Positions 1 through 64,000 of a stretch of 64,000 nucleotides of DNA are shown one piece after another. The stretch comes from an uncultured Pseudomonadales bacterium (GTDB taxonomy: Bacteria > Patescibacteriota > Microgenomatia > UBA1400 > PJMF01). Each line of letters starts with the position of its first letter. Position 1 is the first letter of the stretch. The notes under the pieces were generated by a model that saw nothing but the letters and a program-made list of their open reading frames with translations, made no database searches and was not told the origin of the DNA. Position numbers and translations under genes: made by a program. Location: positions 648 through 64,647 of the forward strand of contig CAZCXA010000002.1 of the NCBI GenBank assembly GCA_964502565.1, in the 5' to 3' direction.

Positions 1-7
1 TTGTCTT

Positions 8-682
8 TTAATTTGATCGAGTTGTCTTTCGAACTTGTTGGGCATTTTTATCTCCAAAATAAGGCACTCTAACTGTCATGTTAGCTCTTAATGTTTGTAA
101 AGTGATTCTATCTTGAATATTAAAGTTTATTTCCTCAACTATAAACGCTCTACGATATTGATGTAAACCTTCCACAAAATTTTTAATTGACGGATAATCT
201 CCCATGACTTGAAAAGTAAAGTATAAATCGATTCTAGTGAGTTGATCTGTGTTAAACCCTTGAGCCTTTTTTTCCTCAGGCACGGCCGATGTTTTTAAAG
301 AACTGATGATTACTCTGTGTTCTGAGGCAATCTTTTCTACAGTCTTTAATGATCTGACCAATTCTGGCTGAGAGGTGATGGCTTGATCCAGATAGATAAT
401 TTTTTCTTTGGATTGATTAAACTCTTCTTGCGCCGTGGCTAATGAGGTTATTTTTCTTTGTAGTTGTTGATCCAGCTCTTGCTTATCATCAATCTCCTTG
501 ATCAAATCAGCAATGGTTACCAGGGTGGGACGAATAACAAAAACACCAAAAAATATAATTAAAAACAAGGATAGAAAGATCTCTAAAGAGACCTTGGTGA
601 CAGGATTTTGATAAAACTTGGTTAGGGTCGTAAGAAGTTTTTTTTGTTGCGGACTCGGCATAATTATATGATTAAGAATCAA
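8..682 (-). CDS. pilO: Type IV pilus assembly protein PilO-like (single N-terminal TM + coiled coil)
   Basis: 224-aa ORF directly downstream of the pilN-like gene. N-terminal TM helix followed by a Q/E-rich coiled coil, the PilO architecture. Assigned by architecture and context, not by a recognised motif. Confidence 0.5.
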   Translation of the reverse strand: MILNHIIMPSPQQKKLLTTLTKFYQNPVTKVSLEIFLSLFLIIFFGVFVIRPTLVTIADLIKEIDDKQELDQQLQRKITSLATAQEEFNQSKEKIIYLDQAITSQPELVRSLKTVEKIASEHRVIISSLKTSAVPEEKKAQGFNTDQLTRIDLYFTFQVMGDYPSIKNFVEGLHQYRRAFIVEEINFNIQDRITLQTLRANMTVRVPYFGDKNAQQVRKTTRSN

Positions 683-763
683 AAGATAAAAATAAAAAGC
701 ATATCTGGCGATAAAACTGGTGTGGCAAATTTTTCACTATTTAATCTTGAGTTTTTACTTTTT

Positions 764-1309
764 TTATAATTTAAACTTCACACTAAAGTTAACCGCAAAC
801 CCAGCAACATTATCCTCTGTGGTTTCAATTCTATTAACCACAATATCGTGAAAGTTTGGTGACAACTGCAGGTTGCTAATAAATAAATTTAAAGCATTAT
901 TAGAAAACGCTAAACCTTCGCCAGTGATTACTCCAGGCTGAACAGTTAAAGTATTGAGAAGAAACTCGTTGGGAACTACTTTTTGCAGTAAAGGAAAAAC
1001 CTCAACCAAGTTACTCTGCTGATCAATTTCCTGATAACTTTTAATCTTGGCTTGCGCTAAACGAAACTCACTTTCAAACTGGGACTGCGACTCGATCATC
1101 AGCTGTTTTTGATAAATTTGTTTGTTGAGATCAGTAATCCGTCGGTCAAGAATAAACCGTGAGGCAAAACTAATTATAACCATCACTTGAGTAAATATCA
1201 CGATATATCGACCCGCATTAATCGACCAACCCATGATTCTACCTAAGCTGGTTTTGAAAAAAGGATCCTGAGGAAGAAGGTTTATTTTATATTTAACAGG
1301 CTTGGGCAT
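764..1309 (-). CDS. pilN: Type IV pilus assembly protein PilN
   Basis: 181 aa. N-terminal KINLLP motif typical of PilN, then a TM helix and coiled coil. Sits upstream of the pilO-like gene. Confidence 0.6.
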   Translation of the reverse strand: MPKPVKYKINLLPQDPFFKTSLGRIMGWSINAGRYIVIFTQVMVIISFASRFILDRRITDLNKQIYQKQLMIESQSQFESEFRLAQAKIKSYQEIDQQSNLVEVFPLLQKVVPNEFLLNTLTVQPGVITGEGLAFSNNALNLFISNLQLSPNFHDIVVNRIETTEDNVAGFAVNFSVKFKL

Positions 1310-1476
1310 AGGCAGAAAAGAGTGGCTAGCATTGCTATAAGTATATCGTAGAAAAACTAAAATGTAACCTAAATGTTAAATATGTCTGTCAAGTGGTAAA
1401 AACTTAATCAAGTTCTTAACTTGGTTGTAACTTTTGAGTTATCTTTTAATTTAAAGTTTAGACTTTCGAGTTTCTC

Positions 1477-3174
1477 TTATATCTCTTCCCCATCTGAGCC
1501 TGTATCAATCCATACTTCTTTGCTTTTTGACAATAATTTTTGTCCCTTGTTAAATCTTTTTAACAAAAATGTAAACATTTTTAACTCTTTTACATCCAAT
1601 AAAACAGAAAAATAAACATAAACCAACAATCCTATGGTTGTTGTAACTACGGTTAACGCAATGAGCTCGATTGTTTTACTCGTGTCAAAAATTAACTCAT
1701 CAAAAATTCTAAAGGGTAGATAAAGAAACACTGCCATTAAAAAAGAGCAACACAGAATTTTTAACTGAACAATGATAAACTCTCGGTTAAAAAATAAATT
1801 TTTTGCTTTTTTCTCTAAAAAAATAAAAAATAAAACCGTTTCCAATATGGCGGTAACGGTTGTTGCCCAAGCAACACCGATGATTGACGTTTTTAAAACA
1901 AACACCAACAGCCATGACATTAATAGATAAATCACGGTCGAGATCGCGGTAATAATAAACGGTGTTACTGTATCTTCAAGCGCATAAAATGCCCTTATCA
2001 AAAGCTGAGACATTGCTTGCAGGCTGATAGAGATCGCAATAATTGCCAGTACTCGACTTGTCATTACTGTTGCTTGCCAAGGAAAATTTTGCGCACCAAA
2101 CACTAATCTCACGATCGGAATTCTTAAGATAAGCAGTAGCACCCCGGCAGGCATCGCTAAAAAAGCAATTTGATTAATCGATTGAGTCACCAAACCCTTA
2201 AACCTTTTTATTTGTGACAAACTTGTTTCTTCTGACAAGAACGGCAGAGATGCCTGGCTAATAGGTACTCCAAATAAGCGAACTGGAATAGCCATTAACT
2301 TTAAAGCCAACCTAATCACCACAAAACTCAAGTTGCCAATGCTAGTCGCAAAAAAACCTAAAGCCAGGTTTTTTAGCTCGCTAATACCAGTCGTCATTAC
2401 TCTGGGGGGAATTAAAGAAAAAATTTCCTTAATCCCGGGATGCTTAAAATTAAATCTAAACTGGAACTTAAAACCTAAGCGAAACACAAAAGGTAGTTGA
2501 ATGAGCATGTGCAAAAATGCTCCTAAAATAACACCTAAACCTGCAGCATAGATCCCAAACTGACCTTTAAAAAGAAAAACGCCCAAAATTATGCCAAAGT
2601 TATAAAGAATCGGAGCAATCGCTGGCACGATAAAACGTTGATATGACTGCAAAATACCAGTGAGAAAATTTGAGATAGCAAAGAAAAACTGCGCAAAAAG
2701 CATCAATCTAGTTAAGTTGGTAGCAATGCGGATTTGTTCCGCAGTAAAGGCGTTTCCTGTTCTGGCAACCGTGATCGGTTCTGAAAAAATAAATACCACT
2801 ACTGAAACCAAGGCAAACACTAACAGTAAGATATTAATAACACTGGAACTAACCTTAAAAGCTTCTTGTTCATCCTTGGCTTTATATTTAGTAAAGATTG
2901 GAATAAAAGCGGCTGATAAAGCACCGATAACAATCAACTGAAAAAGCATGTCTGGTATCTGGAAAGCTACTTGTAAAGCTTCATATGCCATGCGACTCGC
3001 CTCGGTGTTAAAAAAGGCAGAAATCAAGAACCTTTCTCTGACCAATCCAGATAAAGAAGATAAAATATTAGCCGTGGTGATAATCAAGGCAGCGGACAAG
3101 ATCGAGCTTTGCTTTTTTTCTAGCCACTTAGTATTGCGAAAAAAAATCTTGGTAATCTTTTTAAAATGAAACAT
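1477..3174 (-). CDS. murJ: Lipid II flippase MurJ (MviN family)
   Basis: 565 aa, about 14 TM segments. The N-terminal region (SILSAALIITTANILSSLSGLVRERFL...) matches the MurJ/MviN pattern. Confidence 0.8.
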   Translation of the reverse strand: MFHFKKITKIFFRNTKWLEKKQSSILSAALIITTANILSSLSGLVRERFLISAFFNTEASRMAYEALQVAFQIPDMLFQLIVIGALSAAFIPIFTKYKAKDEQEAFKVSSSVINILLLVFALVSVVVFIFSEPITVARTGNAFTAEQIRIATNLTRLMLFAQFFFAISNFLTGILQSYQRFIVPAIAPILYNFGIILGVFLFKGQFGIYAAGLGVILGAFLHMLIQLPFVFRLGFKFQFRFNFKHPGIKEIFSLIPPRVMTTGISELKNLALGFFATSIGNLSFVVIRLALKLMAIPVRLFGVPISQASLPFLSEETSLSQIKRFKGLVTQSINQIAFLAMPAGVLLLILRIPIVRLVFGAQNFPWQATVMTSRVLAIIAISISLQAMSQLLIRAFYALEDTVTPFIITAISTVIYLLMSWLLVFVLKTSIIGVAWATTVTAILETVLFFIFLEKKAKNLFFNREFIIVQLKILCCSFLMAVFLYLPFRIFDELIFDTSKTIELIALTVVTTTIGLLVYVYFSVLLDVKELKMFTFLLKRFNKGQKLLSKSKEVWIDTGSDGEEI

Positions 3175-3388
3175 AGTACATGATTAAAAATGAGCTCAAA
3201 TCATAAAATGCCTCTATAGTCGATAACTTGCAATAATTTTATTTATCAAGAACAAGAATAGCATAAGTTTCAGTACCATTATCAAGAATAAAATATAGCT
3301 TAATTATAAAAAAAACACAGCTGTAATAATAGTGTTGTCCAATGAGCTAAAAGGCTGTCTCACTCATGGTATTAACCCTTGAGCTTTG

Positions 3389-4045
3389 CTAATAGTAAGC
3401 AGAATGGAGTTGTATTTCTTCATTATCAACTATTAAATATTGAGCCAGTCCATGATCAATTAAACCTGTATTGATAAATTTATTTGCTGTATCAAGCTCG
3501 GCAGCATGGGTGTGAGCGCAGATTAAAAACTCATTTTTTCTTAATCTATTTTTTATCTTGCCCTTGATCTCTTTATTATAGACTCGATAATGAAGTTTAA
3601 TATAATTGTTTTTAAAGAGAGTTAACAACCTTCTCTCATGAGTCATGAGAGCTTTTAAAACAAATAGTGGCAGTTTTATTGGGTGAAAGATCCGATTAAA
3701 AAACGGATTAAATTGATGACCGTGAACGATAACAAAAACCAACTCACCTACATATAAACGGTGACGCATTTTTTGCTCAACAGAAAACATATTTACCCTG
3801 TCATCGCTTAAATTTTTCTTGTCATGATTGCCATAAATATAAATCGTTTGCTTGGCTTTTAATAAAGGAAACAGTTGCTTCCAGTCCGAGTTAATAAAAT
3901 CATCAAACGGAAAAAGTAAGCCTTCCCAAAAATCACCATTAATAATAACTTGATCTGCCGACTGAATAATCTCTAGCAAAAACTCAAATTTTTTTAAATC
4001 AAACCGAGGCGTTAGGTGTAGATCTGAAATTATTAAGGTTTTCAT
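3389..4045 (-). CDS. Metallophosphoesterase (calcineurin-like phosphoesterase)
   Basis: Motifs DLH (ISDLHL), GDFWEG, GNHD and a second His cluster (VHGHQ; AHTHA). Confidence 0.7.
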   Translation of the reverse strand: MKTLIISDLHLTPRFDLKKFEFLLEIIQSADQVIINGDFWEGLLFPFDDFINSDWKQLFPLLKAKQTIYIYGNHDKKNLSDDRVNMFSVEQKMRHRLYVGELVFVIVHGHQFNPFFNRIFHPIKLPLFVLKALMTHERRLLTLFKNNYIKLHYRVYNKEIKGKIKNRLRKNEFLICAHTHAAELDTANKFINTGLIDHGLAQYLIVDNEEIQLHSAYY

Positions 4046-4245
4046 AAAAAAATTTAAAACAGCGATTTAAAAGATTGCATAAAGCCACACACTCATTCAA
4101 TTTTTTCTACCAGGCAAGCGGTTGCAATTTTTACCTTTGCGTTTTGTTCTCTTGCCTAGTATAATTCAACAAATCTGTTGCTTGTTTAGATGAATACAAG
4201 CCTCTAGTATAAAACATAAAATTATTATTAACCAGTGAAAATATT

Positions 4246-4488
4246 ATGCCAATCTTGGCCAATGCAAAAAAAGCTCTGCGTGCAAGTAAGAGAAAAGCTC
4301 AAGTCAACCAAAGAGTTAAATCTCGTGTAAAAACTGCTCTTAAAAAAGTAAGCGTAGAAGCAAAAGCAAAAAACATTCAGCAAGCACAGTCAGCAATTGA
4401 TAAAGCGGTTAAAAAAAATGTTTTTCACAAAAACAAGGGTGCACGTATCAAAAGTAAGATCGCAAAAAAGTTAGAAATTAAAGAATAA
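4246..4488 (+). CDS. rpsT: 30S ribosomal protein S20
   Basis: 80-aa basic protein. N-terminus ANAKKALRASKRKAQVNQRVKS... resembles S20. Confidence 0.8.
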   Translation: MPILANAKKALRASKRKAQVNQRVKSRVKTALKKVSVEAKAKNIQQAQSAIDKAVKKNVFHKNKGARIKSKIAKKLEIKE

Positions 4489-4568
4489 ATAAGGACTTAG
4501 ATTGCTAGTAAGTGTGTAACACTTTTGCGTACACCTTTAACTTTTTTTACATTTAAACCTCTCCAGCA

Positions 4569-6362
4569 ATGTCCGCAACTCAATACAACCCCTCCCAGGT
4601 GAGAAATTTTTCCATTATTGCTCACATTGATCATGGTAAAACCACCTTAACCGATCAATTTCTTAAAATCACCAAGACCGTTTCAACCAAAGATTTAACC
4701 GAAAGAATGATGGACTCTAACCCCATTGAGCAGGAAAAAGGAGTCACCATAAAACTCGCGCCTGTACGTATAAACTATAAAAACCACATCTTAAATTTAA
4801 TTGATACACCCGGACATGTGGATTTTGGCTATGAGGTAAGTCGTTCTCTACAGGCATGTGAGGGCGCGGTTTTGCTAGTGGATGCCAGCCAAGGCGTGCA
4901 GGCCCAAACCCTAGCCAATCTTGAAAAAGCAAAGGCTCAAAACTTAAAAATTATCCCTGTCATCAACAAGATTGATCTACCAATTGCTGATATAGAAACA
5001 ACCTTGTTGGAGATGATTGATAATTTTGGCATTAAAGAAGAGGATGTAATTTTTTGCTCGGCTAAAACAGGACAAGGAGTAACCGAGATTCTAGACAAAA
5101 TCATCCAGGTCGTGCCCCCACCTCAAGATACAATTAATAAACCTTTGCGTGGCTTAATTATCACCTCTCAGTATGACAATCATCAGGGCGTGGTGGCTTA
5201 TACTCGCATTTTTGATGGGTGTCTTAACCACTCTGATGCCCTAAGTTTATTTTTTAGTCAAACCGATTTTAAACCTCTGGAGATTGGTCTTTTTACACCA
5301 AAAAAAACTCCAGTAGAGCAACTTAAGGCTGGTGAGGTCGGTTATATTGCTACTGGCTTAAAAAACATTGAGTTGGTTAAAACTGGAGACACCATCACTC
5401 ATCAAAAAACTAAAAAACAGATCAGCGCTTTACCTGGATATAAAGAGCCTACTCCCATGGTATTTATGGAACTTTATCCTGTTGATAGTAATTATTTTCA
5501 TGAACTCAACTATGCGATTGACAAGCTTAAGCTACATGATGCTGCCCTCACTTATAAGCCCACTCATTCTAAAGCTCTAGGCAACGGGCTGAGGGTTGGT
5601 TTTTTAGGCATTTTTCATGCCGAGATTGTTAGGGAAAGACTAAAACGGGAGTTTGATCAAGATTTAATTGCCACCGCGCCTTCAGTAAAATACAAGATTA
5701 AAAATAAAAAAAACGAAACTGTTATTATTGAAAATCCCGGTGAGTTACCTGATCCCAGTCAAATCGATCAAGTTTTAGAACCAATGGCGCGGTTAAAGAT
5801 CTTTACTCCAGCTAAATACTTGCCTGCGATTATTGAGTTCACCGGTCGACGACGAGGGAGACTACTAAACTCTGCCAGCAGTGGCTCTCGTTCACGGCTT
5901 GATTATCTTATTCCTCTGAGTGAACTTATCTATAATTTTCATGATAACTTAAAGTCTCTTACTTCTGGATTTGCCTCTCTTGAGTACACGCCGGTTAATT
6001 TTGAACCGGTTGAGGCGGTGAAGGTCGGTGTGTTGGTTAATAAAGAACCGGTTGAGGCGTTAAGTTTTATTGCTCTAGCTGAGGATGCTGAAGAAAGGGG
6101 TCGAAAAATTGTCCAAAAGTTAAAAGAGGTTGTGCCTCGACAAATGTTTGAGATCCCGATTCAAGCCACGATTGGTGGCAAGATTATTGCTCGTGAAACT
6201 CTTAAAGCATATCGCAAAGATGTCACTGCCAAGTTGTACGGAGGCGATGTCACCAGACGCAAAAAACTACTGGCAAAGCAGGCAAAAGGTAAGAAAAGAA
6301 TGAAACAGTTTGGAGAGGTTGAGTTAAATCAAGATGCGTTTTTAGCAGTGCTGGAAAGTTAG
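4569..6362 (+). CDS. lepA: Elongation factor 4 (LepA)
   Basis: GTP-binding motif AHIDHGKTT. LepA-specific C-terminus YGGDVTRRKKLLAKQAKGKKRMKQFGEVELNQDAFLAVL. Confidence 0.95.
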   Translation: MSATQYNPSQVRNFSIIAHIDHGKTTLTDQFLKITKTVSTKDLTERMMDSNPIEQEKGVTIKLAPVRINYKNHILNLIDTPGHVDFGYEVSRSLQACEGAVLLVDASQGVQAQTLANLEKAKAQNLKIIPVINKIDLPIADIETTLLEMIDNFGIKEEDVIFCSAKTGQGVTEILDKIIQVVPPPQDTINKPLRGLIITSQYDNHQGVVAYTRIFDGCLNHSDALSLFFSQTDFKPLEIGLFTPKKTPVEQLKAGEVGYIATGLKNIELVKTGDTITHQKTKKQISALPGYKEPTPMVFMELYPVDSNYFHELNYAIDKLKLHDAALTYKPTHSKALGNGLRVGFLGIFHAEIVRERLKREFDQDLIATAPSVKYKIKNKKNETVIIENPGELPDPSQIDQVLEPMARLKIFTPAKYLPAIIEFTGRRRGRLLNSASSGSRSRLDYLIPLSELIYNFHDNLKSLTSGFASLEYTPVNFEPVEAVKVGVLVNKEPVEALSFIALAEDAEERGRKIVQKLKEVVPRQMFEIPIQATIGGKIIARETLKAYRKDVTAKLYGGDVTRRKKLLAKQAKGKKRMKQFGEVELNQDAFLAVLES

Positions 6363-6443
6363 CAAACTAAAAAAATCAAGCAATGCTATAATAAAGTTAT
6401 CATAAAATTAAAGTTCGTCATTTTTTCATTTTAAACTCTTATC

Positions 6444-7310
6444 ATGTCCATCACTATTTTTAGCCAGGATAAACAAAAAAAACAAGACAGTAATCTGGAA
6501 GAAACGACCGAGCACGCTTCTGAAAATATCTCGAACAACACCTTTCTTGAAGAAAAAACCTTGGATGATTTTAACAGTGATACAAACATTTCTACTGAGA
6601 GAACCGATGATTCCTTACCACCCGCTGAGATTATTAAAGAAACTCTTAATCTAGAAAATGAGCTGAAAGAAACCTCTGAGGCTGAGATAAGAAACAATAT
6701 TAATAAAGCCAACAGTCTTTCCCACACTATCAAACAAGAACGCTCAACTCGTAAAAACCTAGTGTCGTTTGCTCCCAAGCCAATTAGAGCCAAGTTTGAC
6801 TCTCAAATGAAGGATGAGACGATTATCTTGATGCTTAGACAGCATCCGATTACACAACTGGGCAAAGTCCTGATTATTATCATCGGAATATTTTTCCCGA
6901 TTTTTCTTTTGACAACACATATTTTAGAATTTTTACAACTAAACTATAAAATCGCAGCAATTATAGGTTGGTTTTTATTATTATCTGGTTTTACTTTAGA
7001 AACATTCTTAAACTGGTACTTCCATGTTTTTTTTATTACCGACCGCAGAGTTATTGATGTTGATTTTGAGTCAATGATTTATAAAGATGTTTCAACAGCC
7101 AAGTTAGAAAATATTCAGGATGTAAGTTTTATTACCACCGGGACTTTAGCCTCATTGGTTGATTATGGGACAGTCTTTTTACAAACAGCTGGCTCTCAAG
7201 CTAGAATAGAGTTTGAAACTGTGCCTCATCCCGCAAAGGTGGTTAAGATTATTAATGAGTTAATTGCCCAAACAAGAAGAGGAACATATCAAAAACGAAG
7301 AATGGGTTAA
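6444..7310 (+). CDS. Membrane protein with acidic disordered N-terminus and a bacterial PH-like (YdbT/bPH_2-like) domain
   Basis: Two TM helices followed by ...FFITDRRVIDVDF...TVFLQTAG, resembling membrane-proximal bPH_2 domains. Similarity judged by eye. Confidence 0.4.
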   Translation: MSITIFSQDKQKKQDSNLEETTEHASENISNNTFLEEKTLDDFNSDTNISTERTDDSLPPAEIIKETLNLENELKETSEAEIRNNINKANSLSHTIKQERSTRKNLVSFAPKPIRAKFDSQMKDETIILMLRQHPITQLGKVLIIIIGIFFPIFLLTTHILEFLQLNYKIAAIIGWFLLLSGFTLETFLNWYFHVFFITDRRVIDVDFESMIYKDVSTAKLENIQDVSFITTGTLASLVDYGTVFLQTAGSQARIEFETVPHPAKVVKIINELIAQTRRGTYQKRRMG

Positions 7311-7416
7311 AAATATTAATCAAGCAAAAAAAACTTTTACATCATTTTATTAAAGAAGATAAAAGTGAAAAAAGCTCAGGAAATAATTTGCCGGTTTTTA
7401 ATTTTCACTACTTAAT

Positions 7417-7665
7417 ATGAACGACTTTAACTCAATCCTTGTCATTGATAACTTCGACCTCGGTAAAATTATTCACTTGGTTGAAAAGTCTTTTTTTATC
7501 ATCGGGATCTTGCTTTATCTCATTTTTGCAATCGTGGTAGTGCGCCAAATATCAATCATGAAGAAAACAATTATTACTGATCTTTTGCCCACCATTACCT
7601 TACTGGGTTTAGCTCACTTAATCCTCACCGTTATTGTGCTTGTTGGCTTTTTACTGTTTTTATAA
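7417..7665 (+). CDS. Small hypothetical membrane protein (2 TM)
   Basis: 82-aa ORF, hydrophobic, no recognisable motif. Confidence 0.3.
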   Translation: MNDFNSILVIDNFDLGKIIHLVEKSFFIIGILLYLIFAIVVVRQISIMKKTIITDLLPTITLLGLAHLILTVIVLVGFLLFL

Positions 7666-7727
7666 TTTTTTTACGGTTGAAGATCCTCACCGCTAACTAA
7701 AGCCTGCCACAAAAAAAGCGCTTTATT

Positions 7728-7841
7728 CTGGCCTCGACCTATCTTCACACTCAGTCTCCCGAGTATTATTGTCAGCGCTAAGGCGTTTCAAGACTCTGTT
7801 CGGAATGGGAAGAGTTGGTTCCACCTCGCTCCAGAGACCAG
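7728..7841 (-). rRNA. rrf: 5S ribosomal RNA
   Basis: Reverse complement contains ...CCCATTCCGAACAGAG...GTGAAACGCCTTAGCGCTGA...GGGAGACTGAGTG..., matching the 5S core. Flanked by a processing-stem inverted repeat aaaagcgctttattctgg / ccagaataaaacgctttt. Confidence 0.8.
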
Positions 7842-8285
7842 AATAAAACGCTTTTAATTTTTAAAGTGAATCTTTACATTTTACAATAGCGTCCGAAGTA
7901 AGTCTTGCTTCAGCCAGACAACAAGGTAGCTATGAAAAATGTAAAAAATGTTCACTCTGTAACAAGTGAAGAAAACAAGGCTTCAATAGAACAAGTAAAT
8001 TCAATTAAATGTGTTCAGTCGACGATTAGTACAGCTAGGCTTAGTATCTCACGATACTTACACCGGCTGTCTATCAACGTGGTGGTCTACCACGTGTCTA
8101 ATGGAGATGATTAATCTTGGAGAAGGTTTCTCGCTTAGATGCTTCCAGCGATTATCCCGTAGGAATGTAGCTACCCTGCGCTGCCCTTGACAGGGACAAC
8201 AGGAACACTAGGGATTCCCTCACTTTGGTCCTCTCGTACTGAGAGCAAAACTCCTCAATCATCTAACGCTGACGGCGGATAGAGG

Positions 8286-8325
<40 letters not shown>

Positions 8326-8382
8326 GCTTTAATTGGCGAACAGACAAACCCTTGGGACCTTCTACAGCCCCAGGATGCGATG

Positions 8383-8681
8383 CACATACTCCACTATTAC
8401 TAGCGGTGTAGACTATATCATCATCCAACTTTGTTAAAAGTTGGAGTTCGGCGTATTATAAAAAGCCTTATTTTAATCATCAAATAACTGATAATTAATG
8501 CTTTCTATCTTCGTCTTTAATCAAGATTAAAGACTCCAGTCGTTACAGGGTCAATCCAGTTAATTAAATTAATAGGACGACTTCCCACGGTATTGCCCTC
8601 AAACCCAGATTTGGTGTAGGGGTTCACCGTTATAAGCCGAATTTAGCCTTTTAGATCTCTCTAAAAGGGGCCCTTCATTTG
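8383..8681 (-). other. Candidate group I intron / IVS (299 nt, no ORF) in 23S at the E. coli ~2593 site (GGCU|CAUC)
   Basis: An AT-rich block interrupts the conserved sequence GTCGGCT|CATCGCATCCTGGGGCTG. The 5' exon ends in U and the insert ends in G, as group I introns do. Without the insert the rRNA length is normal. Confidence 0.45.
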
Positions 8682-9253
8682 AGCCGACATCGAGGTAGCA
8701 AACCACGCCGACGCTAGGGACGCTTAGGCGTGATAACTCTGTTATCCCCAGGGTAGCTTTTATCCGATAAGCCCGGCACCTTCCACAAAGTGCACGGGGA
8801 TCACTATAACCTGCTTTCGCATCTGCTTGGCTCGTATGCCTCACAGTTAAGCACCCATATGCTATTGCACTTACAGCCTGATTTCCATCCAGACTAAGGG
8901 TACCATTGCGCGCTTGCGTTACCTTTTAGCAAGCAACCTCCCCAGTTAAACTATCCACCTGACATTGTTCCTGACCAAGTTTGCATTGGCCTTAGGTTAG
9001 ATGCTCTATAGAAAACGAGTGGTATTACATTGTTGAACTATGCCCAAGGCATAACTCTCCCACCTATTCTAGACAATCTTATATAAAGCACCAGTGTCAA
9101 GCTATAGTAAAGCTCCATGGGGTCTTATTGTCCTGCCGTCAGTAGACCGCATCTTTACGGCCATTTCAATTTCACCGAGTACCAGTTCAAGACAGTATTC
9201 CGCTCGTTAAACCTTTCGTGCGCGTCACCAATTAAGTGACAAGGTACTTCGCT

Positions 9254-9673
9254 CATAAATTCTATAATTTAGAATCCGGTTGTTATTTTATATTTCTATA
9301 AAAGTATGATCGATTTACATACACTCATAGTCGCCTATGAGATCGGACTATCTCTTCTCTTAATCAAGAGCTTGACGTATAGTCTCTGAGGATTTCTAAT
9401 CAAGTTAATATCCCAACTCATGTAGGTTTTATTTAAACCTTGATGAGTCTTAAATAGATCTTTCCTTGAGTAGATCTTTCCTGCTGATTGTCTGCACTTG
9501 AGTCATTTTTACGCAAAGTTATTATTGTTAATATATGTTGCTATCTAATTTATATTGCTAAACTAAACCTCAGCTTAAGCATCTTTAGCCTAAACATCTT
9601 AAATAAATTACGTAGATCAAGATTCTCAGATTTTCCAGCATATAGTCAAGTTTTACTAAGGCAACGAGTACTT
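9254..9673 (-). other. Candidate group I intron / IVS (420 nt, no ORF) in 23S at the E. coli ~1931 site (CTAAGGU|AGCGAA)
   Basis: A roughly 60%-AT insert lies between CTATAACTGTTCTAAGGT and AGCGAAGTACCTTGTC, both conserved relative to E. coli 1915-1950. The 5' exon ends in U and the insert ends in G. The longest internal ORF is 67 aa. Confidence 0.5.
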
Positions 9674-11203
9674 ACCTTAGAACAGTTATAGTTACTGCTG
9701 CCGTTCACCGGGGCTTAAGTCGCAAGCCTTAACCGAAGTTAAAACCCGCTTCCATGACCTTCCGGCACCGGGCAGGTATCAGCCCGTATACTTCCTCTTT
9801 CGAGTTTGCACAGACCTATGTTTTTGTTAAACAGTCGACGGAACATCTTTTGCTGTGCCCATCCTCTGCTTGCGCTTTGGATGGGAGGGCATCTCTCTAG
9901 ATTACGCCCAGCTATCTTGCCGAGTTCCTTAAACTGGCTTCTCTCGCTCTCCTTGGTCTACTCGACCTGTCCACCAGTGTCGGTTTTAAGTACGAATAAA
10001 CTTGATTCTCACTGCGAAAATTTTCCAGGATGCAGAACTCACGTTTAATCAGTCGCACCGAAGTTTGACTAATCCTATAACACCTCGCTTACTTCCCTTA
10101 CGGGGGGTTTGTTCAAGCGGATTTGCCTACTTGAACTAGCTGAGTGATTTGACCAAGACTTCACATCTTGATAAACGCTATCCCGCATCGTCCTTCCCCA
10201 GTTAATAATGAATCAAGCTTAGAACCGGAATGTTGACCGGTAATCCATCGGCTACCCCTGCTTTTGCAGGGCTGACCTTAGGGTCGCCTAACCCGCACAC
10301 GACGAACGTGGGTGCGGAAACCTTGGACATTCGGAGTTGAAGATTCTCACTTCAATGACGCTACTTATGCCAGCATTCTCACTTCTGATCACTCCAGCAG
10401 CTCCTTACGGGCCACCTTCAAAGCACACAGAACGCTCCCTTACCACTCATTCTAGTAAACTAGAACGAATCCTAAGCTTCGGTTAAACATTTGAGCCTCG
10501 TTAAATTTTCGGCGCATAAATCCTACGGCTAGTGAGCTGTTACGCTTTCTTTAAAGGATGGCTGCTTCTGAGCCGACCTCCTAGTTGTCTTAGGATCTAA
10601 ACTTCCTTTACCACTAAACATTTATTTAGAGACCTTAGCTGTGGGTCTGGATTGTTGCCCTGTTTGCTCACGGAACTTAGCTTCCGCGTGCTGAGTGCCA
10701 TGCCAGAATTGATGGTATTCGGAGTTTAACTAGACGCTGGAAGTTTCCTTCCGGACGCCCGATCAGTGCTCTACCCCCATCAATCTATAACATGACCCTA
10801 TACCTAAATATATTTCGGGGAGAACCAGCTAGCTCCAGGTTCGATTAGCATATTACCCCTATCCACAATTCATCCGAGACTCTTGCAGCAGTCACCGGTG
10901 CGGCCTTTCCCACATCTTTCGATATGGTGCAGCCTGATCATGGATAGCTCACCTGGATTCGGGTCGTTGAGTAACTACTTGCGCCCTATTCAGGCACGGT
11001 TCCTGTTGTTCAAAGAACAACAAAAACACTCGCTTTCACTACGGCTACGAGATGAGAATCTCTTAGCCTAGCAGTTACCCAACACTCGCCGGCTCATTCT
11101 TCAATAGGCACGAGATTACCCGCAATCCCGCAAAGCGGGACGAGGCTTTCTCTGTTTGTTAGTAGAAAGTTTCAGATACTCTTTCATCGGGTTTTCCACC
11201 CTT

Positions 11204-11243
<40 letters not shown>

Positions 11244-11995
11244 TTGTTTGGTATTTAGCCTTGGAGTGTGGTCACCCCAGCTTAAAACGGGAGTTTGCCG
11301 TCTCCCATCCTATTCAGGAATCTCTCTAGATTGTTTTGGATTTTGCGTACACGACTTTCACGCTCTTTGGTCACTAATTCCATAGTGTTCTGCTATCCGC
11401 CACTCTCACATGTGAGAGTCCTACAACCCCCCTGTAAACAGGGGTTTGGGCTGTTCCCGGTTCGCTCATCGCTTACTAAGGGAATCTCTTACGATTTTTT
11501 TTCCTCCGGGTACTAAGATATTTCAGTTCCCCGACTTACCCCCGTGCCGTAAACGGCACAGTCATCTTGCTCTCACAAGATGGGGTTTCCCCATTCGGAC
11601 ACCGACGGGTTATGTGCTTTTTGCCAGCTAACCGTCGACTTTCGCGGGCTATACGTCCTTCATCGGCCAAACAAGCCTAGGCATTCGCTTTCTACGTTAG
11701 TTCACACAAGTTTAGTTAGACCCAAGGGTCTAACAAGATATTGAATTTGAAATTGAACTATTTTGACGATGTTTTCTTCACATGTTAAAGAGCGAAAGGA
11801 TGTTTTCATCTCTCGCAGTAGCCTCGCTGTCTGATTCTGTCAGACGCGCGTTGAAAACTGTTCAAGATGTTAAACATTCCTTATATTCAGTAATCTTTTA
11901 ACCGGTTCATTTTATTTTTTTCAAGCAACTTCCAAACATTTCTGATTTGCTAACCAAAAAGCAAGGTGTTACAAGAGACAATAAAAAGAACCCTG

Positions 11996-12069
11996 TGGAC
12001 CTGGGGAGACTCGAACTCCCGGTCTCTTCGTTGCAAACGAAGCGCTTTAGCCAACTAAGCCACAGGCCC
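11996..12069 (-). tRNA. tRNA-Ala (anticodon UGC)
   Basis: Reverse complement is GGGCCTGTGGCTTAGTTGGCTAAAGCGCTTCGTTTGCAACGAAGAGACCGGGAGTTCGAGTCTCCCCAGGTCCA. It forms a cloverleaf with anticodon loop UUUGCAA and the G3:U70 Ala identity pair. No CCA is encoded. It sits in the spacer upstream of the 23S. Confidence 0.9.
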
Positions 12070-12317
12070 GAGACAATAAAACATGCCCGGATGTATAAAA
12101 ATTCTGAAATTTATTTGGAGGGAATGCTGAAAAACAGCATTGTCACTTGATGTTTTTAACTCAATAAGTTAACTATTAAGTTAAGTATTAGGTATTTTAT
12201 AAAAAAAACTTACTAAGTGCAAGTGGAGAAAAACTTAACGTAAGATAAACCGCGTAAAAAAGTTCAGGGTTCTGTAGCAGTCCTCACCATTAAAAAATGT
12301 AGTTAATCATTAAATCT

Positions 12318-12953
12318 CTATTTCACCTCTTCCACCTCATACCCGATCTTGGCCAGCATCTTTTTATTTTTTAATGCTGTTTCCTTGCCTAGAGCTCCGT
12401 CCATCTGTCCTACTAACTTTAATGAAGTTTTGCTCACGCTCTGTAAAAAATCTAGTTGAGAGTTGATCACTTTTTTTGCCAACTCTTCATTGGCTTTGCA
12501 CAACCAATCTGCAGACAACACATATTGGCCTAGGTTGTAGACTTGCTCGCCTCCACCTAAAGAAAAACAGATTTTATTCGCTAAATGCATATTTTTTGGG
12601 CGCACCATGTGGCCTTTAATACCGTGGCCGATTTCTTTAGGATCCTCAAACTTAAGTAACCCGCTATAAAGCAAGTTTTCTTTCTCAGCTAAGGCCTGTA
12701 GGTGTTGTTGTGCCATCGCGTTAATCTCATCCCAGTCAGTTAAACCAAGCCTGTCTTTCATCCAGTCACTTTGCGAGGTAGCAGCAATAACCAGTTTGCC
12801 AGGAAAAAGCTTGCTTAAAATCTTGACTACTTCGCTAAAACCCTTTAATTCATAGCCTGAGCCAACAAAACCTAAGCGGATACCGCTGTTAATCTGAGCA
12901 CCTTCATCACAATCAGTGATGACGTATCTGGAGGGGGTGTTGTTTTTGGCCAT
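12318..12953 (-). CDS. Conserved hypothetical protein (211 aa)
   Basis: Long ORF with a protein-like composition. I could not place any motif (GGGEQ, VITDCDEG). Confidence 0.45.
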   Translation of the reverse strand: MAKNNTPSRYVITDCDEGAQINSGIRLGFVGSGYELKGFSEVVKILSKLFPGKLVIAATSQSDWMKDRLGLTDWDEINAMAQQHLQALAEKENLLYSGLLKFEDPKEIGHGIKGHMVRPKNMHLANKICFSLGGGEQVYNLGQYVLSADWLCKANEELAKKVINSQLDFLQSVSKTSLKLVGQMDGALGKETALKNKKMLAKIGYEVEEVK

Positions 12954-13008
12954 AGAACACTTTCACTGACCGCGGTTGAGTTTTTAAGTAACTCAATTTT
13001 TATTTTTT

Positions 13009-13161
13009 TTACTCAACCATAGACTGGACTGCTTGCAAATACTGCTTCATTTCTTCTTCAACCTTTTCCCAGTCACCGTCAGCTTCACGAATTGCATTAA
13101 ATAAAAGATCCATGTCAATAAGAAGTTGATCGTCGGTTACGATCATACGTTGTTTTGCCAT
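13009..13161 (-). CDS. Small acidic hypothetical protein (50 aa), not in the supplied track
   Basis: ATG at 13161 to TAA at 13009 translates to MAKQRMIVTDDQLLIDMDLLFNAIREADGDWEKVEEEMKQYLQAVQSMVE. No motif recognised. Confidence 0.2.
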   Translation of the reverse strand: MAKQRMIVTDDQLLIDMDLLFNAIREADGDWEKVEEEMKQYLQAVQSMVE

Positions 13162-13272
13162 ATAGGTATTATAACACGACAAGAAGGGGAAATCTAAAGA
13201 TTAGGTTAAAAAACTGATTTTTAACTTTAAACCTGATGCTAGCCTCTAGGTTTTGATTTTTACTTTTGAGCT

Positions 13273-14787
13273 TTATTTATACTCCACTGGCACCTCGGTC
13301 ATCACTGGACTTAAACTCATCCGTCGTTTTTCTGGCTCAATCGTGTCCACATTAACCGTAACTTGATCACCTAACTTAAACTTGTATTCAGACCCCAACT
13401 TACTGATATGCACCAAACCATCTACCCCAGGAATAACATCCACAAACACACCAAAGGGCTCGATGCGAGACACCTTGCCGGTAAAGGTTGTCCCAGGTTG
13501 ATAGTCTTCACTCACTTTTTGCCAAGGATCCTTTTTGAGTCGTTTAATAGAGAGGTTAAGCTTACCTGACTGCTCATCGATCCCGAGCACTGACACGATC
13601 ACTCGATCGCCAACTCGATGATAATTTCGCGGGTGATCAACCTTTTCCCAACTAATCTCGGAAATATGGATTAAACCCTCAACATAACCAATATCTTCTT
13701 TGGGCAGAGTTGTTTTGTCTCGAAACTCCTCCTTAAGCTGTCCGTCCTCAACCTTGCCCTTAAGATCACTGCCATCGATCGGCACCTCAACCGTCATAAA
13801 CAAACCAAAACCCTTAATTCCTGAGATAACTCCTTCATAAACATGACCTTCTTTAACCACAGACAGGGCTTGTTGACGCTGACCAAGTTGTTTTTCCTCA
13901 CTCACGTGTCGCTCTGAAAAGATCAAGCGATTGCGTTCGCGGTCAACCTCAATGGCTTTAACCTCAAACTTTTTGTCTTTTAAGTCCTCGATATGATCTA
14001 GATAACGGCGACTAAATTGACTAGAAGGCACAAATCCACGTACCCCATTTACCACTACAATTAAACCGCCTTTGTTAGCCTCAATACCTTTGGCAGTAAG
14101 AGTAGTTTCATTGGTAAAAGCGTCCTCAAAATACTCCCACTTGGCATCATTGGCCGCACCCTTTAGGCTGAGCAAGATCTGTCCGCGTGAGTTTTCAACC
14201 GAGATTACTGTGGCAGAAAGTTTGTCCCCAACCTCTAACTCCTCGATGTAATCTTGAGCAAACTCAAACTCTTGCTCAGACACCACCCCATAACTTTTTG
14301 CATTGATGTCAAGCTTGAGTAGTTTGCTGGTTTTTTCAATAATGACACCCTCGATTTTTTTTCCTTTTTGCGGAGCAACAGACTCATAGCCGGTCATCTC
14401 CATTAACTCAGCCATTGTTTTAGGAGCAGGACCGGTGCGCTTAACAGCTTGCGGTTTAGCAATGACTTTCTTAACAGAAGATTCAGTTGATTTATCCGCT
14501 TCTTTTGCCTCTTTTTTTACCTTTTCTTTTACCTCTTTTCTTACAGATTTTTTTAACGAGGCTTTTGGGGTTACTTTTGAAGTTTTTGCTTGAGTTGTTT
14601 TTTGAGAAACAGTTTTTTTACTTGCTGGTTTTTTTACTGTTATTAAGGATTTTTTTTCAGTTTTTTGAACTGTTTTTTTTGCCTCTTCTTTTGTCTTGGT
14701 ACTTTTAGCTGTTGCCGTGGTCTTTTGTGCTGTTTTAGCCTTAGCTGGAGCTTGTTTTTTTTCTTTAGTTATTGATTTAGTAGCCAT
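13273..14787 (-). CDS. rpsA: 30S ribosomal protein S1 with a ~150-aa Lys/Ala/Thr-rich N-terminal extension
   Basis: Four S1-domain repeats (e.g. KGKKIEGVIIEK..., EGHVYEGVISGIKGFGLFMTV, GTTFTGKVSRIEPFGVFVDV). The N-terminus is histone-H1-like low complexity. Confidence 0.8.
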   Translation of the reverse strand: MATKSITKEKKQAPAKAKTAQKTTATAKSTKTKEEAKKTVQKTEKKSLITVKKPASKKTVSQKTTQAKTSKVTPKASLKKSVRKEVKEKVKKEAKEADKSTESSVKKVIAKPQAVKRTGPAPKTMAELMEMTGYESVAPQKGKKIEGVIIEKTSKLLKLDINAKSYGVVSEQEFEFAQDYIEELEVGDKLSATVISVENSRGQILLSLKGAANDAKWEYFEDAFTNETTLTAKGIEANKGGLIVVVNGVRGFVPSSQFSRRYLDHIEDLKDKKFEVKAIEVDRERNRLIFSERHVSEEKQLGQRQQALSVVKEGHVYEGVISGIKGFGLFMTVEVPIDGSDLKGKVEDGQLKEEFRDKTTLPKEDIGYVEGLIHISEISWEKVDHPRNYHRVGDRVIVSVLGIDEQSGKLNLSIKRLKKDPWQKVSEDYQPGTTFTGKVSRIEPFGVFVDVIPGVDGLVHISKLGSEYKFKLGDQVTVNVDTIEPEKRRMSLSPVMTEVPVEYK

Positions 14788-15250
14788 AATTATTAATTCT
14801 TACCTAAGCGGTCTGGGCTCAGATTTAAGTTCTCCTTTCATAGAGTTGGGAAAGTATAACATAAAAAAGGTAAAAGTTAAAATTATAAACTTGAAACTTA
14901 AATTAAAACTCGAAAGTTATAAGTTGTGTTTAATTAAACTGTTTTTGTCATGCCATAAGCATTGCCTAATTTGGGTGTGTAAACAAGTTTAAACCTTCTT
15001 AAAATCAATTTAAAATCAATGTCCAGCCTAATTAAACAGTGATCTTTTTTTAAAACTAACAGGAGTTGTTGATCTATTTTTTTTCTGAAGTGGTTAAACT
15101 TCTGATGCGTTTTTAATCAGGAAACTTGTTCTTTTAAGTTATATCTTTTTATTGTTATACTATTTGTGCTATTACCTATTAATTAAAAAGGCTTAATCGT
15201 CAAGCTTAGCTTTAAGTTTTGGCGTTTATAAACAACTAAATATAAATTTT

Positions 15251-15303
15251 AAAAATAGTTAATTTAATAATCATTATTAAATTTTTTCACTCAGGCTCAT
15301 ACT
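15251..15303 (+). promoter_or_regulatory. Conserved upstream element (AAAAATAGTTAA ... TCAGGCTCATACT), copy 1, upstream of pgk
   Basis: The same bipartite element recurs at 16741-16788 upstream of the PT-repeat gene. Both copies are preceded by tata(a/t)aatt. Confidence 0.35.
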
Positions 15304-15328
15304 TTTATATTTGAGCTTTTAACCTAAC

Positions 15329-16582
15329 ATGAAAACCCTCACTCCCTCTGTCATTGCTAACAAAGCAGTTTTGGTCCGCACTGACTTTAACGTGCCTCTC
15401 AAGAAAAAAAACAACAGACTGGAAGTGGTCGAAGGTAAACGAATCGAGGAATCTCTGCCTTTACTTGAATTTTTACAAAAAAATAAAGCTAAAATTGTCT
15501 TGATGTCGCACCTAGGTAGACCAAAAGGCGAACCCGATCCAGAATTAAGTCTAGAGCCGATTACTCGCTATTTTAAACAACAACACTCACTTAACATCAA
15601 GTTTCTTGGAGAGACCGTGGGTCAGGTAGCTGAGCAAGCCGTGGCCAACCTTCAGCCAGGTGAAATCTTGCTGTTAGAAAACCTTCGGTTTTATCCAGGC
15701 GAAAAAAAAAATGATACAAGTTTTGCCAAACAACTGGCGCGCTTGGCAGATGTTTATGTAAACGAGGCTTTTTCTGCCAGCCATCGTGAGCATGCCTCGA
15801 TCCATGCGGTTGCCAAGCTCCTACCCGCCTATGCTGGCTTCCATCTCCAACATGAAATTGAAAACCTCTCTCGCATCATGACCAAGCCCAAGCATCCGTT
15901 TGTGATGGTGGTGGGCGGAGCCAAGCTTTCCTCTAAAATTGAGGCTGTTTATAACCTGCATAAAATTGCTGATGTTGTGCTGGTTGGCGGTGGCGTAGCT
16001 AATAATTTTTTAAAGGCAGAGGGCATTGAAACCCATATGTCTAAGCTTGAAGAAGATGTGAAGGCTGATGACAAGGAGCTTAGCCCTATGCAGATGGCGA
16101 ATCAGGTATTAGCGGAAAACAAAACCGAGCGCATTTTGCAAGACGGCTACATTCCTCTACCGAAAATTCTAACTCCAATCGATGTGGTGGCTGCTAAAAA
16201 TATCGAGAGCAAAAAAACCAAGATCATTAACTTAACTTCAGGTATGGCTGACACTCCTGATGACGAAGCCATAATGTATCTAGACATTGGTCCACTTACA
16301 ATAAAACTGTTTACTCATTTAATCCTTCAGGCCGGCACTATTTTTTGGAGTGGACCCATGGGCGTGTTTGAGCAAAAACCATTTGAAAACGGCACTAGAG
16401 AGATTGCTCGAGCTATTGCTAAAGCCAGCGCTGAAACTCTGGTTGGTGGTGGCGATACCATCACTGCGATTCACAAATATGGTCTTGAAGGACGATTTGA
16501 CTATGAGTCCAGCGCCGGTGGTGCTGCACTGGAGTTTTTGGCAGGTAAAAAACTACCTGGAATCACAGTGTTAGAAAAATAG
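15329..16582 (+). CDS. pgk: Phosphoglycerate kinase
   Basis: N-terminal VLVRTDFNVP, MSHLGRPKG, and C-terminal GGGDT...AGKKLPG motifs. Confidence 0.95.
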   Translation: MKTLTPSVIANKAVLVRTDFNVPLKKKNNRLEVVEGKRIEESLPLLEFLQKNKAKIVLMSHLGRPKGEPDPELSLEPITRYFKQQHSLNIKFLGETVGQVAEQAVANLQPGEILLLENLRFYPGEKKNDTSFAKQLARLADVYVNEAFSASHREHASIHAVAKLLPAYAGFHLQHEIENLSRIMTKPKHPFVMVVGGAKLSSKIEAVYNLHKIADVVLVGGGVANNFLKAEGIETHMSKLEEDVKADDKELSPMQMANQVLAENKTERILQDGYIPLPKILTPIDVVAAKNIESKKTKIINLTSGMADTPDDEAIMYLDIGPLTIKLFTHLILQAGTIFWSGPMGVFEQKPFENGTREIARAIAKASAETLVGGGDTITAIHKYGLEGRFDYESSAGGAALEFLAGKKLPGITVLEK

Positions 16583-16740
16583 TAGTTAATAACTCCTGCA
16601 GAAGTGTTGTCAAAGTACTCATAATACATCAATTAAGTTATTAAGCTTGACGAAGCAGGCTTATCTGTATTATCCTAGAAAATAGTTTTAAAGTTTAGCA
16701 AAATACTTGATTTACTATTTTTTTTATTTGTATATAATTA

Positions 16741-16788
16741 AAAAATAGTTAAAATTTATTCTTAAACATTTTTAGTCAGGCTCATACT
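16741..16788 (+). promoter_or_regulatory. Conserved upstream element copy 2 (AAAAATAGTTAA ... TCAGGCTCATACT)
   Basis: Exact 12-mer and 13-mer shared with 15251-15303. A TTGACG-N15-TATTAT sigma70-like promoter lies further upstream, around 16648-16676. Confidence 0.35.
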
Positions 16789-16794
16789 CCAGAC

Positions 16795-18015
16795 ATGAAC
16801 ATTGCCCAAAAATCTTCCACCCCTGTTGCAGGCTCATCATCTACCGCAAACACTGGCTATAACCCACCCACAGGTTTTAATCAGCCTAAGCCGGCCACCA
16901 CACATGAGGCCGCCCATTTAACTCAGCCTAAAAAAAGTTTTGCTTTTCAAAGTTTAGAAGAAAGACAAGCGAGACAAGAACAAGGTGAGCAGATGCAACC
17001 AGAGCCGGTAGACAAACTGCAAGGATCTGGAACCGCATTTAATCCTCCTGGTGGAACACCTCCTAGTACTGTTCCAACTGTCGAAAACAAACCACCCATG
17101 CCAGACAAGCTTGAATCAAAAACAAAAAAAACTTCAGTAATTATGTTGGTTGTGGCGTTCGTCTTTATGCTCCTTACTGGAGCTGGATTGTTTTACATAA
17201 CTCAAATTTTACCTGAACAAGAAGTGCCAACCGCCCCGGTCTCAGAGCCAGCAGCAGCTCCAGTAACACCTGGAGCCGAGAGTGCTCAAGTTTGTTCTTT
17301 AGTATTTTCACTCCAGACACCAACTGATGGGCCAGAAACCACCCCAACGCCAACTGATGGGCCAGAAACCACCCCAACACCAACTTCTACTCCAACGCCC
17401 ACTTCTACTCCAACACCAACTTCTACTCCAACACCAACTGATGGGCCAGAAACTACTCCATCCCCAACTGATGGGCCAGAAACCACCCCAACGCCAACTT
17501 CTACTCCAACGCCAACTTCTACTCCAACGCCCACTTCTACTCCATCCCCAACTGATGGGCCAGAAACTACACCAGGAGTCACTGCAACAACAACACCAAC
17601 TGATGAACCGACCACAGCACCAGAAGTGACCGTAACAACCACATCAGCGCCTGAACAGCCGACCACAACCACGACTACCACATCACCGTCTCACACAACC
17701 ACAACTGTCTTGGCACCAACCACCCCTCCAGCTCAACCAGCCCAAACAGTTACAAAAATTGTAGATACTCAAGCTGACTGTAATCAAGCCTGTTCTACCA
17801 ATGCAGACTGTCGCAATATTAGCCATATTTGCTACAACAGTCGTTGTCGGTTAGATATCAATCCTGAAGATGACCAATGCCGTACCCCAGCTGGTGAAAC
17901 CACTGTGGAACGAGTGGTTGAACAACCGGTGGCAGGATTTAGCAACTGGATCAACTTTTTAAGAATTGGTATCGGTGCAATCGGAACTGGTTTGCTTCTA
18001 CTATTACTACTATAA
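16795..18015 (+). CDS. Pro/Thr-repeat surface protein with a Cys-rich C-terminal module and C-terminal hydrophobic anchor
   Basis: Internal TM around residues 120-140. Repeats PTDGPETTPT and PTSTPT. A 6-Cys cluster DCNQACSTNADCRNISHICYNSRCRLD. Ends in ...GTGLLLLLLL. Confidence 0.6.
   Translation: MNIAQKSSTPVAGSSSTANTGYNPPTGFNQPKPATTHEAAHLTQPKKSFAFQSLEERQARQEQGEQMQPEPVDKLQGSGTAFNPPGGTPPSTVPTVENKPPMPDKLESKTKKTSVIMLVVAFVFMLLTGAGLFYITQILPEQEVPTAPVSEPAAAPVTPGAESAQVCSLVFSLQTPTDGPETTPTPTDGPETTPTPTSTPTPTSTPTPTSTPTPTDGPETTPSPTDGPETTPTPTSTPTPTSTPTPTSTPSPTDGPETTPGVTATTTPTDEPTTAPEVTVTTTSAPEQPTTTTTTTSPSHTTTTVLAPTTPPAQPAQTVTKIVDTQADCNQACSTNADCRNISHICYNSRCRLDINPEDDQCRTPAGETTVERVVEQPVAGFSNWINFLRIGIGAIGTGLLLLLLL
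17310..17580 (+). repeat. Coding tandem repeats (30-bp PTDGPETTPT units and 18-bp PTSTPT units)
   Basis: Direct reading shows ccaactgatgggccagaaaccaccccaacg x4 and ccaacttctactccaacgcc x6. These generate the spurious antisense ORFs in the track. Confidence 0.8.
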
Positions 18016-18086
18016 AAACCTCGTCCCAAAATTAATTTCTTCTACTGATATAATATCCTGTAGACTGAGTTATTATTGTGTGATTA

Positions 18087-18160
18087 GCGCGCGTAGCTCA
18101 ATCGGTTAGAGCACCAAGCTTATACCTTGGCGGTTCTTGGTTCGAGTCCAAGCGCGCGCA
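18087..18160 (+). tRNA. tRNA-Ile (anticodon UAU)
   Basis: GCGCGCGTAGCTCAATCGGTTAGAGCACCAAGCTTATACCTTGGCGGTTCTTGGTTCGAGTCCAAGCGCGCGCA. Seven-bp acceptor stem, anticodon loop CUUAUAC (U33, anticodon UAU, A37), T-loop TTCGAGT. No CCA encoded. Confidence 0.75.
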
Positions 18161-18251
18161 CTTTTTTTGTTTTTTAGCCTAGAAAATCGCAAATTTTAGC
18201 AATAGAGACACTTTTCTAAGTAAAATCTTTTTCTCTTTGCTAAAAACAATT

Positions 18252-18326
18252 ATGGCAATGCCAATTCTAGGGATTCCCATGTCTTTATTTATAAGCCAGA
18301 AACAATCTTATTGTATAATACATTAA
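18252..18326 (+). CDS. 24-codon ORF immediately upstream of the radical SAM gene (MAMPILGIPMSLFISQKQSYCIIH); speculative leader or precursor peptide
   Basis: ATG at 18252, stop at 18324-18326, 4 nt before the rSAM ATG. There is no other support, so it may be chance. Confidence 0.1.
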   Translation: MAMPILGIPMSLFISQKQSYCIIH

Positions 18327-18330
18327 AAAT

Positions 18331-19746
18331 ATGCCAGAAAAATTTAATTATATTAAACCAGAGTCAAATCGAAAAGAAAGCGATCTCATGTTAATTAATA
18401 GTCCGCTTTCTTTTTCAAGTGATGGTCTGGAAAAAGAATTGGAGCCCTCCTTCGGTCAACTAAGAATAGTAGCAGTTTTAGAAAAACACGGATTAAAGCC
18501 TAGCCTTTTAGATCTGTGTAGACATCCTTTGAGTCCTGAAGATATCGAAAACGTACTCTTCAATGCCTCCCCTAAAATGGTTGGTTTAAATCCAACATCC
18601 ATAAACATTGGACCTAGCCAAATAATAGCCGAAATATGTAAAAAATTAAAAATCCCGTTAATTATAGGTGGTGTCCACTCCACTCTTGACCCCAAGCAGA
18701 CCCTACACGAGTACTTTCCAGATGCTCAGATCGCTGTAAGGGGTAAAGGAGAGTATGCCGTTTTGAAAATTGTGAATGATACTTTATTGGGTAAAAAACC
18801 TCAGGGAAAGGGTGTCTACTACACCGATAGTGATTTTTCTAGAACTGATTATGGTGAATGCTATCCTTTAAGGGATATTCCAACTATCGATCAATTTAGA
18901 TATATCGAAAATCCGCTAATTGAAAAAGAAATTAATTTTGATGGAAAAAGGGAAATGAAGGGTGTCTACTACACCGATAGTGATTTTTCTAGAACTGATT
19001 ATGGTGAATGCTATCCTTTAAGGGATATTCCAACTATCGATCAATTTAGATATATCGAAAATCCGCTAATTGAAAAAGAAATTAATTTTGATGGAAAAAG
19101 GGAAATGATTAGAGAAATATCGCTATATGTGACCGCAGGTTGTCCATTTGATTGTGCGTTTTGCTCAACTCCAGTTTTGGTAGGAAAAAAATATGGAGAA
19201 AGACCATTCTTTCATCCTGGAGTTGAAAAAATAATGAAGGATATCGACTATGCAGTAGCGCATGGAGCGAATGCTGTTCATTTTTTAGACGACATGGCAA
19301 TCACCAATCAGCGTCAGCTTACGGCATTTTATCATGGCATTCAAGACATGGGAATTGCTGATGATTTTTATTGGAGAGGCATGACGAGAGCACCAATTAT
19401 TGCCAATCAATTCCAAGATCAAGACTTAAAAAATCTGCATGATTCCGGATGTTGGAGGCTGGCTATGGGAGTTGAGAGCGGAAATCAAGAGATGCTTGAT
19501 AAAATTAGAAAAGGTATTACTAAAGATCAGGTTAGGATTGCTGTATATAAACTAAAAAATTCTGGGATTTCGCAAGTTAAAGCTTTTTTTATAATGGGTT
19601 TCCCAGATGAAACCAATGAGCAGCTCATTGAGACCTACAATTTTATTATGGAACTGAAAGAATTAGGTTTAACAGACATTAGTTTGTTCCAGTTCAAACC
19701 ATATCCAGGAACAGAATTGTGGGAAAAAATGAAAATGGAAAAGTAA
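18331..19746 (+). CDS. B12-binding (class B) radical SAM enzyme carrying an internal 50-aa perfect duplication
   Basis: N-terminal Rossmann-like cobalamin-binding region (...IPLIIGGVHSTLDP...). Radical SAM cluster motif CPFDCAFC. An exact in-frame 150-bp tandem duplication lies at 18808-19107. Confidence 0.75.
   Translation: MPEKFNYIKPESNRKESDLMLINSPLSFSSDGLEKELEPSFGQLRIVAVLEKHGLKPSLLDLCRHPLSPEDIENVLFNASPKMVGLNPTSINIGPSQIIAEICKKLKIPLIIGGVHSTLDPKQTLHEYFPDAQIAVRGKGEYAVLKIVNDTLLGKKPQGKGVYYTDSDFSRTDYGECYPLRDIPTIDQFRYIENPLIEKEINFDGKREMKGVYYTDSDFSRTDYGECYPLRDIPTIDQFRYIENPLIEKEINFDGKREMIREISLYVTAGCPFDCAFCSTPVLVGKKYGERPFFHPGVEKIMKDIDYAVAHGANAVHFLDDMAITNQRQLTAFYHGIQDMGIADDFYWRGMTRAPIIANQFQDQDLKNLHDSGCWRLAMGVESGNQEMLDKIRKGITKDQVRIAVYKLKNSGISQVKAFFIMGFPDETNEQLIETYNFIMELKELGLTDISLFQFKPYPGTELWEKMKMEK
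18808..19107 (+). repeat. Perfect 2 x 150-bp tandem duplication inside the radical SAM CDS
   Basis: aagggtgtctactacaccgatagtg...gatggaaaaagggaaatg is repeated identically, giving KGVYYTDSDFSRTDYGECYPLRDIPTIDQFRYIENPLIEKEINFDGKREM twice. Confidence 0.9.
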
Positions 19747-19903
19747 GATGTATTGGAAAGAGTTAATTTTTCTCATAGTTCTTACGACTCAGAGAAAGAG
19801 ATAGTTAAGCAAAAACTGGGAGTAGACGCTTCCTTACCGGAGGACTTACAAATAGCAGAAATTTCGAGTGGAGAAGTGAGAAATTTAATAATAAAAACCT
19901 TGA

Positions 19904-20305
19904 ATGATTTTTATGCCTAAAAAAGTATTCATTTCATATTCATACAAAAAAAGAGAGCAATTCCAAAATATGGATTTAGAGATTAAAAAAGCTTTAACCA
20001 GAATTGGCTTTGAAGGTTATTCTTTCGTTTTCGATCAGCATTTAAAATTCAAGAATGATCAAGAAATGATGGTTAAAGTATTGGGGAAGATTGATGAATG
20101 CGACATTCTAATTGCAGAGCTTAGTGATAAACAAGTCGGAATTGGATTGGAAGTTGGATACGCAAAAGCGAAAAATAAAAGAATTATTTATATAAAAAGG
20201 ATAGATGCGGCCTACTCAACTACAGTTGGCGGGGTGGCCGACGATATCATTGATTATAAAAATTGTACTGACTTAATTAAAAAAATTGTTACGAAGTTGC
20301 TATAG
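19904..20305 (+). CDS. Small flavodoxin-fold protein, nucleoside 2-deoxyribosyltransferase-like / TIR-like (DUF1863-like)
   Basis: N-terminal KVFISYSYKK (TIR-like start). Motif CDILIAELSDKQVGIGLEVGYAKAKNKRIIYI resembles the NDT-family catalytic-Glu motif G-x-G-x-E-x-G-Y-A. Confidence 0.5.
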   Translation: MIFMPKKVFISYSYKKREQFQNMDLEIKKALTRIGFEGYSFVFDQHLKFKNDQEMMVKVLGKIDECDILIAELSDKQVGIGLEVGYAKAKNKRIIYIKRIDAAYSTTVGGVADDIIDYKNCTDLIKKIVTKLL

Positions 20306-20329
20306 TAAAATATGTCCGAAGTTCGATCG

Positions 20330-20445
20330 CGAGCTTTCACTTTTTTTGAAACGACGAGGTTGCTAGACACTTGCTAGACACAACGAACACACTTTTTTGA
20401 AACGACGAGGTTGCTAAACACAACGCGCGCACCTTTTTATTTTTA
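20330..20445 (+). repeat. Intergenic direct repeats: two ~33-bp copies of cac(t)ttttttgaaacgacgaggttgcta(g/a)acac, plus ttgctagacac x2
   Basis: Read directly at 20338-20370 and 20388-20421. Followed by cgcgcgcacctttttatttt, which resembles the 3' end and trailer of tRNA-Ile at 18153-18175. Confidence 0.6.
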
Positions 20446-20494
20446 AACCTTAATCCATAATTGCTACTTTTGCTTATATTTCTATTTCTCAACT

Positions 20495-21580
20495 ATGCTA
20501 AACAAGCTCTCATCTTTTATCAAAAAACGCCATAAATTCATACTCCTAGCACTAATGATTGCGGTTGTTGCAATCTTTTTTGTTTGCCAAGAACACTCTC
20601 AGCAACCTGATCAAAACTTTGAACATCCTCAATATCGCGATATTGCTCAAACTTTAGATATTTCTGGTCAAGTAGATGCCAAACGTCGCGCGCGCCTGCG
20701 TTTTCTTGCCGGTGGCAAAATTACCTACCTAGGAGCTCAAGAGGGCGACTGGGTAAAACAATGGCAAACAATTGCCAATATTGATCAACGTGATTTGCAA
20801 AAAAGACTGGAAAAATCTCTTAATTTATATATGCAACAGCGCTGGGATTGGGAAGATTTACAAGACAATATTAAAGATGAGATTCTTGATACCTCAGAAC
20901 AACGCTATGTTGACAAACAACAATGGAACCTTAGTAACACTGTTCTGGATGTAGAGATTCAAGACATTGCTGTTTCTCAAGCCTCAATGTCTGCTCCCTT
21001 TGCTGGTATCTTGGTTTACCAACCGGTTAATAGCACTCACACCCAAGTCACAGCTAATGATTTTTTCGAGGTTGTTGATCCTCGGTCCTTAATCTTCAGA
21101 GCCGAGATCAATGAGGAAGATATAGCCTTAGTTTCAGTTAACCAATCGGCCAAGATTGCACTTGACGCTTACCCAAATGAAACATTATTTACTCAGGTTA
21201 GTTATATTGCTTATGTCAGCACTCAAACAACCGGTGGTAATATTTTTTATGTTGAGTTTCCGCTCGTTGTTGAAGGGGAAGGTGTGGACGCCATAGGTAA
21301 TACTGATTCTTACAATCAAGAAATCGGTAAAAACTTGCTTAATAAGTATCGCCTTGGCTTAAATGGTGAGGTTTTAATCGAGTTGGAAAGCAAATCAAAC
21401 GTCTTAACTATTCCCTTGATTGCCACCAAGTTCAGGGATGATGATGTTTTTGTAGATGTGCGCAATGACAGCGGTCTAGTTGAAGAACGAAAAGTTGAGA
21501 TTGGCCTTGAGTCAGATGAGTATGCTGAGATAATTTCTGGATTATCTGAATCAGATTTAGTGTTAATTCCAAAAATTTAA
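20495..21580 (+). CDS. HlyD-family periplasmic adaptor subunit (MacA-like)
   Basis: N-terminal TM, a long coiled coil, then a beta-rich C-terminal domain. Immediately upstream of the ABC ATPase and FtsX permease. Confidence 0.7.
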   Translation: MLNKLSSFIKKRHKFILLALMIAVVAIFFVCQEHSQQPDQNFEHPQYRDIAQTLDISGQVDAKRRARLRFLAGGKITYLGAQEGDWVKQWQTIANIDQRDLQKRLEKSLNLYMQQRWDWEDLQDNIKDEILDTSEQRYVDKQQWNLSNTVLDVEIQDIAVSQASMSAPFAGILVYQPVNSTHTQVTANDFFEVVDPRSLIFRAEINEEDIALVSVNQSAKIALDAYPNETLFTQVSYIAYVSTQTTGGNIFYVEFPLVVEGEGVDAIGNTDSYNQEIGKNLLNKYRLGLNGEVLIELESKSNVLTIPLIATKFRDDDVFVDVRNDSGLVEERKVEIGLESDEYAEIISGLSESDLVLIPKI

Positions 21581-21583
21581 GAG

Positions 21584-22348
21584 GTGCTGGCCCATTTCAG
21601 GCCCAGCCAAACTACAATGAAAAAAAAAGCTAACAAGATGGCGAACTCCCAACCCGTGCTTAAACTTGATAATGTTTGCAAAAGTTATCAACTGGGTACG
21701 CAACTCATTCGCGCCTTAGAATGCATTGACTTTACTATTAATGAAGGGGAGTTTGTGGCAGTAATCGGCCCTTCAGGCTCAGGCAAGTCAACTTTTTTGC
21801 AGGTGGCCAGCATGTTAGCTGAACCATCACAAGGTAAGATATTTCTCAAGGGTCAGGATGTGACTAGTTATAATGAAGTACAAAGAGCTCGTTTGCGCAA
21901 CCAAGAGATCGGGTTTATTTTTCAACAGTTTAACTTACTAGCTAGAACCAGCGCGCTTGACAATGTGGCCTTACCTTTGGTTTACGCTGGAGTTGAGATG
22001 TCTGAAAGGCATCAAAGAGCTGAGAGTTTGTTAAAAAAAGTTGGACTGGGAGATCGACTAAAAAACAAGCCTAACGAGCTCTCTGGCGGTCAACAACAAA
22101 GGGTGGCCATTGCTCGTGCCTTGATTAATGATCCCAGTATTATTTTTGCTGATGAGCCGACCGGTAACCTAGATTCAAAAACCAACAAGGAAGTTATGGG
22201 TTTATTACAACAGTTACATAAAGATGGTAGGACCATTATTTTGGTGACTCATGAACTTAACTTAGCAAAAACCGCACAAAGGATTATTACTTTGCGTGAT
22301 GGCCAACTATTAGCTGAATACAAGCCACCTTATAAATTTAAAGATTAA
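21584..22348 (+). CDS. ABC transporter ATP-binding protein (MacB/LolD-type); true start probably ATG 21617 or 21638
   Basis: Walker A GPSGSGKST, signature LSGGQQQRVAIARAL, Walker B IIFADEPT. Confidence 0.9.
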   Translation: MLAHFRPSQTTMKKKANKMANSQPVLKLDNVCKSYQLGTQLIRALECIDFTINEGEFVAVIGPSGSGKSTFLQVASMLAEPSQGKIFLKGQDVTSYNEVQRARLRNQEIGFIFQQFNLLARTSALDNVALPLVYAGVEMSERHQRAESLLKKVGLGDRLKNKPNELSGGQQQRVAIARALINDPSIIFADEPTGNLDSKTNKEVMGLLQQLHKDGRTIILVTHELNLAKTAQRIITLRDGQLLAEYKPPYKFKD

Positions 22349-22377
22349 AAACTAAAGGACTCCAATATCTTTCGCGC

Positions 22378-23592
22378 ATGAATTTTACCAACACTTTAGC
22401 CATCGCCATTAAAGCCATCTTTACCAATAAGGTTAGAAGCGCCTTGACAATGTTGGGGGTAATTATTGGTGTGAGTTCGGTTGTTATGTTAATTTCTTTA
22501 GGCAAGGGTTTGGAAGCCTTTGTTGTCCAATCTTTTGAAGATTTGGGCTCAAACAATATTTATATCACGCCAGGCAATCTGTTTAGTGAAGAAGGCGGTT
22601 TTAGCTCGATTCAAAACTCGGCACTGCGTGCTAAATCGTTCAGTTTTGATAAAACTGATGTTAAAGAGTTGCGCCGATTACGCCAATATGTTGAAAAGGT
22701 TGCTTATTATAATGCTCAATCTGACACGATTCGTTTTTTAACCAATACTAAACAAACCAGCATTATCGGCAGTAATGCTGACTACAATCAGGTTTTAATT
22801 ACAAGTTTAAATAAAGGACGCTGGTTTACCAACAGTGAGGATGAAAACGGAGAACGGGTGGTGGTGCTAGGTCATGAGGTTGCAGATGAGTTGTTTGGTA
22901 AAGTAGATCCTCTGAGTAAAAAAGTCAGAATCGGTGCTGTTACCTTTACCGTAGTCGGTGTGGCTGAAAAAAAGGGCGGTGGTTTTGGTGGGCCATCTTT
23001 TGATAATGTTATTTATATTCCCTTTGAAACTCTGTCTAGAATTTACAACACCAATGACATTATGGATATGACTGTTAAAAGTAGGGGTGATATAGAAATT
23101 GCCGACGCCATTACTGCTGTTGAAGCAAACATGCTAAAACGTTACAAAGATGATGAGTTTTCTGCATATGATCAAACTGAGATATTAAATGTTATTCAAG
23201 ATATACTAAGCATGATTACAATTACTCTGGGAGGGATTGCAGCCATCTCACTTTTGGTCGGAGGAATTGGTATTATGAACATTATGCTGGTGTCGGTTAC
23301 AGAGAGAACTAAAGAGATTGGTTTACGTAAAGCCCTGGGAGCAACTCCTAACCAAATCTTAATTCAATTTTTAATCGAGGCTGCTTTCTTGTCGATCCTA
23401 GGCGGTGTGATTGGTTTAGGTCTAGCCTTTGTTGGGTCTTTGGCTGTTCAGCCAATATTTCCAGCTAAAGTGACTATAGAATCTGTGTTGTTGGCGTTTG
23501 GAGTATCAACCGCGGTTGGGTTAATCTTTGGCGCTGCCCCTGCAAGCAGGGCATCGCGCTTATCACCGATCGAGGCGTTGAGATATGAATAA
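22378..23592 (+). CDS. ABC transporter permease (FtsX/MacB-type, 4 TM with a large periplasmic domain)
   Basis: MacB-like topology. C-terminal FtsX-like region ...GGIGIMNIMLVSVTERTKEIGLRKALGA... Confidence 0.85.
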   Translation: MNFTNTLAIAIKAIFTNKVRSALTMLGVIIGVSSVVMLISLGKGLEAFVVQSFEDLGSNNIYITPGNLFSEEGGFSSIQNSALRAKSFSFDKTDVKELRRLRQYVEKVAYYNAQSDTIRFLTNTKQTSIIGSNADYNQVLITSLNKGRWFTNSEDENGERVVVLGHEVADELFGKVDPLSKKVRIGAVTFTVVGVAEKKGGGFGGPSFDNVIYIPFETLSRIYNTNDIMDMTVKSRGDIEIADAITAVEANMLKRYKDDEFSAYDQTEILNVIQDILSMITITLGGIAAISLLVGGIGIMNIMLVSVTERTKEIGLRKALGATPNQILIQFLIEAAFLSILGGVIGLGLAFVGSLAVQPIFPAKVTIESVLLAFGVSTAVGLIFGAAPASRASRLSPIEALRYE

Positions 23593-23696
23593 AACAAATA
23601 AGGCAAGATAACAGGTCTGTTTTTATTATCTGTCTGTTTTCATTACCAGATCCGCGCTTTAAACTTTTAAGTTTGTAACTTATACTAGTCTTATTA

Positions 23697-24032
23697 ATGA
23701 AGTTAATTGGCAAGATTATCATCACCATCCTTGTTATTTTAGCCATACTTTACGGCATCTACTTTGCCGGCACCCAAGGCTGGCTAGTTAACACACCTCT
23801 TAAAGATCTTGATTACAACATGTTTAATTTTTTACAGCAAGAAAATTTAGAACAAACAAAGGTTTTAACCGACCGCGCAAAGGAAACTGGAGAACATGTC
23901 CAACAAATTCTTGGCGATCAAGTTGAGGTTGATGAAGATCAAGCTAAGAAACCACTTCATGAAAAAACGATTGAGTATGCTCGCTATTTGTACTGCAAGC
24001 AAGTTGTTGAGGATTGGGAAAATGAGGAATAA
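23697..24032 (+). CDS. Hypothetical membrane-anchored protein
   Basis: N-terminal TM. No motif recognised. Confidence 0.3.
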   Translation: MKLIGKIIITILVILAILYGIYFAGTQGWLVNTPLKDLDYNMFNFLQQENLEQTKVLTDRAKETGEHVQQILGDQVEVDEDQAKKPLHEKTIEYARYLYCKQVVEDWENEE

Positions 24033-24092
24033 AAATATTTACCAGTTTGTTTTCTTTTTTTAACAAGCTTGAGTCTTTAACCTTTTCTTTTT

Positions 24093-24647
24093 TTATTCTT
24101 TGCAACAATCAATTGCTTTGAGCACAAACTCGCCCATTTTTTCAAAGATACTGACTTTGCTTTTTACTTTAGGTTGATCATCCTCCGAGATCAACTCAAT
24201 CTCATCACTCGTCTCATGAGCGACATCCTTCACCTTAACTACCCCTAAATTTAATCCCCAAAATAAACTATATAGTTGATAAGATTTTTCAAACAACTCA
24301 GAAGCATCTTTTTTATCGCCTTTGGTTAAAGCCTTGGTACCAACCTCCATCACTCTCATTGAAGCAGCTAACAAATGTTTGCTAATGCACCACACCTCGC
24401 CTTCATAATCTTTAATAATGCGTTTAAGCAAGCTTTTGCGCATCTCGCGCACCTCATTTAATAAGTCTAGATATTTTTTATCTTTAGTTTTATTGTAGGT
24501 AAAAAAGAAATGCTCCTCGATAGAGATCAGGTTCATCACACCAATAGATAAATCTTCGTCAGAAGACAGATCAAGCTGATGACCTTTTTCCATTTTTTTT
24601 ACTTTATCAAGAAACTGCTGAATCTCTGACTGATTTGATTTTGACAT
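24093..24647 (-). CDS. Hypothetical protein (184 aa)
   Basis: ORF follows the CxxC-membrane gene on the same strand (13-nt gap). Confidence 0.35.
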   Translation of the reverse strand: MSKSNQSEIQQFLDKVKKMEKGHQLDLSSDEDLSIGVMNLISIEEHFFFTYNKTKDKKYLDLLNEVREMRKSLLKRIIKDYEGEVWCISKHLLAASMRVMEVGTKALTKGDKKDASELFEKSYQLYSLFWGLNLGVVKVKDVAHETSDEIELISEDDQPKVKSKVSIFEKMGEFVLKAIDCCKE

Positions 24648-24659
24648 ATTTGTAAACTA

Positions 24660-25178
24660 TTAATTGATAGAAAAATGCAAGATAAGACTGACAATCGACA
24701 GAAACAACACAGGTAAAATTACTTTTTGATAATAAATAAAAACCTGATCATTGTTAATCGACCGCAGATATAGATCAAGTTTTACAGATCCAGCAAAAAG
24801 AAAAGTTCCTATTACTATTCCAAAAATAATCTTGTCAATGCCAAAAATTTTGTTAGCTGGATCACCAACAATGCCTAAAAAGTAAAGGGTTAAAACTGAG
24901 AGCAGATACAAAAAACAGCCAGCAAACCATTCTTTTTTAAATAAGTTCCAGTTTTTGGATTTGGCCCAGTTTGCCAACCACATAGCGCTTGATAAAAACA
25001 AGCCACCAATCCATAATCCAGCAATGGTATCATCAATGCCCAGCCAACGAGTGACGCCTAATCCCGCACCAACAGCTACTGTACACGCTGGACACACCGC
25101 CCTCACCTGAGCCGGTAAAAACAAGCTGGTAAAAACTAATAAAAATAAGATTGATAATCTATTGAGTAACTTCTTCAT
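24660..25178 (-). CDS. Integral membrane protein with signal peptide and CPAC (CxxC) motif; possible membrane thiol-disulfide oxidoreductase partner
   Basis: Signal-like N-terminus, then AVCPACTVAVGAGLG and 4-5 TM helices. Overlaps the upstream thioredoxin-like gene by 20 nt. Confidence 0.4.
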   Translation of the reverse strand: MKKLLNRLSILFLLVFTSLFLPAQVRAVCPACTVAVGAGLGVTRWLGIDDTIAGLWIGGLFLSSAMWLANWAKSKNWNLFKKEWFAGCFLYLLSVLTLYFLGIVGDPANKIFGIDKIIFGIVIGTFLFAGSVKLDLYLRSINNDQVFIYYQKVILPVLFLSIVSLILHFSIN

Positions 25179-25758
25179 TTAACCCTTTTTCTTGTTCTTG
25201 TTCTTGTTCTTGGTCTTGGTCTTGTTCTTGGTCTTGTTCTTTTTCTTGGTCTTGTGTTAAGTTGATCTCTTCTTTAACAAGCTGATCTTCTTCTTGGACT
25301 AACTCAACTCGTTTTTGTAAATAATCAATAATCTCGATTTTTCCAATGTAGCATTCATCATGAACAAACAAAAAAGGAACACCAACTTGATTGGAATTAA
25401 TTCGGCAAGAAATCGCGGCTTGCTCTAGTTCTTTGGCATACTCTTTATTAAAAGTAACTTCCTTGATCTTGATGTTAATCTTTTCATCAATCGCGTTTTT
25501 TTTAATCCAGCTTTCTACTTCATGACAGAATTGACAGTTGGCAGAAAAGAAAATATTAATTTCAGACTCATTATTTTCAGCACTAATAGACTTAGATTGA
25601 TTATTAACTTGATCAACCGCGTTTTTTTGACCAAAAGAGTTGCTGGTTATCACGATCGTTCCGAGCAAGCCAACAATCACTAAAATAACTACGCCTGTAA
25701 ATAGATTTTTATTTTGCATAATGTTTGATATTATGAACAGCCGTTCATATATTTTCAA
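25159..25758 (-). CDS. Membrane-anchored thioredoxin/glutaredoxin-fold protein (CQFC active site) with a C-terminal E/Q/D repeat tail
   Basis: N-terminal TM. FFSANCQFCHEVESWIKK...VGVPFLFV resembles a glutaredoxin/NrdH-like CxxC fold. The tail is encoded by 6-bp repeats at 25192-25258. Confidence 0.55.
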   Translation of the reverse strand: MKIYERLFIISNIMQNKNLFTGVVILVIVGLLGTIVITSNSFGQKNAVDQVNNQSKSISAENNESEINIFFSANCQFCHEVESWIKKNAIDEKINIKIKEVTFNKEYAKELEQAAISCRINSNQVGVPFLFVHDECYIGKIEIIDYLQKRVELVQEEDQLVKEEINLTQDQEKEQDQEQDQDQEQEQEQEKGLNEEVTQ

Positions 25759-25793
25759 GCCTTGTTTTTTGTTTTTTTATACCGAGTTTACAA

Positions 25794-26120
25794 CTAGGTT
25801 GTGAGATCTATCTCAAAAAATAACTTCATTAACTGATCTCCGAACTTGGTGAGTCTATAATAAACCCTTTGACCATGTTTTTTATCAACCACTAGATTAG
25901 CCTCTCTTAAATCAGCTAAATGATGCGAGATTAAACTCTGCTCAAGTTTAACGATTGGTTGGAGCGCGCTTACACAAAGCTCCTGTTGACGTAGTAAACA
26001 CATTAACTTGAGTCGATTTTTTTCCGCAACTATCTTAAACAATGAAGACAACTCGTTCATTTTGTTGCAGGCGCACTCGTTTTTAGGATAAGTACAAAAG
26101 TCGCATGAATCCATATTCAT
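25794..26120 (-). CDS. ArsR/SmtB-family transcriptional regulator with a Cys-rich N-terminus
   Basis: HTH region LCVSALQPIVKLEQSLISHHLADLREANLVVDKKHGQRVYYRL. N-terminal CDFCTYPKNECAC. Confidence 0.7.
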   Translation of the reverse strand: MNMDSCDFCTYPKNECACNKMNELSSLFKIVAEKNRLKLMCLLRQQELCVSALQPIVKLEQSLISHHLADLREANLVVDKKHGQRVYYRLTKFGDQLMKLFFEIDLTT

Positions 26121-26206
26121 ATATTATAGAGAAATGACACAGAGTGTCTATAACTAAAAAAGTTCTCACTGAAAAAATGAGTTGATCTTTAATCTTAACT
26201 TATTTG

Positions 26207-28549
26207 CTACAACCTTGCTCTCACTGCCATCTCTGCCTCGATCACCTCTTTATCCTTACCATACTTTAACCGAGACAGCTCTCTAATCATCTCAGCCAAC
26301 TTCGGATTCATCTGCGCCTCGATCTTTGCAATATCTTTTTCCAAAGACACGCTAAAGGGAGTCATTGGCTCATTGTCTACAATGGTCTTCATGTACACAT
26401 GGTATTTTTCAACATTGGTGAGGTCGGTCTCGGTAAAAACAGGCGTGAACTCATGTTGCAAAAAGTTGGCATCGGTGACACCAATTCGAAACGAAACCAT
26501 GGTGCCCACGTTGCCAAAGACAGCATTTTTTACATCTTCATCAATCTGACCAATATATTGATTAGCTACAATTAAGTTAAGCTTGTACTTGCGAGCCTCT
26601 GATAAAATCACAGCAAAATCTTCTGTGGCATAGTTTTGAAACTCATCAACATATAAGAAAAAATCTTCGCGTTTTTCCATGGGCATATCAGCTCTACTCA
26701 TGGCAGCAGTCAAGATTTTAGGCACCAAGATCAAACCCAAAAACTTAGCATCTTCCTCGCCCAACACACCTTTGGATAAATTACACAGCAAGATCTTTTT
26801 TTCATCCATTGCTTTTCTAAAATTAAACGCGCTTTTGGGCTGACCAATAATATTTCGCATGGTTTTGTTGGTCACAAATCGACCAAACTTGGACACAATG
26901 TAATCCAATACCTCAGACTTATGGAAATCACTGGTTTGAGCGATTTGGTCGGTCCAGTAACGCTTTACCACCGGGTCTTTAATATAAGGCAAGGTTTCTA
27001 CAACAAAGTTTTCATCAGTTATAATACGTACCACCTCAATAAAGGTGGAGTTTTCTCGACTCATCACCGATAACATGGCATTACGAATCGCGTGCTCAAA
27101 ACGCGGACCAATAATACCGGTCCGATGCGGATCATATAACTTATACATCAAGTTAATAATCGAGCTCACCACAAAATGTTGCTCCTGTTCTGAATAAGCC
27201 TCCATAATATTTAAGCCCATGGGACGTTCTCTATCAGAAGGATTAAAATAGATCACATCCTCGGCTCTCTCAGGAGGCATCAGCTCTAAAATATCTTCAA
27301 CAAAATCACCGTGAGGATCGATCGCGGCCACACCCTTACCTTCTTCAATATCCTGCAAGATCATCTGCTTTAAAAACTCTGATTTTCCAGTACCGGTTTT
27401 ACCAACAATATACATGTGGCGTCGGCGATCATTTAACTTCATATACACCTTGCGTCGCTCGCCTCGATAATAAGACTCACCAATAAATAAACCCTCGTCA
27501 GGAATTTCTTGAGGCGCTGGGGCATTTTTAGCGGTCAGCCACTTAATGTGGTGGGTCTCAACGGTTTTGTTGGGAAAATGAAAAACGGTTGCCAACTCTG
27601 CCGTGCTTAAGATGCTTGTTTTGAACTTAAACAAAGGCATATATCGATAGATAAAATCAATCACAAACAGATGCTTGATCAAAACCTTGGTTTTTTTAAA
27701 CTTGTTGTAGGCGGAGGTAAACTGAGCAAAAGCACCGGTTATATTTCCTAAGTGAGTTTCTGCCTCGTCATTTGTAGAAGCAGATACCACTATCCTGATA
27801 GAGGTACGAAAGCCTGGATGCGACACCTGATCACTAATAGCCTCCATTTCCTTAGGATCATGGTCATAACTTGCTTTCTCTGGATCAGCCTCTTTTTTCT
27901 TTTTTTCAGTAATATAAGAACGGCCTTTTTTTTGCCACTTACCTGGCACTGGTTGAATTAAAATCTGCAAAACCCCGCCTTCTGTTTCTCGCATTTTGGA
28001 CATGGCAGTGGTGATTAAAGACATACCATCAGTGGGCAAATCTTTGTAAATCTCTGCTGGATGATAATCCGCACTATCTTTTTTTAAACTTGCAAAGGCG
28101 ACTCGACCGTCTTCATTAAAAATATTAACCTCATCAACTTCTTTAATATATGCCTGGGGATAAGCGCCGTTAATCTGCTTCTCAACATGATCTTGAATCT
28201 TGCGCGAACAACTCACATAAAAAGCAATCTCTTCTTTTAAAGCCACGATCTCGAACGCCACAATATCCTGCGATCTAGTTAAAGAAAAACCACTTTTATT
28301 AAGTGAGTAAAGCCCAGCAAACATCTGCTCGGCTGCATCGATTTTAATCTCATTATCTTTGGGCAGTTTTACTAATAAAGTGACAAAACTGAGAGCATAA
28401 TCTTGACGTTTACGATTTTTAAGCCACTGTAAAATCATGTAGGTGAAGGCTACTAAAATAGCCAACAAAACCACACCCAAGATTAAACTAAATAAAATCA
28501 CGGTGAGTTGTGAGATGAGTTGGTTAGAAGCTTCGGTGGTGATCTGCAT
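26207..28549 (-). CDS. Membrane-anchored T4SS coupling-protein-like ATPase (VirD4/TraG/TraD family) with an unusual ~330-aa N-terminal domain
   Basis: N-terminal TM. Walker A GKTGTGKS. Walker B region FFLYVDEFQNY. Overall TraG/VirD4-like C-terminal ATPase. Confidence 0.55.
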   Translation of the reverse strand: MQITTEASNQLISQLTVILFSLILGVVLLAILVAFTYMILQWLKNRKRQDYALSFVTLLVKLPKDNEIKIDAAEQMFAGLYSLNKSGFSLTRSQDIVAFEIVALKEEIAFYVSCSRKIQDHVEKQINGAYPQAYIKEVDEVNIFNEDGRVAFASLKKDSADYHPAEIYKDLPTDGMSLITTAMSKMRETEGGVLQILIQPVPGKWQKKGRSYITEKKKKEADPEKASYDHDPKEMEAISDQVSHPGFRTSIRIVVSASTNDEAETHLGNITGAFAQFTSAYNKFKKTKVLIKHLFVIDFIYRYMPLFKFKTSILSTAELATVFHFPNKTVETHHIKWLTAKNAPAPQEIPDEGLFIGESYYRGERRKVYMKLNDRRRHMYIVGKTGTGKSEFLKQMILQDIEEGKGVAAIDPHGDFVEDILELMPPERAEDVIYFNPSDRERPMGLNIMEAYSEQEQHFVVSSIINLMYKLYDPHRTGIIGPRFEHAIRNAMLSVMSRENSTFIEVVRIITDENFVVETLPYIKDPVVKRYWTDQIAQTSDFHKSEVLDYIVSKFGRFVTNKTMRNIIGQPKSAFNFRKAMDEKKILLCNLSKGVLGEEDAKFLGLILVPKILTAAMSRADMPMEKREDFFLYVDEFQNYATEDFAVILSEARKYKLNLIVANQYIGQIDEDVKNAVFGNVGTMVSFRIGVTDANFLQHEFTPVFTETDLTNVEKYHVYMKTIVDNEPMTPFSVSLEKDIAKIEAQMNPKLAEMIRELSRLKYGKDKEVIEAEMAVRARL

Positions 28550-28743
28550 AGATTAAAACTCAAAGATAATATTAAGTGTTTAGCAACGTATTTTCCAGAT
28601 AATATTTGGTAAAGTATTTTGTTAAATACATAATGTTTTGTTCAATCTATAGTAAAACAAGTTTTTAAAACATGATCAGTTAACCTCGCACTCTTTTTTA
28701 AATCTGGGTAAACACTTAATGCTAAATATTATCCTAAATATTT

Positions 28744-29466
28744 TTATACCTGCTCCTCTCGATATACTACCTTGCCTTGAAACATCTTGATAATCTTTTG
28801 ACTCCATTCTACCAACCAACGAATACTAAACTTGACACTTTTTCTTTTTCCTTTCTTTTGAATTTCTGGAGTAATAGGTAAGACTACTACTCTTTCTGAC
28901 ACGTATTGATCGTCTGATGCCATGCTGTCCTGAGCATCTGCAATAACAATCTCCTTTGGCGCGGTCTCTTCTTTTTGCACTTGTTGAATAAAACTTTCTA
29001 CTTCAGGAGACAGCTCAGGACTTTTTTCTTCTTCCACAAACTGAATACTCGGGGCTTGTTCTGTCAAGTTAAGCCCTCTTCCCTCAACCGTTTCTTTGCG
29101 TGAGGCCGGCATCGGTGCAGACTGAGTTGATTGCGCAGAGCCGTTCAAACCAGATTGATTGGTTAAATCTTGAGTTTGGTCAACTGACACTGCTTGAGCA
29201 TTTTTATCAATATTTTTATCAAGGTTTTCCCTTAAAACCGGCTCTTTTTGAGCGCTCTCAACCTCATCCATAACCTCCTCTAGTAACTTTAACTTATCGG
29301 TTGTAGTAATTTCAGATGGCGCAGTTGGGTTTAGTTGATCAGCGGAGACTTGAGAAGTTGGCTCAGGTTGTTGCTCTACGTCATGGTGAACACCTATGGC
29401 TGAGGGCGTGATTAAAAACTCTTTAATCTTTTGCTGAAATTCTTGGGCAAGGCGGTGTTGAGACAT
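28744..29466 (-). CDS. Hypothetical acidic, largely disordered protein (240 aa)
   Basis: Low-complexity E/Q/S/T-rich sequence. Immediately upstream of the coupling-protein-like gene on the same strand. Confidence 0.35.
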   Translation of the reverse strand: MSQHRLAQEFQQKIKEFLITPSAIGVHHDVEQQPEPTSQVSADQLNPTAPSEITTTDKLKLLEEVMDEVESAQKEPVLRENLDKNIDKNAQAVSVDQTQDLTNQSGLNGSAQSTQSAPMPASRKETVEGRGLNLTEQAPSIQFVEEEKSPELSPEVESFIQQVQKEETAPKEIVIADAQDSMASDDQYVSERVVVLPITPEIQKKGKRKSVKFSIRWLVEWSQKIIKMFQGKVVYREEQV

Positions 29467-29565
29467 ACTCTCTAATCATACTATACAAAAGGTTAAAAGT
29501 TAAAATTCAAAAGTTGATGCTGAGATTTTTACTGAGTGGCAAAAGTTATCATCAGGGTGAAAAAG

Positions 29566-30060
29566 TCAAGGCTGTAATAACAACAACTCGTCCCCAATTT
29601 TTATTTGATGCTGATCTACAAATCCAGCGTTAACCTCTAGTACCAGATCAACCACCTGGCCTGGTTGATAGATCTGCAGTTCTTTTGAGTCGTCCTGAGG
29701 CTTGGTAGTATTTAGTTCAAAACCAACCACCTTTTCATCAGCAATCCAGATAATATCTAACTCAAACTGCATATCTAACATCCAAAACTTATGAATATCT
29801 GGATGTTTAAAGACAAACAACATGCCATCGCTACCGATTTTATCACGCTCGCTCAATCCCTTCACAATGCTTGCGGAGGTATTTACTACCTCAACTTGAA
29901 AAACTGTCCCGCCCAGTTCTAAAAAAGTTAATGAGTGATCAGGCAAGGCTGACAGTTGAGAAACAATACTGTCTGGCTCTGATTTTGGTAAATTAACAAC
30001 CCAAAACACTCCAGCTCCTAAAACAACAATGCTTAAAACGGTCAAGATAGTTTTTAACAT
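29566..30060 (-). CDS. DUF192-family protein (COG1430) with an N-terminal TM/signal
   Basis: Core GMLFVFKHPDIHKFWMLDMQFELDIIWIADEKVVG matches the DUF192 pattern. Confidence 0.55.
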   Translation of the reverse strand: MLKTILTVLSIVVLGAGVFWVVNLPKSEPDSIVSQLSALPDHSLTFLELGGTVFQVEVVNTSASIVKGLSERDKIGSDGMLFVFKHPDIHKFWMLDMQFELDIIWIADEKVVGFELNTTKPQDDSKELQIYQPGQVVDLVLEVNAGFVDQHQIKIGDELLLLQP

Positions 30061-30090
30061 GAAAATTTTAAGCCACAGTGCTTAAATAAA

Positions 30091-30639
30091 TTATCTTAAA
30101 AAAAATAAATTTAAAAATAAAAAATAACAGATGCTAAAGATTAATACTAGGTTAATCTTCTCTTCTTGTAACTCAGTTTTTACCTGTCCCCAAAATCGCT
30201 GATTAAAATGCCGGGGGTTGCCTCGCAACTGCCACATCTCGTGTAACAAGCCAAACAATAAACCCATAATCAAGCCGATACCAAGCCAACTGCCTGTTGA
30301 GGTAACAACAAAAAATGCTAAAGGCAACAGGGTTATTAAAAATAATGTCGAGCGAGTAGCGAGAAAGGTGGGGTTGCTCGACTGGGAGGTTAAGGGTTCT
30401 TGACTACTCTCTAGTTCCAGCTCATCGGTCTCGTTGTAAAACCGGTTTAAAAAAAGCTCATCAGCGACCAGTAAACCGATTCCTAACAAGCCTCCAAGAA
30501 TAAAAAATAAATATTGAGTCCAGGGTTTAATGAAAAAAAATAAGGGCAAGAGGTAAACCGCAAAAAGAGCTAGCTTCAGCTTAAGATGTTGAAGAATTGT
30601 CGGAAAAATTTCTGGATATTGAGATTTGAGGTTAGACAT
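30091..30639 (-). CDS. Hypothetical integral membrane protein
   Basis: About 5 TM helices. No motif recognised. Confidence 0.35.
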   Translation of the reverse strand: MSNLKSQYPEIFPTILQHLKLKLALFAVYLLPLFFFIKPWTQYLFFILGGLLGIGLLVADELFLNRFYNETDELELESSQEPLTSQSSNPTFLATRSTLFLITLLPLAFFVVTSTGSWLGIGLIMGLLFGLLHEMWQLRGNPRHFNQRFWGQVKTELQEEKINLVLIFSICYFLFLNLFFLR

Positions 30640-30645
30640 TTGAGT

Positions 30646-32094
30646 TTATTCGATTTTTTTCAAACCTAACACTTTCAACACAGCCTGGTCAACCTTTTGG
30701 GCAAAGACCTCATCCTGCTCATATAACTTTGCTAGTTGAAGCTTAACTTCCTTGAGTTGCTCATACTCTACGCCTTCACCGTAAACCAAGACATGATTAC
30801 CAGCCATAAGGGCCAAATATGAAACTCGAGATAAATCATCTAACTCTTTCGAGGTTTCAAGAAAATTTTCTGAAACAACCGCTGATTGAGTGCTTTCCAA
30901 GATAGCCTCGTCGTCGGCTCGTTCTTCTGCATAAAAATTCTGTAAAGCACCCATCTCTAAAGCGTCAGAAAAAATAACAGTAGTAATGTTTTTCTTAGCT
31001 ATTTCATCTATACAATCCTGACTTAATGAACATGGCAGACCGTTAAAACGATCAACCACTTGCGCATGAGAGGTCATCAACCCGATCGTGGGATAGTGTG
31101 AAAGTAAGTTGTTAAAAATCTCTAACTCTTGATTATTAAGTGTAATTTCATCAGGAAGTTTGTGCAGATCACGAGTTGATGAACCCAAACCAGGATAATG
31201 TTTGATCACCGACATAATATTTCTCGAGCCAAAAATCTCAATATAATTACGAGAGGCAGAGATAAGGTTGCGCTCATCTGCGCAAGAACGGTTGCTTAAA
31301 ACCGAGCTGTTCAGGTCCACCACTGGCGCAAAAACAATATTGATACCCAACTCTAGGAGTTCGTGTGCTGACTCTAATAATTTTTCCTGACGCGACATTT
31401 GAGTTTCCTGACATAGTTGTCTCCAGGGTGGCAAAACAGTAAAACCATCTCCGGAGAACCGTTGAACAGAACCGCCTTCGTGATCAATAGCCAGCAAGGG
31501 TTGAATCGGGCGGTCGATGAACAACTGCTTAATCTCCTTGATTTCTTGAACCGCCAGATCCCAACTGATTTTTGAACCAAAAAAAGTAATTATTCCAGGT
31601 TGAAAATCTTGAAGTTGTAAGAATGGATTAAGATGGGCTGAAGCAGATGGGGTTGAATCTGGAGATGGGGTTAAGTTTGGTGATGAGAGTGAGTCTGGTG
31701 CTGAGGTGGAGTCGGACAAGGTGGGGTCAGACAAAGTGGAATCTTGGACCAAGCCACTCACTACTTCTGGTGTCGCTTGGGTTGCTTGGGTTGTTTGGGT
31801 TGTTTGGGTTGTTTGGATCACTGGGGTTGTTTGGGTTGTTTGGGCAGAATACTCCACAAGTGAGCCAACCTTGTGAGGAAAACTCATTATTTGAGCAATC
31901 TTTTGTTCTGCCGAAAGTTGGTTTAGGGTCCTTTTCCGAGGATCTATCAGGCTTTCTAAATCAAGCGAAGAATTATCTCCGTGTTGGGTTTCAGTTTCCT
32001 GAGTGTGATAAAAAGGTGTAGCAATATAGTTATACCCTAGTAAACCTGCAATAATGGTTAAAGCAATAATAAAAACAAGTGTGGGTTTAGGCAT
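30646..32094 (-). CDS. nagZ: Membrane-anchored glycoside hydrolase family 3 beta-N-acetylhexosaminidase (NagZ-like) with a TTQ-repeat linker
   Basis: N-terminal TM. GH3 motifs LAIDHEGGSVQRF and VIKHYPGLG. Tandem 9-bp repeats (gggttgttt) at 31776-31845 encode TTQ repeats. Confidence 0.7.
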   Translation of the reverse strand: MPKPTLVFIIALTIIAGLLGYNYIATPFYHTQETETQHGDNSSLDLESLIDPRKRTLNQLSAEQKIAQIMSFPHKVGSLVEYSAQTTQTTPVIQTTQTTQTTQATQATPEVVSGLVQDSTLSDPTLSDSTSAPDSLSSPNLTPSPDSTPSASAHLNPFLQLQDFQPGIITFFGSKISWDLAVQEIKEIKQLFIDRPIQPLLAIDHEGGSVQRFSGDGFTVLPPWRQLCQETQMSRQEKLLESAHELLELGINIVFAPVVDLNSSVLSNRSCADERNLISASRNYIEIFGSRNIMSVIKHYPGLGSSTRDLHKLPDEITLNNQELEIFNNLLSHYPTIGLMTSHAQVVDRFNGLPCSLSQDCIDEIAKKNITTVIFSDALEMGALQNFYAEERADDEAILESTQSAVVSENFLETSKELDDLSRVSYLALMAGNHVLVYGEGVEYEQLKEVKLQLAKLYEQDEVFAQKVDQAVLKVLGLKKIE

Positions 32095-32291
32095 AGAATA
32101 AAGTGAGGTGTAAAAGATTTAAGTAAGGCTTAAAAGATTAAAGGTGCATACTTCTTGATAAAATTGCCTAATAACTTTGCAAAAGTTTTACTTAATTCTA
32201 ACAGGTAACAAATTATTGCTGTTAAGTATAAAAAATGATAATTTTAATCCATCCAAAAATAATTATTAACCCTCGCAAGACTTGGATTTAA

Positions 32292-32600
32292 TTATATCTT
32301 TTGAGTTTTGTTTAACTTTTTAATTTGTTGTATTTTCCACATAAAAAGCGCTCCCTTATTTTTTGCCTGAGCATCAGACACAAATGATAAAGCCCTCTCC
32401 AACAACTCACGCTTTTCCTCCTTTGCCATTTTTATATAAAGGCTCTTATGTTCCAAGTCGTCTAGCTCTTGCGCCAAGCGATAGCCAAAATCTTGAAACT
32501 CACGGGTGATGTATTTCTGATCTTCTTTAGGCTCATATTGAACAAACAAGGACTGAGCGCTTTGAAAACCTTTTTTCGTTTTTTTCTTTTTACAAGGCAT
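32292..32600 (-). CDS. Hypothetical small basic protein
   Basis: 102-aa ORF, K/E-rich. Confidence 0.3.
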   Translation of the reverse strand: MPCKKKKTKKGFQSAQSLFVQYEPKEDQKYITREFQDFGYRLAQELDDLEHKSLYIKMAKEEKRELLERALSFVSDAQAKNKGALFMWKIQQIKKLNKTQKI

Positions 32601-32643
32601 ATAGTTTTAAATCTTCTCAACAAATAGTTTTAAGGTCTTGAGG

Positions 32644-32690
32644 CTTTACTACTCTTTACTACTCTTTTTACTACTCTTTTTTTTCTCTAA
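32644..32690. repeat. Intergenic tandem repeat (ctttactact)n
   Basis: ctttactactctttactactctttttactactctt read directly. Confidence 0.7.
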
Positions 32691-33894
32691 CCAACATACT
32701 CATCAATACCCCCAAGGCCCCCAAACCAAACAAGCCTGTCCAGTTTAATCGCAGTACTAAAAAAAAGATCAAGGATAATGTCCAAAAAACAATCGCGGCC
32801 AAAGATCGATTCACCTGTTGGTACACAAAATACGAAAAGTCCTGGCTCCCTCTGCCTCGACTAAAGATAATCTTTTCATGCACCAACCAGTAAAAATTGC
32901 CGAGCATACGATTACTCGAGTCAACAATCACGATATCCCAAGGACTGCCCACCAACATCCTCAACATGGTCATGGTGGATAGTATGCCTCCAGAAATAAT
33001 AAAAGGGAGTTTAATCTTTTTCTTTTTATCAAGCACATGACCAGTAAAAAGACTGATCAGCATTGCAAAAAAGAGAGAGATGGTATAAATATAGCCCACC
33101 TTAACGATGTCGGTCATGATTAAAAATACAAAAAGTGGCCACAATATAATGCTGATGTCATAAAAATAGTGACCCATCTGTGATAATGCAAGTCGAAAAA
33201 AAGGTTTTTCGCGCATCCAACCAAGATATTCTTTTAAGTTAACCTCATCTTTTTCATCTACCAATTCCAGTTGGATTATGCCACCAACGGCCACCAAAAC
33301 TAGCAAAATACTGGCATAAAACAAGTAGTTAAATCCAAAATAATTAACGATCATCGCGCCAACAAAGGGAGATAGCATGGTGACAAAGTTGCTTAAAAAT
33401 TTAAAACCAGCTAAACTTTTTCCCATCTCTTTTTCTAAAGAGAGGCGACATACTAGGGTGTTGTGAGACTGCCAGTAAAAGCCCATCTCAATGCCTGCCA
33501 AGATCGCTGAGGGCACAATAAGCCATGGTGTTTTTTGCACATAGGTTAAACACAACAACCACAAGGCTTTGAATAAATTGCCGATGAGCATTGATCGACC
33601 ATGACCAATTTTTAAAGTCACCGAGGCCTGAAAAAAATTCACGATCCCGCTCACCAGTCTTTGAGTTAGGTAATAAAAACTGATCATGATCATGCCCTTT
33701 TGAATATCGCTAAAGCCGGTTTCGAGGATGGGTAAAGATTGACCCACTTGATATAAAAAAACTGGTTTATAAAAATTACTCAAACTCTCGGCGGTGTTAC
33801 GAAAAAATAAACCAAAGGCTAGCCAACGCCTGTTGCGACGGCGACGGGTTACGTTAAATTTAAGACGGTGGTAAAGGTTGATAAAAATAGACAT
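32671..33894 (-). CDS. MFS-like transporter (about 12 TM)
   Basis: Arg-rich N-terminus, then 12 predicted TM helices in a 6+6 arrangement. Confidence 0.45.
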   Translation of the reverse strand: MSIFINLYHRLKFNVTRRRRNRRWLAFGLFFRNTAESLSNFYKPVFLYQVGQSLPILETGFSDIQKGMIMISFYYLTQRLVSGIVNFFQASVTLKIGHGRSMLIGNLFKALWLLCLTYVQKTPWLIVPSAILAGIEMGFYWQSHNTLVCRLSLEKEMGKSLAGFKFLSNFVTMLSPFVGAMIVNYFGFNYLFYASILLVLVAVGGIIQLELVDEKDEVNLKEYLGWMREKPFFRLALSQMGHYFYDISIILWPLFVFLIMTDIVKVGYIYTISLFFAMLISLFTGHVLDKKKKIKLPFIISGGILSTMTMLRMLVGSPWDIVIVDSSNRMLGNFYWLVHEKIIFSRGRGSQDFSYFVYQQVNRSLAAIVFWTLSLIFFLVLRLNWTGLFGLGALGVLMSMLVREKKE

Positions 33895-33981
33895 ATAAAT
33901 TCCAGATTAAAAAATAAAAAATATGCGCTGAGTGGTCAATACTATTAAAAAAACTCGCCACTCAATCAAGGCGATCATCTT

Positions 33982-34554
33982 TCAATCTTTAATTTCTGTT
34001 GTGATCTTCTCAAATACTTCTTTTATAGCGCTGAGTTGAGTCTTGGTTAACTTTTGCAAAACATATTTTTCAGAGGGCAAAACTCTTGATCCGTCTCTAT
34101 CATCAACACCAATCCTAACATGCCAAAAACCTTGAGTTCCCAAAACTTGATAAATCGACAACAAACCATTGTGTTGTTTGGGACCAACACCTTGCTGAAT
34201 TTTGTATTGACCAACCTCTAAATCCAGATCATCGTGGACTATAAAAAGATTGTTAAATAATTCTGACTGCTGAGTTGCCTGGGTAAAGTTGTCGCAAAAG
34301 TACATCAAGGTTTTTTTCACTGCTTCACCTGATAAGTTCATAAATGTTTGAGGTTTAACCAGTAAGAGGTTTGTCATCACAGACACTTTTGCTTGAATTT
34401 TTTTATTCAAAGAAAAGGCTGGTAAAGACAACCGAGTTTGTAGATAATCCAAAAACATAAACCCAGCGTTGTGGCGAGTTTGCTGATATTCTTTACCTGG
34501 ATTACCCAAGCCGATAATTATCTTTTTCATAAACAATATGAAAAAACCAATCAA
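33982..34554 (-). CDS. pth: Peptidyl-tRNA hydrolase
   Basis: IIIGLGNPGKEYQQTRHNAGFMFLDYL matches the Pth N-terminal signature. Confidence 0.85.
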   Translation of the reverse strand: MIGFFILFMKKIIIGLGNPGKEYQQTRHNAGFMFLDYLQTRLSLPAFSLNKKIQAKVSVMTNLLLVKPQTFMNLSGEAVKKTLMYFCDNFTQATQQSELFNNLFIVHDDLDLEVGQYKIQQGVGPKQHNGLLSIYQVLGTQGFWHVRIGVDDRDGSRVLPSEKYVLQKLTKTQLSAIKEVFEKITTEIKD

Positions 34555-35511
34555 GTAAGCGAAAATAGATATTTTTATTCTATCAACTCTTGGAATGTTT
34601 GCGAGCCTCTATTTTTATCTGTTATACTGCAAAATATGAACCTCATACCGTGTCAAAGTTATGCCAACCACAAGCCCATCTTCTCGATTGTTATCCCCAC
34701 CCTTAATGAGGAAAAGTATCTTCCACAACTTCTTGGTTGTTTAAAAGCTCAAACCTTTTCAGATTTTGAGATTATTCATGTTGACGCTCAATCTCAGGAT
34801 AAAACCAGAGAAATCGCAAAAGATTATTCAAAACATCTCAGCCTTAAAACATACATCTCCAAAAAAAAGAATGTCAGTTTTCAACGTAATTTAGGCGCAA
34901 AACAAGCAAAAGCTGACTGGATTATTTTTATGGATGCTGACAATATCTTGCCTAATGATTTTTTACTAGAACTTAAACATCAAGTTGAGAAAAATCCTAA
35001 AATGGATGGTTTTACTTGTTGGCTTGATGTGAGTAGCTACCCCACTCGGCATAAACCAACCGCCCAAATAATAAACTTTGGTTTAAGCACTTTAAACAAC
35101 ACTGCTTTGGGCGCCTTAATCGGCGCTAAGAAAGTCATCTTTCAGACTGTGTCTTTTAATGAAAAGATTAAGTACATTGAAGATGGTGAGTTTGTTAAAG
35201 ATTTAGAGGAGGCCGGATTTGTTTTTAAATGCCTGAGAGAGCCCAGATATACTTACAACATGAGACGCTTAGAAAAAGAAGGCACTCTTAAGATATCAAG
35301 AACTTTTTTAGAAAGTCGTCTCTATTTGCTAATAAAAGGTGATATGGAGAACTTTAACAAATATCCCATGTTAGGAGGAGATTTTTACGAAAAACATCAA
35401 CCAAATAAGTTTGCTCATTTTATTAAAAAAGCTGACTTTTTTCTCAAGCAAGCTCCAGCTAGACAGTTAAAAAAAGCAAAAAAAATATGGTCGTTGATTG
35501 ATGAAGATTAA
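34471..35511 (+). CDS. Family 2 glycosyltransferase (likely true start ATG 34636)
   Basis: FSIVIPTLNEEKYLPQLLGCLKAQTFSDFEIIHVDAQSQDKT and a DAD motif (FMDADN). The track ORF overlaps pth, so the later start is more plausible. Confidence 0.75.
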   Translation: MASLLIFFTWITQADNYLFHKQYEKTNQVSENRYFYSINSWNVCEPLFLSVILQNMNLIPCQSYANHKPIFSIVIPTLNEEKYLPQLLGCLKAQTFSDFEIIHVDAQSQDKTREIAKDYSKHLSLKTYISKKKNVSFQRNLGAKQAKADWIIFMDADNILPNDFLLELKHQVEKNPKMDGFTCWLDVSSYPTRHKPTAQIINFGLSTLNNTALGALIGAKKVIFQTVSFNEKIKYIEDGEFVKDLEEAGFVFKCLREPRYTYNMRRLEKEGTLKISRTFLESRLYLLIKGDMENFNKYPMLGGDFYEKHQPNKFAHFIKKADFFLKQAPARQLKKAKKIWSLIDED

Positions 35512-35513
35512 GT

Positions 35514-37304
35514 CTACTTTGCCTCTGCAATCCCTGCCAACTCATCCAACCCGGTTGCCTGTTCCCAATCTTTGTCTTGTCTAAACTTCACCAATCTAGG
35601 AAAACGCAAGGCTTTACCTGCTGTATGTAAGGGAGAAGCTGTTAGCTCGTCAGCCGCAATCTCTACCACGATTGCTGGAGCCACCCAGACATCAGGTTTT
35701 AACTCCTTAGGAACGTCATACTGCTGAGGCATGACCTTCGCAAAGTTATCGTCCGCCAGCTGTTTAATATGTTTAAACTCCTTGTCGGTTAAGCCGGTGC
35801 CGATTTTAGCAATAGTTTTAACCTTTTTCTCTTTGTTTAACACACCGACCAAAAATGCTCCAATACCAAACTGGGTTCTTTTACCCTTGCCTCGGTAATA
35901 CCCCATGACCACACAGTCTAGAGTGTCGTTAAGTTTACCCCGTGTGCCCTCTGCTTCTTTGATCTTTACCCAGCGCCAACCTTTGCGACCAGAGCGGTAA
36001 ACCGAGTCAACCTTTTTTATTAATGCCCCTTCTAAACCTAGTTGTAACTGACGAGCGTGATAACTCTGCACCTCTGCTGGATCAGTGGTAATCTTAAACT
36101 CGGTTAACTCGATCACATCATTGGACCGCACGGTCTGAGCTAGTACTTGCTTGCGCTTGGCTAACTTTTCATTAATCAAGGATTTGCCGTCTAAAAACAA
36201 GATGTCAAACACAAAAAACTTGATCGGTACTTTTTTAGATTGTCTACTAATGCCATATTTTCGTTTACGAGTAATGGTTTCTTGAAAAGGTAGTAACTCT
36301 TTAGTTTTTGGATCATAAGCAATCGCTTCAGCATCTAAAATGCAGTTGTTTGCTTTAATTTGCAACAAAGATTTCTCAAGCTCAGGAAACATATGGGTGA
36401 CATTGTCTAGGTTGCGCGTAAAAACTTGATAAGAATTTTTTTGATTATTTTTATCAACATGAATTTGCGTACGCAAGCCATCATACTTAGGCTCCATCAT
36501 CACTCTGCCCATCTTCTCAATAATTTCCTGAGCAGTGTTAAGTCGCTGACACAATGCAGGTAAAACCGGAATACCTAGTTGCACCTGGTAGTTGTTAAAA
36601 AACTGTTGCACCTCTTGATCGGTTTGAGTTTGCAGATAACCCTGAGCCAACTGGCCAATATCAGCTTTTTTTTGATAAGTAGCCTCAATCTTTTTACTGT
36701 CAGTCTTACTGTTCAAACGCGCCCAAGAGAGAGCATCAATCATGGTCATGGTAGAAAACCCAAGTCGCAACTTGCCAATAATAATTCGTGTCACAAACTT
36801 GATTGAGGTTAGATCAAGTTTTTGTAACAGCTGTTGCGTTTGAACAATCTTTCTCTCTTGAGAGCCCTCACCTTCCTCTTGAGCGATCCTTGATAATGCC
36901 TGATGCACCTCCAGGATAGTTAGTTGTTCTGGGTTTAAGTTTAAATCCTTTACCAGTTCCTCAATCACTAAACCCAAATCACCCAGTTCCTTGTTCTTTT
37001 GCTGAATTTTTTTTAGGTAGAGGCTGTCGTCTGATTCATTAAATAATCCTGGTGAAGACAAAGGCTCATCTTGATTTAAACAGTTTAACAGTTTGGCTAA
37101 GGCTCGCATGGTGAGTTTCTCACTCATACCAAACTCTAACGATTGGTAGCTTGGAACCAAACCACCCAACATTAAGTAGCACGCCTGAGGAGTTTCTTCT
37201 GTTTCAAGTTTTTTAAACAACTCAGCTAAAAGTGATGTCATCTCGAGTCGTGAGTTGAGTTGTTCTAGTTGATCTAAATAATGAGCAAAACTGGAAAATT
37301 GCAT
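35514..37304 (-). CDS. ATP-dependent DNA ligase
   Basis: Adenylation motif MMEPKYDGLRTQIHV (KxDG), then OB-fold-like motifs ...GLEGALIKK..., ...WVKIK.... Confidence 0.85.
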   Translation of the reverse strand: MQFSSFAHYLDQLEQLNSRLEMTSLLAELFKKLETEETPQACYLMLGGLVPSYQSLEFGMSEKLTMRALAKLLNCLNQDEPLSSPGLFNESDDSLYLKKIQQKNKELGDLGLVIEELVKDLNLNPEQLTILEVHQALSRIAQEEGEGSQERKIVQTQQLLQKLDLTSIKFVTRIIIGKLRLGFSTMTMIDALSWARLNSKTDSKKIEATYQKKADIGQLAQGYLQTQTDQEVQQFFNNYQVQLGIPVLPALCQRLNTAQEIIEKMGRVMMEPKYDGLRTQIHVDKNNQKNSYQVFTRNLDNVTHMFPELEKSLLQIKANNCILDAEAIAYDPKTKELLPFQETITRKRKYGISRQSKKVPIKFFVFDILFLDGKSLINEKLAKRKQVLAQTVRSNDVIELTEFKITTDPAEVQSYHARQLQLGLEGALIKKVDSVYRSGRKGWRWVKIKEAEGTRGKLNDTLDCVVMGYYRGKGKRTQFGIGAFLVGVLNKEKKVKTIAKIGTGLTDKEFKHIKQLADDNFAKVMPQQYDVPKELKPDVWVAPAIVVEIAADELTASPLHTAGKALRFPRLVKFRQDKDWEQATGLDELAGIAEAK

Positions 37305-37409
37305 GATTAATTAAAAAGTTAAAATATAAAAAACCAGATCTCAAAAGTCCGCATTAACAGGGAAAACCAGGTAAGCTTTACATTATTATTTTGTTTTGAC
37401 TTTTGATCT

Positions 37410-38510
37410 TTATCTGTCCATTAAACTGTATGTCACTCCCTTGGTCACACCATGCTTCTTGATCACTCCTTTTTCAATCAAGTCTTTCAGATCTCGAAGA
37501 ATTGTATCAACCGAGACATTGGGTAGCAAATCTTGAGCATCAATCGAGCTAATCTCTCCCTGCTCTTGCAACAACTCTAAAATTACAATCTGTCTTTCTG
37601 ATAAAGCCACCTGACGTCCCAACTCCTTTTTCATCTTTAAATCCTTAGAAAGCTTTAGCACTTTTTCTTTAACCTTATCAACCTCGATTGCCAGTCCATA
37701 ACAAAAATATTCCAGCCAATAAGTCATATCTGATTTTTCAGTTTGCTGAACTGACTGCAGGGCGCTGTAATAACTCTCAACATCTTCGTCAAAATACTCC
37801 TCAATTGAAAAAAACCGTTTAAAATCATAGCCTGACGCATAAAGTACGAGCGTAGTCATGGCGCGAGCAGTGCGACCGTTGCCTTCAATAAAAGGATGAA
37901 CATAAACAAGCTGATAATGTGTAATGGCAGCGCGAAAAATCGGGTGAATCTTTTTTGAATCAGAATGATTTAACCATTTAAAAAAATCCTCGATTAAATA
38001 TGGAACCTCCACTGATACAGGCGGTCTAAACACTATTTTGTTTGCGCTTTCTCCCGCGCCCTTCACTATCACTTGTTTGCGCCGATAGCGACCAATCTGA
38101 TCCTCCATTAGTAAATTATTCATGGTAAGTCCATGAAGATGACTTAGTGTTTTTTCAGAGAATAAATCTTTAGAGAGTTGAGGGTCTTGCGCATCAATCC
38201 AGTTAATGACATTGCGGTAGTTAAGAACTTCTTGCACATCGCGTTCGCGAGCAATAATGCCAGCTTTTTTAGCCACTTCCTCAGGATCATCAACCAACTC
38301 TAATCGAGTCACTCTTTGAGCTTGATCTTGAGTTAAATCATTACCCTCAATCTTTGTCCCAAAGTGAATGGTGCGCGCCATTGCATCTTTTTTAAACTTT
38401 GCCTCCCAGGCAGGAACTAGCGGAGAGTGGTCGATTAAAGCTCGAGCTGACTCAACCGCGCTCACATAAGTTAAAAGGTTGCTGGTTATCTCAAAATTAG
38501 GTTTAAACAT
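37410..38510 (-). CDS. Fic-family protein (AMPylator-type) with a C-terminal winged-helix
   Basis: Fic motif HPFIEGNGRTAR. The C-terminus (LSERQIVILELLQEQGEISSIDAQDLL...) is wHTH-like. Confidence 0.8.
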   Translation of the reverse strand: MFKPNFEITSNLLTYVSAVESARALIDHSPLVPAWEAKFKKDAMARTIHFGTKIEGNDLTQDQAQRVTRLELVDDPEEVAKKAGIIARERDVQEVLNYRNVINWIDAQDPQLSKDLFSEKTLSHLHGLTMNNLLMEDQIGRYRRKQVIVKGAGESANKIVFRPPVSVEVPYLIEDFFKWLNHSDSKKIHPIFRAAITHYQLVYVHPFIEGNGRTARAMTTLVLYASGYDFKRFFSIEEYFDEDVESYYSALQSVQQTEKSDMTYWLEYFCYGLAIEVDKVKEKVLKLSKDLKMKKELGRQVALSERQIVILELLQEQGEISSIDAQDLLPNVSVDTILRDLKDLIEKGVIKKHGVTKGVTYSLMDR

Positions 38511-38680
38511 CTTGCTTCAAGATGAAATTTTTAATTAATTACTTAATTTAATTAACTACCGTATTGTATATTATTTTTGCAAAATTTGCAGGATTAAATT
38601 TTATTAAAAATCTTGAGAGCTGAGAAAAGAACACTGACAAAGTATTGTATAATAGCTACAGTTAAAAATTAGAGAGAAAA

Positions 38681-38980
38681 ATGTCAAAAATTAAAACTCC
38701 TGATAAAATCGAGCAACTACCTTTAGCAATCATTCAAAACATGGTTGTCTTGGCAACCAGTGGCTTTAGTTTGGTGGTTGCCCTTGCCTGGAATGAGCTG
38801 ATTAAGTCCGCGATCGCACACTACCTCACTCCCATTTTAGGCGAAGGTGGAGGTATTATTTCTTTGCTGGTTTACGCAGTAGTGGTAACTGTTCTGGCTG
38901 TCCTAGTGACAATGCAGTTATCAAAAATCGAGAAAAGACTTGAGAAAACCTATGAAGAGGAAAGTAAAACTAAAAAATAG
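38681..38980 (+). CDS. Hypothetical small membrane protein (2 TM)
   Basis: 99-aa ORF. No motif recognised. Confidence 0.3.
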   Translation: MSKIKTPDKIEQLPLAIIQNMVVLATSGFSLVVALAWNELIKSAIAHYLTPILGEGGGIISLLVYAVVVTVLAVLVTMQLSKIEKRLEKTYEEESKTKK

Positions 38981-38995
38981 TTCTGGCTTAAATTT

Positions 38996-39955
38996 ATGTT
39001 GACTCCGCTGTCGCAAGCTCAAATAAATAAGTCTCTCCAAAAATTAAGATTGCCTTTATCAAGCTCGCATAAAGGGCAAAATGGCAAGTTGCTGATTATT
39101 GGAGGCTCACAGCTGTTTCACTCAGCCAGTCGCTGGAGCCTTGATATTGCTTCTAAACTTGTTGATATGGTTTTTTACTGTTCTGTGCCGGGTAATAATC
39201 AGTTAATTCAACAGGCGAAACAGTATTTTTGGAACGGTATTGTGGTAGCGCGACAAGAAGTGGAAAGTTATGCGCTGGAGGCAGACTGTATTCTGATTGG
39301 TCCTGGCATGGAGAGGCAAAAAATTAATCCTGATTTTGATAATAAGTCCGCGCAGTTTTATCTCAACAATCCTCCCAACGATCAAACCTGGCAAAGCGAT
39401 ACTCAGAAGATCGTTAATTACTTGCTAGCCAAGTTTCCTGATAAAAAATGGGTAGTTGATGCAGGTGCTTTGCAAATGGTGGATATAAAATTACTAAATG
39501 AAAACTGTATTATTACGCCTCATTATCAAGAGTTAATGATTGTGGCAGAAAAAGCTGGGGTTGTTGTTGAGACCGAGATTGAGACTAAGGCCGAGACTGA
39601 GACCGAGAAAACAATGTTAAAAAAGACAAACTCTTTGCAAAAACTAAGCCAAGAACTGAATAATGCCTCAATTTTATTAAAAGGCCAGGTTGACATTATC
39701 GTCCATCAAGAAAAAGTTTTTTTAATTAGGGGAGGAAATGCAGGTATGACTAAAGGTGGAACTGGTGATGTTTTGGCTGGATTATTGGCCGGGTTATATG
39801 CCAACAACGAGGTTTTGCCTAGTATGATTACCGCCAGTCATATTAACAAGTTGGCAGGAGATTGTTTGTTTAAAAAAACAGGACCGTTTTTTAATGCTTC
39901 AAGCTTGGTTGAGGCGATACCAGAAGTTTTGTGGACTCAAATAAAAAAACAATAA
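38996..39955 (+). CDS. nnrD: ADP-dependent NAD(P)H-hydrate dehydratase (YjeF C-terminal / Nnr2-type)
   Basis: HKGQNGKLLIIGGS... and GGTGDVLAGLLAGL motifs. Contains an ETE-repeat insertion. Confidence 0.75.
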   Translation: MLTPLSQAQINKSLQKLRLPLSSSHKGQNGKLLIIGGSQLFHSASRWSLDIASKLVDMVFYCSVPGNNQLIQQAKQYFWNGIVVARQEVESYALEADCILIGPGMERQKINPDFDNKSAQFYLNNPPNDQTWQSDTQKIVNYLLAKFPDKKWVVDAGALQMVDIKLLNENCIITPHYQELMIVAEKAGVVVETEIETKAETETEKTMLKKTNSLQKLSQELNNASILLKGQVDIIVHQEKVFLIRGGNAGMTKGGTGDVLAGLLAGLYANNEVLPSMITASHINKLAGDCLFKKTGPFFNASSLVEAIPEVLWTQIKKQ

Positions 39956-39979
39956 TTTCTACCCCTTAATAGACGATTT

Positions 39980-41122
39980 TTAATTTACCTTTGTCTTTAA
40001 CACCTTTTCCAAATCTATAACCTTCACCTCCTCAAGTTTGCTTATAATCTCGTTAATCAAATCTTCAGAAGCGGTAGTAATAATCACCTGCTCTTCCCCT
40101 ATTAACTGAAAAACTCTTGTCCGATTTTCTTTATCTAGCTCAGAAAGAATATCGTCTAACAGCAATACTGGGAGTTGCCCAGTTTTTTCTTCCAGGTAAC
40201 TCAGCTCTGCTTTCTTAAGCCAAATCACACCCATTCTTTTTTGGCCACGAGAGCCATAAGACTCGATTGGCATGTAATTTTTTGTAGAGGTTTTCTTTGT
40301 TGACACGCCCAGTAAAATCTCAAAATCATCTTTATGCGGACCAATCAAGGTAAAACCGGTGGCAATCTCAGCCTGGCGGTGATTCCAGATTCTTTTTTCA
40401 CTAATCAATGAGGGCTGGTACTCCAAGCGCATGGGTAAGGGAGGGTCAACATTAGAGTTGATAAAACTAATTAAATCACGTCTTTTTTTTTGCAAAAGTT
40501 CACCATGCTTGATCAAGGTTAAGTCCCAGTAAGTCAGAGACTCAACCGACTGCCGATTGTCTTTGATCAGCGAGAGAAGTTTGTTGCGACGGCGTAAGGC
40601 TTTGGTGTATTTATCAAGTGAGAAATCATAGTTTTTATCGATTAACTGCAAAATCTCATCTAGAAAATTGCGCCGGCGCGATGGTGAGCCTTCAACCAAG
40701 CGCATATCCTCAGGTCTAAACACGATCGTTAATAACTTTCCTGAAAAGTCACGTTTTCGTTTACGATTATCATTAACACTGAAAAGCTGTTTAAGAGTGC
40801 GACGTCCATTAACCTCTCCTCGAGTAATGAGAACTGACAGCTCTAGCTCATCTAAACCTGCCAGCTCTAGATTGTTGTTAATAGAGGAGATATCACTATA
40901 GACCTTACCTCTCACCCTACCCAACTCTCGCCCAAACTGGATCATCTCATCAGGTTTGTGTGCACGAAAACTAGTGCCGTTTGAGAGTAAGCGAATACCT
41001 TCAATAACAGAACTTTTTCCCTTGGCATTTGGCGCCTTAAACACGGTTACTTGTTGTTTGAACTCAAGAAGTAGGTTAGAAAATAAGCGAAAATGCTCAA
41101 GATAAATCTTGTGGAGGAACAT
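39980..41122 (-). CDS. recF: DNA replication and repair protein RecF
   Basis: N-terminal IYLEHFRLF...VFKAPNAKGKSSVIEGIRLL (Walker A). C-terminal LLLDDILSELD. Confidence 0.8.
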   Translation of the reverse strand: MFLHKIYLEHFRLFSNLLLEFKQQVTVFKAPNAKGKSSVIEGIRLLSNGTSFRAHKPDEMIQFGRELGRVRGKVYSDISSINNNLELAGLDELELSVLITRGEVNGRRTLKQLFSVNDNRKRKRDFSGKLLTIVFRPEDMRLVEGSPSRRRNFLDEILQLIDKNYDFSLDKYTKALRRRNKLLSLIKDNRQSVESLTYWDLTLIKHGELLQKKRRDLISFINSNVDPPLPMRLEYQPSLISEKRIWNHRQAEIATGFTLIGPHKDDFEILLGVSTKKTSTKNYMPIESYGSRGQKRMGVIWLKKAELSYLEEKTGQLPVLLLDDILSELDKENRTRVFQLIGEEQVIITTASEDLINEIISKLEEVKVIDLEKVLKTKVN

Positions 41123-41259
41123 ATGAAAAAAATAAAATAGTTAACAATTTAAAAAAACGTCAGCTCGCAACTTAACTTGCACTACCCATCATGCACTTTT
41201 CAAGTTTTTAATTTTAAGTTTTAACTTTTATTTTTCTTTATGATATTATAACTAATAAG

Positions 41260-41634
41260 ATGACAAGTTTTTTTCAAAAACACCTTCAGTTGCCTTTGGT
41301 CAATGGTGCTGACCAGCCAATGAAGCTAGGCGATCAGCTCTTATTAAGAAACAATCAAAAAGTATCAGAAGTTTATGACACTCCTGGTACGATCGTCAAC
41401 TTAGTGGTGAGTAATCTTTTTTTGTTAGCAGGTATTGTTATCCTCTTTCTTATCATCCTGGCGGGCTTGAGTTATATTAAAGATAGTGAAAAAGGTAAAG
41501 AGGAGGCAAAGAACTTGGTCACAGGTGCAGTCATTGGCTTTGTCGTGATGTTTTCTGCGTATTGGGTTATCCAAATTATCAAACTTATTACTGGGGCAGA
41601 TATACCCATCCAGATACCAAAGATACCTATCTAG
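41260..41634 (+). CDS. Pilin-like paralog 1 of 7 (two-TM hairpin with KGKEEAK loop); VirB2/TrbC-like T4SS pilin candidate
   Basis: TM - SEKGKEEAKNLVTGAVIGFVV - TM. The most divergent member and lacks an obvious signal peptide. Confidence 0.4.
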   Translation: MTSFFQKHLQLPLVNGADQPMKLGDQLLLRNNQKVSEVYDTPGTIVNLVVSNLFLLAGIVILFLIILAGLSYIKDSEKGKEEAKNLVTGAVIGFVVMFSAYWVIQIIKLITGADIPIQIPKIPI

Positions 41635-41691
41635 AAACCAAAGACACTCATTTAAATAAAGTTTAATACCAAAAATTAAAATACTGAGTTT

Positions 41692-42162
41692 ATGAAAAAA
41701 AAGTCTTCAAATTCCTTAAATAGTTGCTGGCATAAAACTTTGACTTTCTTCACCATTTTTGTGACAATCTCTTTAGCTATGCCTCAAACACTTTTAGCAG
41801 ATGATGAGACCACAAGCATCTTTGGTGAGATTGCTCCGCCTCCGGGAGTAAATAAATATCAAGCTGAGGTTGAAAAAGTGGGAGGACAAGTTGGCATCAT
41901 CCTTTTTCTTTCCAACATTATTAGGCTAATCACTGTTGCGGCTGGAATCTGGGTCATGTTTAATCTTATCTCAGCTGGTTGGCTTTATATCAACTCGTCA
42001 GGAGATTCTGGCGCAACTGAAAAGGTGTCTGCAAAAATTACCAACAGCATCATTGGTCTAGCTGTAGTAGCTCTGTCATATACTCTTGCGGGTGTGGTTG
42101 GTTACTTAATTTTTGGAGACGCCGGGTTTATTCTTAACCCAGCACTTTTTACTATTAATTAA
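41692..42162 (+). CDS. Pilin-like paralog 2 of 7 (signal peptide + two TM)
   Basis: Signal peptide ...ISLAMPQTLLADDETT. Core AGWLYINSSGDSGATEKVSAKITNSIIGLAVV. Confidence 0.5.
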   Translation: MKKKSSNSLNSCWHKTLTFFTIFVTISLAMPQTLLADDETTSIFGEIAPPPGVNKYQAEVEKVGGQVGIILFLSNIIRLITVAAGIWVMFNLISAGWLYINSSGDSGATEKVSAKITNSIIGLAVVALSYTLAGVVGYLIFGDAGFILNPALFTIN

Positions 42163-42224
42163 ACCCTAATTTTCAGAACTACGCACTTATTAAATCGTCG
42201 ATTTTAACCAACTCCAAAACCGAT

Positions 42225-42641
42225 ATGACCTCAATAAAAATCTTAACAAATTTAATACAACTTACAGGACAGTTTGGTAATGATGGGTTTCAGCCCCCCA
42301 CTGACGCTTACACCGAAGGCGCTGACACCAACCCAGGATTAATCAAGATACTAGCGACAGGTATCTCCAATGTAATTGGAATCTTAACTACTTTGGCTGG
42401 TCTGTTTTTTATTTTAAACTTTTTTTTAGGAGCGGTTGGTTGGATTACAGCAGGCGATGATACTGGCAAGGCTGAAAAGGCAAGAACTAGAATCATGAAT
42501 GCTGTTGTTGGTTTGGTCATTGTTGTGGCATCTTATGGTGTCATTGGCCTGATTGGCTCAATGATCGGTATCGACTTTATTAATATTGGAGAGATTTTAG
42601 AAAAAATACATCCAGGAAACTTAGTTGATGGATTAGGCTAA
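42225..42641 (+). CDS. Pilin-like paralog 3 of 7
   Basis: Core VGWITAGDDTGKAEKARTRIMNAVVGLVIV between two TM helices. Confidence 0.5.
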   Translation: MTSIKILTNLIQLTGQFGNDGFQPPTDAYTEGADTNPGLIKILATGISNVIGILTTLAGLFFILNFFLGAVGWITAGDDTGKAEKARTRIMNAVVGLVIVVASYGVIGLIGSMIGIDFINIGEILEKIHPGNLVDGLG

Positions 42642-42698
42642 GTTTAAAAAAATTTTTTAATAACAAATAAATTATCATCTTTAATTTACAAAAATAAT

Positions 42699-43109
42699 AT
42701 GCTTAACTCTTTTATGGATTTTTTTAATAAATTTTTTGCTTCAGCTGTTTTTGCTGATGAATCAACCAGCACCGATGGTCAGATTATTAATCCAGTTATT
42801 GGAGAGTGGGGTAAAAATCCAGAAAAGGCAACTAGTGGTGTGCTTTTTGCTGAATATGTTGTACGAATCTGGCGAATAGGCATTAGTGTTGGCGCCTTCG
42901 TCGTGGTCTTGTTTTTTATTATTGCCTCATATGAGTGGTTAACCAGTGGTGATGATACCAAAGGTGTTGAAAAGGCTAAATCTAGATTTACCAACGCCAC
43001 GATTGGCTTGGTTTTGCTCGTGGCTTCTTTTGTGATTGTTGGCTTTATTGGCGTATTATTATTTGGAGATGAGTTTGATATTCTTCACCTTACTTTTCCA
43101 ACTAATTAA
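42699..43109 (+). CDS. Pilin-like paralog 4 of 7 (signal peptide)
   Basis: Signal ...ASAVFADEST. Core YEWLTSGDDTKGVEKAKSRFTNATIGLVLL. Confidence 0.5.
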   Translation: MLNSFMDFFNKFFASAVFADESTSTDGQIINPVIGEWGKNPEKATSGVLFAEYVVRIWRIGISVGAFVVVLFFIIASYEWLTSGDDTKGVEKAKSRFTNATIGLVLLVASFVIVGFIGVLLFGDEFDILHLTFPTN

Positions 43110-43139
43110 CTCATCAAGCAACAAATTAACTCTTTTTTT

Positions 43140-43631
43140 ATGATCCAAAACTTACTCGCAGACGCAGCCGTTCAACCAGAAATTAATCTTAGGGAAGAAG
43201 GTTCAAAAGTTTTACCATTCGGAGAAAACATGAATAAACCAGGAGATAATAGCGGTGTTGTTTTTTCGATTATTAGTTCACTGCTAACCGTGGTAGCCAT
43301 TGTGGCTGGAGTGTTGCTACTTGTTAACTTGATTTACGCCGGTATTCAGTGGATAGCCGCTGGAGGAGATTCCGGCAAGCTTGAAAAGGCGCGCAATAGA
43401 ATCATGCACTCAATTGTTGGCTTTGTTATTTTTGTCTCGGCAATATCTATATTTATGCTGATCCAGAACTTGCTCAATATTGAGTTACTCAAGTTTTCAT
43501 ATAAAAAACACAAACCGAACATTACTTCCTACTCCTGCTGTACTGTGAACCAGGAGTGTGTTGGCTTTATTGGTAATGGGGAAGAGTTTGGTTGCACCAA
43601 TATAACCCGAGCCTGCGAGTCTTGTAAATAA
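43140..43631 (+). CDS. Pilin-like paralog 5 of 7 with a Cys-rich C-terminal extension
   Basis: Core IQWIAAGGDSGKLEKARNRIMHSIVGFVIF. C-terminal SYSCCTVNQECVGFIGNGEEFGCTNITRACESCK (7 Cys). Confidence 0.5.
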   Translation: MIQNLLADAAVQPEINLREEGSKVLPFGENMNKPGDNSGVVFSIISSLLTVVAIVAGVLLLVNLIYAGIQWIAAGGDSGKLEKARNRIMHSIVGFVIFVSAISIFMLIQNLLNIELLKFSYKKHKPNITSYSCCTVNQECVGFIGNGEEFGCTNITRACESCK

Positions 43632-43839
43632 ACATAATTAAAATATTTTTTTTACTATTTATATCAAGATTGCGATCAAGTTTAACCTCAATTTTTACAA
43701 AAGTTATAATGCATATTATGCTAAAAAATGTTTAATGTATTGTGCAAATTTTCAAATCTTTGACTTTTTCATTTAAAACCTGATAAAATATCAATTAGAC
43801 TAATAATTAATTAATATTTTAAAAAATTAAGGAGAAAAT

Positions 43840-44226
43840 ATGAACAGAATTTCTAAATCAATTATTGGAGTCGGGGTGTCGGTTGCCTCAACTTTTGCTT
43901 TAGCATCTCAAGTAATGGCCGACGAACTTGGTATAGAGGGCACGGTTGAGATTCCAGAAGGCTTCTTTTTTACAGATGCAGAAGGTCTTGTGTCAACAAT
44001 ACTGCGTGCCGTTATGCTAATTGCTGGTTTGCTGGTCTTTGCTTATCTTATCTGGGGTGGTATTGAGTGGATAACCTCAGGTGGTGACAAAGGCAAAACA
44101 GAAAATGCCAGAAATAAAATTACTGCTGCGGTTATCGGTTTGGTAATCTTGGCAGCTTCCTATGCAATCTTCCAGATTGTACTTTCTCTACTGGGAGTGC
44201 AGGGATATAAAGGAATCTTTGGATAA
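43840..44226 (+). CDS. Pilin-like paralog 6 of 7 (signal peptide)
   Basis: Signal ...ALASQVMADELG. Core IEWITSGGDKGKTENARNKITAAVIGLVIL. Followed by a rho-independent terminator. Confidence 0.5.
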   Translation: MNRISKSIIGVGVSVASTFALASQVMADELGIEGTVEIPEGFFFTDAEGLVSTILRAVMLIAGLLVFAYLIWGGIEWITSGGDKGKTENARNKITAAVIGLVILAASYAIFQIVLSLLGVQGYKGIFG

Positions 44227-44254
44227 TAACCACTTTAAAACCATTAAAGTATTA

Positions 44255-44281
44255 AAACCCTCGGCAACGAGGGTTTTTTTA
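44255..44281 (+). terminator. Rho-independent terminator after pilin-like gene 6
   Basis: AAACCCTCG-gcaa-CGAGGGTTT followed by TTTTTTT. Confidence 0.7.
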
Positions 44282-44395
44282 TTAATTAAAATCTTTTTAG
44301 CTGAGTCTTTACAATTCCTGTTATATAATAGATTTATTAAAAGATAGTCTTAAAGAACTACCTACTTAATTATTTATTATTTTCTGTAAATCATT

Positions 44396-44854
44396 ATGAA
44401 AAAATCAAGAGTCCTTAGTGCTTCAATGCCAATATTTTTTTTTCTTGTGATCACCAGCCTCTTTCTTCCTCAAAAAATTCAAGCTCAAGTTAGCCCTCAA
44501 GAATGGGAACCTGGTTTGTGTCAAATCGATGGCGTAGCCACTGTTCAAGGAGTTGGTTGCCTACTGGCTAACATCTTATCTGTAGCCTTAACCGCTATTG
44601 GCCTAGTTGGATTTGTGATGCTGGTTGTGGGCTCAATGAAATGGCTTTTATCTGGTGGCAATACGCAAAATGTGGAAAGTGCCAGAAAAACCATGACCTG
44701 GGCGTTTGTTGGTTTGGGCGTTGCTCTAGGCTCATTTTTAATGATTAACCTAATTGCTCAATTTACCGGCATCAATGTTATTACCGAGTTCTTTATTCCA
44801 TCTAGCGACACTGGGTTGCCAGGACAGACTCAGTGGCAAAACATTGGCCAATAG
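44396..44854 (+). CDS. Pilin-like paralog 7 of 7 (signal peptide)
   Basis: Signal ...LFLPQKIQAQVS. Core MKWLLSGGNTQNVESARKTMTWAFVGLGVA. Confidence 0.5.
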   Translation: MKKSRVLSASMPIFFFLVITSLFLPQKIQAQVSPQEWEPGLCQIDGVATVQGVGCLLANILSVALTAIGLVGFVMLVVGSMKWLLSGGNTQNVESARKTMTWAFVGLGVALGSFLMINLIAQFTGINVITEFFIPSSDTGLPGQTQWQNIGQ

Positions 44855-44924
44855 TTTGTTTACGTCAAGTCTATCTATTTACACCAAGTTTTCCAATTAT
44901 TTACCTTGAATATTTACCTTTTTA

Positions 44925-47174
44925 GTGCAAAAAACCTATAATCACCAACAACACGAAGCAAAGATTTATCAACTTTGGGAAAAAGCTGAGGCGTTTAATC
45001 CTGATAACAACCGACCATCTAGTAAATCCCCTTTTACCATCATCATGCCTCCGCCCAATGCTAACGACCCTTTGCATATTGGTCACGCTATGTTTGTCAC
45101 TATTGAGGACATTCTAGTTCGCTATCATCGCATGCTGGGTGACGACACGCTTTATCTGCCAGGCACCGACCACGCTGGTATTGAAACGCAGTTCGTGTTT
45201 GAAAAAAAACTTAAAAAAGAAGGCAAAACTCGGTTTAATTTTAATCGCAAGACTCTGTATAAAAAAATTTGGGACTATGTGCAAGAAAACTCGGATATAG
45301 CGGTAAAACAAATGAAACAGTTGGGAGCTAGCGCTGACTGGACTCGGTTTAGTTTTATGTTAGACAAGCCAATTGTGGAGATGGTGCTTCAAACTTTTAA
45401 GGATCTTCATAGTAAAAACTTGGTATATCGAGACTTAAGATTAGTCAACTTTAGCCCTTCAGCCGGAACTGCTTATAGTGAACTCGAGATAGTTCATGAG
45501 GAGAGGGTCGCGCCTTTGTATTACATTAAATACGGACCGTTTACTCTGGCTACTACTCGTCCAGAAACAAAGTTTGGTGACACAGCTGTGGCGGTTCATC
45601 CTCAAGACAAGCGCTACACACAATGGGTGGGTAAAGAGATCACTGTGCCAGGAGTGTTGGGAGAGTTCCGAGTAAAAGTAATTACAGATGAGACTGTTGA
45701 CCCCAAGTTTGGCACGGGCGCGGTAAAGGTTACTCCGTTTCATGACCATGATGATTTTGCTATCTGGCAACGACATCTAAAAGAGCTCCCCTACCCTAAA
45801 CAAGTGATTGATTTTGAAGGACGGATGATGGCGTCAGCTGGCAAATACCAAGGTATGAAGGTGGCTCAAGCTCGTGAGGCAGTTGTAAAAGATATGCAAA
45901 AGATGGGGTTAATTGAAAAAATTGACAATAACTATAAACACACGGTCGCATTATGTTACAAAACCGGTTGTGCGATCGAGCCTCTGCCATTAGCTCAATT
46001 TTTTATAAAAGTGGAGCCATTAACCAGGCCTGTCATTAAAGCCATTAAAGATAAAGAGCTTAAAATTTACGGCGCTGGCCATGACAAGATTCTTTTACAC
46101 TGGCTGACAAACTTAAAAGACTGGAACATCTCGCGTCAAATCGTGTGGGGTATTCAGATGCCGATTTGGTATCAAGTTAACGGTTATGAAGACAAGATTG
46201 TGGTTGGCTATCTGGATGACGACAAGAAGTATCACAGCGAAAAACTCAGTCAGGCATTAAAAAAACACGGTCTAAAAGCAGTTGTTGAAAATCTACAAAC
46301 CCTTCGCGCCGAGTTAGCAGTTCCCTATCAAGTGAGTAGAAACCAACCAAAAGATGGTGTCTGGGTTCAAGAAACCGACACCTTTGACACCTGGTTCTCT
46401 TCAAGCCAATGGCCAGTCAATACTCTTAAGAACGCTAAACCTGGTGATTTTGAACGCTTTTACCCTACTCAGGTAATGGAGACTGGTTATGACATTCTCC
46501 CCTTTTGGGTGATGAGAATGCTGATGATGGGGTGGTTTATGACAAACAAGTTCCCGTTTAAAACCATTTATCTTCACGGGCTGATTAGAGACTCTAAAGG
46601 GAGCAAGATGAGCAAAAGTAAGAACAATGTAGTTAACCCACAAGAAGTGACGGAAAAATACGGTACAGACGCGCTTAGAATGGCATTAGTCATCCGTTCT
46701 TCAGCCGGTTTAGACAAATCAATTGGCGATCCAGATTTTAAGGCTATGCGCAACCTAACCAACAAGTTGTGGAACGCGACCAGATATATTTTATTAAATC
46801 TTGATGAGTCAAGGTTGAATGATTATCAAGAAAAACCATTAGACTCTGAATTTTTAAAAACTCTTGAGGAAACCGTGGCCAAGATCACTCGCCAACTCAA
46901 CCAACTTCAAATCGGGTTGGCTGCAGAAACAGTTTATAATCAATTCTGGCACTGGTTTTGCGATCAAGCAATCGAGCAAGCTAAGCAAGATAAGATTTCG
47001 CAAGAAAACTTGATTAAGGGTTTGATAACATTTTTAAAGTTATTCCATCCGTTTATGCCTTTTGTCACAGAACAGATTTGGCAATTGTTAAAAAAGGAAG
47101 AGTTGTTAAAAAAGTTTATCAAGGAAGAGTTGTTAATTCAGACAAGATGGCAAGAGATCGATCAAAAGATTTAG
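44925..47174 (+). CDS. valS: Valine--tRNA ligase (short form)
   Basis: HIGH motif PPPNANDPLHIGHA. KMSKS motif. ...TGYDILPFWVMRMLMMG... matches the ValRS editing/catalytic core. No C-terminal coiled coil. Confidence 0.85.
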   Translation: MQKTYNHQQHEAKIYQLWEKAEAFNPDNNRPSSKSPFTIIMPPPNANDPLHIGHAMFVTIEDILVRYHRMLGDDTLYLPGTDHAGIETQFVFEKKLKKEGKTRFNFNRKTLYKKIWDYVQENSDIAVKQMKQLGASADWTRFSFMLDKPIVEMVLQTFKDLHSKNLVYRDLRLVNFSPSAGTAYSELEIVHEERVAPLYYIKYGPFTLATTRPETKFGDTAVAVHPQDKRYTQWVGKEITVPGVLGEFRVKVITDETVDPKFGTGAVKVTPFHDHDDFAIWQRHLKELPYPKQVIDFEGRMMASAGKYQGMKVAQAREAVVKDMQKMGLIEKIDNNYKHTVALCYKTGCAIEPLPLAQFFIKVEPLTRPVIKAIKDKELKIYGAGHDKILLHWLTNLKDWNISRQIVWGIQMPIWYQVNGYEDKIVVGYLDDDKKYHSEKLSQALKKHGLKAVVENLQTLRAELAVPYQVSRNQPKDGVWVQETDTFDTWFSSSQWPVNTLKNAKPGDFERFYPTQVMETGYDILPFWVMRMLMMGWFMTNKFPFKTIYLHGLIRDSKGSKMSKSKNNVVNPQEVTEKYGTDALRMALVIRSSAGLDKSIGDPDFKAMRNLTNKLWNATRYILLNLDESRLNDYQEKPLDSEFLKTLEETVAKITRQLNQLQIGLAAETVYNQFWHWFCDQAIEQAKQDKISQENLIKGLITFLKLFHPFMPFVTEQIWQLLKKEELLKKFIKEELLIQTRWQEIDQKI

Positions 47175-47202
47175 CCAAACACTACCGCATCTAACTTAAT
47201 AA

Positions 47203-47667
47203 ATGGAGATATTTTTTTTCAAACTTAAACTACTAGCTTCTCTTTTGTATTTTTTGGGAATTTTTTTTGTTTGTCAGATAAAAAGCCTTGTTGCAAAGTA
47301 TAAAATCCTCACCTCGTTATATATTTTTTTGTTTTTACAGTTGCTACTGGTAGTGTTTTGGCCAAAACCAGCCAAGCCGCCCCAGCCATTGCTTAACCAC
47401 GAGGATTATTTAACAGTCACAAACGCTGTTTTTAATCTTGAAAAGATTAACACCTACTCTGTGGAGTTTCAGGAAGAGGCGATTATGTTGGAGCTGGCGA
47501 GGTTTAATCAAGAGTCATCAGGAGAAACAGTGCCCCTCCCCCATCGAGATCAGTTTGTCAATCTCGCGCTGATCAAGTTAGCGCTCAACAATGAGGCAGA
47601 GTTTAGAGAGATGCTTATCAAAGCCAAACAGCTTGATCCGAACTGGACCGGCTGGAATAAAAATTAA
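47203..47667 (+). CDS. Hypothetical membrane-anchored protein
   Basis: Two N-terminal TM helices. No motif recognised. Confidence 0.3.
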   Translation: MEIFFFKLKLLASLLYFLGIFFVCQIKSLVAKYKILTSLYIFLFLQLLLVVFWPKPAKPPQPLLNHEDYLTVTNAVFNLEKINTYSVEFQEEAIMLELARFNQESSGETVPLPHRDQFVNLALIKLALNNEAEFREMLIKAKQLDPNWTGWNKN

Positions 47668-47742
47668 AATTTACGCTTTAAGAAAAAATACTGGAGCTCA
47701 AGGCATCTTTTTTACCTTGCTCTTTAAACTTTTCAAGATTTA

Positions 47743-48450
47743 TTAATTTTTTTTCTCTTCCTCGCCTTCTTTTTCGTTTTTATCCACCTCTTTTTCTTCA
47801 CCATCAGCTCCATCTTTTGCCTCAACCTCTTCACCCTCACCAATAATCTCGGTCTCGATTGGCTCCTCTGGCTCTTCAGGTTCTTCTTCCACCTCTTGAA
47901 CCAAAACAACAGCCTCTTCTAGACCATCATCCCCAAGAATAATCTCAACCTTGGAACGATCGTATACTAGATCTGCTAAAGTGATTGACTGACCAACCGC
48001 GGTTAGTTGTTCAACATCTATCACAAACTTCTCAGGTAAATCTGTGGGCAATGCCTCAACCTCAACCTCATCTTTAACTGTCACCAAAACCGCCTCTGGT
48101 AGTTCAAATTTTCCAGTTAACTCAACAGGGATCTCGGCTCTCACCTTTTCCGCTAAATCAACAACTTGAAAAGAAACATGTATCGGTTCATCTGTAACAG
48201 GATTGAGTTGAACCTCGTCAATCATTGCTGGTAGCTGTTGTGTTTTATCAACCTGTAAATAGCCAACTCCAGATTGACCAATCTCAGAATAAAGCTTTTT
48301 AAACTCTCCCAAGTCTAAAGAAATTGCCTTTGATGGCTTATGTGCCTCAAATACATTGCCCGGAAGTACGCCACTGGTTCTCAGTTGATGTAAGTTCTGA
48401 GAAATCTTTCGAGTGCTAACATTAATATTGTGTTTAGTTGCTGATGACAT
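47743..48450 (-). CDS. rplY: 50S ribosomal protein L25 (Ctc form) with an acidic C-terminal tail
   Basis: N-terminal ...RKISQNLHQLRTSGVLPGNVF... and L25/Ctc beta-barrel-like regions. C-terminal EEPEEPEEP tail. Confidence 0.7.
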   Translation of the reverse strand: MSSATKHNINVSTRKISQNLHQLRTSGVLPGNVFEAHKPSKAISLDLGEFKKLYSEIGQSGVGYLQVDKTQQLPAMIDEVQLNPVTDEPIHVSFQVVDLAEKVRAEIPVELTGKFELPEAVLVTVKDEVEVEALPTDLPEKFVIDVEQLTAVGQSITLADLVYDRSKVEIILGDDGLEEAVVLVQEVEEEPEEPEEPIETEIIGEGEEVEAKDGADGEEKEVDKNEKEGEEEKKN

Positions 48451-48647
48451 AGTCCTGATTTAATTCATGTGTGCTAATTAATTAAACTGGGAGAAAAAGT
48501 TGCATAAACTTAGTTTGAAAACTCAATCTCTCCTGACGAACAGCAATATTATAACAGAATTTTTTTTTGACGCTTAATCTGGTAATCTTCTCATCGACCA
48601 TATAATATAAAAATCTGTAATAGTAAAAAACAGTGTTAAGATATTCA

Positions 48648-48668
48648 CTGTGAAATATTATATTTCAC
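48648..48668. promoter_or_regulatory. Perfect 10-1-10 palindrome TGTGAAATATtATATTTCACA about 200 bp upstream of rplY
   Basis: Read directly. Candidate operator for a dimeric HTH regulator. Confidence 0.3.
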
Positions 48669-48912
48669 ATTTTTTTTCATAAAATTCTATACAAACTCAA
48701 TGCTGTAAAGGTTTGAGGTTTAATCTTTCACGTGATTTTTCAACGATCTATCCGCCATTTTATCATTTGCTAACTTAATTGCAGCTCTTTATATTGATTA
48801 TCTCTAAAAATTTAATCACGGATTACGTCAGCACTAATAACCAACGCAATAATAATCTCATCAATAATCTCATCTAATAGTCGGATACTTTATTTTTTTT
48901 CTTTTGGGGTTT

Positions 48913-51900
48913 TTACTCGAACTTAACCACCACAAAACCACTGCCAATATCGCTTGTTACAACCAACTGATTGTTGTTTACCTCGGCCTGGGGAGAAATT
49001 CTTGTTGCTCGCAATGTTTGTAAATGTTTTAAACTTATCACTGCTGGTCGTTTTTTTAACCCTGGCTGTAGTTGATCAAAGAAAAAGTACGACTGCCCTG
49101 GCTCAATTTGCAAAGGGTTGGAGTAATACAACCCTATCTCTAGCTCCTTACCCGTCTCCACCTCAGCAACTAAGCCAAACACCTTTCGATTATGATCAAT
49201 ATAGTTTAAAACTTGATCCTCTGGCATCCTCTCTCCATTTAACTCTATTCTATCCAGGGTAGTTTCAGGATTAACATAAAACCGTAAATAAAACTTATAT
49301 TTTCCAAGTGGCCAAATATTAGAGCGGGCTTTATTGACAAACTTAATATGTCTTTGGTGCACAATCTTGTCCTGAGCAATCTCGATAGAATGAACAATGC
49401 TTTGGTTTACATATGGATTTATCTTGTTCACTCCAATATTAGCCTCAACTTGATAAACTTGATCCACAACACACGACTCACCAAACCCGTTAGGACATTC
49501 TGGCTGAGCTAACGAGCCAGACCAGCCCAGCTGACTCACCGTGCCACTCAACTCGGTGTCGCGCAAATATAGTAAGGCTTGCTGATCACGCAATGATTGA
49601 AAAAACAGGTTAAAAAAATCAATTTTTTGAGCATCCTCAAGATTGGGGAGTTGATGCAAGATAGCCTCAAGTAAAAGCGTGTAAAAGTTTTTGTCAGAGA
49701 CTTGATTCTGTTGTTCTGACAGGGCTAACTCAAGACGGTTGCTTAGGTTCCAGGAGTTAATCACCTCTTCCTGACCCTCAATCTTAACATCCCCGATTAA
49801 AGCCAAGATGTTCTTTACCAAACTATAGTTTATGCCAATAATGCCATCCACCGGTTGATTAAGTGACTCCTTGATAAACCAACTTAACCTTTGAGATGTA
49901 AAGTTAAAGTCAGGATCCCAGTTAGCATCTCTGAAATAAAGGCTTGTCTCGCCTAAAAAAGATTGCACCTCTGGTGGGGCCGCGATTTTTCCCAACACCT
50001 TGTCGTCGATTTGGTTGGTGTTAAAAACCTGCCAATCAACCAGCTTCCCATCCTCGATCACCAGCATGACCAAACCCTCAATAAAACCACCGGTTGGTCT
50101 TAACTCGCTCTCGTCTTGAAGTAAAAGATAAAAAACCTGCTTCTGATCAACACCCATCAAGCTCGGCAAGATCTGATCGAGTTGTTGCACCATTAAATTT
50201 CTTGATCTCATTTCTTTTAACTGGCTGAGAGTCCGAGCAAACTTGTTATCAAGTTCTATTGAAAAATTATTAACCGGAAGTTCATCTAGGTCAGCGTGAA
50301 ACAGAGACAGTTTTTCAAAAATTAACCGATCTTTTGTCTCTTTAAGCTTTGTTAATTGACCGATACTTGGTTGAGTCAAACCTAAATGATCACTGTCAAC
50401 CAGATCCTGGTTGTTACTAAGTTCTATACTACTGGAAGTTTTTAAAAACAGATGGTCAAAGATTGCAATAGACAATGCGCGAGAGTTCTTGATTTCTTGA
50501 GAAAGTTCGACAAGTTGATGGTTTATCCTAACCAAGTCTCTACTTTTCTGAATTAAATGAATATCTAAAAACTTATCAAGGAACTCGGCTCGCTTTAAAA
50601 GGTTGGCATCTATTTCCTGGAATAAGAAGTTGTTATCCTGTAAAAAATAATCAATATTCTGCTCTAAAACTAACCGAGATTGACGAAAGTTAATTGACAG
50701 CGTCGCAACTAAAGTTGCAAAGACTATACCCAACACCAACAACACAAACCCGCCAGCAAAGATCGCTTTTTTTCGACCACTTTTCTTTTTAATACGATTC
50801 ATTAAAACAGCTTTTACTGAACGTCTTTCTGTCTTTTGCTCAACTCTGCGTTTAGAAAAAAGTTTGTTGACACTTTGCGTGATTTGGCTAGGAGTGATCT
50901 TATCCTCAATGGAAGGCAGGGGAGAGGTTTTCTTAAAAATCTGAGGTTGTTCTGCTCCTGGGACACGGTTAATAGCCAAGTGTGGTTTTGTTTTTTCTGT
51001 CTGACCCAAGGGCTTTTGACTAGATTTAAGACTGGATTGTTTTAACACACCGCTGTTTTTAACCCCAGCTTTTTTTAAATCTTTAGCTTGTGCAACATTG
51101 GTCAGCTCTGGCTTACTCCAGCTTGAGTTACTTAAAACCATGCTTGTTTTAAGTATTGGCTGGTTTTGAGTTAATAACTCATCTAACAGGCTGGGTTCAA
51201 CTCCTGAACTTTGAGAAGAGATTTGGGAGAGAACCTTGCGTAATATTTCTAGCTCAATCTTTTTAAGAGTAACCTCGATCACGTCTGGTTTTTTTTCTAG
51301 CCTAGTAAGGCCCCGCGCTTTTATCAATAATATTTCAAGCTCTTTTTGATAATTAGATTGATACATCAATTTAATTTCAAAACATAACTCATCACTGGTA
51401 AGCTTTCCCCCGCGTATTAAAAAATTATAGCCAGCAGGTTTGATCAACTCTTTACCAACCGCATTAAAAAAATCATCAACAGTTTGAAAATAAAACTCCT
51501 GTTGAGGATCGAGTAGGTAGCCGTTGGGAACTGCTTGTGTTAAAAACCTAAGAGGGTGGGAAATGGGTCTTGATTCATCATCCTGATAAATTAAATCCTG
51601 TCCAATAATAATCTTTTTTGAAAAAGGAGAGCTGTATAGATGGCTGATTAAACTGTCTTCTAGTGTGGTTTGTTGTTGCCATTCCTTAAACAGGGGAGAG
51701 GTGGCATCGATCTTACTTGAGATTCCAACTAGATAGACCTGAGGTGTTTGGACTGGTTGGAGAATGTCAATGATTCTTTGACAAAGACTGACCTTGTTTG
51801 AGGTTAATCTTGAAATATCAAAAATTGTTATAATCTTGTAATATTTTTCAAGAAGATTATCATTTACTATTTCTACAAGAGACTCAAGGCATTGATTATG

Positions 51901-52035
51901 GTTTAAACTCAGGAGCTCAACCTTAATCTGTTGATCTTGATAAAACTCCACCACTAAATCAGCTAGTCTTCCTGGTTGAGCAATGAGAAGAACTTGTAAA
52001 TCTTCGAGCAGGGTTTCGGTTTGGACAAAAGACAT
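48913..52035 (-). CDS. Large single-pass membrane protein (1040 aa) with a DUF4012-like extracytoplasmic C-terminal domain
   Basis: About 420-aa cytoplasmic N-terminal region, one TM, then about 600 aa containing the ...ESELRPTGGFIEGLV... motif, recalled as typical of DUF4012 (from memory). Confidence 0.45.
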   Translation of the reverse strand: MSFVQTETLLEDLQVLLIAQPGRLADLVVEFYQDQQIKVELLSLNHNQCLESLVEIVNDNLLEKYYKIITIFDISRLTSNKVSLCQRIIDILQPVQTPQVYLVGISSKIDATSPLFKEWQQQTTLEDSLISHLYSSPFSKKIIIGQDLIYQDDESRPISHPLRFLTQAVPNGYLLDPQQEFYFQTVDDFFNAVGKELIKPAGYNFLIRGGKLTSDELCFEIKLMYQSNYQKELEILLIKARGLTRLEKKPDVIEVTLKKIELEILRKVLSQISSQSSGVEPSLLDELLTQNQPILKTSMVLSNSSWSKPELTNVAQAKDLKKAGVKNSGVLKQSSLKSSQKPLGQTEKTKPHLAINRVPGAEQPQIFKKTSPLPSIEDKITPSQITQSVNKLFSKRRVEQKTERRSVKAVLMNRIKKKSGRKKAIFAGGFVLLVLGIVFATLVATLSINFRQSRLVLEQNIDYFLQDNNFLFQEIDANLLKRAEFLDKFLDIHLIQKSRDLVRINHQLVELSQEIKNSRALSIAIFDHLFLKTSSSIELSNNQDLVDSDHLGLTQPSIGQLTKLKETKDRLIFEKLSLFHADLDELPVNNFSIELDNKFARTLSQLKEMRSRNLMVQQLDQILPSLMGVDQKQVFYLLLQDESELRPTGGFIEGLVMLVIEDGKLVDWQVFNTNQIDDKVLGKIAAPPEVQSFLGETSLYFRDANWDPDFNFTSQRLSWFIKESLNQPVDGIIGINYSLVKNILALIGDVKIEGQEEVINSWNLSNRLELALSEQQNQVSDKNFYTLLLEAILHQLPNLEDAQKIDFFNLFFQSLRDQQALLYLRDTELSGTVSQLGWSGSLAQPECPNGFGESCVVDQVYQVEANIGVNKINPYVNQSIVHSIEIAQDKIVHQRHIKFVNKARSNIWPLGKYKFYLRFYVNPETTLDRIELNGERMPEDQVLNYIDHNRKVFGLVAEVETGKELEIGLYYSNPLQIEPGQSYFFFDQLQPGLKKRPAVISLKHLQTLRATRISPQAEVNNNQLVVTSDIGSGFVVVKFE

Positions 52036-52191
52036 AGTGTAGCCGTGTTTTAAGGATACACTAAAATCGGAAAATTATAAATTCAAGAATTGAAAAAAAT
52101 TAAAAATAAAAAGAACAAAGGTCTTTATCACCCAGTATTAAAAATGGTCGTTAGCCAACCACTACAACCATGTCTTTAGCTTTTTTTGCTT

Positions 52192-52719
52192 TTAACCTTT
52201 AGCCTTACACCCCAGGTCCATTGCTTGGTTGGCTAGCCAGTCAGCTTGTTGGTTTAAATCTCTTGTGATATGCATAAACTTCGCTGGCCAGGCTATCTTT
52301 TTTAAAACATCCCAACACTGATTCGCTAAGTCCTGCATTCTTTTTTCCTTAATCTTCCAGTTTCCGCTCATCTGTTGAACCACTAACAAAGAATCCATGT
52401 TAAAAACCATCTCACAGACCATTAAATCATTGTTTTTAAGCTGTTGCTCCTTGATTTGAAGAATTAGCTTCAACGCTAACAAAAGAGCTAAATATTCCGC
52501 TTCATTGTTAGTTTTAACACCAAGAAAAATCGCCAACTGTTTCTCAATGCTTAGGTTTTTATCTAAAAATCCAGTTATAACCACCCCAGCCCCAGAAATT
52601 CCAGGATTACCCCTTGAGGCACCATCACAAAAGATATTAATAATCTGGTTGGAACTTACTTGGTTCATTAAGTTGAGAATAAAAATATTTATTTTTTTTG
52701 TAAAGAGATTATTAAACAA
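52192..52719 (-). CDS. rnhA: Ribonuclease HI
   Basis: IFCDGASRGNPGISGAGVVI and NNEAEYLALLLAL motifs. Confidence 0.8.
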   Translation of the reverse strand: MFNNLFTKKINIFILNLMNQVSSNQIINIFCDGASRGNPGISGAGVVITGFLDKNLSIEKQLAIFLGVKTNNEAEYLALLLALKLILQIKEQQLKNNDLMVCEMVFNMDSLLVVQQMSGNWKIKEKRMQDLANQCWDVLKKIAWPAKFMHITRDLNQQADWLANQAMDLGCKAKG

Positions 52720-53150
52720 CGCCCATAACCCTCGTCTCTAGAAAACGTGGTGACTTGCGAAAACTTTACATCTTGATTAAGCGCAGAATGAACCACATAC
52801 CTCTCATAAGAGTTTAGACCTCGCATTACCTGATCTTCACCTGTCTCTAGCACTTTTTCTGCAAGTTGAGTTGCCTCCTTGATTAATATGGCCTCATTTT
52901 GTTTTCGATAGTTGTTAACATCGCAAATTAATCTTTTTTCCTTGATCTCTTTTCTAAAAACAAGCTTGAGTAGATACTCTAAGGATAAGATTGCCTCGCC
53001 ATCATTTTTAAAAAACTCAGACTCTTTTTCTTTAGGAACGTTTAAGTTAATCCGAAGGCGAGCGTTGTCATCATCAACTTCAATATCAACAGCATCTTCT
53101 TGAATGTTTAAAAACAAACAGGTTTTAGTAAGAAAATCTTTAATGTTCAT
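52689..53150 (-). CDS. khpB: Jag/KhpB-like RNA-binding protein (KH + R3H)
   Basis: C-terminal R3H-like LNSYERYVVHSAL. Directly downstream of yidC, the conserved synteny. Confidence 0.65.
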   Translation of the reverse strand: MNIKDFLTKTCLFLNIQEDAVDIEVDDDNARLRINLNVPKEKESEFFKNDGEAILSLEYLLKLVFRKEIKEKRLICDVNNYRKQNEAILIKEATQLAEKVLETGEDQVMRGLNSYERYVVHSALNQDVKFSQVTTFSRDEGYGRCLIISLQKK

Positions 53151-53282
53151 GTAAAAATCAGTGTTTGTAGAGTTAAAAAAATTAAATTCTGATGAAAAAT
53201 ATCTAACAAGGCTGAAGGTATTTTAAAAAAAATTAATAAATCTCATTAATCAGCAAAACTCGCTAATTAATGATTATTCTTG

Positions 53283-54038
53283 TTAATGATTGTTCTTAAT
53301 CTTCAACATCAGCCTTTGATAGTATAAACCCAAACCTCCCCAGCCAGAAACAAAATATTGCTGAACAATACCAAATAAATTAGCTACCACCCAGTAGACA
53401 GCTAAACCAGAAGGAAACTTGACAGCAATGAATGCAGTCATGATCGGCATAATAAAAATCATCTGTTGCTGCATGCTCTTGGCCATATCAGCCATATCTT
53501 CTTCTTTTTTATTCTGCTCCTGAACCTCTTTTTTCTTAGATTTATTTGGCACCATATCTCGCACCTCGGCGCCCGGTGATATCATTAGCGACATAAATAA
53601 CTGAGACACTCCTGCCACGATTGGTAATATGTAGGTGCTATCTTGCTGGGTTAGATCCATCCATAAAAAATGAGTGTTGATCACCATGCCATCAATCTCG
53701 CCATTGCCTAAAAAACTATTCAGGGAGCGATATAAACCAATTAATATCACGATCATTATTATTTGTGGTAAACATCCGGAGAGAGGATTGATGTTATATT
53801 TCTGGTACAACTCGGTCTGAGCATCTCTTAACTCTTTGGGTTTATTTTTGTATTTTTCCTTAAGTTTATCTAGTTCTGGCTTAACCTTCTCCATCTGATC
53901 TCTGGCTTTTAAACTGGGAACAGAGAGGGGGATCAAGAGAGATTTAATCAGAACTGTAAGCACGATGATTGACACCCCTAAACTTCCAAAAAAAGAATAA
54001 AGCGAGGTTAAAATAATGGTAAAAAATTGTTCTATCAT
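53283..54038 (-). CDS. yidC: Membrane protein insertase YidC (short form)
   Basis: ...LIPLSVPSLKARDQMEKVKPELDKLKEKYKN...LSGCLPQIIMIVILIGLY matches the YidC/Oxa1 core. Confidence 0.85.
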   Translation of the reverse strand: MIEQFFTIILTSLYSFFGSLGVSIIVLTVLIKSLLIPLSVPSLKARDQMEKVKPELDKLKEKYKNKPKELRDAQTELYQKYNINPLSGCLPQIIMIVILIGLYRSLNSFLGNGEIDGMVINTHFLWMDLTQQDSTYILPIVAGVSQLFMSLMISPGAEVRDMVPNKSKKKEVQEQNKKEEDMADMAKSMQQQMIFIMPIMTAFIAVKFPSGLAVYWVVANLFGIVQQYFVSGWGGLGLYYQRLMLKIKNNH

Positions 54039-54077
54039 GTTAAAAATTTAAGCTAAATAAGAATATTTTCAAGATAT

Positions 54078-54266
54078 CTAATAAACAACGCAACTTATTA
54101 CTCTTTTCAAGCCTTTGATTCCGCCTTTTATCACTCCATTTTTTTGAATCTCATTTCTTGTGTACACACTACAAGAAGGAGAGTGGCAACAAGTGCTGGA
54201 AAAACCAAAAATGCTTGTAAAAACTTGATGTTTAACCTCTCTGAAAAATAAATAAACTCTCTTCAT
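54078..54266 (-). CDS. yidD: Membrane protein insertion efficiency factor YidD
   Basis: CCHSPSCSVYTRNEIQKNGVIKGGIKGLKRVISC matches the YidD pattern (C-x-PSCS-Y...GLKRI..C). Confidence 0.7.
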   Translation of the reverse strand: MKRVYLFFREVKHQVFTSIFGFSSTCCHSPSCSVYTRNEIQKNGVIKGGIKGLKRVISCVVY

Positions 54267-54283
54267 AATTAAGAACGGATAAT

Positions 54284-54622
54284 TTAACTAAAACGCTTTA
54301 GTATTACATTAAGTTTTTCTTGAATATCTTGTTCTAGTTTTTCTTCGCTAAGCTCAAGTTGTTTATAAACCAGTAGTATTAACTCGATTGATAAATTTTT
54401 AATTAAATGTTTTTCAATAATCTGATAAATTTTTCTTCTTAATTTATTCCTGAGAAAGGCTTTGTTGTAAACCTTGGTTGGAACAACCACCGCAACCTTA
54501 AAACTATTATCATTAGCAATATCTGCAAAATACTTTATCGAGTCAGACTCGGTTATTTTTTTTCTAAATAACTCTCTATTTTGCTGTTCTTTTAAGTTTA
54601 GCCTATTTTTTTTAGGCAACAT
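54284..54622 (-). CDS. rnpA: Ribonuclease P protein component
   Basis: Basic protein with ...KAFLRNKLRRKIYQII... Positioned between rpmH and yidD. Confidence 0.75.
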   Translation of the reverse strand: MLPKKNRLNLKEQQNRELFRKKITESDSIKYFADIANDNSFKVAVVVPTKVYNKAFLRNKLRRKIYQIIEKHLIKNLSIELILLVYKQLELSEEKLEQDIQEKLNVILKRFS

Positions 54623-54663
54623 AGCATTAAGATTAAATTTACTTATACCTCTTGTTCACGGTT

Positions 54664-54789
54664 TTACTCAACTCGGTTCTTTTTTTAACTCTTCTGGCAG
54701 ATAGAATCTTTTTCTTGGTTGCTTGACGAGTTAAAAAACCATGTTTTCTAACCCTTTTGCGAGACTTTGGTTGATAGGTTTGTTTTGGC
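54664..54789 (-). CDS. rpmH: 50S ribosomal protein L34 (41 aa, not in the supplied track)
   Basis: Reverse-strand translation MPKQTYQPKSRKRVRKHGFLTRQATKKKILSARRVKKRTELS matches L34. Confidence 0.8.
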
Positions 54790-54983
54790 ATTAGGGTAAA
54801 AATTTAAAAAAATAAAAATTTTCTCTTTATCTTTAATAGTTGTTATCAATGTTAATCTCCTGTTTAATTTGTTGATTATAACTCAACAAGTCATATAACA
54901 AAAGACCCTTTAGTTGTTTATGGTAACTTAACACCTATGCTGGAGTGGTTGTGTAGCCGTGATTATATAAATAACCTCAACCA

Positions 54984-56099
54984 TCACTCATTTACCCTAA
55001 AGGGCATCACTATGTAAATATACTCACTTAACTCAGGCAGGCAAAATGCCACTGGTTTTAAACTCTCGTTAATGCAAACTTTAATAGTGCTTGGCTTAAC
55101 ACTGTTAAAAAAATCCATTAAATATCTAATGTCAAACGCCACCTCTATATCCGAGAGAAACGAACTTGATTTAATTACAGGAATTGTTCCAAGATACTCT
55201 CCAAATGAGGTAGTGATTGACTTAATCAGTAGACTCTCTTTTTTTAACTCAACCCTGACAATGTTGGATGCTTCCCGAGCAATAATGGAAGCTTTCTGGA
55301 ACTCCTGCTCGATCTCCTCGCCAGAGACCTCAAACTCCAGCTTAAAATTCTCTGGAATAATCTTTTCATATGGAGGATAATCACCCTCAACCAATCTGAT
55401 AAACATCTCGTTTTCTCCGATAACAACCTTGATTTGTTTCAGCTCTTGGGAAACTTGGAGTTTAACCTCATCCACACCTACCTGATCAACAACCCTACAA
55501 ATCTCCTCAAAAGCTTTAATCGGCATTAATATTTTTTGATTAAAATCAAGTTTTTGCTCAGGGTATTTATTAATAGCAAGACGAAAGCCATCTGTTGCTA
55601 CCACCTCCAAACCCTGCTTGCTGAAATCTAGCATAATAGTTGTAAGAATCGGTCTCACCTGATCTCTACTAGAGGCAAAACTAATTAAAGAGTTAATCTC
55701 TTGAATAGTTTCTGATGATAAGTTAATCTCTTCACCCTTAATGGCTGGAAAATCAGGGTAGTCTGAGGGAGCGTTGATCGGTAGCTTAACCCTGCTAGTT
55801 CCGGCACTCACAACAATCTCTTTTTCCTTAATCTCTAAAGCAACATCCTTTGAGCTCAGAGAGCTAATAACATCTTTAAACATTTGTCCTGGCACCGCGA
55901 TTGATTTTTTTTCATTATTTTCAATATCGATTGTGGTTCTGATTCCTAGATACAGATCGGTTGCTGATAAAACAAGCTTGTTTTTTTTAAACTCAAACAA
56001 GATAGAGGAGAGGATAGGTAACTGAGGGTTGCTCGGAACAGCTTTTGAGATACTTTTAAGTGAGTTTTGTAAGTTTTTTAGATCGAGTTTAATTTTCAT
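54984..56099 (-). CDS. dnaN: DNA polymerase III beta subunit (sliding clamp)
   Basis: 371-aa three-domain clamp. N-terminal MKIKLDLKNLQNSLKSISKAVPSNPQLPILSSILFE... Immediately downstream of dnaA. Confidence 0.85.
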   Translation of the reverse strand: MKIKLDLKNLQNSLKSISKAVPSNPQLPILSSILFEFKKNKLVLSATDLYLGIRTTIDIENNEKKSIAVPGQMFKDVISSLSSKDVALEIKEKEIVVSAGTSRVKLPINAPSDYPDFPAIKGEEINLSSETIQEINSLISFASSRDQVRPILTTIMLDFSKQGLEVVATDGFRLAINKYPEQKLDFNQKILMPIKAFEEICRVVDQVGVDEVKLQVSQELKQIKVVIGENEMFIRLVEGDYPPYEKIIPENFKLEFEVSGEEIEQEFQKASIIAREASNIVRVELKKESLLIKSITTSFGEYLGTIPVIKSSSFLSDIEVAFDIRYLMDFFNSVKPSTIKVCINESLKPVAFCLPELSEYIYIVMPFRVNE

Positions 56100-56436
56100 A
56101 ATGAGTTTTTACAAACTTATGTTTTTGATTTTACTAATAATAATTATTTATCTTTTACTCTCTATTTTAATCTTTTATATAAAACTAGTAATAGTAGTAA
56201 TAGAGGTTGTTGAAAAGTGGAAAATTACGATTATCCTATCTTTAAAAACGAGTAATTTAGCTGTGACTAAGTTATTAATTAATCTTAATTAAAACTGGAA
56301 TGAGTGTGATAATCTTTTGGAAAAATTATAGTTTACGAATTAGATATTAACATTTTAGATATTTATCAAGAATTAATTCAGAGGATATCAACATAGTTTT
56401 CCACAAAAGTGGAAAAGTGATTGTATTTTTCCTATT
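56100..56436. promoter_or_regulatory. Candidate oriC / DnaA-box cluster (dnaA-dnaN intergenic, >75% AT)
   Basis: DnaA-box-like 9-mers TTTTCCACA (56397-56405) with its inverted partner AGTGGAAAA (56408-56417), which forms a palindrome, plus AGTGGAAAA at about 56216. A TTTTTCACA box also lies upstream of dnaA at about 58311. Confidence 0.4.
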
Positions 56437-58008
56437 TTAATCTGATAACTTAAGTAATTTAGATTTTAATTCTGAAAAATCCTGCATCATTATCTCATCT
56501 TCTTCCAGCATTTTTTCAATCTTGTTTTTAGCATGCATCACCGAGGTGTGGTCTCGATTTGAAAACCATTTACCTATCTCAACATAAGATAAGTTTAGAC
56601 TATCTTTTAAAAAGTACATCGCAATATGCCTTGGATAAACCAGCTCTTTATTACGACCACGCCCTCTTACCTCTGACTGTTTAACATCAAAATGATCGCA
56701 GATTTTTTTAATTACCTTTTGAGGCTTTAGCCTGATGGTTCTGGGTCGTCCATTGGTTTTTTCTTTTTGCAGAATGTTGTCAATCAACTCATCATTAATC
56801 TCTTTACCATTAAGTTCTACCTCTGATCTAATAATCGAGATCACACCCTCAATCTTTCGCGCGCTATCAACACTAGTGGCGATCTTGGTGGCAATCTCCA
56901 TTGGTAAAGAGATTCCAACCGAGCGAGATTTAATCAACACAATGGCAATCCTAAGTTCTAAAGATGGTTGTTGAATATCAATCATAAGACCTGCCTCAAA
57001 CCTGGATTTTAAACGGTCTTCTAGAAGAGTAATGGCGTCTGGGGGTCGATCAGAGGTTAAGATAATTTGATGAGACAGCTTGGTAAGCGCATCAAAAGTG
57101 TGGAAAAACTCTTCTTGAACAGCATTTTTGCCAGCAATAAACTGAATATCATCGATTAATAATACTTGAGCACTTCGAAACTTCTTCTTAAACTTGATTG
57201 CTTTTTTACTCCGAATCGCATCAATAATCTCGTTAGTAAAATCCTCACCAGTGCAGTAGATGACGTTTTTACTTGGATCTTGCTTAATAGCATGGTGACC
57301 AATGGCGTGCATGAGATGGGTTTTGCCCACACCCACCCCACCATAAAGAAAAAGCGGGTTGTAGGCCTCTCCGGGACGTTTTGCAACCGCGGTTGCTGCA
57401 GCATGAGCCATCTCATTACTGCCAGATACGGCAAAGTTTTTAAAGGTATAATCTGGTCTTAAACCAGCGCGTCTAATAGCAGTGGTTATTCTATCTTGTT
57501 GCGTGTTGGCAATGTTTTGTTGAGAAAATAGATCCTCCACCCTAACAGACTCCAAGTCTTGAGACTCGATAACTCTAAGACCGTTGGTGGTTAGTTGGCT
57601 GTTTTGATTGAGGTTTTGTGATTGACTGGGTTGATCTTGAAACGAGCTTTTGCGTAAGTTTCGGTTGACTCTATAACCCTGTCTATTACTTTTGAATGAC
57701 ATCTCTTTTTGCTGAGATAAAATTTGAGAAGGGTCTTGAATCTTGAAATCGAGAGTAACTTTTTTGTTCAATGCGTGCTCAAGCGCAGACTTAAGTTGTA
57801 GGTAAAGGTTTTTTTTAAGATTGGTTGCATGAAAAGCGCTGGGGGTAGAGATAACACCTACCGCTTCTTGAGTGCTGTTAATCTGAACCTCGGTGAGCGG
57901 GTTGGTTAGAACCCAAGTGCTAAAGGCAGCTGGAGAGAGTTGGGGTTCCAGCTCTTTTTTAACCTGCGACCAAATGTTCTTTACTTCTTGAGGTGTAAGG
58001 GTTTGCAT
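56437..58008 (-). CDS. dnaA: Chromosomal replication initiator protein DnaA
   Basis: AAA+ Walker A GGVGVGKTHLMHAIGH, sensor motifs, C-terminal DNA-binding domain ...VYPRHIAMYFLKDSLNLSYVEIGKWF... Confidence 0.9.
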   Translation of the reverse strand: MQTLTPQEVKNIWSQVKKELEPQLSPAAFSTWVLTNPLTEVQINSTQEAVGVISTPSAFHATNLKKNLYLQLKSALEHALNKKVTLDFKIQDPSQILSQQKEMSFKSNRQGYRVNRNLRKSSFQDQPSQSQNLNQNSQLTTNGLRVIESQDLESVRVEDLFSQQNIANTQQDRITTAIRRAGLRPDYTFKNFAVSGSNEMAHAAATAVAKRPGEAYNPLFLYGGVGVGKTHLMHAIGHHAIKQDPSKNVIYCTGEDFTNEIIDAIRSKKAIKFKKKFRSAQVLLIDDIQFIAGKNAVQEEFFHTFDALTKLSHQIILTSDRPPDAITLLEDRLKSRFEAGLMIDIQQPSLELRIAIVLIKSRSVGISLPMEIATKIATSVDSARKIEGVISIIRSEVELNGKEINDELIDNILQKEKTNGRPRTIRLKPQKVIKKICDHFDVKQSEVRGRGRNKELVYPRHIAMYFLKDSLNLSYVEIGKWFSNRDHTSVMHAKNKIEKMLEEDEIMMQDFSELKSKLLKLSD

Positions 58009-58482
58009 GTAAGCTTAAAATTAAAAATAAAAAGTTAAGATTCAAAAAGCTAAAAGCTTAATGTAAAAGATAAAAATATTATCTTTTAAGCCAGTTGATA
58101 TTATCGTGGTAAAAAATAGTCTGTTAATAATTTTTTTCTATAGGAGCAGGCTTAATGCTCTTAATGCTGACGAAAAACCAGCTCGTTTAAGAGTAGTTAT
58201 TTTTTAGGGCAGAGGGCAGAAGGTAAGCTTTTAATGGTGCTTGGGGTGTGAGCCACAAACTTCAACTGAAGAGCAGTTTTTTAATTTACCGAGTATAGTT
58301 ATATACATAGTTTTTCACATTGAAAAGGGGTAGTTTAAAAAAGTTAGAACTTGAAAGAGTAAAAATATTTGGTGTATGGTGCTAATTTTTAGCTCAAATC
58401 AAATATACAGCCACGATCTATACAGTCATTGCCTTTAAGCCGTTAAACAACACCAACTGTTAAATACCTATTATTTATTATT

Positions 58483-60555
58483 TTATTCTTCTGGCTCTTG
58501 ATAATCATCAATCGAGTGTTGACCATAAACCACAGCTTGTTGACTAATATCAGTGGCTTGAGCCACATTATCTCTATTGTCTTGTAAGCCAGTTGCTTCA
58601 TCTTTAAGCTGGTTGGGTTCATCATGTGATTGACGAGCATTACCTGTAGGCAACACTTGCTCAATCTCAGCTTCATCCTCTTCTTCATAATATGGTTGAG
58701 TATTGGTGTTGTTCGTGAGTTGATCAGTGTGATACTCGGCTTCTCTTGCCTTTTTTCTTGCCAACAACTCGTTGGGATCGGTGGTAATCATGTAGTGCTC
58801 CTCTGGACTTGCAACCACGCGTAGGGCAACATGGTTTTGTCCAACAAAAAAGATGCCCTCTCCCACGTCAGCCGTTACCAAAAGTTGTCGTTCTCCGTTG
58901 GAAAGGTGAAAGGTTTCGGTTAAGGTGTTGATTGAAACCGTGGACTGTTTCATCAACAGTCTAATTGATGCATTAGACACAATGGCTTTGCCAAAATTAT
59001 TGTCTAAAAAGTCCTCTACATCTTGAGTGATGGTGGTGATAGCTAAAAAATACTTTCTAGCTCTTTTAGTCATGGCATAAATAAAACGCGCGCTATCTGG
59101 GTGTTGCATAAAATACCAAGCCTCATCAATTACCAGCAACCGTTTTTTAAAATCTTTTTTAACCTTTGTCCAGATAAAATCTAGGATAATATACATCGCA
59201 ATCGGTCTTAACTCTTCTTCCATCTCTTTAACACTAAACACGGTCAAGGGATTTTGAATATTAATGTTGGTGGGTTTATCTAAAATACCTCTAAAAGAGC
59301 CGGTGATAAACTTTTCCAAGCGCGCGACCAAGTCATCGGCTTGATCATTTTCCATACCAGCTAGGGCTTTATAAAGATCCTCCATTAAAGGTGGAATGTT
59401 TTTTTGAGTAGCTGGATCAGGGGTAATACCCTTAGCCTTATAAGAAGAGACTAGCGCGCGGTCCAAAAGCGCCTCTTGCTCAGAAGTCATCTCGCCTAGC
59501 ATAACTTTTAACAAACCATGTAAAGATAAAATTTTTTGTCCGAGCTCATTAGATCCCTCCTCATAAACCTGCGATAGATCAAAAGGGTTAATCTTTGCTT
59601 TAGAGCCAAAGGTAAAGTTAATATACTCACCACCCACGGTATCACAAAGCTCCTCATACTCTTTTTCTGGATCAAGGACAATCACCTCGGTGTCAAACAT
59701 TAGCTGGCGTAAGATCTCCACCTTAACAGCATAGGACTTACCTGCTCCTGATTTTGCTAGGATTAGCATGTTGTAGTTCTCAAGCTGGAACCTATCAAAA
59801 ATAACCAAGGACTCGTTGTGTTCGTTAATGCCGTATAGGATTCCTTGCTCAGAAGTTAGCTCAGAGGAAACAAAAGGGAAGGTGGTAGCTAAAGAAGTGG
59901 TGTCCATGTTGCGGGCAATGTTCAAGTAGTCAACTCCCATGGGCAGGGTGGTTTTGAAACCGTCTGCCATTTGCAGGGTTGCTTTTTTTGAAACGATCAG
60001 TAGTGAGCCTAGGGTGGACTGCACATTTTTAGTAACCTTCTCCAGCATCTCAACAGAATCAGCCCTGATCGTGGTATAAAGACCAAATTGATAAAACCTT
60101 TCAGCCCCAGCTGCCAACTGCTCCCTGATGTTGCGAGCATCGATCAGTTGAATCTCGGTCGTAATGTTACTAATCTTGCCAGCCCTAATATCAGACTGGA
60201 TCTCAGCCTCCATCTCAGTAATTTTTCTTTTAAGACTGTCTAAGATCTCACCACTGTCCATGGGAAAGATAAACATGGCAGTGTTAAGCTGATGAGGAAA
60301 GTTGATCAACGGTGATAGCCAGTTAGCCGGTACTGACCTAGGATAACCAGCGATAAACAAGGTTCTTGAGTATGAGGAGTTGATCTTTTGAAAAGTGAAG
60401 TCAATCTCGATCGCTTCAGGGGCAATAATATCCTCAATGGTTACCAGACCTTTTGAAAACTCCTCGATTTGTCTTAACTCCTCTTTTTTCTTAAGGTCTT
60501 GTTCTTCTTCAGCAGTTGTTTTTTTTAAAAATGGAAAAGGTAGATCAAGCTTCAT
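58483..60555 (-). CDS. virB4: Type IV secretion system ATPase VirB4 (Gram-positive/Tn916 Orf16-like)
   Basis: ...RTLFIAGYPRSVPANWL..., ...TTLPMGVDYLNIARNMDTTSLATTFPFVSSEL..., Walker A LAKSGAGKS, Walker B LLVIDEAW. Acidic C-terminal tail. Confidence 0.75.
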   Translation of the reverse strand: MKLDLPFPFLKKTTAEEEQDLKKKEELRQIEEFSKGLVTIEDIIAPEAIEIDFTFQKINSSYSRTLFIAGYPRSVPANWLSPLINFPHQLNTAMFIFPMDSGEILDSLKRKITEMEAEIQSDIRAGKISNITTEIQLIDARNIREQLAAGAERFYQFGLYTTIRADSVEMLEKVTKNVQSTLGSLLIVSKKATLQMADGFKTTLPMGVDYLNIARNMDTTSLATTFPFVSSELTSEQGILYGINEHNESLVIFDRFQLENYNMLILAKSGAGKSYAVKVEILRQLMFDTEVIVLDPEKEYEELCDTVGGEYINFTFGSKAKINPFDLSQVYEEGSNELGQKILSLHGLLKVMLGEMTSEQEALLDRALVSSYKAKGITPDPATQKNIPPLMEDLYKALAGMENDQADDLVARLEKFITGSFRGILDKPTNINIQNPLTVFSVKEMEEELRPIAMYIILDFIWTKVKKDFKKRLLVIDEAWYFMQHPDSARFIYAMTKRARKYFLAITTITQDVEDFLDNNFGKAIVSNASIRLLMKQSTVSINTLTETFHLSNGERQLLVTADVGEGIFFVGQNHVALRVVASPEEHYMITTDPNELLARKKAREAEYHTDQLTNNTNTQPYYEEEDEAEIEQVLPTGNARQSHDEPNQLKDEATGLQDNRDNVAQATDISQQAVVYGQHSIDDYQEPEE

Positions 60556-60707
60556 TGTGGGTTAAAATTAGGTGTTAAAATCGATAGATTATAAAAAAAG
60601 TTTAAAAAAAGTAGTTTTAAAGTATTGTTCTTAATGATAAATTAAATAATCATTTTTAATAGTTGATAGTAGTTTTTTAAGACCATCTTTGGTAGCAACT
60701 AGACCCC

Positions 60708-62261
60708 CTACATTATTTCTGGGATAGGTGGTGGATTATCACCTTGTGTTTTAGCAACCTCATTGGGTTGTTTAACCTGACTACTATCTGTTAACTCATT
60801 TGGTTGAACTGATAATTGAGGCTCACTTGTAGTGGCTTGCGAGTTGTCTTTTGCTGGCGTTTCCACAGTTTGTGTATCTGTTTTTTTATCAGGCTCGGGT
60901 AGATTAAAAACCCCCACCTCTCGAAGCGTGTTGTTAACTGCCTGCTGGGGATTGGGGTGAGTCTGTGATTTTCTGGGTGTAGCATCTTGTTCTTGATCAG
61001 GTTTGGGTTGGGACTGGTTGGCTGATGTGTTATTACTAAAGTTTGCTTTGAGATTTGAGAAGTCCGGCACACCTTCTTGAAAGTCTTGAGGATGGTCGGT
61101 TGTGTCTACAGGGGTGATTAACTGTTGAAACTGTTCCTGTGCTTGTTCGGGAGTAGTTCTAGAAGGTTGATCATAAATAGACTGTTCTTGATTTGTGGTC
61201 GGGAATGATGGGGCCACACCAACTGTATTATTTGCTGAACTAGTGTCAAAGGCTTGATCAAGTTGGTTGGCTTGTTGTTCAAACTGCTGGTTAAGTTCTT
61301 GATCAAGTTGATGAAGCTGGTTATGGTCTGGCAGACTTTGCTGGCTAAGTTGGCCAGCCTGATCTGTGTGATCAAGCTGGGTTGGGTTTTCATATACTGA
61401 TTGGTCAAAATATTGAGTTGAGACTGGTTTGCCAAATTGATCAAACTGCTGGGTCTGTGTTGGTTGTGGTTGGTCTACGGTCATGCTTGGTTGTTCAGGT
61501 TGGTCAAACTGATCATTTAAAGACTGCGGTATCGGTTGGTCTGTAGGTAGGGCTTGATTTAAGGGGTTGTAATCATCTATTATGCTTGCCTTGACCACTG
61601 CTGTTTGATACTCCTCGGTGTTCGTGCCTTCAAAACCCTCGCTAGCCTCAGGATTATAGTTGGTGTAAAAGACCCGAATGATTTCTTGAGTAGTGAGTTG
61701 CCAGGACACCAAACCAATTCTTGCAAACTGACTAATTAGATGATCTCTTCTGGGCTCAAGAATCGCTTGAGCCTTATCAACCAGCACGGTTTTTTCATAC
61801 TTGGTTATGTCAAAAACATCTCTACCCGGAATCACGCTCTCGGCTGAAAGTAGCTCAAGCTCTAGGGGTGTGGCAGGAATGATCACAAAAAATTTTTTAT
61901 CTAACACGTTTCTTTCTTTAATAAGATTGGCAACAAACTCTCGATAGCGAGCAATCCTCTCTCCCTGCGGAGAATGAAAGGTTTCATTCTCTTTTTCTTT
62001 AAGCAGGTTAAGATATTTAGTAACGTCCTTGGTTTGTGATTGAATTATTATCTGGATGGGGTAGTTAAGGGAGTTGAGTAGGGCTGCATAGGTGTAGATG
62101 ACTGCATCTTGTTCATCCTCTGCCAACAAGCCAAAGTTCATGGCGCTGACCCCCAAGATTAAACTTGCGGTACCGTTTTTAAGCAGTATTAAATCATTGG
62201 TGATATCATAAATCTCTAAAAACTCTTGAGTAGCAGATTTGTATTTGGACTTTTCTAACAT
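60708..62261 (-). CDS. Hypothetical T4SS-associated protein: ~230-aa globular N-terminal domain plus ~280-aa Q/P/N-rich disordered C-terminus
   Basis: Immediately upstream of virB4 on the same strand. No motif recognised. The antisense ORFs in the track are low-complexity artefacts. Confidence 0.4.
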   Translation of the reverse strand: MLEKSKYKSATQEFLEIYDITNDLILLKNGTASLILGVSAMNFGLLAEDEQDAVIYTYAALLNSLNYPIQIIIQSQTKDVTKYLNLLKEKENETFHSPQGERIARYREFVANLIKERNVLDKKFFVIIPATPLELELLSAESVIPGRDVFDITKYEKTVLVDKAQAILEPRRDHLISQFARIGLVSWQLTTQEIIRVFYTNYNPEASEGFEGTNTEEYQTAVVKASIIDDYNPLNQALPTDQPIPQSLNDQFDQPEQPSMTVDQPQPTQTQQFDQFGKPVSTQYFDQSVYENPTQLDHTDQAGQLSQQSLPDHNQLHQLDQELNQQFEQQANQLDQAFDTSSANNTVGVAPSFPTTNQEQSIYDQPSRTTPEQAQEQFQQLITPVDTTDHPQDFQEGVPDFSNLKANFSNNTSANQSQPKPDQEQDATPRKSQTHPNPQQAVNNTLREVGVFNLPEPDKKTDTQTVETPAKDNSQATTSEPQLSVQPNELTDSSQVKQPNEVAKTQGDNPPPIPEIM

Positions 62262-62407
62262 AATAATACTCTGTATTGCGATGGTGATAACTTTATTAAG
62301 TATAAACCAGTTTTGATTGATTCACAATTTAAAAAGCTGTTTTAATGCTGGGGAGTTGATGATTGACGCGGTTTGCTAATCTAAGTTTTAGAAAGAGGTA
62401 TTTTGAT

Positions 62408-63308
62408 TTAATGACGATGTGATCTAGAGTGCTTTTGAAAAAAATCCTGGGAAATACTTGGCAAAGTTGCTCCTATAAAGATCATGATGCCTCCCAAAAT
62501 CGTGGCTAAGGACAGAGCTTCTTTTAAGATAAGCCAACCGAAAAAAGAACCGAACATTATTTGTAAAGGCATAATGATTGTTCCAAGCTGGGCCTCAACT
62601 TGTCGAAAACCATAGATTGAGAGGTTGACAGTCGCAACCGTGATAAGACTAAAGAGCATGATCCACAGCCAGGGTGAGCTTGGAACTAATTGAGGAAGAG
62701 GTTCTTTAAAGCAGAGACTTAACAACAAACAGATTACAAAACATACAAAAGCATCCACAAAAGCCAGCTGAAAACTGCTGTAAAAACTTGAAAACTTTTT
62801 GGAAAGTGTGTTCCACAGACCAGAAGCCAGTCCGGCCATTAATGCAAAAAGAACAAAAACCAGTTGATTGGTTTGAACGACGCAAGAGTAGATTAAATAA
62901 ATTGCAAAAAAGATTAAGACAAGAGAGATGAGTTTGATAAGATTGATTTTTTCTTTAAACAAGATCTTGCCTGACAAAAATCCGCTAACTATTGTGGCAG
63001 AATAAAGTAAAAAATAAACCGCGCTTATGGGGAGGTTGGCATAAGCAATAAATGAAAAAAAGGACAAATATTGGGCTCAACAAGCTCCAGGGGATGAGCC
63101 ACTTGAGATGTTTTTTTTGAATCTTTTTCCAATGTGTTTTTGAGGTGAGGATAAAAACACTCAGCAGGATGCAAACCAAAACTCCTCTAACCCAGCCTTG
63201 TGAAAAATCTCCAAATCCAGTTGCGATAAATCGTGAGCAGATGCCATATAAACCATAGAGCGCAGAGGAAGTTAAGATAGCAAAAAAGCCTTTAGTTTTT
63301 TTTGGCAA
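62408..63308 (-). pseudogene. EamA/DMT-family transporter disrupted by a frameshift (two overlapping ORFs, 63308-62985 and 63067-62408)
   Basis: Both ORFs have EamA-like TM repeats and overlap by 83 nt in different frames. An A7 homopolymer lies at about 63054-63061. Either a genuine pseudogene or a sequencing indel. Confidence 0.45.
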
Positions 63309-63399
63309 CCTTGATAGATAAGTTTAAGAGTTAAAAACTAGAAGTAAAAAACCGCTTTGTGATATATATTTGATTATGTTTTATTTACTGGTTTGAGTT

Positions 63400-63540
63400 T
63401 TTAGCTAATTAAATATTATTGCCACACTTTGCGTTGATAGTCCTTTTTGTTAACAACTCCTTTTTGCTAGCAACCTCTTTTAGTTAGTAACCTCTGTTTA
63501 TCAACAACCTCTTTTAGTTAGCAACTATCTCTACTGGGTC
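63400..63540. repeat. Degenerate tandem repeats (~15-17-bp units: gttaacaactccttttt / gctagcaacctctttta / gttagtaacctctgttt / atcaacaacctctttta / gttagcaactatctcta)
   Basis: Read directly. Lies between the 63514-63894 ORF and the EamA remnant. Confidence 0.55.
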
Positions 63541-63894
63541 AAGAATAACTCCAGTGAGTTCTATCTGTTGCGGATTAAACTCAAGGCCTTCTTTTTGAAC
63601 CTGAATAAAATATCTGCCATTATTTAATCCCTGGGAGATTTGAAATTGACCTAAAGCATTGCTTTTAACAGCAGTGATGGTTTGCATCTCACTGTTTTTA
63701 AGCTCAACCAGAGCATCGCCAATCAAGTTATTGTCTAGAGTTAAGATCATGCCCACGATCTTGTTGGGCTGGGTGGGTTTATTGGGAAATGGTAAATCTT
63801 GCCTTTGGCTAGCAACCTTTACGATGGTTGCGTTGTGTGGAGTTTGTGCAACCTGATTGTCTTGAGACTGGTCACTATCTTTTTCAACAGCCAC
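63514..63894 (-). CDS. Hypothetical protein, possibly the C-terminal part of a longer gene running off the window end
   Basis: 126-aa ORF. The reading frame stays open upstream toward position 64000. Confidence 0.3.
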   Translation of the reverse strand: MAVEKDSDQSQDNQVAQTPHNATIVKVASQRQDLPFPNKPTQPNKIVGMILTLDNNLIGDALVELKNSEMQTITAVKSNALGQFQISQGLNNGRYFIQVQKEGLEFNPQQIELTGVILDPVEIVAN

Positions 63895-64000
63895 TTGTTG
63901 AGAGTTTAAAAAATCATCTTGAAGAAGATCTGTTGGTTGGTTGATATTATCTAATGTTTTTTTATCAGCGATTTCTTGTTGATAAACTAGAAAAGAATCT

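Follow-up and report, generated by a model that had tools for sequence, protein, structure and literature searches.

A segment of 2.27 kb (approximately positions 18162–20432 of the window, as we call the whole 64-kb stretch of DNA analyzed here) is an insertion at the 3′ end of a tRNA-Ile(UAU) gene in a genome of the Patescibacteria (CPR). It carries a single operon, found repeatedly across Patescibacteria, in which a class-B-type radical SAM (rSAM) gene is followed by a gene for a 133-residue protein with the fold and catalytic glutamate of the nucleoside-5′-monophosphate N-glycosidases DNPH1/Rcl, MilB, and BcmB. The HlyD-ABC-MacB exporter genes farther downstream are the ancestral neighbor of the tRNA and lie outside the inserted unit. 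The pair forms an undescribed two-gene module that is decayed here. Taken as a whole, the explanation in which an inserted pair serves the free nucleotide pool, its rSAM has decayed, and the exporter is ancestral seems to us a fairly probable one. All features described below are on the + strand.

The tRNA-Ile(UAU) gene that was the target of insertion (18087–18160; ARAGORN, and Rfam RF00005 at 72.3 bits) is intact. We regard the segment carrying the rSAM and NDT-like genes as an insertion because five sister genomes have the HlyD-ABC-MacB genes directly behind tRNA-Ile(UAU), with no such segment in between. The tRNA lies upstream of HlyD in L029, L031, L115, and L116 and is partial in L032; the gaps between tRNA-Ile and HlyD in the five sisters are 58, 76, 41, 185, and 37 nt, at HlyD identities of 78, 72, 66, 62, and 61%, respectively. 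In two of these genomes, L029 and L115, synteny holds to either side, from S1 and PGK through the DUF87 ATPase. The comparison of sister genomes at this tRNA, which the initial annotation had recommended, therefore bears out its proposal of a tRNA-integrated element with an att-like repeat and no integrase. The GC content of the island is 0.32–0.38, versus 0.39–0.45 in the flanks. We infer the mechanism of insertion from the direct repeat alone, because no integrase or recombinase, excisionase, or circular form was found for the 2.27-kb segment. With tRNA-gene-targeted genomic islands and with integrase-less, cis-mobilizable (CIME-like) remnants the segment shares a precise location at the 3′ end of a tRNA, a direct repeat that restores that end, absence from sisters, and lower GC. 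Unlike those elements, the one described here spans only 2.27 kb with two genes and no integrase, has an identical core of 9 nt, and bears extra tandem units of 40–51 nt at its distal end.

The direct repeat is imperfect and about 30 nt long. Its left, attL-like copy (18149–18180, CAAGCGCGCGCACTTTTTTTGTTTTTTAGCCT) consists of the 12 nt that close the tRNA together with the T-rich trailer, and its right, attR-like copy (20421–20450) reads CAACGCGCGCACCTTTTTATTTTTAAACCT. The local alignment of the two scores 30, a value reached in 0 of 2000 shuffles. The identical core is short, a 9-mer (CGCGCGCAC) present in two copies in the 64 kb on both strands (0.04 expected), and at least two copies were seen in 0 of 100 shuffles. 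The echo of the tRNA 3′ end and trailer that had been pointed out near 20424–20444 thus lies above chance by both tests. The right core ends 62 nt 5′ of the HlyD ATG, inside the sisters' spacing of 37–185 nt. The repeat-rich stretch noticed upstream of HlyD contains a 51-nt and a 40-nt unit in tandem (20342–20432, repeat families D4 and D5; TTTTTTGAAACGACGAGGTTGCTArACAC...AACGnnCnCAC), each closing with the repeat core, which is degenerate in the first unit. These units occur in all contigs of the same species and are absent from the sister spacers.

The second gene of the pair (19904–20305) is intact and encodes a protein of NDT/DNPH1 fold, predicted to be a nucleoside-5′-monophosphate N-glycosidase. 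The protein matches PF05014 at exactly the cut-off (28.8 bits), and a profile of its family searched against the PDB retrieved Rcl/DNPH1 (2klh, E 6e-9), then BcmB, then NDT. The AF2 model has a pLDDT of 97, and its best Foldseek matches are BcmB (4jen), DNPH1, and MilB, with TM scores of 0.7–0.8. In the GIGLEVGYA motif, already recognized as bearing an NDT-type catalytic glutamate, G79, E83, and G85 are invariant across 60–72 family members. Ser105 aligns in the profile–PDB alignment with Ser117 of Rcl, a residue that binds phosphate. A terminator-like hairpin, GAAGTTCGATCGCGAGCTTT, followed by a T-run, CACTTTTTTT (20318–20347, identified by consensus scan only), starts 13 nt 3′ of the stop codon. 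A TIR identity, suggested by a TIR-like start, was considered and rejected: TIR_2 scores 17.5 bits, below its cut-off of 28, and the best 50 Foldseek matches are NMP N-glycosidases and NDTs, with no TIR among them.

Among solved structures, the best profile match is DNPH1/Rcl, a 2′-deoxynucleoside 5′-phosphate N-hydrolase (hmdUMP hydrolase). The likeness includes the fold and the aligned Asp, nucleophilic Glu, and distal Ser, whereas identity is about 20% and a Ser that binds phosphate in Rcl, six residues N-terminal to the Glu, is not conserved here. DNPH1/Rcl is a stand-alone nucleotide-sanitizing enzyme, and most members of the wider NDT-like family likewise stand alone. Some 70 more distant members occur without an rSAM; the glycosidase is therefore not dependent on the rSAM, and functional coupling between the two could be loose.

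The first gene (18331–19746, the N-terminal 471 codons) is ended by a premature in-frame stop. As initially annotated, it encodes a radical SAM enzyme, with a B12-binding-like domain (PF02310, 35.5 bits, cut-off 32.1) and an rSAM core (PF04055, 69.3 bits) whose CxxxCxxC cluster motif reads GCPFDCAFC. It has about 90 homologs of at least 35% identity, nearly all from Patescibacteria and 470–585 aa long unless truncated; those at about 45–50% identity are mostly 475–491 aa. Some contigs bearing the pair carry non-CPR labels (Gammaproteobacteria, Omnitrophota), where we suspect mis-binning. Every family match in NCBIfam is far below cut-off. By sequence, the nearest solved relatives are AprD4, a 1,2-diol dehydratase (6fd2, E 1e-20), and the class B methylases of the MgmA/QCMT and TsrM group (9ccb, E 3e-18), and the fold also matches AprD4 and class B methylases (TM 0.59–0.69). 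However, identity to these enzymes is 18–21%, and they act on unrelated substrates. Even cofactor use is not transferable to this rSAM, since cobalamin is not bound by AprD4 (PMC12931638).

The rSAM is probably inactive in this species, where it carries the premature TAA and, in this assembly, a duplication of 50 residues by the cluster-binding loop. The TAA (19744–19746, seen on translation) replaces a Pro that is invariant in 19 aligned homologs (P422, alignment A2) and is present in five contigs, that of the window and four others from different samples. Of 34 long ORFs, 22 end in TAA, which is the usual stop codon of this genome. Behind it, in the same frame as 18331–19743, the C-terminal tail (19747–19920) matches positions 421–478 of the rSAM family profile (E 3.4e-14), retains the C-terminal consensus LPEDLQIAE..SGEVR...L.DFY, and overlaps the start of the NDT-like gene by 17 nt; a 55-codon ORF at 19753–19920, overlooked in the initial annotation, is this conserved tail. 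The duplication is a perfect 150-bp tandem repeat of 50 codons in frame (18808–19107; TRF period 150, 2.0 copies, 100% match) in the linker and beta-hairpin immediately before the Fe-S cluster loop. Assembly L002, in which the rSAM is 421 aa, does not have it, reflecting either polymorphism or collapse of the duplication by the assembler used for L002. Two Logan contigs, L004 and L005, start some k-1 bases short of where the second copy ends. Both the TAA and the duplication had previously been missed.

At 9.1% of its positions the rSAM of the window deviates from the 90% consensus, versus 0–5% in its subclade. It preserves 60 of the 65 positions that are invariant among homologs, including most of those in the tail, and therefore the stop is either recent or tolerated, for example through re-initiation at TTG 19753, which would yield a predicted two-piece enzyme. 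Decay is also found elsewhere: the rSAM is frameshifted in L025 and reduced to its C-terminal 96–136 aa in L028 and L107, each with an intact NDT-like gene, and L035 has the NDT-like gene without an rSAM. If the rSAM is indeed inactive, what selection still maintains would be the intact glycosidase, as in these other rSAM-losing lineages.

The NDT-like gene adjoins the rSAM at 13 of 18 distinct rSAM loci, mostly with overlapping stop and start, and is its sole recurrent neighbor at these loci; no conserved tRNA, small ORF, or other neighbor of the pair was found among the loci compared. Other genes beside the rSAM encode Maf (L019, L026, L107), a MazG-like protein (L023), Ham1 (L020), NUDIX (L010, L012), and kinases, which are adenylate-kinase-like in L026, AAA_17 kinase-like in L020 and L021, and a thymidine kinase in L021. 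The occurrence of the rSAM, where it has no NDT-like partner, among Maf, MazG, Ham1, NUDIX, and nucleotide kinases points to a role in the nucleotide pool. Together with the 13 paired loci, this context favors the second of two readings offered initially, that of radical SAM and NDT-like N-glycosidase as a nucleoside- or nucleotide-modifying pair.

Other accounts of the locus were weighed. A pair ancestral beside tRNA-Ile and deleted in the sister lineages, with the repeat as a by-product of local duplication, would give the same pattern through one loss in a common ancestor of the sisters. We consider this very unlikely given that the two-gene unit is flanked, precisely at either border, by the tRNA 3′ end and trailer sequence, that HlyD lies as far from the distal copy as the sisters' spacers would predict, that the interior of the segment has lower GC, and that homologous pairs elsewhere occupy unrelated contexts. 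The other reading offered initially was a RiPP or modified-peptide cluster with a dedicated exporter, in which the rSAM would tailor a precursor, such as the product of a tiny 24-codon ATG ORF downstream of the tRNA (18252–18326, MAMPILGIPMSLFISQKQSYCIIH), and a MacAB-like pump would export it. The HlyD adaptor (20495–21580), ABC ATPase (21638–22348, alternative start 21584), and MacB_PCD/FtsX permease (22378–23592) are all matched by Pfam and NCBIfam, in the order annotated. They resemble MacAB-type tripartite exporters in these components and their order, but ATPase and permease are separate genes, and the operon is resident in the clade and unconnected to the pair. The rSAM-then-exporter order of this one genome, a weak NCBIfam likeness of the rSAM to ApyD (70.8 bits vs a cut-off of 750), and a weak NCBIfam similarity to bacteriocin-export ATPases are set against five sister lineages with the exporter at the site without the rSAM, an exporter that never recurs beside the pair in 18 loci, and an rSAM truncated in this genome. 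The 24-codon ORF overlaps a TATAAT box (18314–18319) 11 nt before the rSAM ATG and is probably not a gene; neither a counterpart of it nor any precursor-like conserved small ORF was found around 13 pair-bearing loci. SPASM, RRE, and peptidase domains were absent in the Pfam search, as were SPASM and RRE in NCBIfam. With no neighbor, tRNA, or small ORF conserved beside the pair, the RiPP reading therefore fails, and we give it almost no credence. Of the contrary outcomes named by the initial annotation, the same genes do occur elsewhere without the tRNA and no precursor is conserved, but the rSAM does not group with methylthiotransferases or rRNA methylases.

Two further accounts concern what the pair does. 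It could be an anti-phage or conflict module on a horizontally moving islet, with the rSAM producing a nucleotide that is modified or terminates chains, or with the N-glycosidase depleting the nucleotide supply upon infection. Viperins, which act through a chain-terminating nucleotide, are neighbors of nucleotide kinases, as is this rSAM, and acquisition at a tRNA, a patchy distribution with repeated decay, and a distant homolog in Streptomyces phage SF3, followed by thymidylate kinase and NUDIX, would fit such a role. We nevertheless find it unlikely. PADLOC returned nothing for the glycosidase, so that the nucleotide depletion initially suggested gained no backing, and its weak rSAM match (candidate PDC-M51A, 33 bits) is at the level of the generic domain. 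Moreover, no close family member was found in the phage records or viral contigs searched, the neighbors are housekeeping salvage and house-cleaning genes rather than defense genes, and no sensor or regulator is conserved beside the pair. Alternatively, the NDT-like enzyme might hydrolyze rSAM-derived 5′-deoxyadenosine and/or S-adenosylhomocysteine, replacing a missing MTA/SAH nucleosidase, in which case the substrate of the rSAM could be something other than a nucleotide. 5′-Deoxyadenosine inhibits rSAM enzymes, CPR genomes are reduced, and the genes are tightly coupled through overlapping stop and start. This kind of clean-up is distinctly improbable, however, since the nearest structures are all 5′-monophosphate N-glycosidases, the family retains a Ser/Thr aligned to the phosphate-binding Ser of Rcl, the glycosidase persists in lineages that have lost the rSAM, an rSAM neighbor is lacking for most family members, and the Maf, MazG, Ham1, and kinase neighbors of the rSAM are left unexplained.

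Under the favored reading of a nucleotide-pool module, fold, motifs, and gene neighborhood suggest that the pair acts in salvage or house-cleaning of free nucleotides. The rSAM would modify a nucleotide, perhaps by the cobalamin-dependent C-methylation typical of class B enzymes, or else by an AprD4-like radical dehydration. The glycosidase would then act on a nucleoside monophosphate (modified or deoxy) and release its base, possibly via a covalent Glu83 intermediate, by analogy with its solved relatives. A glycosidase gene coupled to an enzyme that could first modify the nucleotide recalls MilA/MilB of mildiomycin and BcmA/BcmB of bacimethrin. The 133-residue protein shares with MilB (4jem) and BcmB (4jen) its fold (Foldseek TM 0.7–0.8) and the G-x-G-x-E-x-G catalytic motif, but sequence identity is 16–23%, the place of the ThyA-like hydroxymethylase is taken by a class-B-type radical SAM enzyme, and the pair is found in CPR genomes among salvage genes, with no further antibiotic-pathway genes. 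OxsB/OxsA of oxetanocin A likewise joins a class B rSAM and a nucleotide-hydrolyzing partner in a two-gene unit; the radical SAM enzyme OxsB depends on cobalamin and has free deoxyadenosine nucleotides as its substrates. OxsB has 744 aa with an extra domain, unlike the rSAM described here, and OxsA is an HD-domain phosphohydrolase rather than an N-glycosidase. OxsB is among the sequence and fold matches of the rSAM, as a remote one (E 2e-6).

All of the elements listed for this locus in the initial annotation were found in the window: a tRNA-Ile(UAU) (18087-18160), a 24-codon ORF (18252-18326), an ORF whose product combines a radical SAM core and its CxxxCxxC motif with a B12-binding domain (18331-19746, hereafter rSAM), a 133-aa ORF matching Pfam Nuc_deoxyrib_tr (19904-20305, hereafter the NDT-like gene), tandem repeats (20342-20432), and the HlyD, ABC ATPase and MacB_PCD/FtsX genes of an exporter (20495-23592). 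Two further features lie inside rSAM and had not been listed, a 150-bp duplication and an in-frame TAA.

The segment between the tRNA and the exporter genes is a 2.27-kb insertion at the 3' end of tRNA-Ile. Sister genomes were found by a HlyD protein search and their contigs were then compared with the window. In five sister lineages nothing lies between tRNA-Ile(UAU) and HlyD, with spacers of 58, 76, 41, 185, and 37 nt at HlyD identities of 78, 72, 66, 62, and 61%, respectively. In two of these sister contigs (L029 and L115), synteny with the window extends in both directions from the site and takes in the upstream genes for an S1 protein, PGK, and a Pro/Thr-rich protein, and the downstream genes for ABC, MacB, small proteins, an HTH_5 protein, and a DUF87 ATPase. 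Because the five sisters carry HlyD genes directly after the tRNA without the pair of rSAM and NDT-like genes, the exporter is an ancestral, resident neighbor of the tRNA and is unrelated to the pair.

The borders of the segment carry the marks of integration that had been expected from the initial annotation. The final bases of the tRNA, CGCGCGCAC, have a second copy at 20424-20432 and none elsewhere on either strand of the 64 kb (expected 0.04). A direct repeat of ~30 nt (18149-18180 and 20421-20450) comprises the tRNA end and its T-rich trailer, and its score was reached by none of 2000 shuffles. The distal copy ends 62 nt 5' of the HlyD start, a distance that falls within the tRNA-to-HlyD spacing of the sisters. 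GC content is 0.32-0.38 within the segment versus 0.39-0.45 outside, and the borders enclose exactly rSAM and the 133-aa gene. Taken together, the second copy of CGCGCGCAC, the ~30-nt repeat, the sisters' spacers, and the lower GC support the idea of an att-like direct repeat. That the pair was instead ancestral at tRNA-Ile and was deleted in the sisters is unlikely given the direct repeat and its spacing to HlyD. Two tandem units of 40-51 nt lie at the distal end, each ending in the repeat core (degenerate in one of them), which would be compatible with accretion or slippage at the att site.

No integrase or recombinase gene was found in or beside the element; the ORFs inside it are rSAM, the rSAM tail, and the NDT-like gene only, and the flanking genes are syntenic residents. 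The notion of a tRNA-integrated element whose integrase has been lost thus agrees with a site that is empty in five sisters, a repeat that is present, and a recombinase gene that is absent, and the comparison of relatives at tRNA-Ile, which had also been suggested, placed the absence of the pair precisely there. Like tRNA-integrated genomic islands, the element occupies a tRNA 3' end, has an empty site in relatives, and is flanked by a repeat that includes the tRNA end; unlike them, it lacks an integrase or recombinase gene. A transposon-like insertion was rejected, as terminal inverted repeats are absent (the observed score was reached by 521 of 2000 shuffles). For the Patescibacteria, whose mobile elements are poorly known, the locus is a clean, small case of genes gained at a tRNA 3' end with no resident integrase.

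The cargo of the insertion is a conserved rSAM and N-glycosidase-like operon. We collected 18 distinct rSAM loci starting from rSAM homologues, and a member of the 133-aa family adjoins rSAM in 13 of them. At all loci of the close subfamily the NDT-like gene is immediately 3' of rSAM, usually with a stop/start overlap, as in the window. When neighbors were clustered across the 18 loci, the NDT-like gene was the sole recurrent neighbor of rSAM; no exporter, tRNA, or peptidase recurred around the pair, nor did any small ORF in the 13 loci. A survey from the NDT-like side covered 80 metagenome loci collected from the 133-aa family. The closest relatives (51-53% identity) with enough 5' sequence come after an rSAM, and about 70 more distant members (35-45% identity) are solitary in varied contexts. 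No recurrent partner of these distant members emerged from the 80 loci, and the survey therefore yielded no extra functional clue. A conserved tRNA association of the pair is ruled out by loci from other genomes, with no tRNA flanking it in L010-L012 and merely unrelated tRNAs nearby in L013, L015, and L036.

The initial annotation had also seen, in a radical SAM gene followed by a dedicated exporter, the layout of a RiPP cluster. This reading is contradicted, as it fails every comparative test. The suggested scan for precursor peptides, applied to every small ORF (15-90 aa) no more than 1.2 kb from the pair at 13 loci, recovered no shared peptide; the sole exceptions were matches that linked near-identical genomes or lay antisense to the start of rSAM. 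HlyD, ABC, and FtsX genes are not recurrent beside the pair, and the exporter is resident in the five sisters at a site without the pair and is not co-inherited with it. For annotation purposes, radical SAM beside an ABC exporter here reflects adjacency from an insertion, and not a RiPP cluster.

The 133-aa protein matches PF05014 (Nuc_deoxyrib_tr) at 28.8 bits, with a cut-off of 28.8, and its homologues score 21-30 bits. Residues G79, E83, and G85 are invariant in 60-72 sequences, in the motif G-x-G-x-E-x-G-Y-A. Against solved structures, the family profile found Rcl/DNPH1 first (E 6e-9), then BcmB, and then NDTs. The catalytic Asp and Glu of Rcl (D69 and E93) correspond in the alignment to D67 and E83, and its phosphate-binding Ser corresponds to Ser105. 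The AlphaFold (AF2) model has a pLDDT of 97 and a flavodoxin-like NDT-type fold, and the best 50 Foldseek matches were all BcmB, DNPH1, MilB, or NDT (TM up to 0.82). Based on the profile matches, the Rcl-aligned residues, the model, and Foldseek, the protein is best described as a predicted nucleoside-5'-monophosphate N-glycosidase-like enzyme. The NDT-type catalytic Glu proposed from the sequence is thereby borne out by the invariant E83 and the fold matches. The accompanying TIR-like label does not stand, with TIR_2 at 17.5 bits versus a cut-off of 28 and no TIR domain among the best 50 structural matches. Some rSAM-adjacent NDT-like proteins (at L021 4809-5741 and L023 4856-5698 in other genomes, and the homologues P0192, P0200, P0201, P0203, and P0204) carry a C-terminal extension of 150-180 aa with no Pfam match, to all appearances an uncharacterised domain fused to the predicted glycosidase.

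The rSAM protein has a radical SAM core (PF04055, 69.3 bits), with C221, C225, and C228 invariant in the family alignment, and an N-terminal Rossmann-type B12-binding domain (PF02310, 35.5 bits versus a cut-off of 32.1). Its fold resembles TsrM, MgmA, OxsB, and TokK. None of the named class B subfamilies (BchE, HpnJ, PhpK, MJ_1487, ApyD, AprD4, and others) was matched; the best NCBIfam score was 96.8 bits versus a cut-off of 251, and all other NCBIfam matches were further below theirs. By sequence and fold, the nearest solved relatives are AprD4, MgmA/QCMT, TsrM, and OxsB at ~18-21% identity, and they do not allow a reaction type or the use of cobalamin to be assigned to rSAM. AprD4, the best relative by structure and sequence, dehydrates 1,2-diols by radical chemistry and does not bind cobalamin, and most B12-type rSAM families are functionally unknown according to a recent review (PMC12931638).

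In other genomes, rSAM lies among genes for nucleotide enzymes. At loci of the 40%-identity subfamily, a Maf gene touches it in L019 and L026 and comes after the NDT-like gene in L107. The stop of rSAM is overlapped by a MazG-like pyrophosphohydrolase gene in L023, and rSAM is touched by Ham1 in L020, an adenylate-kinase-like gene in L026, AAA_17 kinase-like genes in L020 and L021, and thymidine kinase in L021; NUDIX genes are near it in L010 and L012. Maf, MazG, Ham1, NUDIX enzymes, and the kinases belong to separate families that vary from locus to locus, yet all handle free nucleotides, most of them non-canonical or deoxy-nucleotides, and inherited synteny alone is an unlikely cause. Most of the neighbors (thymidine kinase, a thymidylate-kinase-like enzyme, MazG, Maf, and a DNPH1-like protein) are oriented towards deoxynucleotides or pyrimidines. 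Adjacency in 13 of 18 loci and nucleotide-gene neighbors elsewhere favor the other reading offered at the outset, that of an rSAM and an NDT-like N-glycosidase forming a nucleotide-directed pair.

A Woesearchaeota homologue with 30% identity to rSAM has a glycosyltransferase/rSAM context. It therefore falls outside the nucleotide-linked family and marks its limit. On the Woesearchaeota contig L117 (2526-7323), two tandem B12-domain rSAM genes lie beside glycosyltransferases and a SPASM radical SAM gene, possibly a different cluster that is glycan- or lipid-related.

We propose that the pair would act on the nucleotide pool, where rSAM would modify a nucleotide and the glycosidase would use Glu83 to release the base of a nucleoside monophosphate. 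As speculative candidate chemistries, rSAM might dehydrate the 2',3'-diol of the ribose in the manner of AprD4, giving deoxy- or didehydro-nucleotides via radical SAM, or might C-methylate a pyrimidine nucleotide with the help of cobalamin; the product might then be processed or policed by the DNPH1-like glycosidase. In this species, the glycosidase alone is probably still functional. The same logic is known from MilA/MilB and BcmA/BcmB, which modify an NMP and then deglycosylate it, and from OxsB/OxsA, in which a class B rSAM acts on deoxyadenosine nucleotides together with a hydrolase; the pair is a member of neither.

More broadly, the Patescibacteria rSAM family could catalyse a radical reaction not known before, with free nucleotides as substrates, in the salvage and house-cleaning network that sustains these bacteria with their reduced genomes, a speculative proposal to which we assign a rather low probability. 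To our knowledge, Patescibacteria have no de novo nucleotide synthesis and live on salvaged nucleotides, so that a nucleotide-linked rSAM would add a new element to their core economy. If the proposal is true, an rSAM conserved in the phylum would be wired into nucleotide house-cleaning, and it would be one of very few class-B-type enzymes, after OxsB, proposed for free nucleotides. In a full-text literature search, neither the pair nor any CPR rSAM with a link to nucleotide genes was found described; the superfamilies of both proteins and the island type are already known, and the pair itself is undescribed in the literature searched.

Two other roles for the pair were weighed. A defence module, in line with the anti-phage function suggested in the initial annotation, would suit a unit that is mobile and patchy and has a phage parallel. 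Against it are housekeeping genes as neighbors and a negative PADLOC search, in which the NDT-like protein had no match, rSAM scored only 33 bits to the candidate PDC-M51A, and the matches of the ABC genes reflected generic P-loop similarity. Searches of phage records and IMG/VR contigs likewise returned no close family member, just generic class B rSAMs at 22-28% identity, and a known anti-phage system was rejected. Clean-up of 5'-deoxyadenosine or SAH by the glycosidase is contradicted by its relatives, which are of the monophosphate type, and by its retention in loci without rSAM. The phage parallel itself is Streptomyces phage SF3 (L113, NC_028952.1 26181-28755), whose gp36, a radical SAM protein with a B12 domain, shares 27% identity with the rSAM family and is followed by a thymidylate kinase (gp37) and a NUDIX protein (gp38) with overlapping stops and starts; gp35 is not NDT-like. 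The gp36-gp38 set is possibly a phage nucleotide-modification operon, and at 27% identity the likeness is only a parallel.

The uninterrupted reading frame expected of a class B rSAM is absent from this genome. A perfect 150-bp tandem duplication (18808-19107) adds 50 residues in the linker and beta-hairpin just ahead of the cluster-binding loop, and an in-frame TAA (19744-19746) is followed by 57 further open codons that run into the 5' end of the NDT-like gene. Apart from a few shorter, truncated entries, most homologues with 45-50% identity have 475-491 aa, and they align with the entire read-through translation. The TAA falls on a Pro that is invariant in 19 of 19 aligned homologues, and the stretch after it is the C-terminal tail of the family (profile positions 421-478, E 3e-14). 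Four additional contigs, from different samples, share this stop with the window. Recoding is unlikely because TAA is the commonest genuine stop in the window, where it ends 22 of 34 long ORFs. The duplication is missing from an independent assembly (L002), in which rSAM has 421 codons; that assembly used k=141, shorter than the 150-bp repeat. Two Logan contigs break k-1 bases ahead of the end of the second copy, as a real tandem repeat would be expected to do in a de Bruijn graph.

The window rSAM retains 60 of the 65 positions invariant in 19 homologues but diverges more than any other subclade member where conservation is high (9.1% versus 0-5%), which we read as a gene that was probably inactivated recently. 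A two-piece enzyme, produced by re-initiation at TTG 19753, is a possible alternative. Decay with the small gene kept is found in several lineages: rSAM is frameshifted in L025, is reduced to its last 96-136 codons beside an intact NDT-like gene in L028 and L107, and is entirely absent from L035, where the NDT-like gene is present. The window fits this pattern of rSAM decay with glycosidase retention, and at this locus transfer was followed by decay of one partner and retention of the other. Three independent lineages still have a short ORF, made up of the final 55-136 codons of rSAM, immediately 5' of an intact NDT-like gene (L028 6007-6297, L107 639-1049, and window 19753-19920), the remainder of rSAM having been lost or cut off; the tail may be kept for expression signals of the downstream gene, or for another reason. 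The decay lowers the direct value of the window copy. Intact rSAM and glycosidase genes exist in other MAGs (the homologues P0012, P0004, and P0008 and their neighbors), and the rSAM family numbers ~90 sequence clusters. The pairing found in the comparative data is concrete and testable, and the family is a good target for enzymology.

The window is from a low-GC, CPR-type genome, since its 23S rRNA contains a group I intron, 16S is not adjacent, and its protein relatives are almost all from Patescibacteria MAGs. In the rRNA region (7726-12069, minus strand), the 23S rRNA spans 3705 nt versus 2925 nt for the model, contains the intron at 8390-8691 (55 bits), and is flanked by 5S and tRNA-Ala. 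No 16S rRNA was found within the 64-kb window, and so the rRNA genes appear unlinked.

The tRNA-Ile with a UAU anticodon is kept at the same locus in the window genome and four sisters (window 18087-18160, L029 7885-7959, L031 1262-1338, L115 4739-4815, and L116 4889-4963), and the contig of the fifth, L032, covers only its 3' end. In most bacteria AUA is read by a lysidine-modified CAU tRNA together with TilS. In contrast to that usual arrangement, the UAU tRNA is conserved here, and AUA decoding in this clade may therefore differ from that of most bacteria.

Just upstream, a 406-aa protein (16795-18015, plus strand) contains a Cys-rich segment and, at 17310-17574, tandem repeats rich in Pro and Thr with a period of 114 nt. 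It carries a C-terminal motif, NWINFLRIGIGAIGTGLLLLLLL, that is shared by the sister reading frames just 5' of the tRNA and resembles a signal for C-terminal anchoring or sorting. At this position, sister L029 has two ORFs of 411 and 375 aa (5412-7777). Downstream of the exporter, an HTH_5 regulator (25794-26120, minus strand) and a 780-aa DUF8128/DUF87/TrwB-type ATPase (26207-28549, minus strand) are syntenic with the sisters; the ATPase is type-IV-secretion- or DNA-translocation-like and typical of these genomes.

What the first reader, a model, noticed from the sequence alone, without database searches (positions are those of the whole stretch)
26207..28549. Atypical membrane-anchored coupling-protein-like ATPase (VirD4/TraG-like) with a ~330-aa N-terminal extracytoplasmic domain, far from the VirB4 and pilin loci
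It has Walker A GKTGTGKS and a DEF-type Walker B (VDEFQNY), as in T4CP/TraG-D ATPases. The ATPase is preceded by one TM helix and a large domain of unknown function. With the pilin-like array (41-45 kb) and VirB4 (58-60 kb), it forms a T4SS-like gene set dispersed over more than 30 kb rather than organised as one operon. A disordered acidic protein (28744-29466) lies directly upstream and may be part of the same module.
Basis: partly seen in the sequence, partly recalled or inferred. Interest (0 to 1): 0.55.

Follow-up and report, generated by a model that had tools for sequence, protein, structure and literature searches.

The report
Membrane-anchored hybrid VirB4/VirD4-type ATPase
This gene encodes a highly conserved, membrane-tethered ATP-driven motor found in nearly all ultra-small Patescibacteria (CPR): it joins a coupling-protein (VirD4/TrwB-like) engine to a VirB4-like front domain, sits in an operon with a small partner protein, and its counterpart appears to be essential in the one CPR species tested genetically.

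Summary
The 780-aa ORF at 26207-28549 (-) is real, with intact Walker A and Walker B motifs and one N-terminal TM helix. Its motor is closest to coupling proteins (T4CP: TrwB, TraD, DotL), not to HerA, FtsK or VirB4. The roughly 300-aa N-domain (Pfam DUF8128) is cytoplasmic, not extracytoplasmic. Its predicted fold matches only the N-terminal domain of VirB4/TrwK. The family occurs across Patescibacteria, is inherited vertically, and lies among housekeeping genes. No T4SS gene was found within about 6 kb in any of 90 loci. It has two paralog subfamilies, P1 (this gene) and a longer P2. P1 is nearly always preceded by a small gene on the same strand, here the 240-aa acidic protein. These partners fall into three lineage-specific families with no detectable homology to each other. 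By synteny and profile scores, the P1 pair corresponds to SEML1_0141/0142 of S. epibionticum, both scored essential by Tn-seq. The same two-domain module, without the TM helix, occurs in Bacillus phages and plasmids. T4CP homologues dispersed far from virB4 were already published in 2025. The hybrid architecture, the paralog split, the partner genes and the link to essentiality appear undescribed. The most likely role is the substrate-feeding ATPase of the CPR T4SS. A T4SS-independent DNA translocase is the main rival.

The parts
26207..28549 (-). Gene for the 780-aa P1-subfamily DUF8128 + T4CP-type ATPase (stop codon at 26207-26209)
   Evidence: The ORF was found. The identical protein P0001 carries precomputed PF26449 + PF10412 + PF01935. 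It scores 1177 bits on the P1 profile and 634 bits on the P2 profile.
28421..28513 (-). Single N-terminal transmembrane helix (aa 13-43), N-terminus out and C-terminus in
   Evidence: KD 3.22 for aa 17-35, followed by KNRKRQ. The model has a helix at aa 2-44. 372 of 402 family proteins have one TM before DUF8128.
27515..28414 (-). DUF8128 domain (aa 46-345): cytoplasmic, with a VirB4-N-terminal-domain-like fold
   Evidence: The domain-only AF2 model has pLDDT 92.4 and pTM 0.90. The top 14 Foldseek PDB hits are all R388 TrwK/VirB4 (E 7e-8 to 3e-5, TMq about 0.5). It also matches phage G gp155 'VirB-like'. No similarity to VirB4 is detectable by sequence.
26330..27514 (-). T4CP-type P-loop motor (aa 346-740), including an all-helical insert (aa about 454-582; nt 26804-27190)
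   Evidence: Pfam and NCBIfam hits are. The profile matches TrwB at 1.5e-7 and DotL at 1.9e-7 in PDB. Foldseek aligns TrwB over about 415 columns with TMt about 0.6. In direct scoring TrwB gets 37 bits and TrwK 1.2 bits. Helices are listed.
27380..27403 (-). Walker A motif GKTGTGKS (aa 383-390)
   Evidence: Located. G383, G388 and K389 are invariant in 41 and in 61 diverse homologues.
26639..26662 (-). Walker B motif FFLYVDEF (aa 630-637), followed by the conserved SEARKY...QY..Q segment
   Evidence: Located. D635, E636, F637, K654, Y655, Q664 and Q668 are invariant.
28744..29466 (-). 240-aa partner protein (family A): disordered, acidic and P/S/T/Q-rich N-terminal part plus a conserved C-terminal helix motif (VLPIT...G.RKS..SIRWLVEWS.KI.K)
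   Evidence: A small same-strand gene lies immediately upstream in most of 86 loci, often 0-30 nt away or overlapping. Family A was recruited in 25 loci. Its positional counterpart in ML1, SEML1_0141, is scored essential.
29475..29503 (-). Promoter-like site upstream of the partner gene, a candidate operon promoter
   Evidence: This is a consensus match only. No minus-strand promoter-like site and no terminator-like site lies in the 195-nt spacer 28550-28743.
26136..26148 (-). Terminator-like hairpin downstream of the ATPase stop codon, overlapping a strong promoter-like site for the arsR-type gene (25794-26120)
   Evidence: This is a consensus match only. ArsR HTH_5 was identified.
58483..60555 (-). 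VirB4-type ATPase of the T4SS-like system, beside dnaA and dnaN; a possible functional partner but not genetically linked
   Evidence: P-loop_TraG 6.7e-27 and AAA_10 3e-12. It matches the P1 motor profile only at 1.6e-4.
41260..44854 (+). Array of seven small ORFs; five of five tested are T4SS_pilin (VirB2-like) paralogs
   Evidence: PF18895 hits range from 1e-4 to 1.2e-8. The ORFs are listed.

Best explanation
The gene encodes a single-pass membrane protein with its N-terminus outside and the rest in the cytoplasm. The cytoplasmic part is a hybrid. The N-terminal domain (DUF8128) has the fold of the VirB4 N-terminal domain. It is followed by a VirD4/TrwB-type coupling-protein motor: a RecA-like nucleotide-binding domain with an all-helical insert and a short helical C-tail. 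The protein belongs to subfamily P1 of a two-paralog, vertically inherited family found across Patescibacteria. It is co-transcribed with a small partner protein that has a disordered acidic N-terminus and a conserved C-terminal helix.

Proposed mechanism:
1. The protein forms a membrane-apposed ring ATPase.
2. The VirB4-like domain mediates oligomerisation or docking to the inner-membrane platform of the T4SS-like machine (VirB4, VirB3, VirB6, VirB8-like proteins and pilins encoded elsewhere).
3. The small partner acts as an adaptor or regulator, comparable to CagZ with Cag-beta, IcmS/IcmW with DotL, or TraM with TraD.
4. ATP hydrolysis feeds a substrate (protein or nucleic acid, not yet known) into the channel.

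Shown: the architecture, topology, fold assignments, conservation of catalytic residues, distribution, the operon partner, and the absence of linkage to T4SS genes. Inferred: oligomeric state, docking to the T4SS, the partner's role, the substrate, and equivalence to the essential SEML1_0141/0142 pair.
For: Motor is T4CP-type:
- PF10412 scores 36.1 bits against a cut-off of 20.5. SXT_TraD scores 1.4e-14 and VirD4-like CD1115 3e-10.
- Across 41 members at 33-60% identity, TraG-D_C matches 39, TrwB_AAD_bind 37 and T4SS-DNA_transf 21 (best 1e-15).
- The profile matches TrwB at 1.5e-7 and DotL at 1.9e-7 in PDB, with no VirB4 hit.
- In direct scoring TrwB gets 37 bits, TrwK 1.2 and PrgJ 3.9.
- Structurally, TrwB aligns over about 415 columns with TMt about 0.6; Cag-beta and DotL also match.

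N-domain is VirB4-NTD-like:
- (details under parts).

Catalytic residues are invariant.

Essentiality and importance:
- Identity is 72-92% across Microgenomatia.
- At least 600 species representatives carry the family.
- The tree follows taxonomy.
- Saccharimonadia loci have the layout small gene, about 1,000-aa ATPase, 190-aa gene (-), Ig-like gene (-), gyrB. This equals SEML1_0141 to 0145, where 0141 and 0142 are scored ES.
- Those proteins score as P1, about 950 against about 580 bits.
- T4SS genes SEML1_0006-0019 are also essential.

Links to the T4SS:
- In Bacillus phage G, the homologue gp156 directly follows gp155, a VirB-like ATPase.
- T4CP genes are often encoded away from virB4 (PMC12102498).
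Against: - No T4SS gene lies within about 6 kb of the gene in any of 90 loci. Recurrent neighbours are instead a Xer-type recombinase with DivIC, dnaX, or gyrB.
- T4CP-like genes are reported in 2,918 of 3,035 genomes, but VirB4 in only 2,417. Many genomes therefore keep the ATPase without a detectable VirB4.
- Relaxases are almost absent.
- Homologues in SPO1-like phages and in small non-mobilizable Bacillus plasmids work where no T4SS is encoded.
- The canonical two-TM N-terminal domain of T4CPs is missing.
- The link to SEML1_0142 rests on synteny, size and profile scores of syntenic orthologues. The ML1 sequence itself was not examined.
- The similarity to the VirB4 N-terminal domain is structural only (TMq about 0.5).
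Confidence: 0.45

Rival explanations
1. The protein is a T4SS-independent, membrane-anchored DNA translocase: a T4CP-type motor exapted for a housekeeping DNA transaction. Candidates include handling of chromosomal or incoming DNA at the membrane, a role linked to replication, segregation or division, or DNA export or import through another channel. The small partner would act as a DNA or substrate adaptor.
For: - The gene is never near T4SS genes.
- Lineage-specific neighbours are DNA or division genes: a Xer recombinase (18 loci) with DivIC (13), dnaX (16), gyrB/gyrA (8).
- The family is more widespread than VirB4.
- The SPO1-like phage homologue sits with a ParM-like protein and overlaps a 'replication initiation by nicking' gene in a phage that has no T4SS.
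- Homologues occur on non-mobilizable plasmids (316 of 384 records).
- PMC12102498 itself raises exaptation.
Against: - A canonical FtsK (SEML1_0096) is present and essential in ML1, so the protein does not simply replace FtsK.
- Deleting comEC does not affect viability, so essentiality is not explained by competence-type uptake (PMC12857230).
- The neighbour genes differ between lineages and may be chance synteny in small genomes.
- The VirB4-like N-domain and the phage G pairing with a VirB-like ATPase point towards T4SS-type partners.
Confidence: 0.3
2. The protein is a second VirB4-type assembly ATPase rather than a substrate receptor. It would use the VirB4-like N-domain to extract or dislocate the many VirB2-like pilins, or to assemble the machine, working alongside the canonical VirB4.
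For: - Full-length Foldseek top hits are TrwK/VirB4, aligned over 820-910 columns.
- The N-domain matches only VirB4.
- The C-terminus has three short helices (aa 740-778); PMC3548315 describes three C-terminal helices as a VirB4-specific feature.
- One family member (probably P0141) has a two-TM N-terminus, and one of 41 members matches T4SS_pilin.
- The genome carries a pilin array.
Against: - By sequence the motor scores with T4CPs, not VirB4s.
- No VirB4 Pfam or NCBIfam model matches above its threshold.
- The gene is not adjacent to VirB3-like or pilin genes.
- The pilin-domain fusion is a single case.
- Phage and plasmid homologues occur without pilins.
Confidence: 0.12
3. The gene is cargo of an integrated mobile element (conjugative element, plasmid or prophage remnant), or a HerA/FtsK-type or anti-phage defence ATPase, with no core cellular role.
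For: - Homologues occur in Bacillus phages and in plasmids.
- phrog_5156 matches at 3e-92.
- There are weak PADLOC hits: mad8 2.4e-16 and HerA 2e-7.
- DUF87 scores 7.8e-9 and FtsK_SpoIIIE 3e-4.
Against: - Neighbours are housekeeping genes, and no integrase, relaxase or phage genes lie beside it in the window.
- GC content is unremarkable.
- The family is present across the phylum, its tree follows taxonomy and identity is very high.
- FtsK_SpoIIIE is below its cut-off and matches only 3 of 41 members. HerA NCBIfam scores 18.9 bits against a cut-off of 970.
- The defence hits cover only the P-loop core.
- The counterpart appears essential in ML1.
Confidence: 0.04

Closest known systems
Type IV coupling proteins (VirD4/TraG/TraD family; TrwB of R388, DotL, Cag-beta)
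   Same: The motor shares Walker A and B motifs, the DPxGD and RK...Q motifs, and an all-helical insert in the nucleotide-binding domain. T4CPs are its best sequence and profile matches. TrwB aligns structurally over the whole C-terminal half. The protein is membrane-anchored, and T4CPs are often encoded away from the mating-pair-formation genes. Small accessory proteins are known for T4CPs (CagZ, IcmS/IcmW, TraM).
   Different: It has one TM helix instead of two with a periplasmic loop. A 300-aa VirB4-like domain is inserted between the anchor and the motor. There is no relaxase and no linkage to T4SS genes. It is chromosomal, vertically inherited and present as two paralogs per genome. Sequence similarity to TrwB is confined to short motifs (37 bits), and to PcfC of pCF10 it is only 10 bits.
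VirB4 ATPases (TrwK of R388; PrgJ of pCF10)
   Same: Both have a two-domain layout, an N-terminal domain followed by a RecA-like motor. The N-domain fold matches only TrwK chains in the PDB. The full-length model aligns collinearly with TrwK. A short helical C-tail is present.
   Different: No similarity to VirB4 is detectable by sequence in either domain (TrwK 1.2 bits, PrgJ 3.9 bits). No VirB4 HMM matches above its threshold. The gene is not next to VirB3-type genes. A separate bona fide VirB4-type gene exists in the same window (58483-60555).
SEML1_0141/SEML1_0142 of Ca. Southlakia epibionticum ML1 (Wang et al. 2023, PMC10633639)
   Same: The locus layout equals that of the Saccharimonadia members of this family, which score as subfamily P1 like the window protein. 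In both, a small upstream gene sits within 13 nt and the ATPase domain starts at about aa 380. SEML1_0142 is flagged as a core and Patescibacteria-enriched family, and both genes are scored essential.
   Different: SEML1_0142 has 1,019 aa with a C-terminal extension that the 780-aa window protein lacks. The partner families (C and A) show no detectable homology. The correspondence was inferred without the ML1 sequences. A second ML1 paralog, SEML1_0293, is non-essential and is probably P2.
Bacillus phage and plasmid homologues (phage G gp156; SPO1-like CampHawk_129; phrog_5156; B. subtilis 24.7-kb plasmid ATPase)
   Same: They have the same DUF8128 + motor module (gp156: DUF8128 2.4e-42, motor 2.5e-60; structural TMq 0.74-0.78). 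In phage G the gene is adjacent to a VirB-like ATPase.
   Different: They have no TM anchor. They are encoded on mobile elements, at about 21-25% identity. Their contexts are phage replication or partition genes. The plasmid copy is split into two ORFs. Their function is unknown.

Membership tests
T4CP (VirD4/TraG/TraD/TrwB) | P-loop motor related by sequence to T4CP family models | tested here: met
   PF10412 scores 36.1 bits against a cut-off of 20.5. SXT_TraD and CD1115 VirD4-like are the best NCBIfam hits, though far below their equivalog cut-offs. TrwB and DotL are the top PDB hits by profile. TrwB is the best of eight reference ATPases.
T4CP (VirD4/TraG/TraD/TrwB) | Matches to PF02534 (T4SS-DNA_transf) and PF12696 (TraG-D_C) above the gathering score | tested here: inconclusive
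   For the window protein, TraG-D_C scores 18.7 bits, below the 22-bit cut-off, and PF02534 gives no hit. Across the family, 39 and 21 of 41 members match at E<1e-3.
T4CP (VirD4/TraG/TraD/TrwB) | All-alpha domain inserted in the nucleotide-binding domain | tested here: met
   The model shows nine helices at aa 454-582, between Walker A and Walker B. TrwB (NBD + AAD) aligns over about 415 columns with TMt about 0.6.
T4CP (VirD4/TraG/TraD/TrwB) | N-terminal membrane domain with two TM helices and a periplasmic loop | tested here: not met
   There is a single TM helix. 372 of 402 family members have one TM.
T4CP (VirD4/TraG/TraD/TrwB) | Genetic association with a relaxase/Dtr module or with T4SS genes | tested here: not met
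   None of 90 loci has VirB4 or pilin genes within about 6 kb. Relaxases are nearly absent from the phylum (PMC12102498).
T4CP (VirD4/TraG/TraD/TrwB) | Hexameric DNA-stimulated ATPase required for substrate transfer through a T4SS | not testable with these tools
   This needs biochemistry and genetics.
VirB4 | Characteristic N-terminal domain | tested here: met
   Met at the fold level only. The DUF8128 model hits only TrwK chains (E 7e-8, TMq about 0.5). It also hits phage G gp155 'VirB-like'.
VirB4 | Sequence match to VirB4 models or reference proteins | tested here: not met
   AAA_10 scores 14.3 bits, below the 27.5-bit cut-off, and there is no CagE_TrbE_VirB hit. TrwK scores 1.2 bits, PrgJ 3.9 and Tn916 orf16 -0.8 on the motor profile. 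The DUF8128 profile gives E>0.09 on all VirB4s.
FtsK/SpoIIIE | PF01580 motor above cut-off, a multi-TM N-domain and a gamma domain | tested here: not met
   PF01580 scores 20.7 bits, below the 24-bit cut-off, over only 35 residues, and matches 3 of 41 members. There is one TM helix. A canonical FtsK exists separately in ML1.
HerA | HerA-type motor at equivalog level | tested here: not met
   The generic DUF87 hit (36.4 bits) covers only aa 356-439. NCBIfam HerA scores 18.9 bits against a cut-off of 970. HerA ranks below T4CPs in PDB searches.
Pfam DUF8128 (PF26449) + T4CP-motor family, subfamily P1 | DUF8128 domain N-terminal to the motor, with a higher score on the P1 profile than on P2 | tested here: met
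   Precomputed PF26449 is present on the identical protein. My own DUF8128 profile gives 2.8e-101. The protein scores 1177 bits on P1 and 634 bits on P2.

The most novel reading that the evidence does not exclude
P1 and its small partner are the 'missing', essential coupling ATPase module of the Patescibacteria T4SS. Earlier work reported no recognisable coupling protein (Wang et al. 2023) or a non-essential one (the 2025 survey). The architecture, a VirB4-type N-domain fused to a VirD4-type motor, would preserve an ancestral-like intermediate of the VirB4/VirD4 split. It would share an origin with a module still circulating in Bacillota phages and plasmids, and would have been domesticated together with the monoderm-type T4SS.
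Probability: 0.3. Interest if true: 0.8.

Novelty: new variant of a known kind. Interest (0 to 1): 0.6.

Why it matters
The T4SS-like system of Patescibacteria is essential for epibiotic growth, yet its substrate and mechanism are unknown. The field currently holds that it has either no coupling protein or a dispensable one. This analysis gives a concrete handle:
- a T4CP-type motor that is universal and highly conserved;
- an apparently essential counterpart in the one species tested;
- a VirB4-like docking domain;
- a dedicated small partner protein.

This makes several questions testable by depletion, pull-downs and structure prediction of complexes: what does the CPR T4SS move, and how is it energised? 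The hybrid architecture also bears on how VirB4 and VirD4 diverged. The phage and plasmid homologues point to a wider, uncharacterised ATPase family.

Tried and rejected
- **FtsK-replacement idea.** It was suggested by the Xer, DivIC, dnaX and gyrB neighbours. I rejected it in its simple form because ML1 has a canonical, essential FtsK.
- **Extracytoplasmic N-domain.** Rejected on topology.
- **Homology between the three partner families.** hhalign gave a probability of 0.2% for every pair.
- **Sequence-level link between DUF8128 and the VirB4 N-terminal domain.** None was found.
- **Pilin-domain fusion as a general feature.** A local pilin HMM found nothing. Only one protein has two real TM helices.
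- **Defence-system reading.** PADLOC gave only P-loop-core hits.
- **Second copy in the window.** None was found.
- **Literature searches** for PF26449, DUF8128 and SEML1_0142 returned nothing. No characterisation of the phage homologues turned up.
- **Source naming.** Public sources call the Saccharimonadia members 'ATP-binding protein'. This is compatible with SEML1_0142 but not decisive.
Full report
**Observation.** The minus-strand ORF at 26207-28549 encodes 780 aa. Walker A (GKTGTGKS) lies at aa 383-390 and Walker B (FFLYVDEF, then QNY) at aa 630-640. There is one strongly hydrophobic segment (aa 17-35, KD 3.22), and no other window scores above 1.42. An identical protein occurs on several public contigs. 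More than 7,600 homologues were recovered, and the best 120 are 72-92% identical over the full length. The gene is therefore real and under strong constraint. A 240-aa acidic, P/S/T/Q-rich ORF lies upstream at 28744-29466. A VirB4-type ATPase lies at 58483-60555, next to dnaA and dnaN. T4SS_pilin (PF18895) paralogs lie at 41260-44854. Ordinary housekeeping genes lie between these loci. The window is a Patescibacteria (CPR) chromosome segment.

**What the motor is.** Pfam gives TrwB_AAD_bind at 36.1 bits (cut-off 20.5) and the generic DUF87. FtsK_SpoIIIE and TraG-D_C fall below their cut-offs. The best NCBIfam hits are SXT_TraD and the CD1115 VirD4-like family. I assembled 41 diverse full-length members at 33-60% identity. 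Among these, TraG-D_C matches 39, TrwB_AAD_bind 37, T4SS-DNA_transf 21 (best 1e-15), FtsK_SpoIIIE 3 and P-loop_TraG 1. The family profile finds TrwB (1.5e-7) and DotL (1.9e-7) in the PDB, then HerA (5e-4), and no VirB4. I also scored reference proteins from R388 and pCF10 on the motor profile:

| Protein | Bits |
|---|---|
| TrwB (T4CP) | 37 |
| PcfC (T4CP) | 10 |
| PrgJ (VirB4) | 3.9 |
| TrwK (VirB4) | 1.2 |

The motor is a deep-branching relative of the VirD4/TrwB group. Catalytic residues are invariant across the phylum.

**Topology and the N-domain.** The single TM helix is followed by KNRKRQ, and there is no second TM before the ATPase. The roughly 300-aa N-domain must therefore be cytoplasmic. 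One TM helix followed by basic residues is the family rule (372 of 402 proteins). This domain is Pfam DUF8128 (PF26449). The accession is precomputed on the homologues and the name comes; the model is absent from the local Pfam copy. An exhaustive search with the domain alone found 1,351 clusters at 50% identity. Every full-length hit (about 750-1,130 aa) carries the domain at the same N-proximal position.

AlphaFold models are confident: pLDDT 89.2 for the full protein and 92.4 (pTM 0.90) for the domain alone. The full model's best PDB matches are full-length TrwK/VirB4 chains aligned over 820-910 columns. TrwB follows, aligned over the C-terminal half. The domain alone matches only TrwK/VirB4: the top 14 hits have E from 7e-8 to 3e-5, probability 1.0 and TMq about 0.5. 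The next hits are unrelated flavoenzymes. If the domain had aligned to the RecA-like part of VirB4, then TrwB, HerA and FtsK should also have appeared, and they did not. In the viral structure library the domain matches phage G gp156, phage JL and phage Slash at TMq 0.74-0.78. It also matches phage G gp155, annotated VirB-like (E 8e-9). No sequence similarity to VirB4 N-domains is detectable. The protein is thus a hybrid: one TM helix, a VirB4-NTD-like domain and a VirD4-type motor.

**Distribution, paralogs and context.** The 80 loci kept span Microgenomatia, Dojkabacteria, WWE3, Saccharimonadia, Berkelbacteria, Doudnabacteria, Paceibacteria-type groups and Peregrinibacteria. A distance tree follows taxonomy. 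Three loci carry a second, deeply divergent copy. A profile built from those copies retrieves a long subfamily of about 960-1,180 aa, which I call P2. Profile discrimination places the window protein in P1, at 1177 against 634 bits. This fits the published count of 5,713 T4CP homologues in 2,918 of 3,035 genomes. Only 148 of those lie near virB4, and VirB4 itself is found in only 2,417 genomes (PMC12102498). The dispersed arrangement is therefore already known.

In my 90 loci no VirB4 or pilin gene lies within about 6 kb. Recurrent neighbours are specific to each lineage:
- **Microgenomatia and Dojkabacteria:** a convergent Xer-type recombinase (18 loci) and DivIC (13 loci).
- **Paceibacteria-type groups:** dnaX (16 loci) and a 211-aa downstream family (19 loci).
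- **Saccharimonadia:** gyrB (8 loci).

**The partner gene.** In most loci a small same-strand ORF of 120-240 aa lies directly upstream, frequently 0-30 nt away or overlapping. These ORFs form three lineage-specific families:
- **Family A** (25 loci) includes the window's 240-aa protein. Its C-terminal motif is LP.T...G...S.RWL.EW..K..K.
- **Family B** has 19 loci.
- **Family C** has 10 loci.

Each has a low-complexity N-terminal part and a conserved C-terminal helical module. No homology between the families is detectable. In the window, a promoter-like site precedes the partner gene. The 195-nt spacer holds no promoter-like or terminator-like site. A terminator-like hairpin follows the ATPase gene. 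These are consensus matches only.

**Link to genetics.** The Tn-seq tables of Wang et al. (PMC10633639) list two T4CP-like genes in S. epibionticum ML1.
- **SEML1_0293** has 921 aa and is scored non-essential. It is presumably the gene cited as dispensable in the 2025 paper.
- **SEML1_0142** has 1,019 aa and is scored ES/ES/ES. It is flagged as a core and Patescibacteria-enriched family.
- **SEML1_0141** has 139 aa, lies 13 nt upstream of 0142, received no insertions and is scored GD/ES/ES.

SEML1_0142 is followed by a 193-aa gene and an Ig-like gene on the other strand, then by gyrB and gyrA 2.5 kb downstream. This is exactly the layout of my Saccharimonadia family-C loci. The ATPases at those loci score as P1, about 950 against about 580 bits, on a profile that contains no Saccharimonadia sequences. 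Public sources name them 'ATP-binding protein', as in the ML1 table. I infer, with roughly 85% confidence, that the window's gene pair is the counterpart of the essential SEML1_0141/0142. I could not obtain the ML1 sequences. The same tables show a canonical, essential FtsK (SEML1_0096). That removes a simple FtsK-substitute explanation.

**Relatives outside CPR.** The motor alone has plasmid-borne relatives at up to 34% identity. They occur in Sulfitobacter, Bradyrhizobium, Streptomyces, Bacillus, haloarchaea and Sulfolobus, and 316 of 384 records are predicted non-mobilizable. The protein matches phrog_5156 at 3e-92. Real Bacillus phages encode the full two-domain module without a TM helix:
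- **Phage G gp156** scores 2.4e-42 on DUF8128 and 2.5e-60 on the motor. It lies directly after the VirB-like gp155.
- **SPO1-like CampHawk_129** lies in an operon with a ParM-like gene and overlaps a 'replication initiation by nicking' gene.

A 24.7-kb B. subtilis plasmid carries the module split into two ORFs. The module is therefore older and wider than Patescibacteria. CPR added a membrane anchor and fixed two chromosomal paralogs.

**Interpretation.** I think the protein is most likely (0.45) the substrate-feeding, coupling-type ATPase of the CPR T4SS-like machine. It would dock through its VirB4-like domain, and the small partner would regulate or load it. The arguments for this are:
- homology of the motor to T4CPs;
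- the VirB4-like N-domain;
- the phage G pairing with a VirB-like ATPase;
- the parallel essentiality of the T4SS genes and the P1 pair in ML1.

The main rival (0.30) is a T4SS-independent DNA translocase. It is favoured by the complete lack of linkage to T4SS genes, the wider distribution than VirB4, the DNA-related neighbours, and the homologues in phages and plasmids that encode no T4SS. A VirB4-like assembly or pilin-dislocation role (0.12) and a mobile-element or defence origin (0.04) are less likely. PMC3548315 holds that VirB4 and VirD4 are sister families descended from a soluble ancestor. A VirD4-type motor that retains a VirB4-type N-domain would fit an intermediate or ancestral-like form, but I did not test this phylogenetically.

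**Novelty.** T4CP homologues dispersed in Patescibacteria genomes, and the idea that they were exapted, are published. [quoted passage not shown] I found no prior description of the following:
- the VirB4-like fold of DUF8128;
- the P1/P2 split;
- the three partner families;
- the correspondence to the essential SEML1_0141/0142 pair;
- the phage and plasmid homologues.

Searches are the literature searches that returned nothing on these points. I therefore class the finding as a new variant of a known kind.

Noticed in passing
window 7726-12069 (-): The 23S rRNA gene spans 3,705 nt against a 2,925-nt model. It contains a group I intron at 8390-8691, so further insertions are likely. A 5S rRNA lies at 7726-7842 and a tRNA-Ala at 11996-12069. 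No 16S gene is adjacent, so the rRNA operon appears unlinked.
   Followed up: partly
window 18087-18161 (+): There is a tRNA-Ile with anticodon TAT (UAU), an uncommon way for bacteria to read AUA.
   Followed up: no
window 60708-62261 (-): A 517-aa ORF directly upstream of the VirB4-type gene has no Pfam hit. It is a candidate divergent T4SS component (VirB6- or TrsD-like).
   Followed up: no
window 35514-38510 (-): An ATP-dependent (archaeal/eukaryotic-type) DNA ligase lies at 35514-37304. Next to it, at 37410-38510, is a Fic/DOC protein with a DeoR-type HTH domain.
   Followed up: no
window 48913-52035 (-): A 1,040-aa DUF4012 protein lies between the pilin array and dnaN.
   Followed up: no
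L053 1128-6163; L056 5968-14478; L064 5917-13369: In three genomes the P1 and P2 paralogs lie in tandem or a few kb apart. In L053 P2 starts at the last base of P1.
   Followed up: partly
P0141 (866 aa): This is the only family member with two real N-terminal TM helices (aa 23-41 and 69-87). It is probably the single protein that matched Pfam T4SS_pilin, which would make it a possible pilin-like fusion.
   Followed up: partly
L091 6989-8176 (Sulfitobacter mediterraneus plasmid NZ_CP081110.1): A 395-aa stand-alone motor has neither a TM helix nor DUF8128. It is the closest non-CPR relative (4e-117 on the motor profile) and is flanked by transposases, which may indicate horizontal transfer.
   Followed up: partly
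L092 5069-7704 (B. subtilis plasmid CP025942.1): The DUF8128 + motor gene is split into a 171-aa ORF (N-half of DUF8128) and a 696-aa ORF (C-half plus motor). Similar 'DUF87' genes occur on many 24-28-kb Bacillus plasmids.
   Followed up: partly
L094 4182-7719 (Bacillus phage CampHawk): The phage homologue (906 aa) overlaps a downstream 'replication initiation by nicking' gene and follows a ParM-like gene. This resembles a T4CP-plus-nickase pair inside a lytic SPO1-like phage.
   Followed up: no
PMC12102498 compared with the PMC10633639 supplement: The 2025 survey states that the ML1 t4cp homologue is non-essential. That fits SEML1_0293. The Tn-seq table also lists a second T4CP-like gene, SEML1_0142, and its small upstream neighbour SEML1_0141 as essential.
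   Followed up: yes
L014, L017, L018, L020, L022 and others: Many loci with typical CPR gene content come from MAG records titled 'Gammaproteobacteria', 'Bathyarchaeia', 'Pseudomonadales' and similar. These are probably mislabelled or contaminated bins.
   Followed up: no

What the first reader, a model, noticed from the sequence alone, without database searches (positions are those of the whole stretch)
41260..44854. Tandem array of seven divergent paralogs of a small secreted two-TM protein with a conserved W-x-x-G-G-D-x-G-K-x-E-K-A-R loop (T4SS pilin-like)
Seven co-oriented genes (124-163 aa) share one architecture. Most have a cleavable signal peptide, and all have a hydrophobic helix, a short conserved hydrophilic loop, then a second hydrophobic helix. 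Loop examples: WITAGDDTGKAEKARTRI, WIAAGGDSGKLEKARNRI, WITSGGDKGKTENARNKI. This is the architecture of VirB2/TrbC conjugative pilins, not of type IV pilus pilins. Pairwise identity is low outside the loop, so the array is old or diversifying. Member 5 has a 7-Cys C-terminal knot. A terminator after gene 6 suggests at least two transcription units. In an episymbiotic CPR cell such an array could encode a heteropolymeric or antigenically variable surface filament for host attachment or DNA exchange.
Basis: partly seen in the sequence, partly recalled or inferred. Interest (0 to 1): 0.8.

Follow-up and report, generated by a model that had tools for sequence, protein, structure and literature searches.

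The report
VirB2-like secretion pilin gene array
Seven neighbouring genes in a tiny symbiotic (CPR/Patescibacteria) bacterium encode divergent copies of a small two-helix membrane protein of the type IV secretion "pilin" family.

Summary
There are seven co-oriented genes (41260-44854, 124-163 aa) and no other family member in the 64 kb window. Each has two hydrophobic helices joined by a short polar, basic turn.

All seven match Pfam PF18895 (T4SS_pilin), six above the curated cut-off. All seven have the mycoplasma-ICE "pilin-like conjugal transfer protein" model as top NCBIfam hit. The window also encodes VirB4-like, TrsD-like and VirD4-like proteins next to dnaA/dnaN.

Two details were wrong: only 3-4 of 7 have a signal peptide, and member 5 has 6 Cys, not 7.

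The kind is already published. Wang 2023 found an essential pilin series in Southlakia. Quiñonero-Coronel 2025 counted 441 arrays of 2-11 VirB2-like genes, abundant in Microgenomatia.

What I add:
- The array is collinear (g1 to g7) across about 50 related genomes, mostly between recF and valS.
- Orthologs are as conserved as the flanking housekeeping genes, so the array is old and stable, not hypervariable.
- Gene 6 alone carries a conserved Shine-Dalgarno site, its own intergenic regions and, in the window and about a third of relatives, a terminator. This suggests one major and six accessory subunits.

No pilus has been shown. Fold searches were uninformative.

The parts
41260..41634 (+). 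pilin paralog g1 (124 aa). No signal peptide; the orthologs in some relatives carry a signal peptide or a long Cys-rich N-terminal domain.
   Evidence: PF18895 28.6 bits. Two TM segments. Orthologs 40-68% identical. The L004 ortholog is 272 aa with a signal peptide and an extra domain.
41692..42162 (+). pilin paralog g2 (156 aa) with a classical signal peptide (…TLLA/DDE).
   Evidence: PF18895 22.7 bits, E 1e-4, below the GA cut-off of 26.6. Family profile E 2e-37. Duplicated in some relatives.
42225..42641 (+). pilin paralog g3 (138 aa), no signal peptide.
   Evidence: PF18895 31.5 bits; NF045849 E 8e-6.
42699..43109 (+). pilin paralog g4 (136 aa) with a short atypical hydrophobic N-terminus (…AVFA/DES).
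   Evidence: PF18895 35.6 bits. Fused to g5 in L043, L049 and L050.
43140..43631 (+). pilin paralog g5 (163 aa). No signal peptide; C-terminal 6-Cys extension predicted to lie outside the cell.
   Evidence: PF18895 35.4 bits. 6 Cys in the tail. A 6-Cys tail is kept in the L001, L004 and L048 orthologs; elsewhere it is a 2-Cys C-terminal loop or absent.
43840..44226 (+). pilin paralog g6 (128 aa), candidate major subunit. Clear signal peptide (…QVMA/DE), acidic N-tail, loop SGGDKGKTENARNK.
   Evidence: Best PF18895 score, 39.4 bits. AF2 hairpin with pLDDT >90. Orthologs in 56 species genomes. Most conserved paralog, median 52% identity.
44396..44854 (+). pilin paralog g7 (152 aa). Classical signal peptide (…KIQA/QV) and a Cys pair just before TM1.
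   Evidence: PF18895 30.8 bits and TrbC E 0.12. The C-x(8-16)-C pair before TM1 is present in 29 of 47 last-position proteins.
43829..43834 (+). Shine-Dalgarno AAGGAG, 5 nt upstream of the g6 start.
   Evidence: Sequence. It is the only match of 5 nt or more to AGGAGG among the 54 genes checked in the window. A match of 4 nt or more is conserved at position 6 in 24/27 seven-gene arrays, against 12% of background ORFs; Fisher p 4e-18.
43760..43789 (+). Promoter-like site (TTGACT-18-TAAAAT, TG-extended) in the 208-nt spacer before g6. A second site lies at 43682-43710.
   Evidence: Consensus scan only: 16 sites found in the region against 12 expected. This is weak evidence.
44254..44277 (+). Intrinsic-terminator-like hairpin (10-bp stem, GCAA loop) followed by a T-run, after g6.
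   Evidence: A hairpin plus T-run is found at 36% of g6-g7 junctions in relatives and at 0% of the junctions from g1 through g5 to g6.
58483..60555 (-). VirB4-like T4SS ATPase next to dnaA, 13.6 kb from the array.
   Evidence: Pfam TraG P-loop and AAA_10. NCBIfam NF045971 conju_CD1110, 371.6 bits against a cut-off of 325; also VirB4_plasma, 260 bits.
60708..62261 (-). TrsD-like N-terminal region followed by a long Q/P-rich tail, upstream of virB4.
   Evidence: NF041427 TrsD E 8.6e-6 and the N-terminal part of VirB4_plasma E 9e-7, both far below their cut-offs. No Pfam hit.
26207..28549 (-). VirD4-like coupling-protein ATPase, 12.7 kb from the array on the other side.
   Evidence: PF10412 TrwB_AAD_bind 36.1 bits. 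Sub-threshold hits to TraD and CD1115 VirD4-like models.

Best explanation
The seven genes are a chromosomal array of VirB2-like pilin paralogs (Pfam PF18895) of the monoderm-type type IV secretion system of a Microgenomatia/Pacebacteria-like CPR bacterium.

Shown:
- Family membership.
- The two-helix hairpin with a basic turn and acidic N-tails.
- Exactly seven copies in the window.
- virB4-, trsD- and virD4-like genes in the same origin-proximal 35 kb.
- Collinear conservation of the array (g1 to g7) across about 50 related genomes, with ortholog divergence equal to that of recF and valS.

Inferred:
- The proteins insert into the cytoplasmic membrane through Sec/YidC with N- and C-termini outside and the K/R-rich turn inside. 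Signal peptidase trims g2, g6, g7 and perhaps g4.
- The VirB4 machine then extracts and polymerises them into an extracellular tube or stub that reaches the host cell. The turn would line the lumen, as in F and T pili.
- Gene 6 is the abundant major subunit. It is the only gene in the window with a Shine-Dalgarno site. It has its own spacer and, in the window and about a third of relatives, a terminator, and it is the most conserved paralog.
- g1-g5 (a tight operon) and g7 are low-copy accessory subunits. Their distinct external N- or C-terminal decorations (the g5 Cys knob, the g7 disulfide loop, the g1 extra domain in relatives) would serve priming, tip or adhesion roles. These roles may substitute for the missing VirB5.
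For: Family and homology:
- PF18895 hits 7/7, six above GA, and 45/45 relatives.
- The profile finds only these seven in the window.
- All seven have NF045849, the mycoplasma-ICE 'pilin-like conjugal transfer protein', as top NCBIfam hit, E 2e-7 to 0.022.
- Proteins found by the family profile (P0224, P0231, P0226) pass both PF18895 and PF04956 TrbC/VirB2, which links the two families.

Structure and topology:
- Hairpin model with pLDDT >90.
- Charge distribution fits N-out, loop-in.

Context:
- VirB4 passes the CD1110 model. TrsD-like and VirD4-like genes are present, next to dnaA and dnaN. This matches the Microgenomatia layout in PMC12102498.

Conservation:
- Positional orthologs are 48-74% identical; paralogs 19-43%.
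- The order g1 to g7 is kept in the loci of 56 species genomes.
- Median ortholog identity is 45-52%, against recF 45% and valS 57%.

Gene 6:
- The Shine-Dalgarno site is specific to position 6, p 4e-18.
- Among junctions within the g1-g7 series, terminator-like hairpins occur almost only at the g6-g7 junction (plus 5% of g6-g6 junctions).

Literature:
- The pilin series is essential in S. epibionticum (PMC10633639).
- Arrays of 2-11 genes are described in PMC12102498.
Against: - No pilus built from these proteins has been observed in any CPR organism (PMC12857230 calls it a possibility).
- There is no direct significant match to PF04956 (best in the window E 0.12).
- hhalign against Agrobacterium-type VirB2 gives 1.9% probability.
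- There is no sequence hit to solved pilins.
- The array is 13 kb from virB4, not adjacent. No VirB6- or VirB3-like gene was recognised in the window.
- Three of the seven lack a signal peptide.
- The major/minor assignment rests only on expression signals, and the genomes compared are related, so the counts are not independent.
Confidence: 0.72

Rival explanations
1. The proteins are membrane-resident parts of the T4SS translocon and do not form an extracellular filament. Examples would be a hetero-oligomeric channel or collar across the membrane and wall, or VirB3-like VirB4 anchors. Other monoderm T4SSs lack pili.
For: - The VirB4 is of the monoderm CD1110 / mycoplasma-ICE type.
- Gram-positive T4SSs are described as pilus-less (PMC12102498).
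- The nearest NCBIfam family comes from wall-less mycoplasma ICEs. The review describes the small ICE proteins CDS13 and CDS15 as VirB3-like.
- VirB6 is not recognisable in Microgenomatia, so small hairpins might fill a channel role.
Against: - No PF05101/VirB3 hit at E<=1.
- Signal peptides and acidic N-tails give an N-out topology, the opposite of VirB3.
- External Cys-rich decorations on g5 and g7 imply exposure outside the cell.
- A single strongly translated member fits a polymer subunit.
Confidence: 0.17
2. The array is a repertoire of alternative major pilins, used one at a time or diversifying under host pressure. This would give antigenic or host-range variation, as proposed for Bartonella and Anaplasma VirB2 paralogs.
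For: - Low paralog identity, 19-43%.
- Lineage-specific extra copies of g2 and g6, with arrays of 8-12 genes.
- The tail at position 5 is variable.
- The idea is put forward in PMC12102498.
Against: - Every paralog has a collinear ortholog across about 50 genomes.
- Orthologs diverge no faster than recF and valS.
- Expression signals are fixed by position.
- No repeats or invertible elements were noted.
Confidence: 0.07
3. They are generic small two-TM membrane proteins unrelated to secretion, such as bacteriocin-immunity, holin-like or stress proteins. On this view the Pfam name is a misnomer and the matches are driven by TM composition.
For: - Sub-threshold hits to unrelated TM families (DUF456 in 11/45 members) show that compositional noise exists.
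- Fold searches cannot discriminate among helical hairpins.
- The array is flanked by housekeeping genes, not T4SS genes.
Against: - All seven share the same top NCBIfam hit, a conjugation family.
- There is a transitive link to TrbC/VirB2.
- No bacteriocin, phage or immunity genes lie in the neighbourhood.
- In Saccharimonadia the family lies inside the T4SS cluster and is essential.
- Pilin genes lie near virB4 in 1135 of 1948 assemblies.
Confidence: 0.04

Closest known systems
VirB2-like pilin arrays of Patescibacteria (Wang et al. 2023, Cell, PMC10633639; Quiñonero-Coronel et al. 2025, Microb Genom, PMC12102498)
   Same: - Tandem, co-oriented, sequence-divergent PF18895-type genes.
- The published range of 2-11 per array and average identity of 25% fit this one.
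- A Patescibacteria chromosome with an origin-proximal virB4/trsD.
- Arrays are reported as abundant in Microgenomatia.
   Different: - Here the array is not inside the T4SS cluster. It sits between recF and valS, about 13 genes from virB4.
- The papers as I read them do not report the collinear orthology, the housekeeping-like evolutionary rate, or the Shine-Dalgarno and terminator signals specific to g6.
- They favour a variation or versatility reading.
Pfam PF18895 T4SS_pilin
   Same: All seven match over nearly the whole 71-position model. The match covers TM1, the turn and TM2.
   Different: - Gene 2 is below the gathering score.
- The N-terminal tails and the C-terminal Cys knob lie outside the model.
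VirB2 / TrbC / TraA conjugative pilins of diderm T4SS (PF04956; T-pilus 8cue/8exh; F pilus)
   Same: - Small size.
- A signal peptide in some members.
- Two hydrophobic helices with a basic turn, and N-out / C-out topology.
- Encoded in genomes with VirB4.
- Intermediate sequences pass both Pfam models.
   Different: - No direct significant sequence or profile match.
- The host is monoderm.
- There are seven paralogs rather than one.
- No VirB5, VirB1 or outer-membrane core was seen in the window.
- Cyclisation, acetylation and lipid binding are unknown.
NCBIfam NF045849, Mbov_0395 family pilin-like conjugal transfer protein of mycoplasma ICEs
   Same: - It is the top NCBIfam hit for all seven, covering positions 5-79 of 80.
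- It is a monoderm MPF-FATA-type system whose VirB4 (Mbov_0397 model) also matches this window's VirB4.
   Different: - All scores (14-31 bits) are below the 40-bit cut-off.
- It is a single-copy gene in a mobile element that conjugates DNA.
- Here the genes form a chromosomal seven-gene array in a system reported to lack a relaxase in most Patescibacteria.
Major/minor pilin sets of type IV pili and T2SS pseudopili
   Same: The logic of one abundant subunit plus several conserved low-copy paralogs encoded together.
   Different: - The fold and leader are unrelated: there is no class III prepilin signal.
- The assembly ATPase is different.
- This is an analogy only.

Membership tests
Pfam PF18895 T4SS_pilin | HMM score at or above the gathering cut-off (26.6 bits) | tested here: met
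   Six of seven score 28.6-39.4 bits. Gene 2 scores 22.7 bits, E 1e-4. 45/45 relatives match.
Pfam PF18895 T4SS_pilin | Two hydrophobic helices joined by a short polar turn | tested here: met
   Hydropathy. AF2 helices 47-79 and 84-118, pLDDT >90.
TrbC/VirB2 pilins (PF04956) | Direct HMM match above the gathering cut-off (27.9 bits) | tested here: not met
   Only gene 7 matches, at 13 bits, E 0.12. 10/45 relatives match below threshold, best E 4.6e-5.
TrbC/VirB2 pilins (PF04956) | Profile-profile or transitive homology to bona fide VirB2/TrbC | tested here: inconclusive
   hhalign of the family against 20 Agrobacterium-type VirB2 sequences gives probability 1.9%. However, P0224, P0231 and P0226 were found by the family profile at E 1e-59 to 1e-74 and pass both PF18895 and PF04956 on the same repeat type.
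TrbC/VirB2 pilins (PF04956) | Fold match to solved T-pilus or F-pilus subunits | tested here: inconclusive
TrbC/VirB2 pilins (PF04956) | Cleavable signal peptide, and N-out / loop-in / C-out topology with a basic loop | tested here: inconclusive
   Genes 2, 6 and 7 have classical signal peptides, gene 4 is atypical, and genes 1, 3 and 5 have none. The charge pattern fits loop-in. SignalP and TMHMM were not available.
TrbC/VirB2 pilins (PF04956) | Encoded together with VirB4 and other T4SS genes | tested here: met
   The same window holds VirB4-like, TrsD-like and VirD4-like genes, 13.6 and 12.7 kb away, not adjacent. No virB4 lies within 10 kb of the array in the 56 related loci. Co-occurrence statistics are in PMC12102498.
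TrbC/VirB2 pilins (PF04956) | Polymerises into an extracellular pilus (with phospholipid) | not testable with these tools
   Needs multimer modelling, cryo-EM or proteomics. No CPR T4SS pilus is reported in the papers read.
NCBIfam NF045849 Mbov_0395 pilin-like conjugal transfer protein | HMM score at or above the cut-off (40 bits) | tested here: not met
   It is the top hit for 7/7, but scores are 14.4-30.6 bits.
Patescibacteria VirB2 arrays (PMC12102498 definition) | Two or more PF18895/PF04956 genes in tandem in a genome carrying virB4 | tested here: met
   Seven are in tandem. virB4 is in the window. Whether this VirB4 belongs to the Patescibacteria clade was not tested phylogenetically.
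Type IV pilus (T4P) pilins | Class III prepilin leader (G/FTLxE) and a single N-terminal hydrophobic helix | tested here: not met
   No such motif is present in any of the seven sequences, and each has two TM helices. No Pfam T4P pilin family (e.g. N_methyl/PF07963) appears among the hits listed at E<=1.
VirB3 / PrgI | VirB3-family HMM match; N-in hairpin without a signal peptide | tested here: not met
   No VirB3 family appears among the Pfam hits at E<=1. Signal peptides and acidic N-tails indicate N-out.
Bacteriocin / immunity loci | Neighbourhood of bacteriocin, processing-transporter or immunity genes | tested here: not met
   The flanks are recF, an NAD(P)HX dehydratase, valS and L25 here, and the same in the relatives.

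The most novel reading that the evidence does not exclude
The array is a fixed, clade-wide set of seven non-redundant VirB2-like subunits: one major (g6) and six accessory. Together they would build a heteromeric T4SS pilus in a monoderm. The accessory paralogs would take over the priming, tip and adhesin roles that VirB5 or surface adhesins play elsewhere. The family would have been inherited with the monoderm MPF-FATA-type machine (compare the mycoplasma-ICE pilin-like protein) rather than borrowed from diderm systems.
Probability: 0.3. Interest if true: 0.6.

Novelty: already known. Interest (0 to 1): 0.3.

Why it matters
T4SS genes, including the pilin series, are essential for the epibiotic growth of the one genetically tractable CPR bacterium. 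What the system does is still called completely unknown (PMC11665869).

This locus adds no new kind of element. The comparative features found here turn the vague 'variable pilins' idea into a testable major/minor-subunit model for what would be the first pilus of a monoderm T4SS. Those features are the fixed order of seven paralogs, their housekeeping-like conservation, and a single member with the window's only Shine-Dalgarno site plus its own terminator.

Tried and rejected
- Sequence search of the family profile against all PDB chains found only OSTC at E 3 and no pilin.
- hhalign against an alignment of Agrobacterium-type VirB2 gave 1.9% probability. The VirB2 alignment was narrow (63% mean identity), so this is a weak negative.
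- The search for related loci with the 45-sequence alignment failed because no stretch was conserved enough. It was redone with gene 6 alone.
- I considered that g4 and g5 might be one gene read through a stop. In the window they are in frame and separated by a single TAA, and they are fused in L043, L049 and L050. I rejected this: in-frame neighbours occur in 11/52 loci, no more than chance.
- I looked for hidden signal peptides upstream of genes 1, 3 and 5. No ATG, GTG or TTG lies upstream in the stop-to-stop ORFs, and the orthologs of g3 and g5 (and the L001 ortholog of g1) also lack them; some g1 orthologs do carry one.
- No further family member, VirB6, VirB3 or relaxase was recognised among the long ORFs of the window scanned with Pfam.
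- The second structure job, on the g5 Cys tail, was not run because too few admissible homologs were available for a useful alignment.

Full report
**Observation.** The ORF listing shows seven + strand ORFs at exactly the reported coordinates: 124, 156, 138, 136, 163, 128 and 152 aa. They are separated by 30-208 nt and flanked by recF (39980-41122, -) and a class I aminoacyl-tRNA synthetase (valS-like, 44925-47174, +). A profile built from the family and run with all filters off finds these seven among all 491 stop-to-stop ORFs of the window, at E 1e-29 to 1e-46. Nothing else scores below E 0.05. All seven have two hydropathy peaks with a polar stretch between them. An AlphaFold2 model of gene 6 built on a 45-sequence alignment gives a signal-peptide helix and then a hairpin, H47-79 and H84-118, with pLDDT >90. 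The break is at S-G-G-D, so the conserved motif is a turn plus the polar start of helix 2, not the middle of one span. Paralog identity is 19-43% over local alignments.

Three details need correcting:
- The loop motif is a consensus. Apart from the start Met, only one Glu and one Gly are invariant.
- Only genes 2, 6 and 7 have classical signal peptides. Gene 4 has a short atypical one. Genes 1, 3 and 5 have none, and no upstream start is available.
- The tail of member 5 has six Cys, not seven.

The terminator-like hairpin after gene 6 is real: 44254-44277, a 10-bp stem followed by a T-run.

**What the proteins are.** Pfam PF18895 (T4SS_pilin) is the top hit for all seven. Six exceed the gathering score and gene 2 reaches 22.7 bits. 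All 45 relatives I aligned match it too. In NCBIfam, all seven have the same top hit, NF045849, the 'Mbov_0395 family pilin-like conjugal transfer protein' of mycoplasma ICEs. E-values run from 2e-7 to 0.022 and all scores are below the 40-bit cut-off.

Direct links to classical VirB2/TrbC are weak:
- PF04956 appears only for gene 7, at E 0.12, and below threshold in 10/45 relatives.
- A profile search of PDB sequences finds no pilin.
- hhalign against 20 Agrobacterium-type VirB2 sequences gives 1.9% probability.

There is an indirect link. The exhaustive profile search (103,803 representatives at E<=1e-3) has multi-domain proteins at the top. Their repeat units pass both PF18895 and PF04956 (P0231: 263.6 and 144.6 bits). 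I therefore treat the family as a divergent branch of the VirB2/TrbC superfamily, with homology supported transitively but not directly. Type IV pilus pilins are excluded: there is no class III leader and there are two TM helices. VirB3 is unlikely: there is no HMM hit and the topology is N-out.

**Context.** The window is CPR-like. It has a 23S rRNA of 3.7 kb with a group I intron. Named homologs come from Pacebacteria, Woesebacteria, Gottesmanbacteria and Microgenomates. The window covers the origin region: dnaA 56437-58008, dnaN, rnpA and yidC. It also holds three T4SS-related genes:
- A VirB4-like ATPase (58483-60555) that passes NCBIfam's CD1110 VirB4 model and also hits the mycoplasma-ICE VirB4 model.
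- A protein just upstream (60708-62261) whose N-terminus weakly matches TrsD.
- A VirD4-like coupling protein (26207-28549).

This is the layout published for Microgenomatia: virB4 and trsD next to dnaA, dnaN and rnpA, with VirB6 hard to detect (PMC12102498). The array is about 13 genes from virB4, not adjacent to it. No bacteriocin, phage or immunity genes are nearby.

**Literature.**
- Wang et al. [quoted passage not shown]
- Quiñonero-Coronel et al. 2025 (PMC12102498) searched 3,035 Patescibacteria genomes with PF18895 and PF04956. They found 441 arrays of 2-11 pilin genes in 383 assemblies. [quoted passage not shown] The authors suggest versatility toward hosts, by analogy with Bartonella and Anaplasma.
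- A 2025 FEMS review (PMC12857230) calls these the only monoderm T4SSs with VirB2-like pilins and treats a pilus as a possibility.

The finding is therefore correct but already known in kind. The proteins of this locus are still labelled 'hypothetical protein'.

**What the comparison adds.** Exact-protein look-ups and a scan of one genome per species gave 60 related loci.
- In nearly all loci long enough to judge, the array is co-oriented and ordered g1-g2-g3-g4-(g5 or a g6-like copy)-g6-g7. It usually lies between recF and valS. It most often has 7 genes and sometimes 8-12, through extra g1-, g2- or g6-like copies.
- Positional orthologs are 48-74% identical in the nearest genomes, against 19-43% for paralogs.
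- Over 19 genomes that also carry recF and valS in the locus, median ortholog identity is 45-52% for g1-g7. It is 45% for recF and 57% for valS.

The duplications therefore predate this clade, and each paralog is kept under ordinary purifying selection. That argues against rapid or antigenic diversification and for seven non-redundant roles.

**Expression architecture.**
- In related loci, g1-g5 are packed tightly, with median gaps of 3-20 nt. g6 is preceded by about 117 nt. A hairpin plus T-run is found at 36% of g6-g7 junctions and at none of the junctions from g1 to g6.
- In the window, gene 6 is the only one of 54 genes with a match of 5 nt or more to AGGAGG (AAGGAG, 5 nt before the ATG). 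The count is 0/47 for the other long ORFs and 0/6 for the other pilins.
- In 27 related seven-gene arrays, position 6 has a Shine-Dalgarno match of 4 nt or more in 24 cases. The rate is 15% at the other positions and 12% in 706 background ORFs; Fisher p 4e-18. The genomes are related, so this is not a true probability.
- Gene 6 also has the best Pfam score, a clean signal peptide, an N-tail with no K/R and seven D/E, and the highest ortholog conservation.

I infer that g6 is the abundant major subunit and the others are low-copy accessory subunits. The accessory members differ in their predicted external parts:
- g5 has a C-terminal 6-Cys module, kept in L001, L004 and L048. Elsewhere it is replaced by a 2-Cys C-terminal loop or is absent.
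- g7 has a Cys pair just before TM1, present in 29/47 last-position proteins.
- g1 has a 150-residue Cys-rich N-terminal domain in L004.

**Mechanism: shown versus inferred.** Shown are family membership, the hairpin, the charge asymmetry, the presence of T4SS ATPases, and the conservation and expression signals. Inferred from established VirB2/TraA biology and from the essentiality data in Southlakia are the following steps:
- Sec/YidC insertion with the basic turn in the cytoplasm, followed by signal-peptidase cleavage.
- Extraction and polymerisation driven by VirB4.
- A tube or stub that contacts the host, with accessory subunits at its base or tip.

The main rival is that the proteins stay in the membrane as translocon parts, as expected for a monoderm T4SS. 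I cannot exclude this without proteomics or imaging.

**Verdict.** The kind of element is already published. Interest is modest. The residual novelty lies in the fixed seven-member set and the major/minor model.

Noticed in passing
L061:8001-13328 (P0224); also P0231, P0230, P0222, P0226: Single polypeptides consist of many head-to-tail pilin hairpin domains: 17 stretches in 1775 aa, 11 in 1147 aa, and 5-6 in 455-552 aa. They are the top hits of the family profile. P0224 lies on a contig that also carries ribosomal protein L39e and a Cas4-like gene, so it is probably archaeal. P0224, P0231 and P0226 pass both PF18895 and PF04956. I did not find such 'poly-pilins' in the papers I read.
   Followed up: partly
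L043:9012-9806, L049:4345-5226, L050:8929-9888, L054:188-871; P0005: In four related genomes, two adjacent pilin paralogs are fused into one four-TM ORF (g4+g5 in three of them). In the window, g4 and g5 are in frame and separated by one TAA and 10 codons. In-frame neighbours are not enriched overall (11/52).
   Followed up: yes
window:43829-43834 versus all other genes: This genome appears to use almost no Shine-Dalgarno sites. Of 47 other long ORFs, 0 have a match of 5 nt or more and 1 has a 4-nt match. Gene 6 of the array is the exception.
   Followed up: yes
window:8006-11710 (-), 8390-8691: The 23S rRNA gene spans 3705 nt for a 2925-position model and contains a group I intron. 5S lies at 7726-7842 and tRNA-Ala at 11995-12069. 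No 16S is in the window.
   Followed up: no
window:18087-18161 (+): There is a tRNA-Ile with anticodon TAT (UAU). This is unusual for bacteria, which normally read AUA with a lysidine-modified CAU tRNA.
   Followed up: no
window:8-1309 (-): PilO-like (weak) and PilN genes of a type IV pilus system sit at the window edge. The organism therefore has a T4P machinery separate from the T4SS pilin array.
   Followed up: no
window:60708-62261 (-): The TrsD-like protein upstream of virB4 has about 230 N-terminal residues resembling TrsD and the VirB4 N-domain. These are followed by about 290 residues of Q/P/T-rich low-complexity sequence.
   Followed up: partly
L005-L059 record titles (e.g. L033 CP011212.1, L040 DASPLQ010000012.1, L058): Many contigs that carry this Pacebacteria-type array in recF…valS synteny are titled 'uncultured Pseudomonadales bacterium', 'candidate division TM6', 'Vitreimonas sp.' or 'Verrucomicrobiae'. 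This points to mislabelled or mis-binned records. The L058 locus has 56% GC and only 32% identity, so it may be genuinely different.
   Followed up: no
window:35514-38510 (-): An ATP-dependent (archaeal/eukaryotic-type) DNA ligase lies next to a Fic/DOC protein with a DeoR-type HTH. The pair is conserved in the same position in L004.
   Followed up: no
window:48913-52035 (-): A 1040-aa protein whose only recognisable domain is DUF4012 lies between the array and the origin genes. It is conserved in L004.
   Followed up: no
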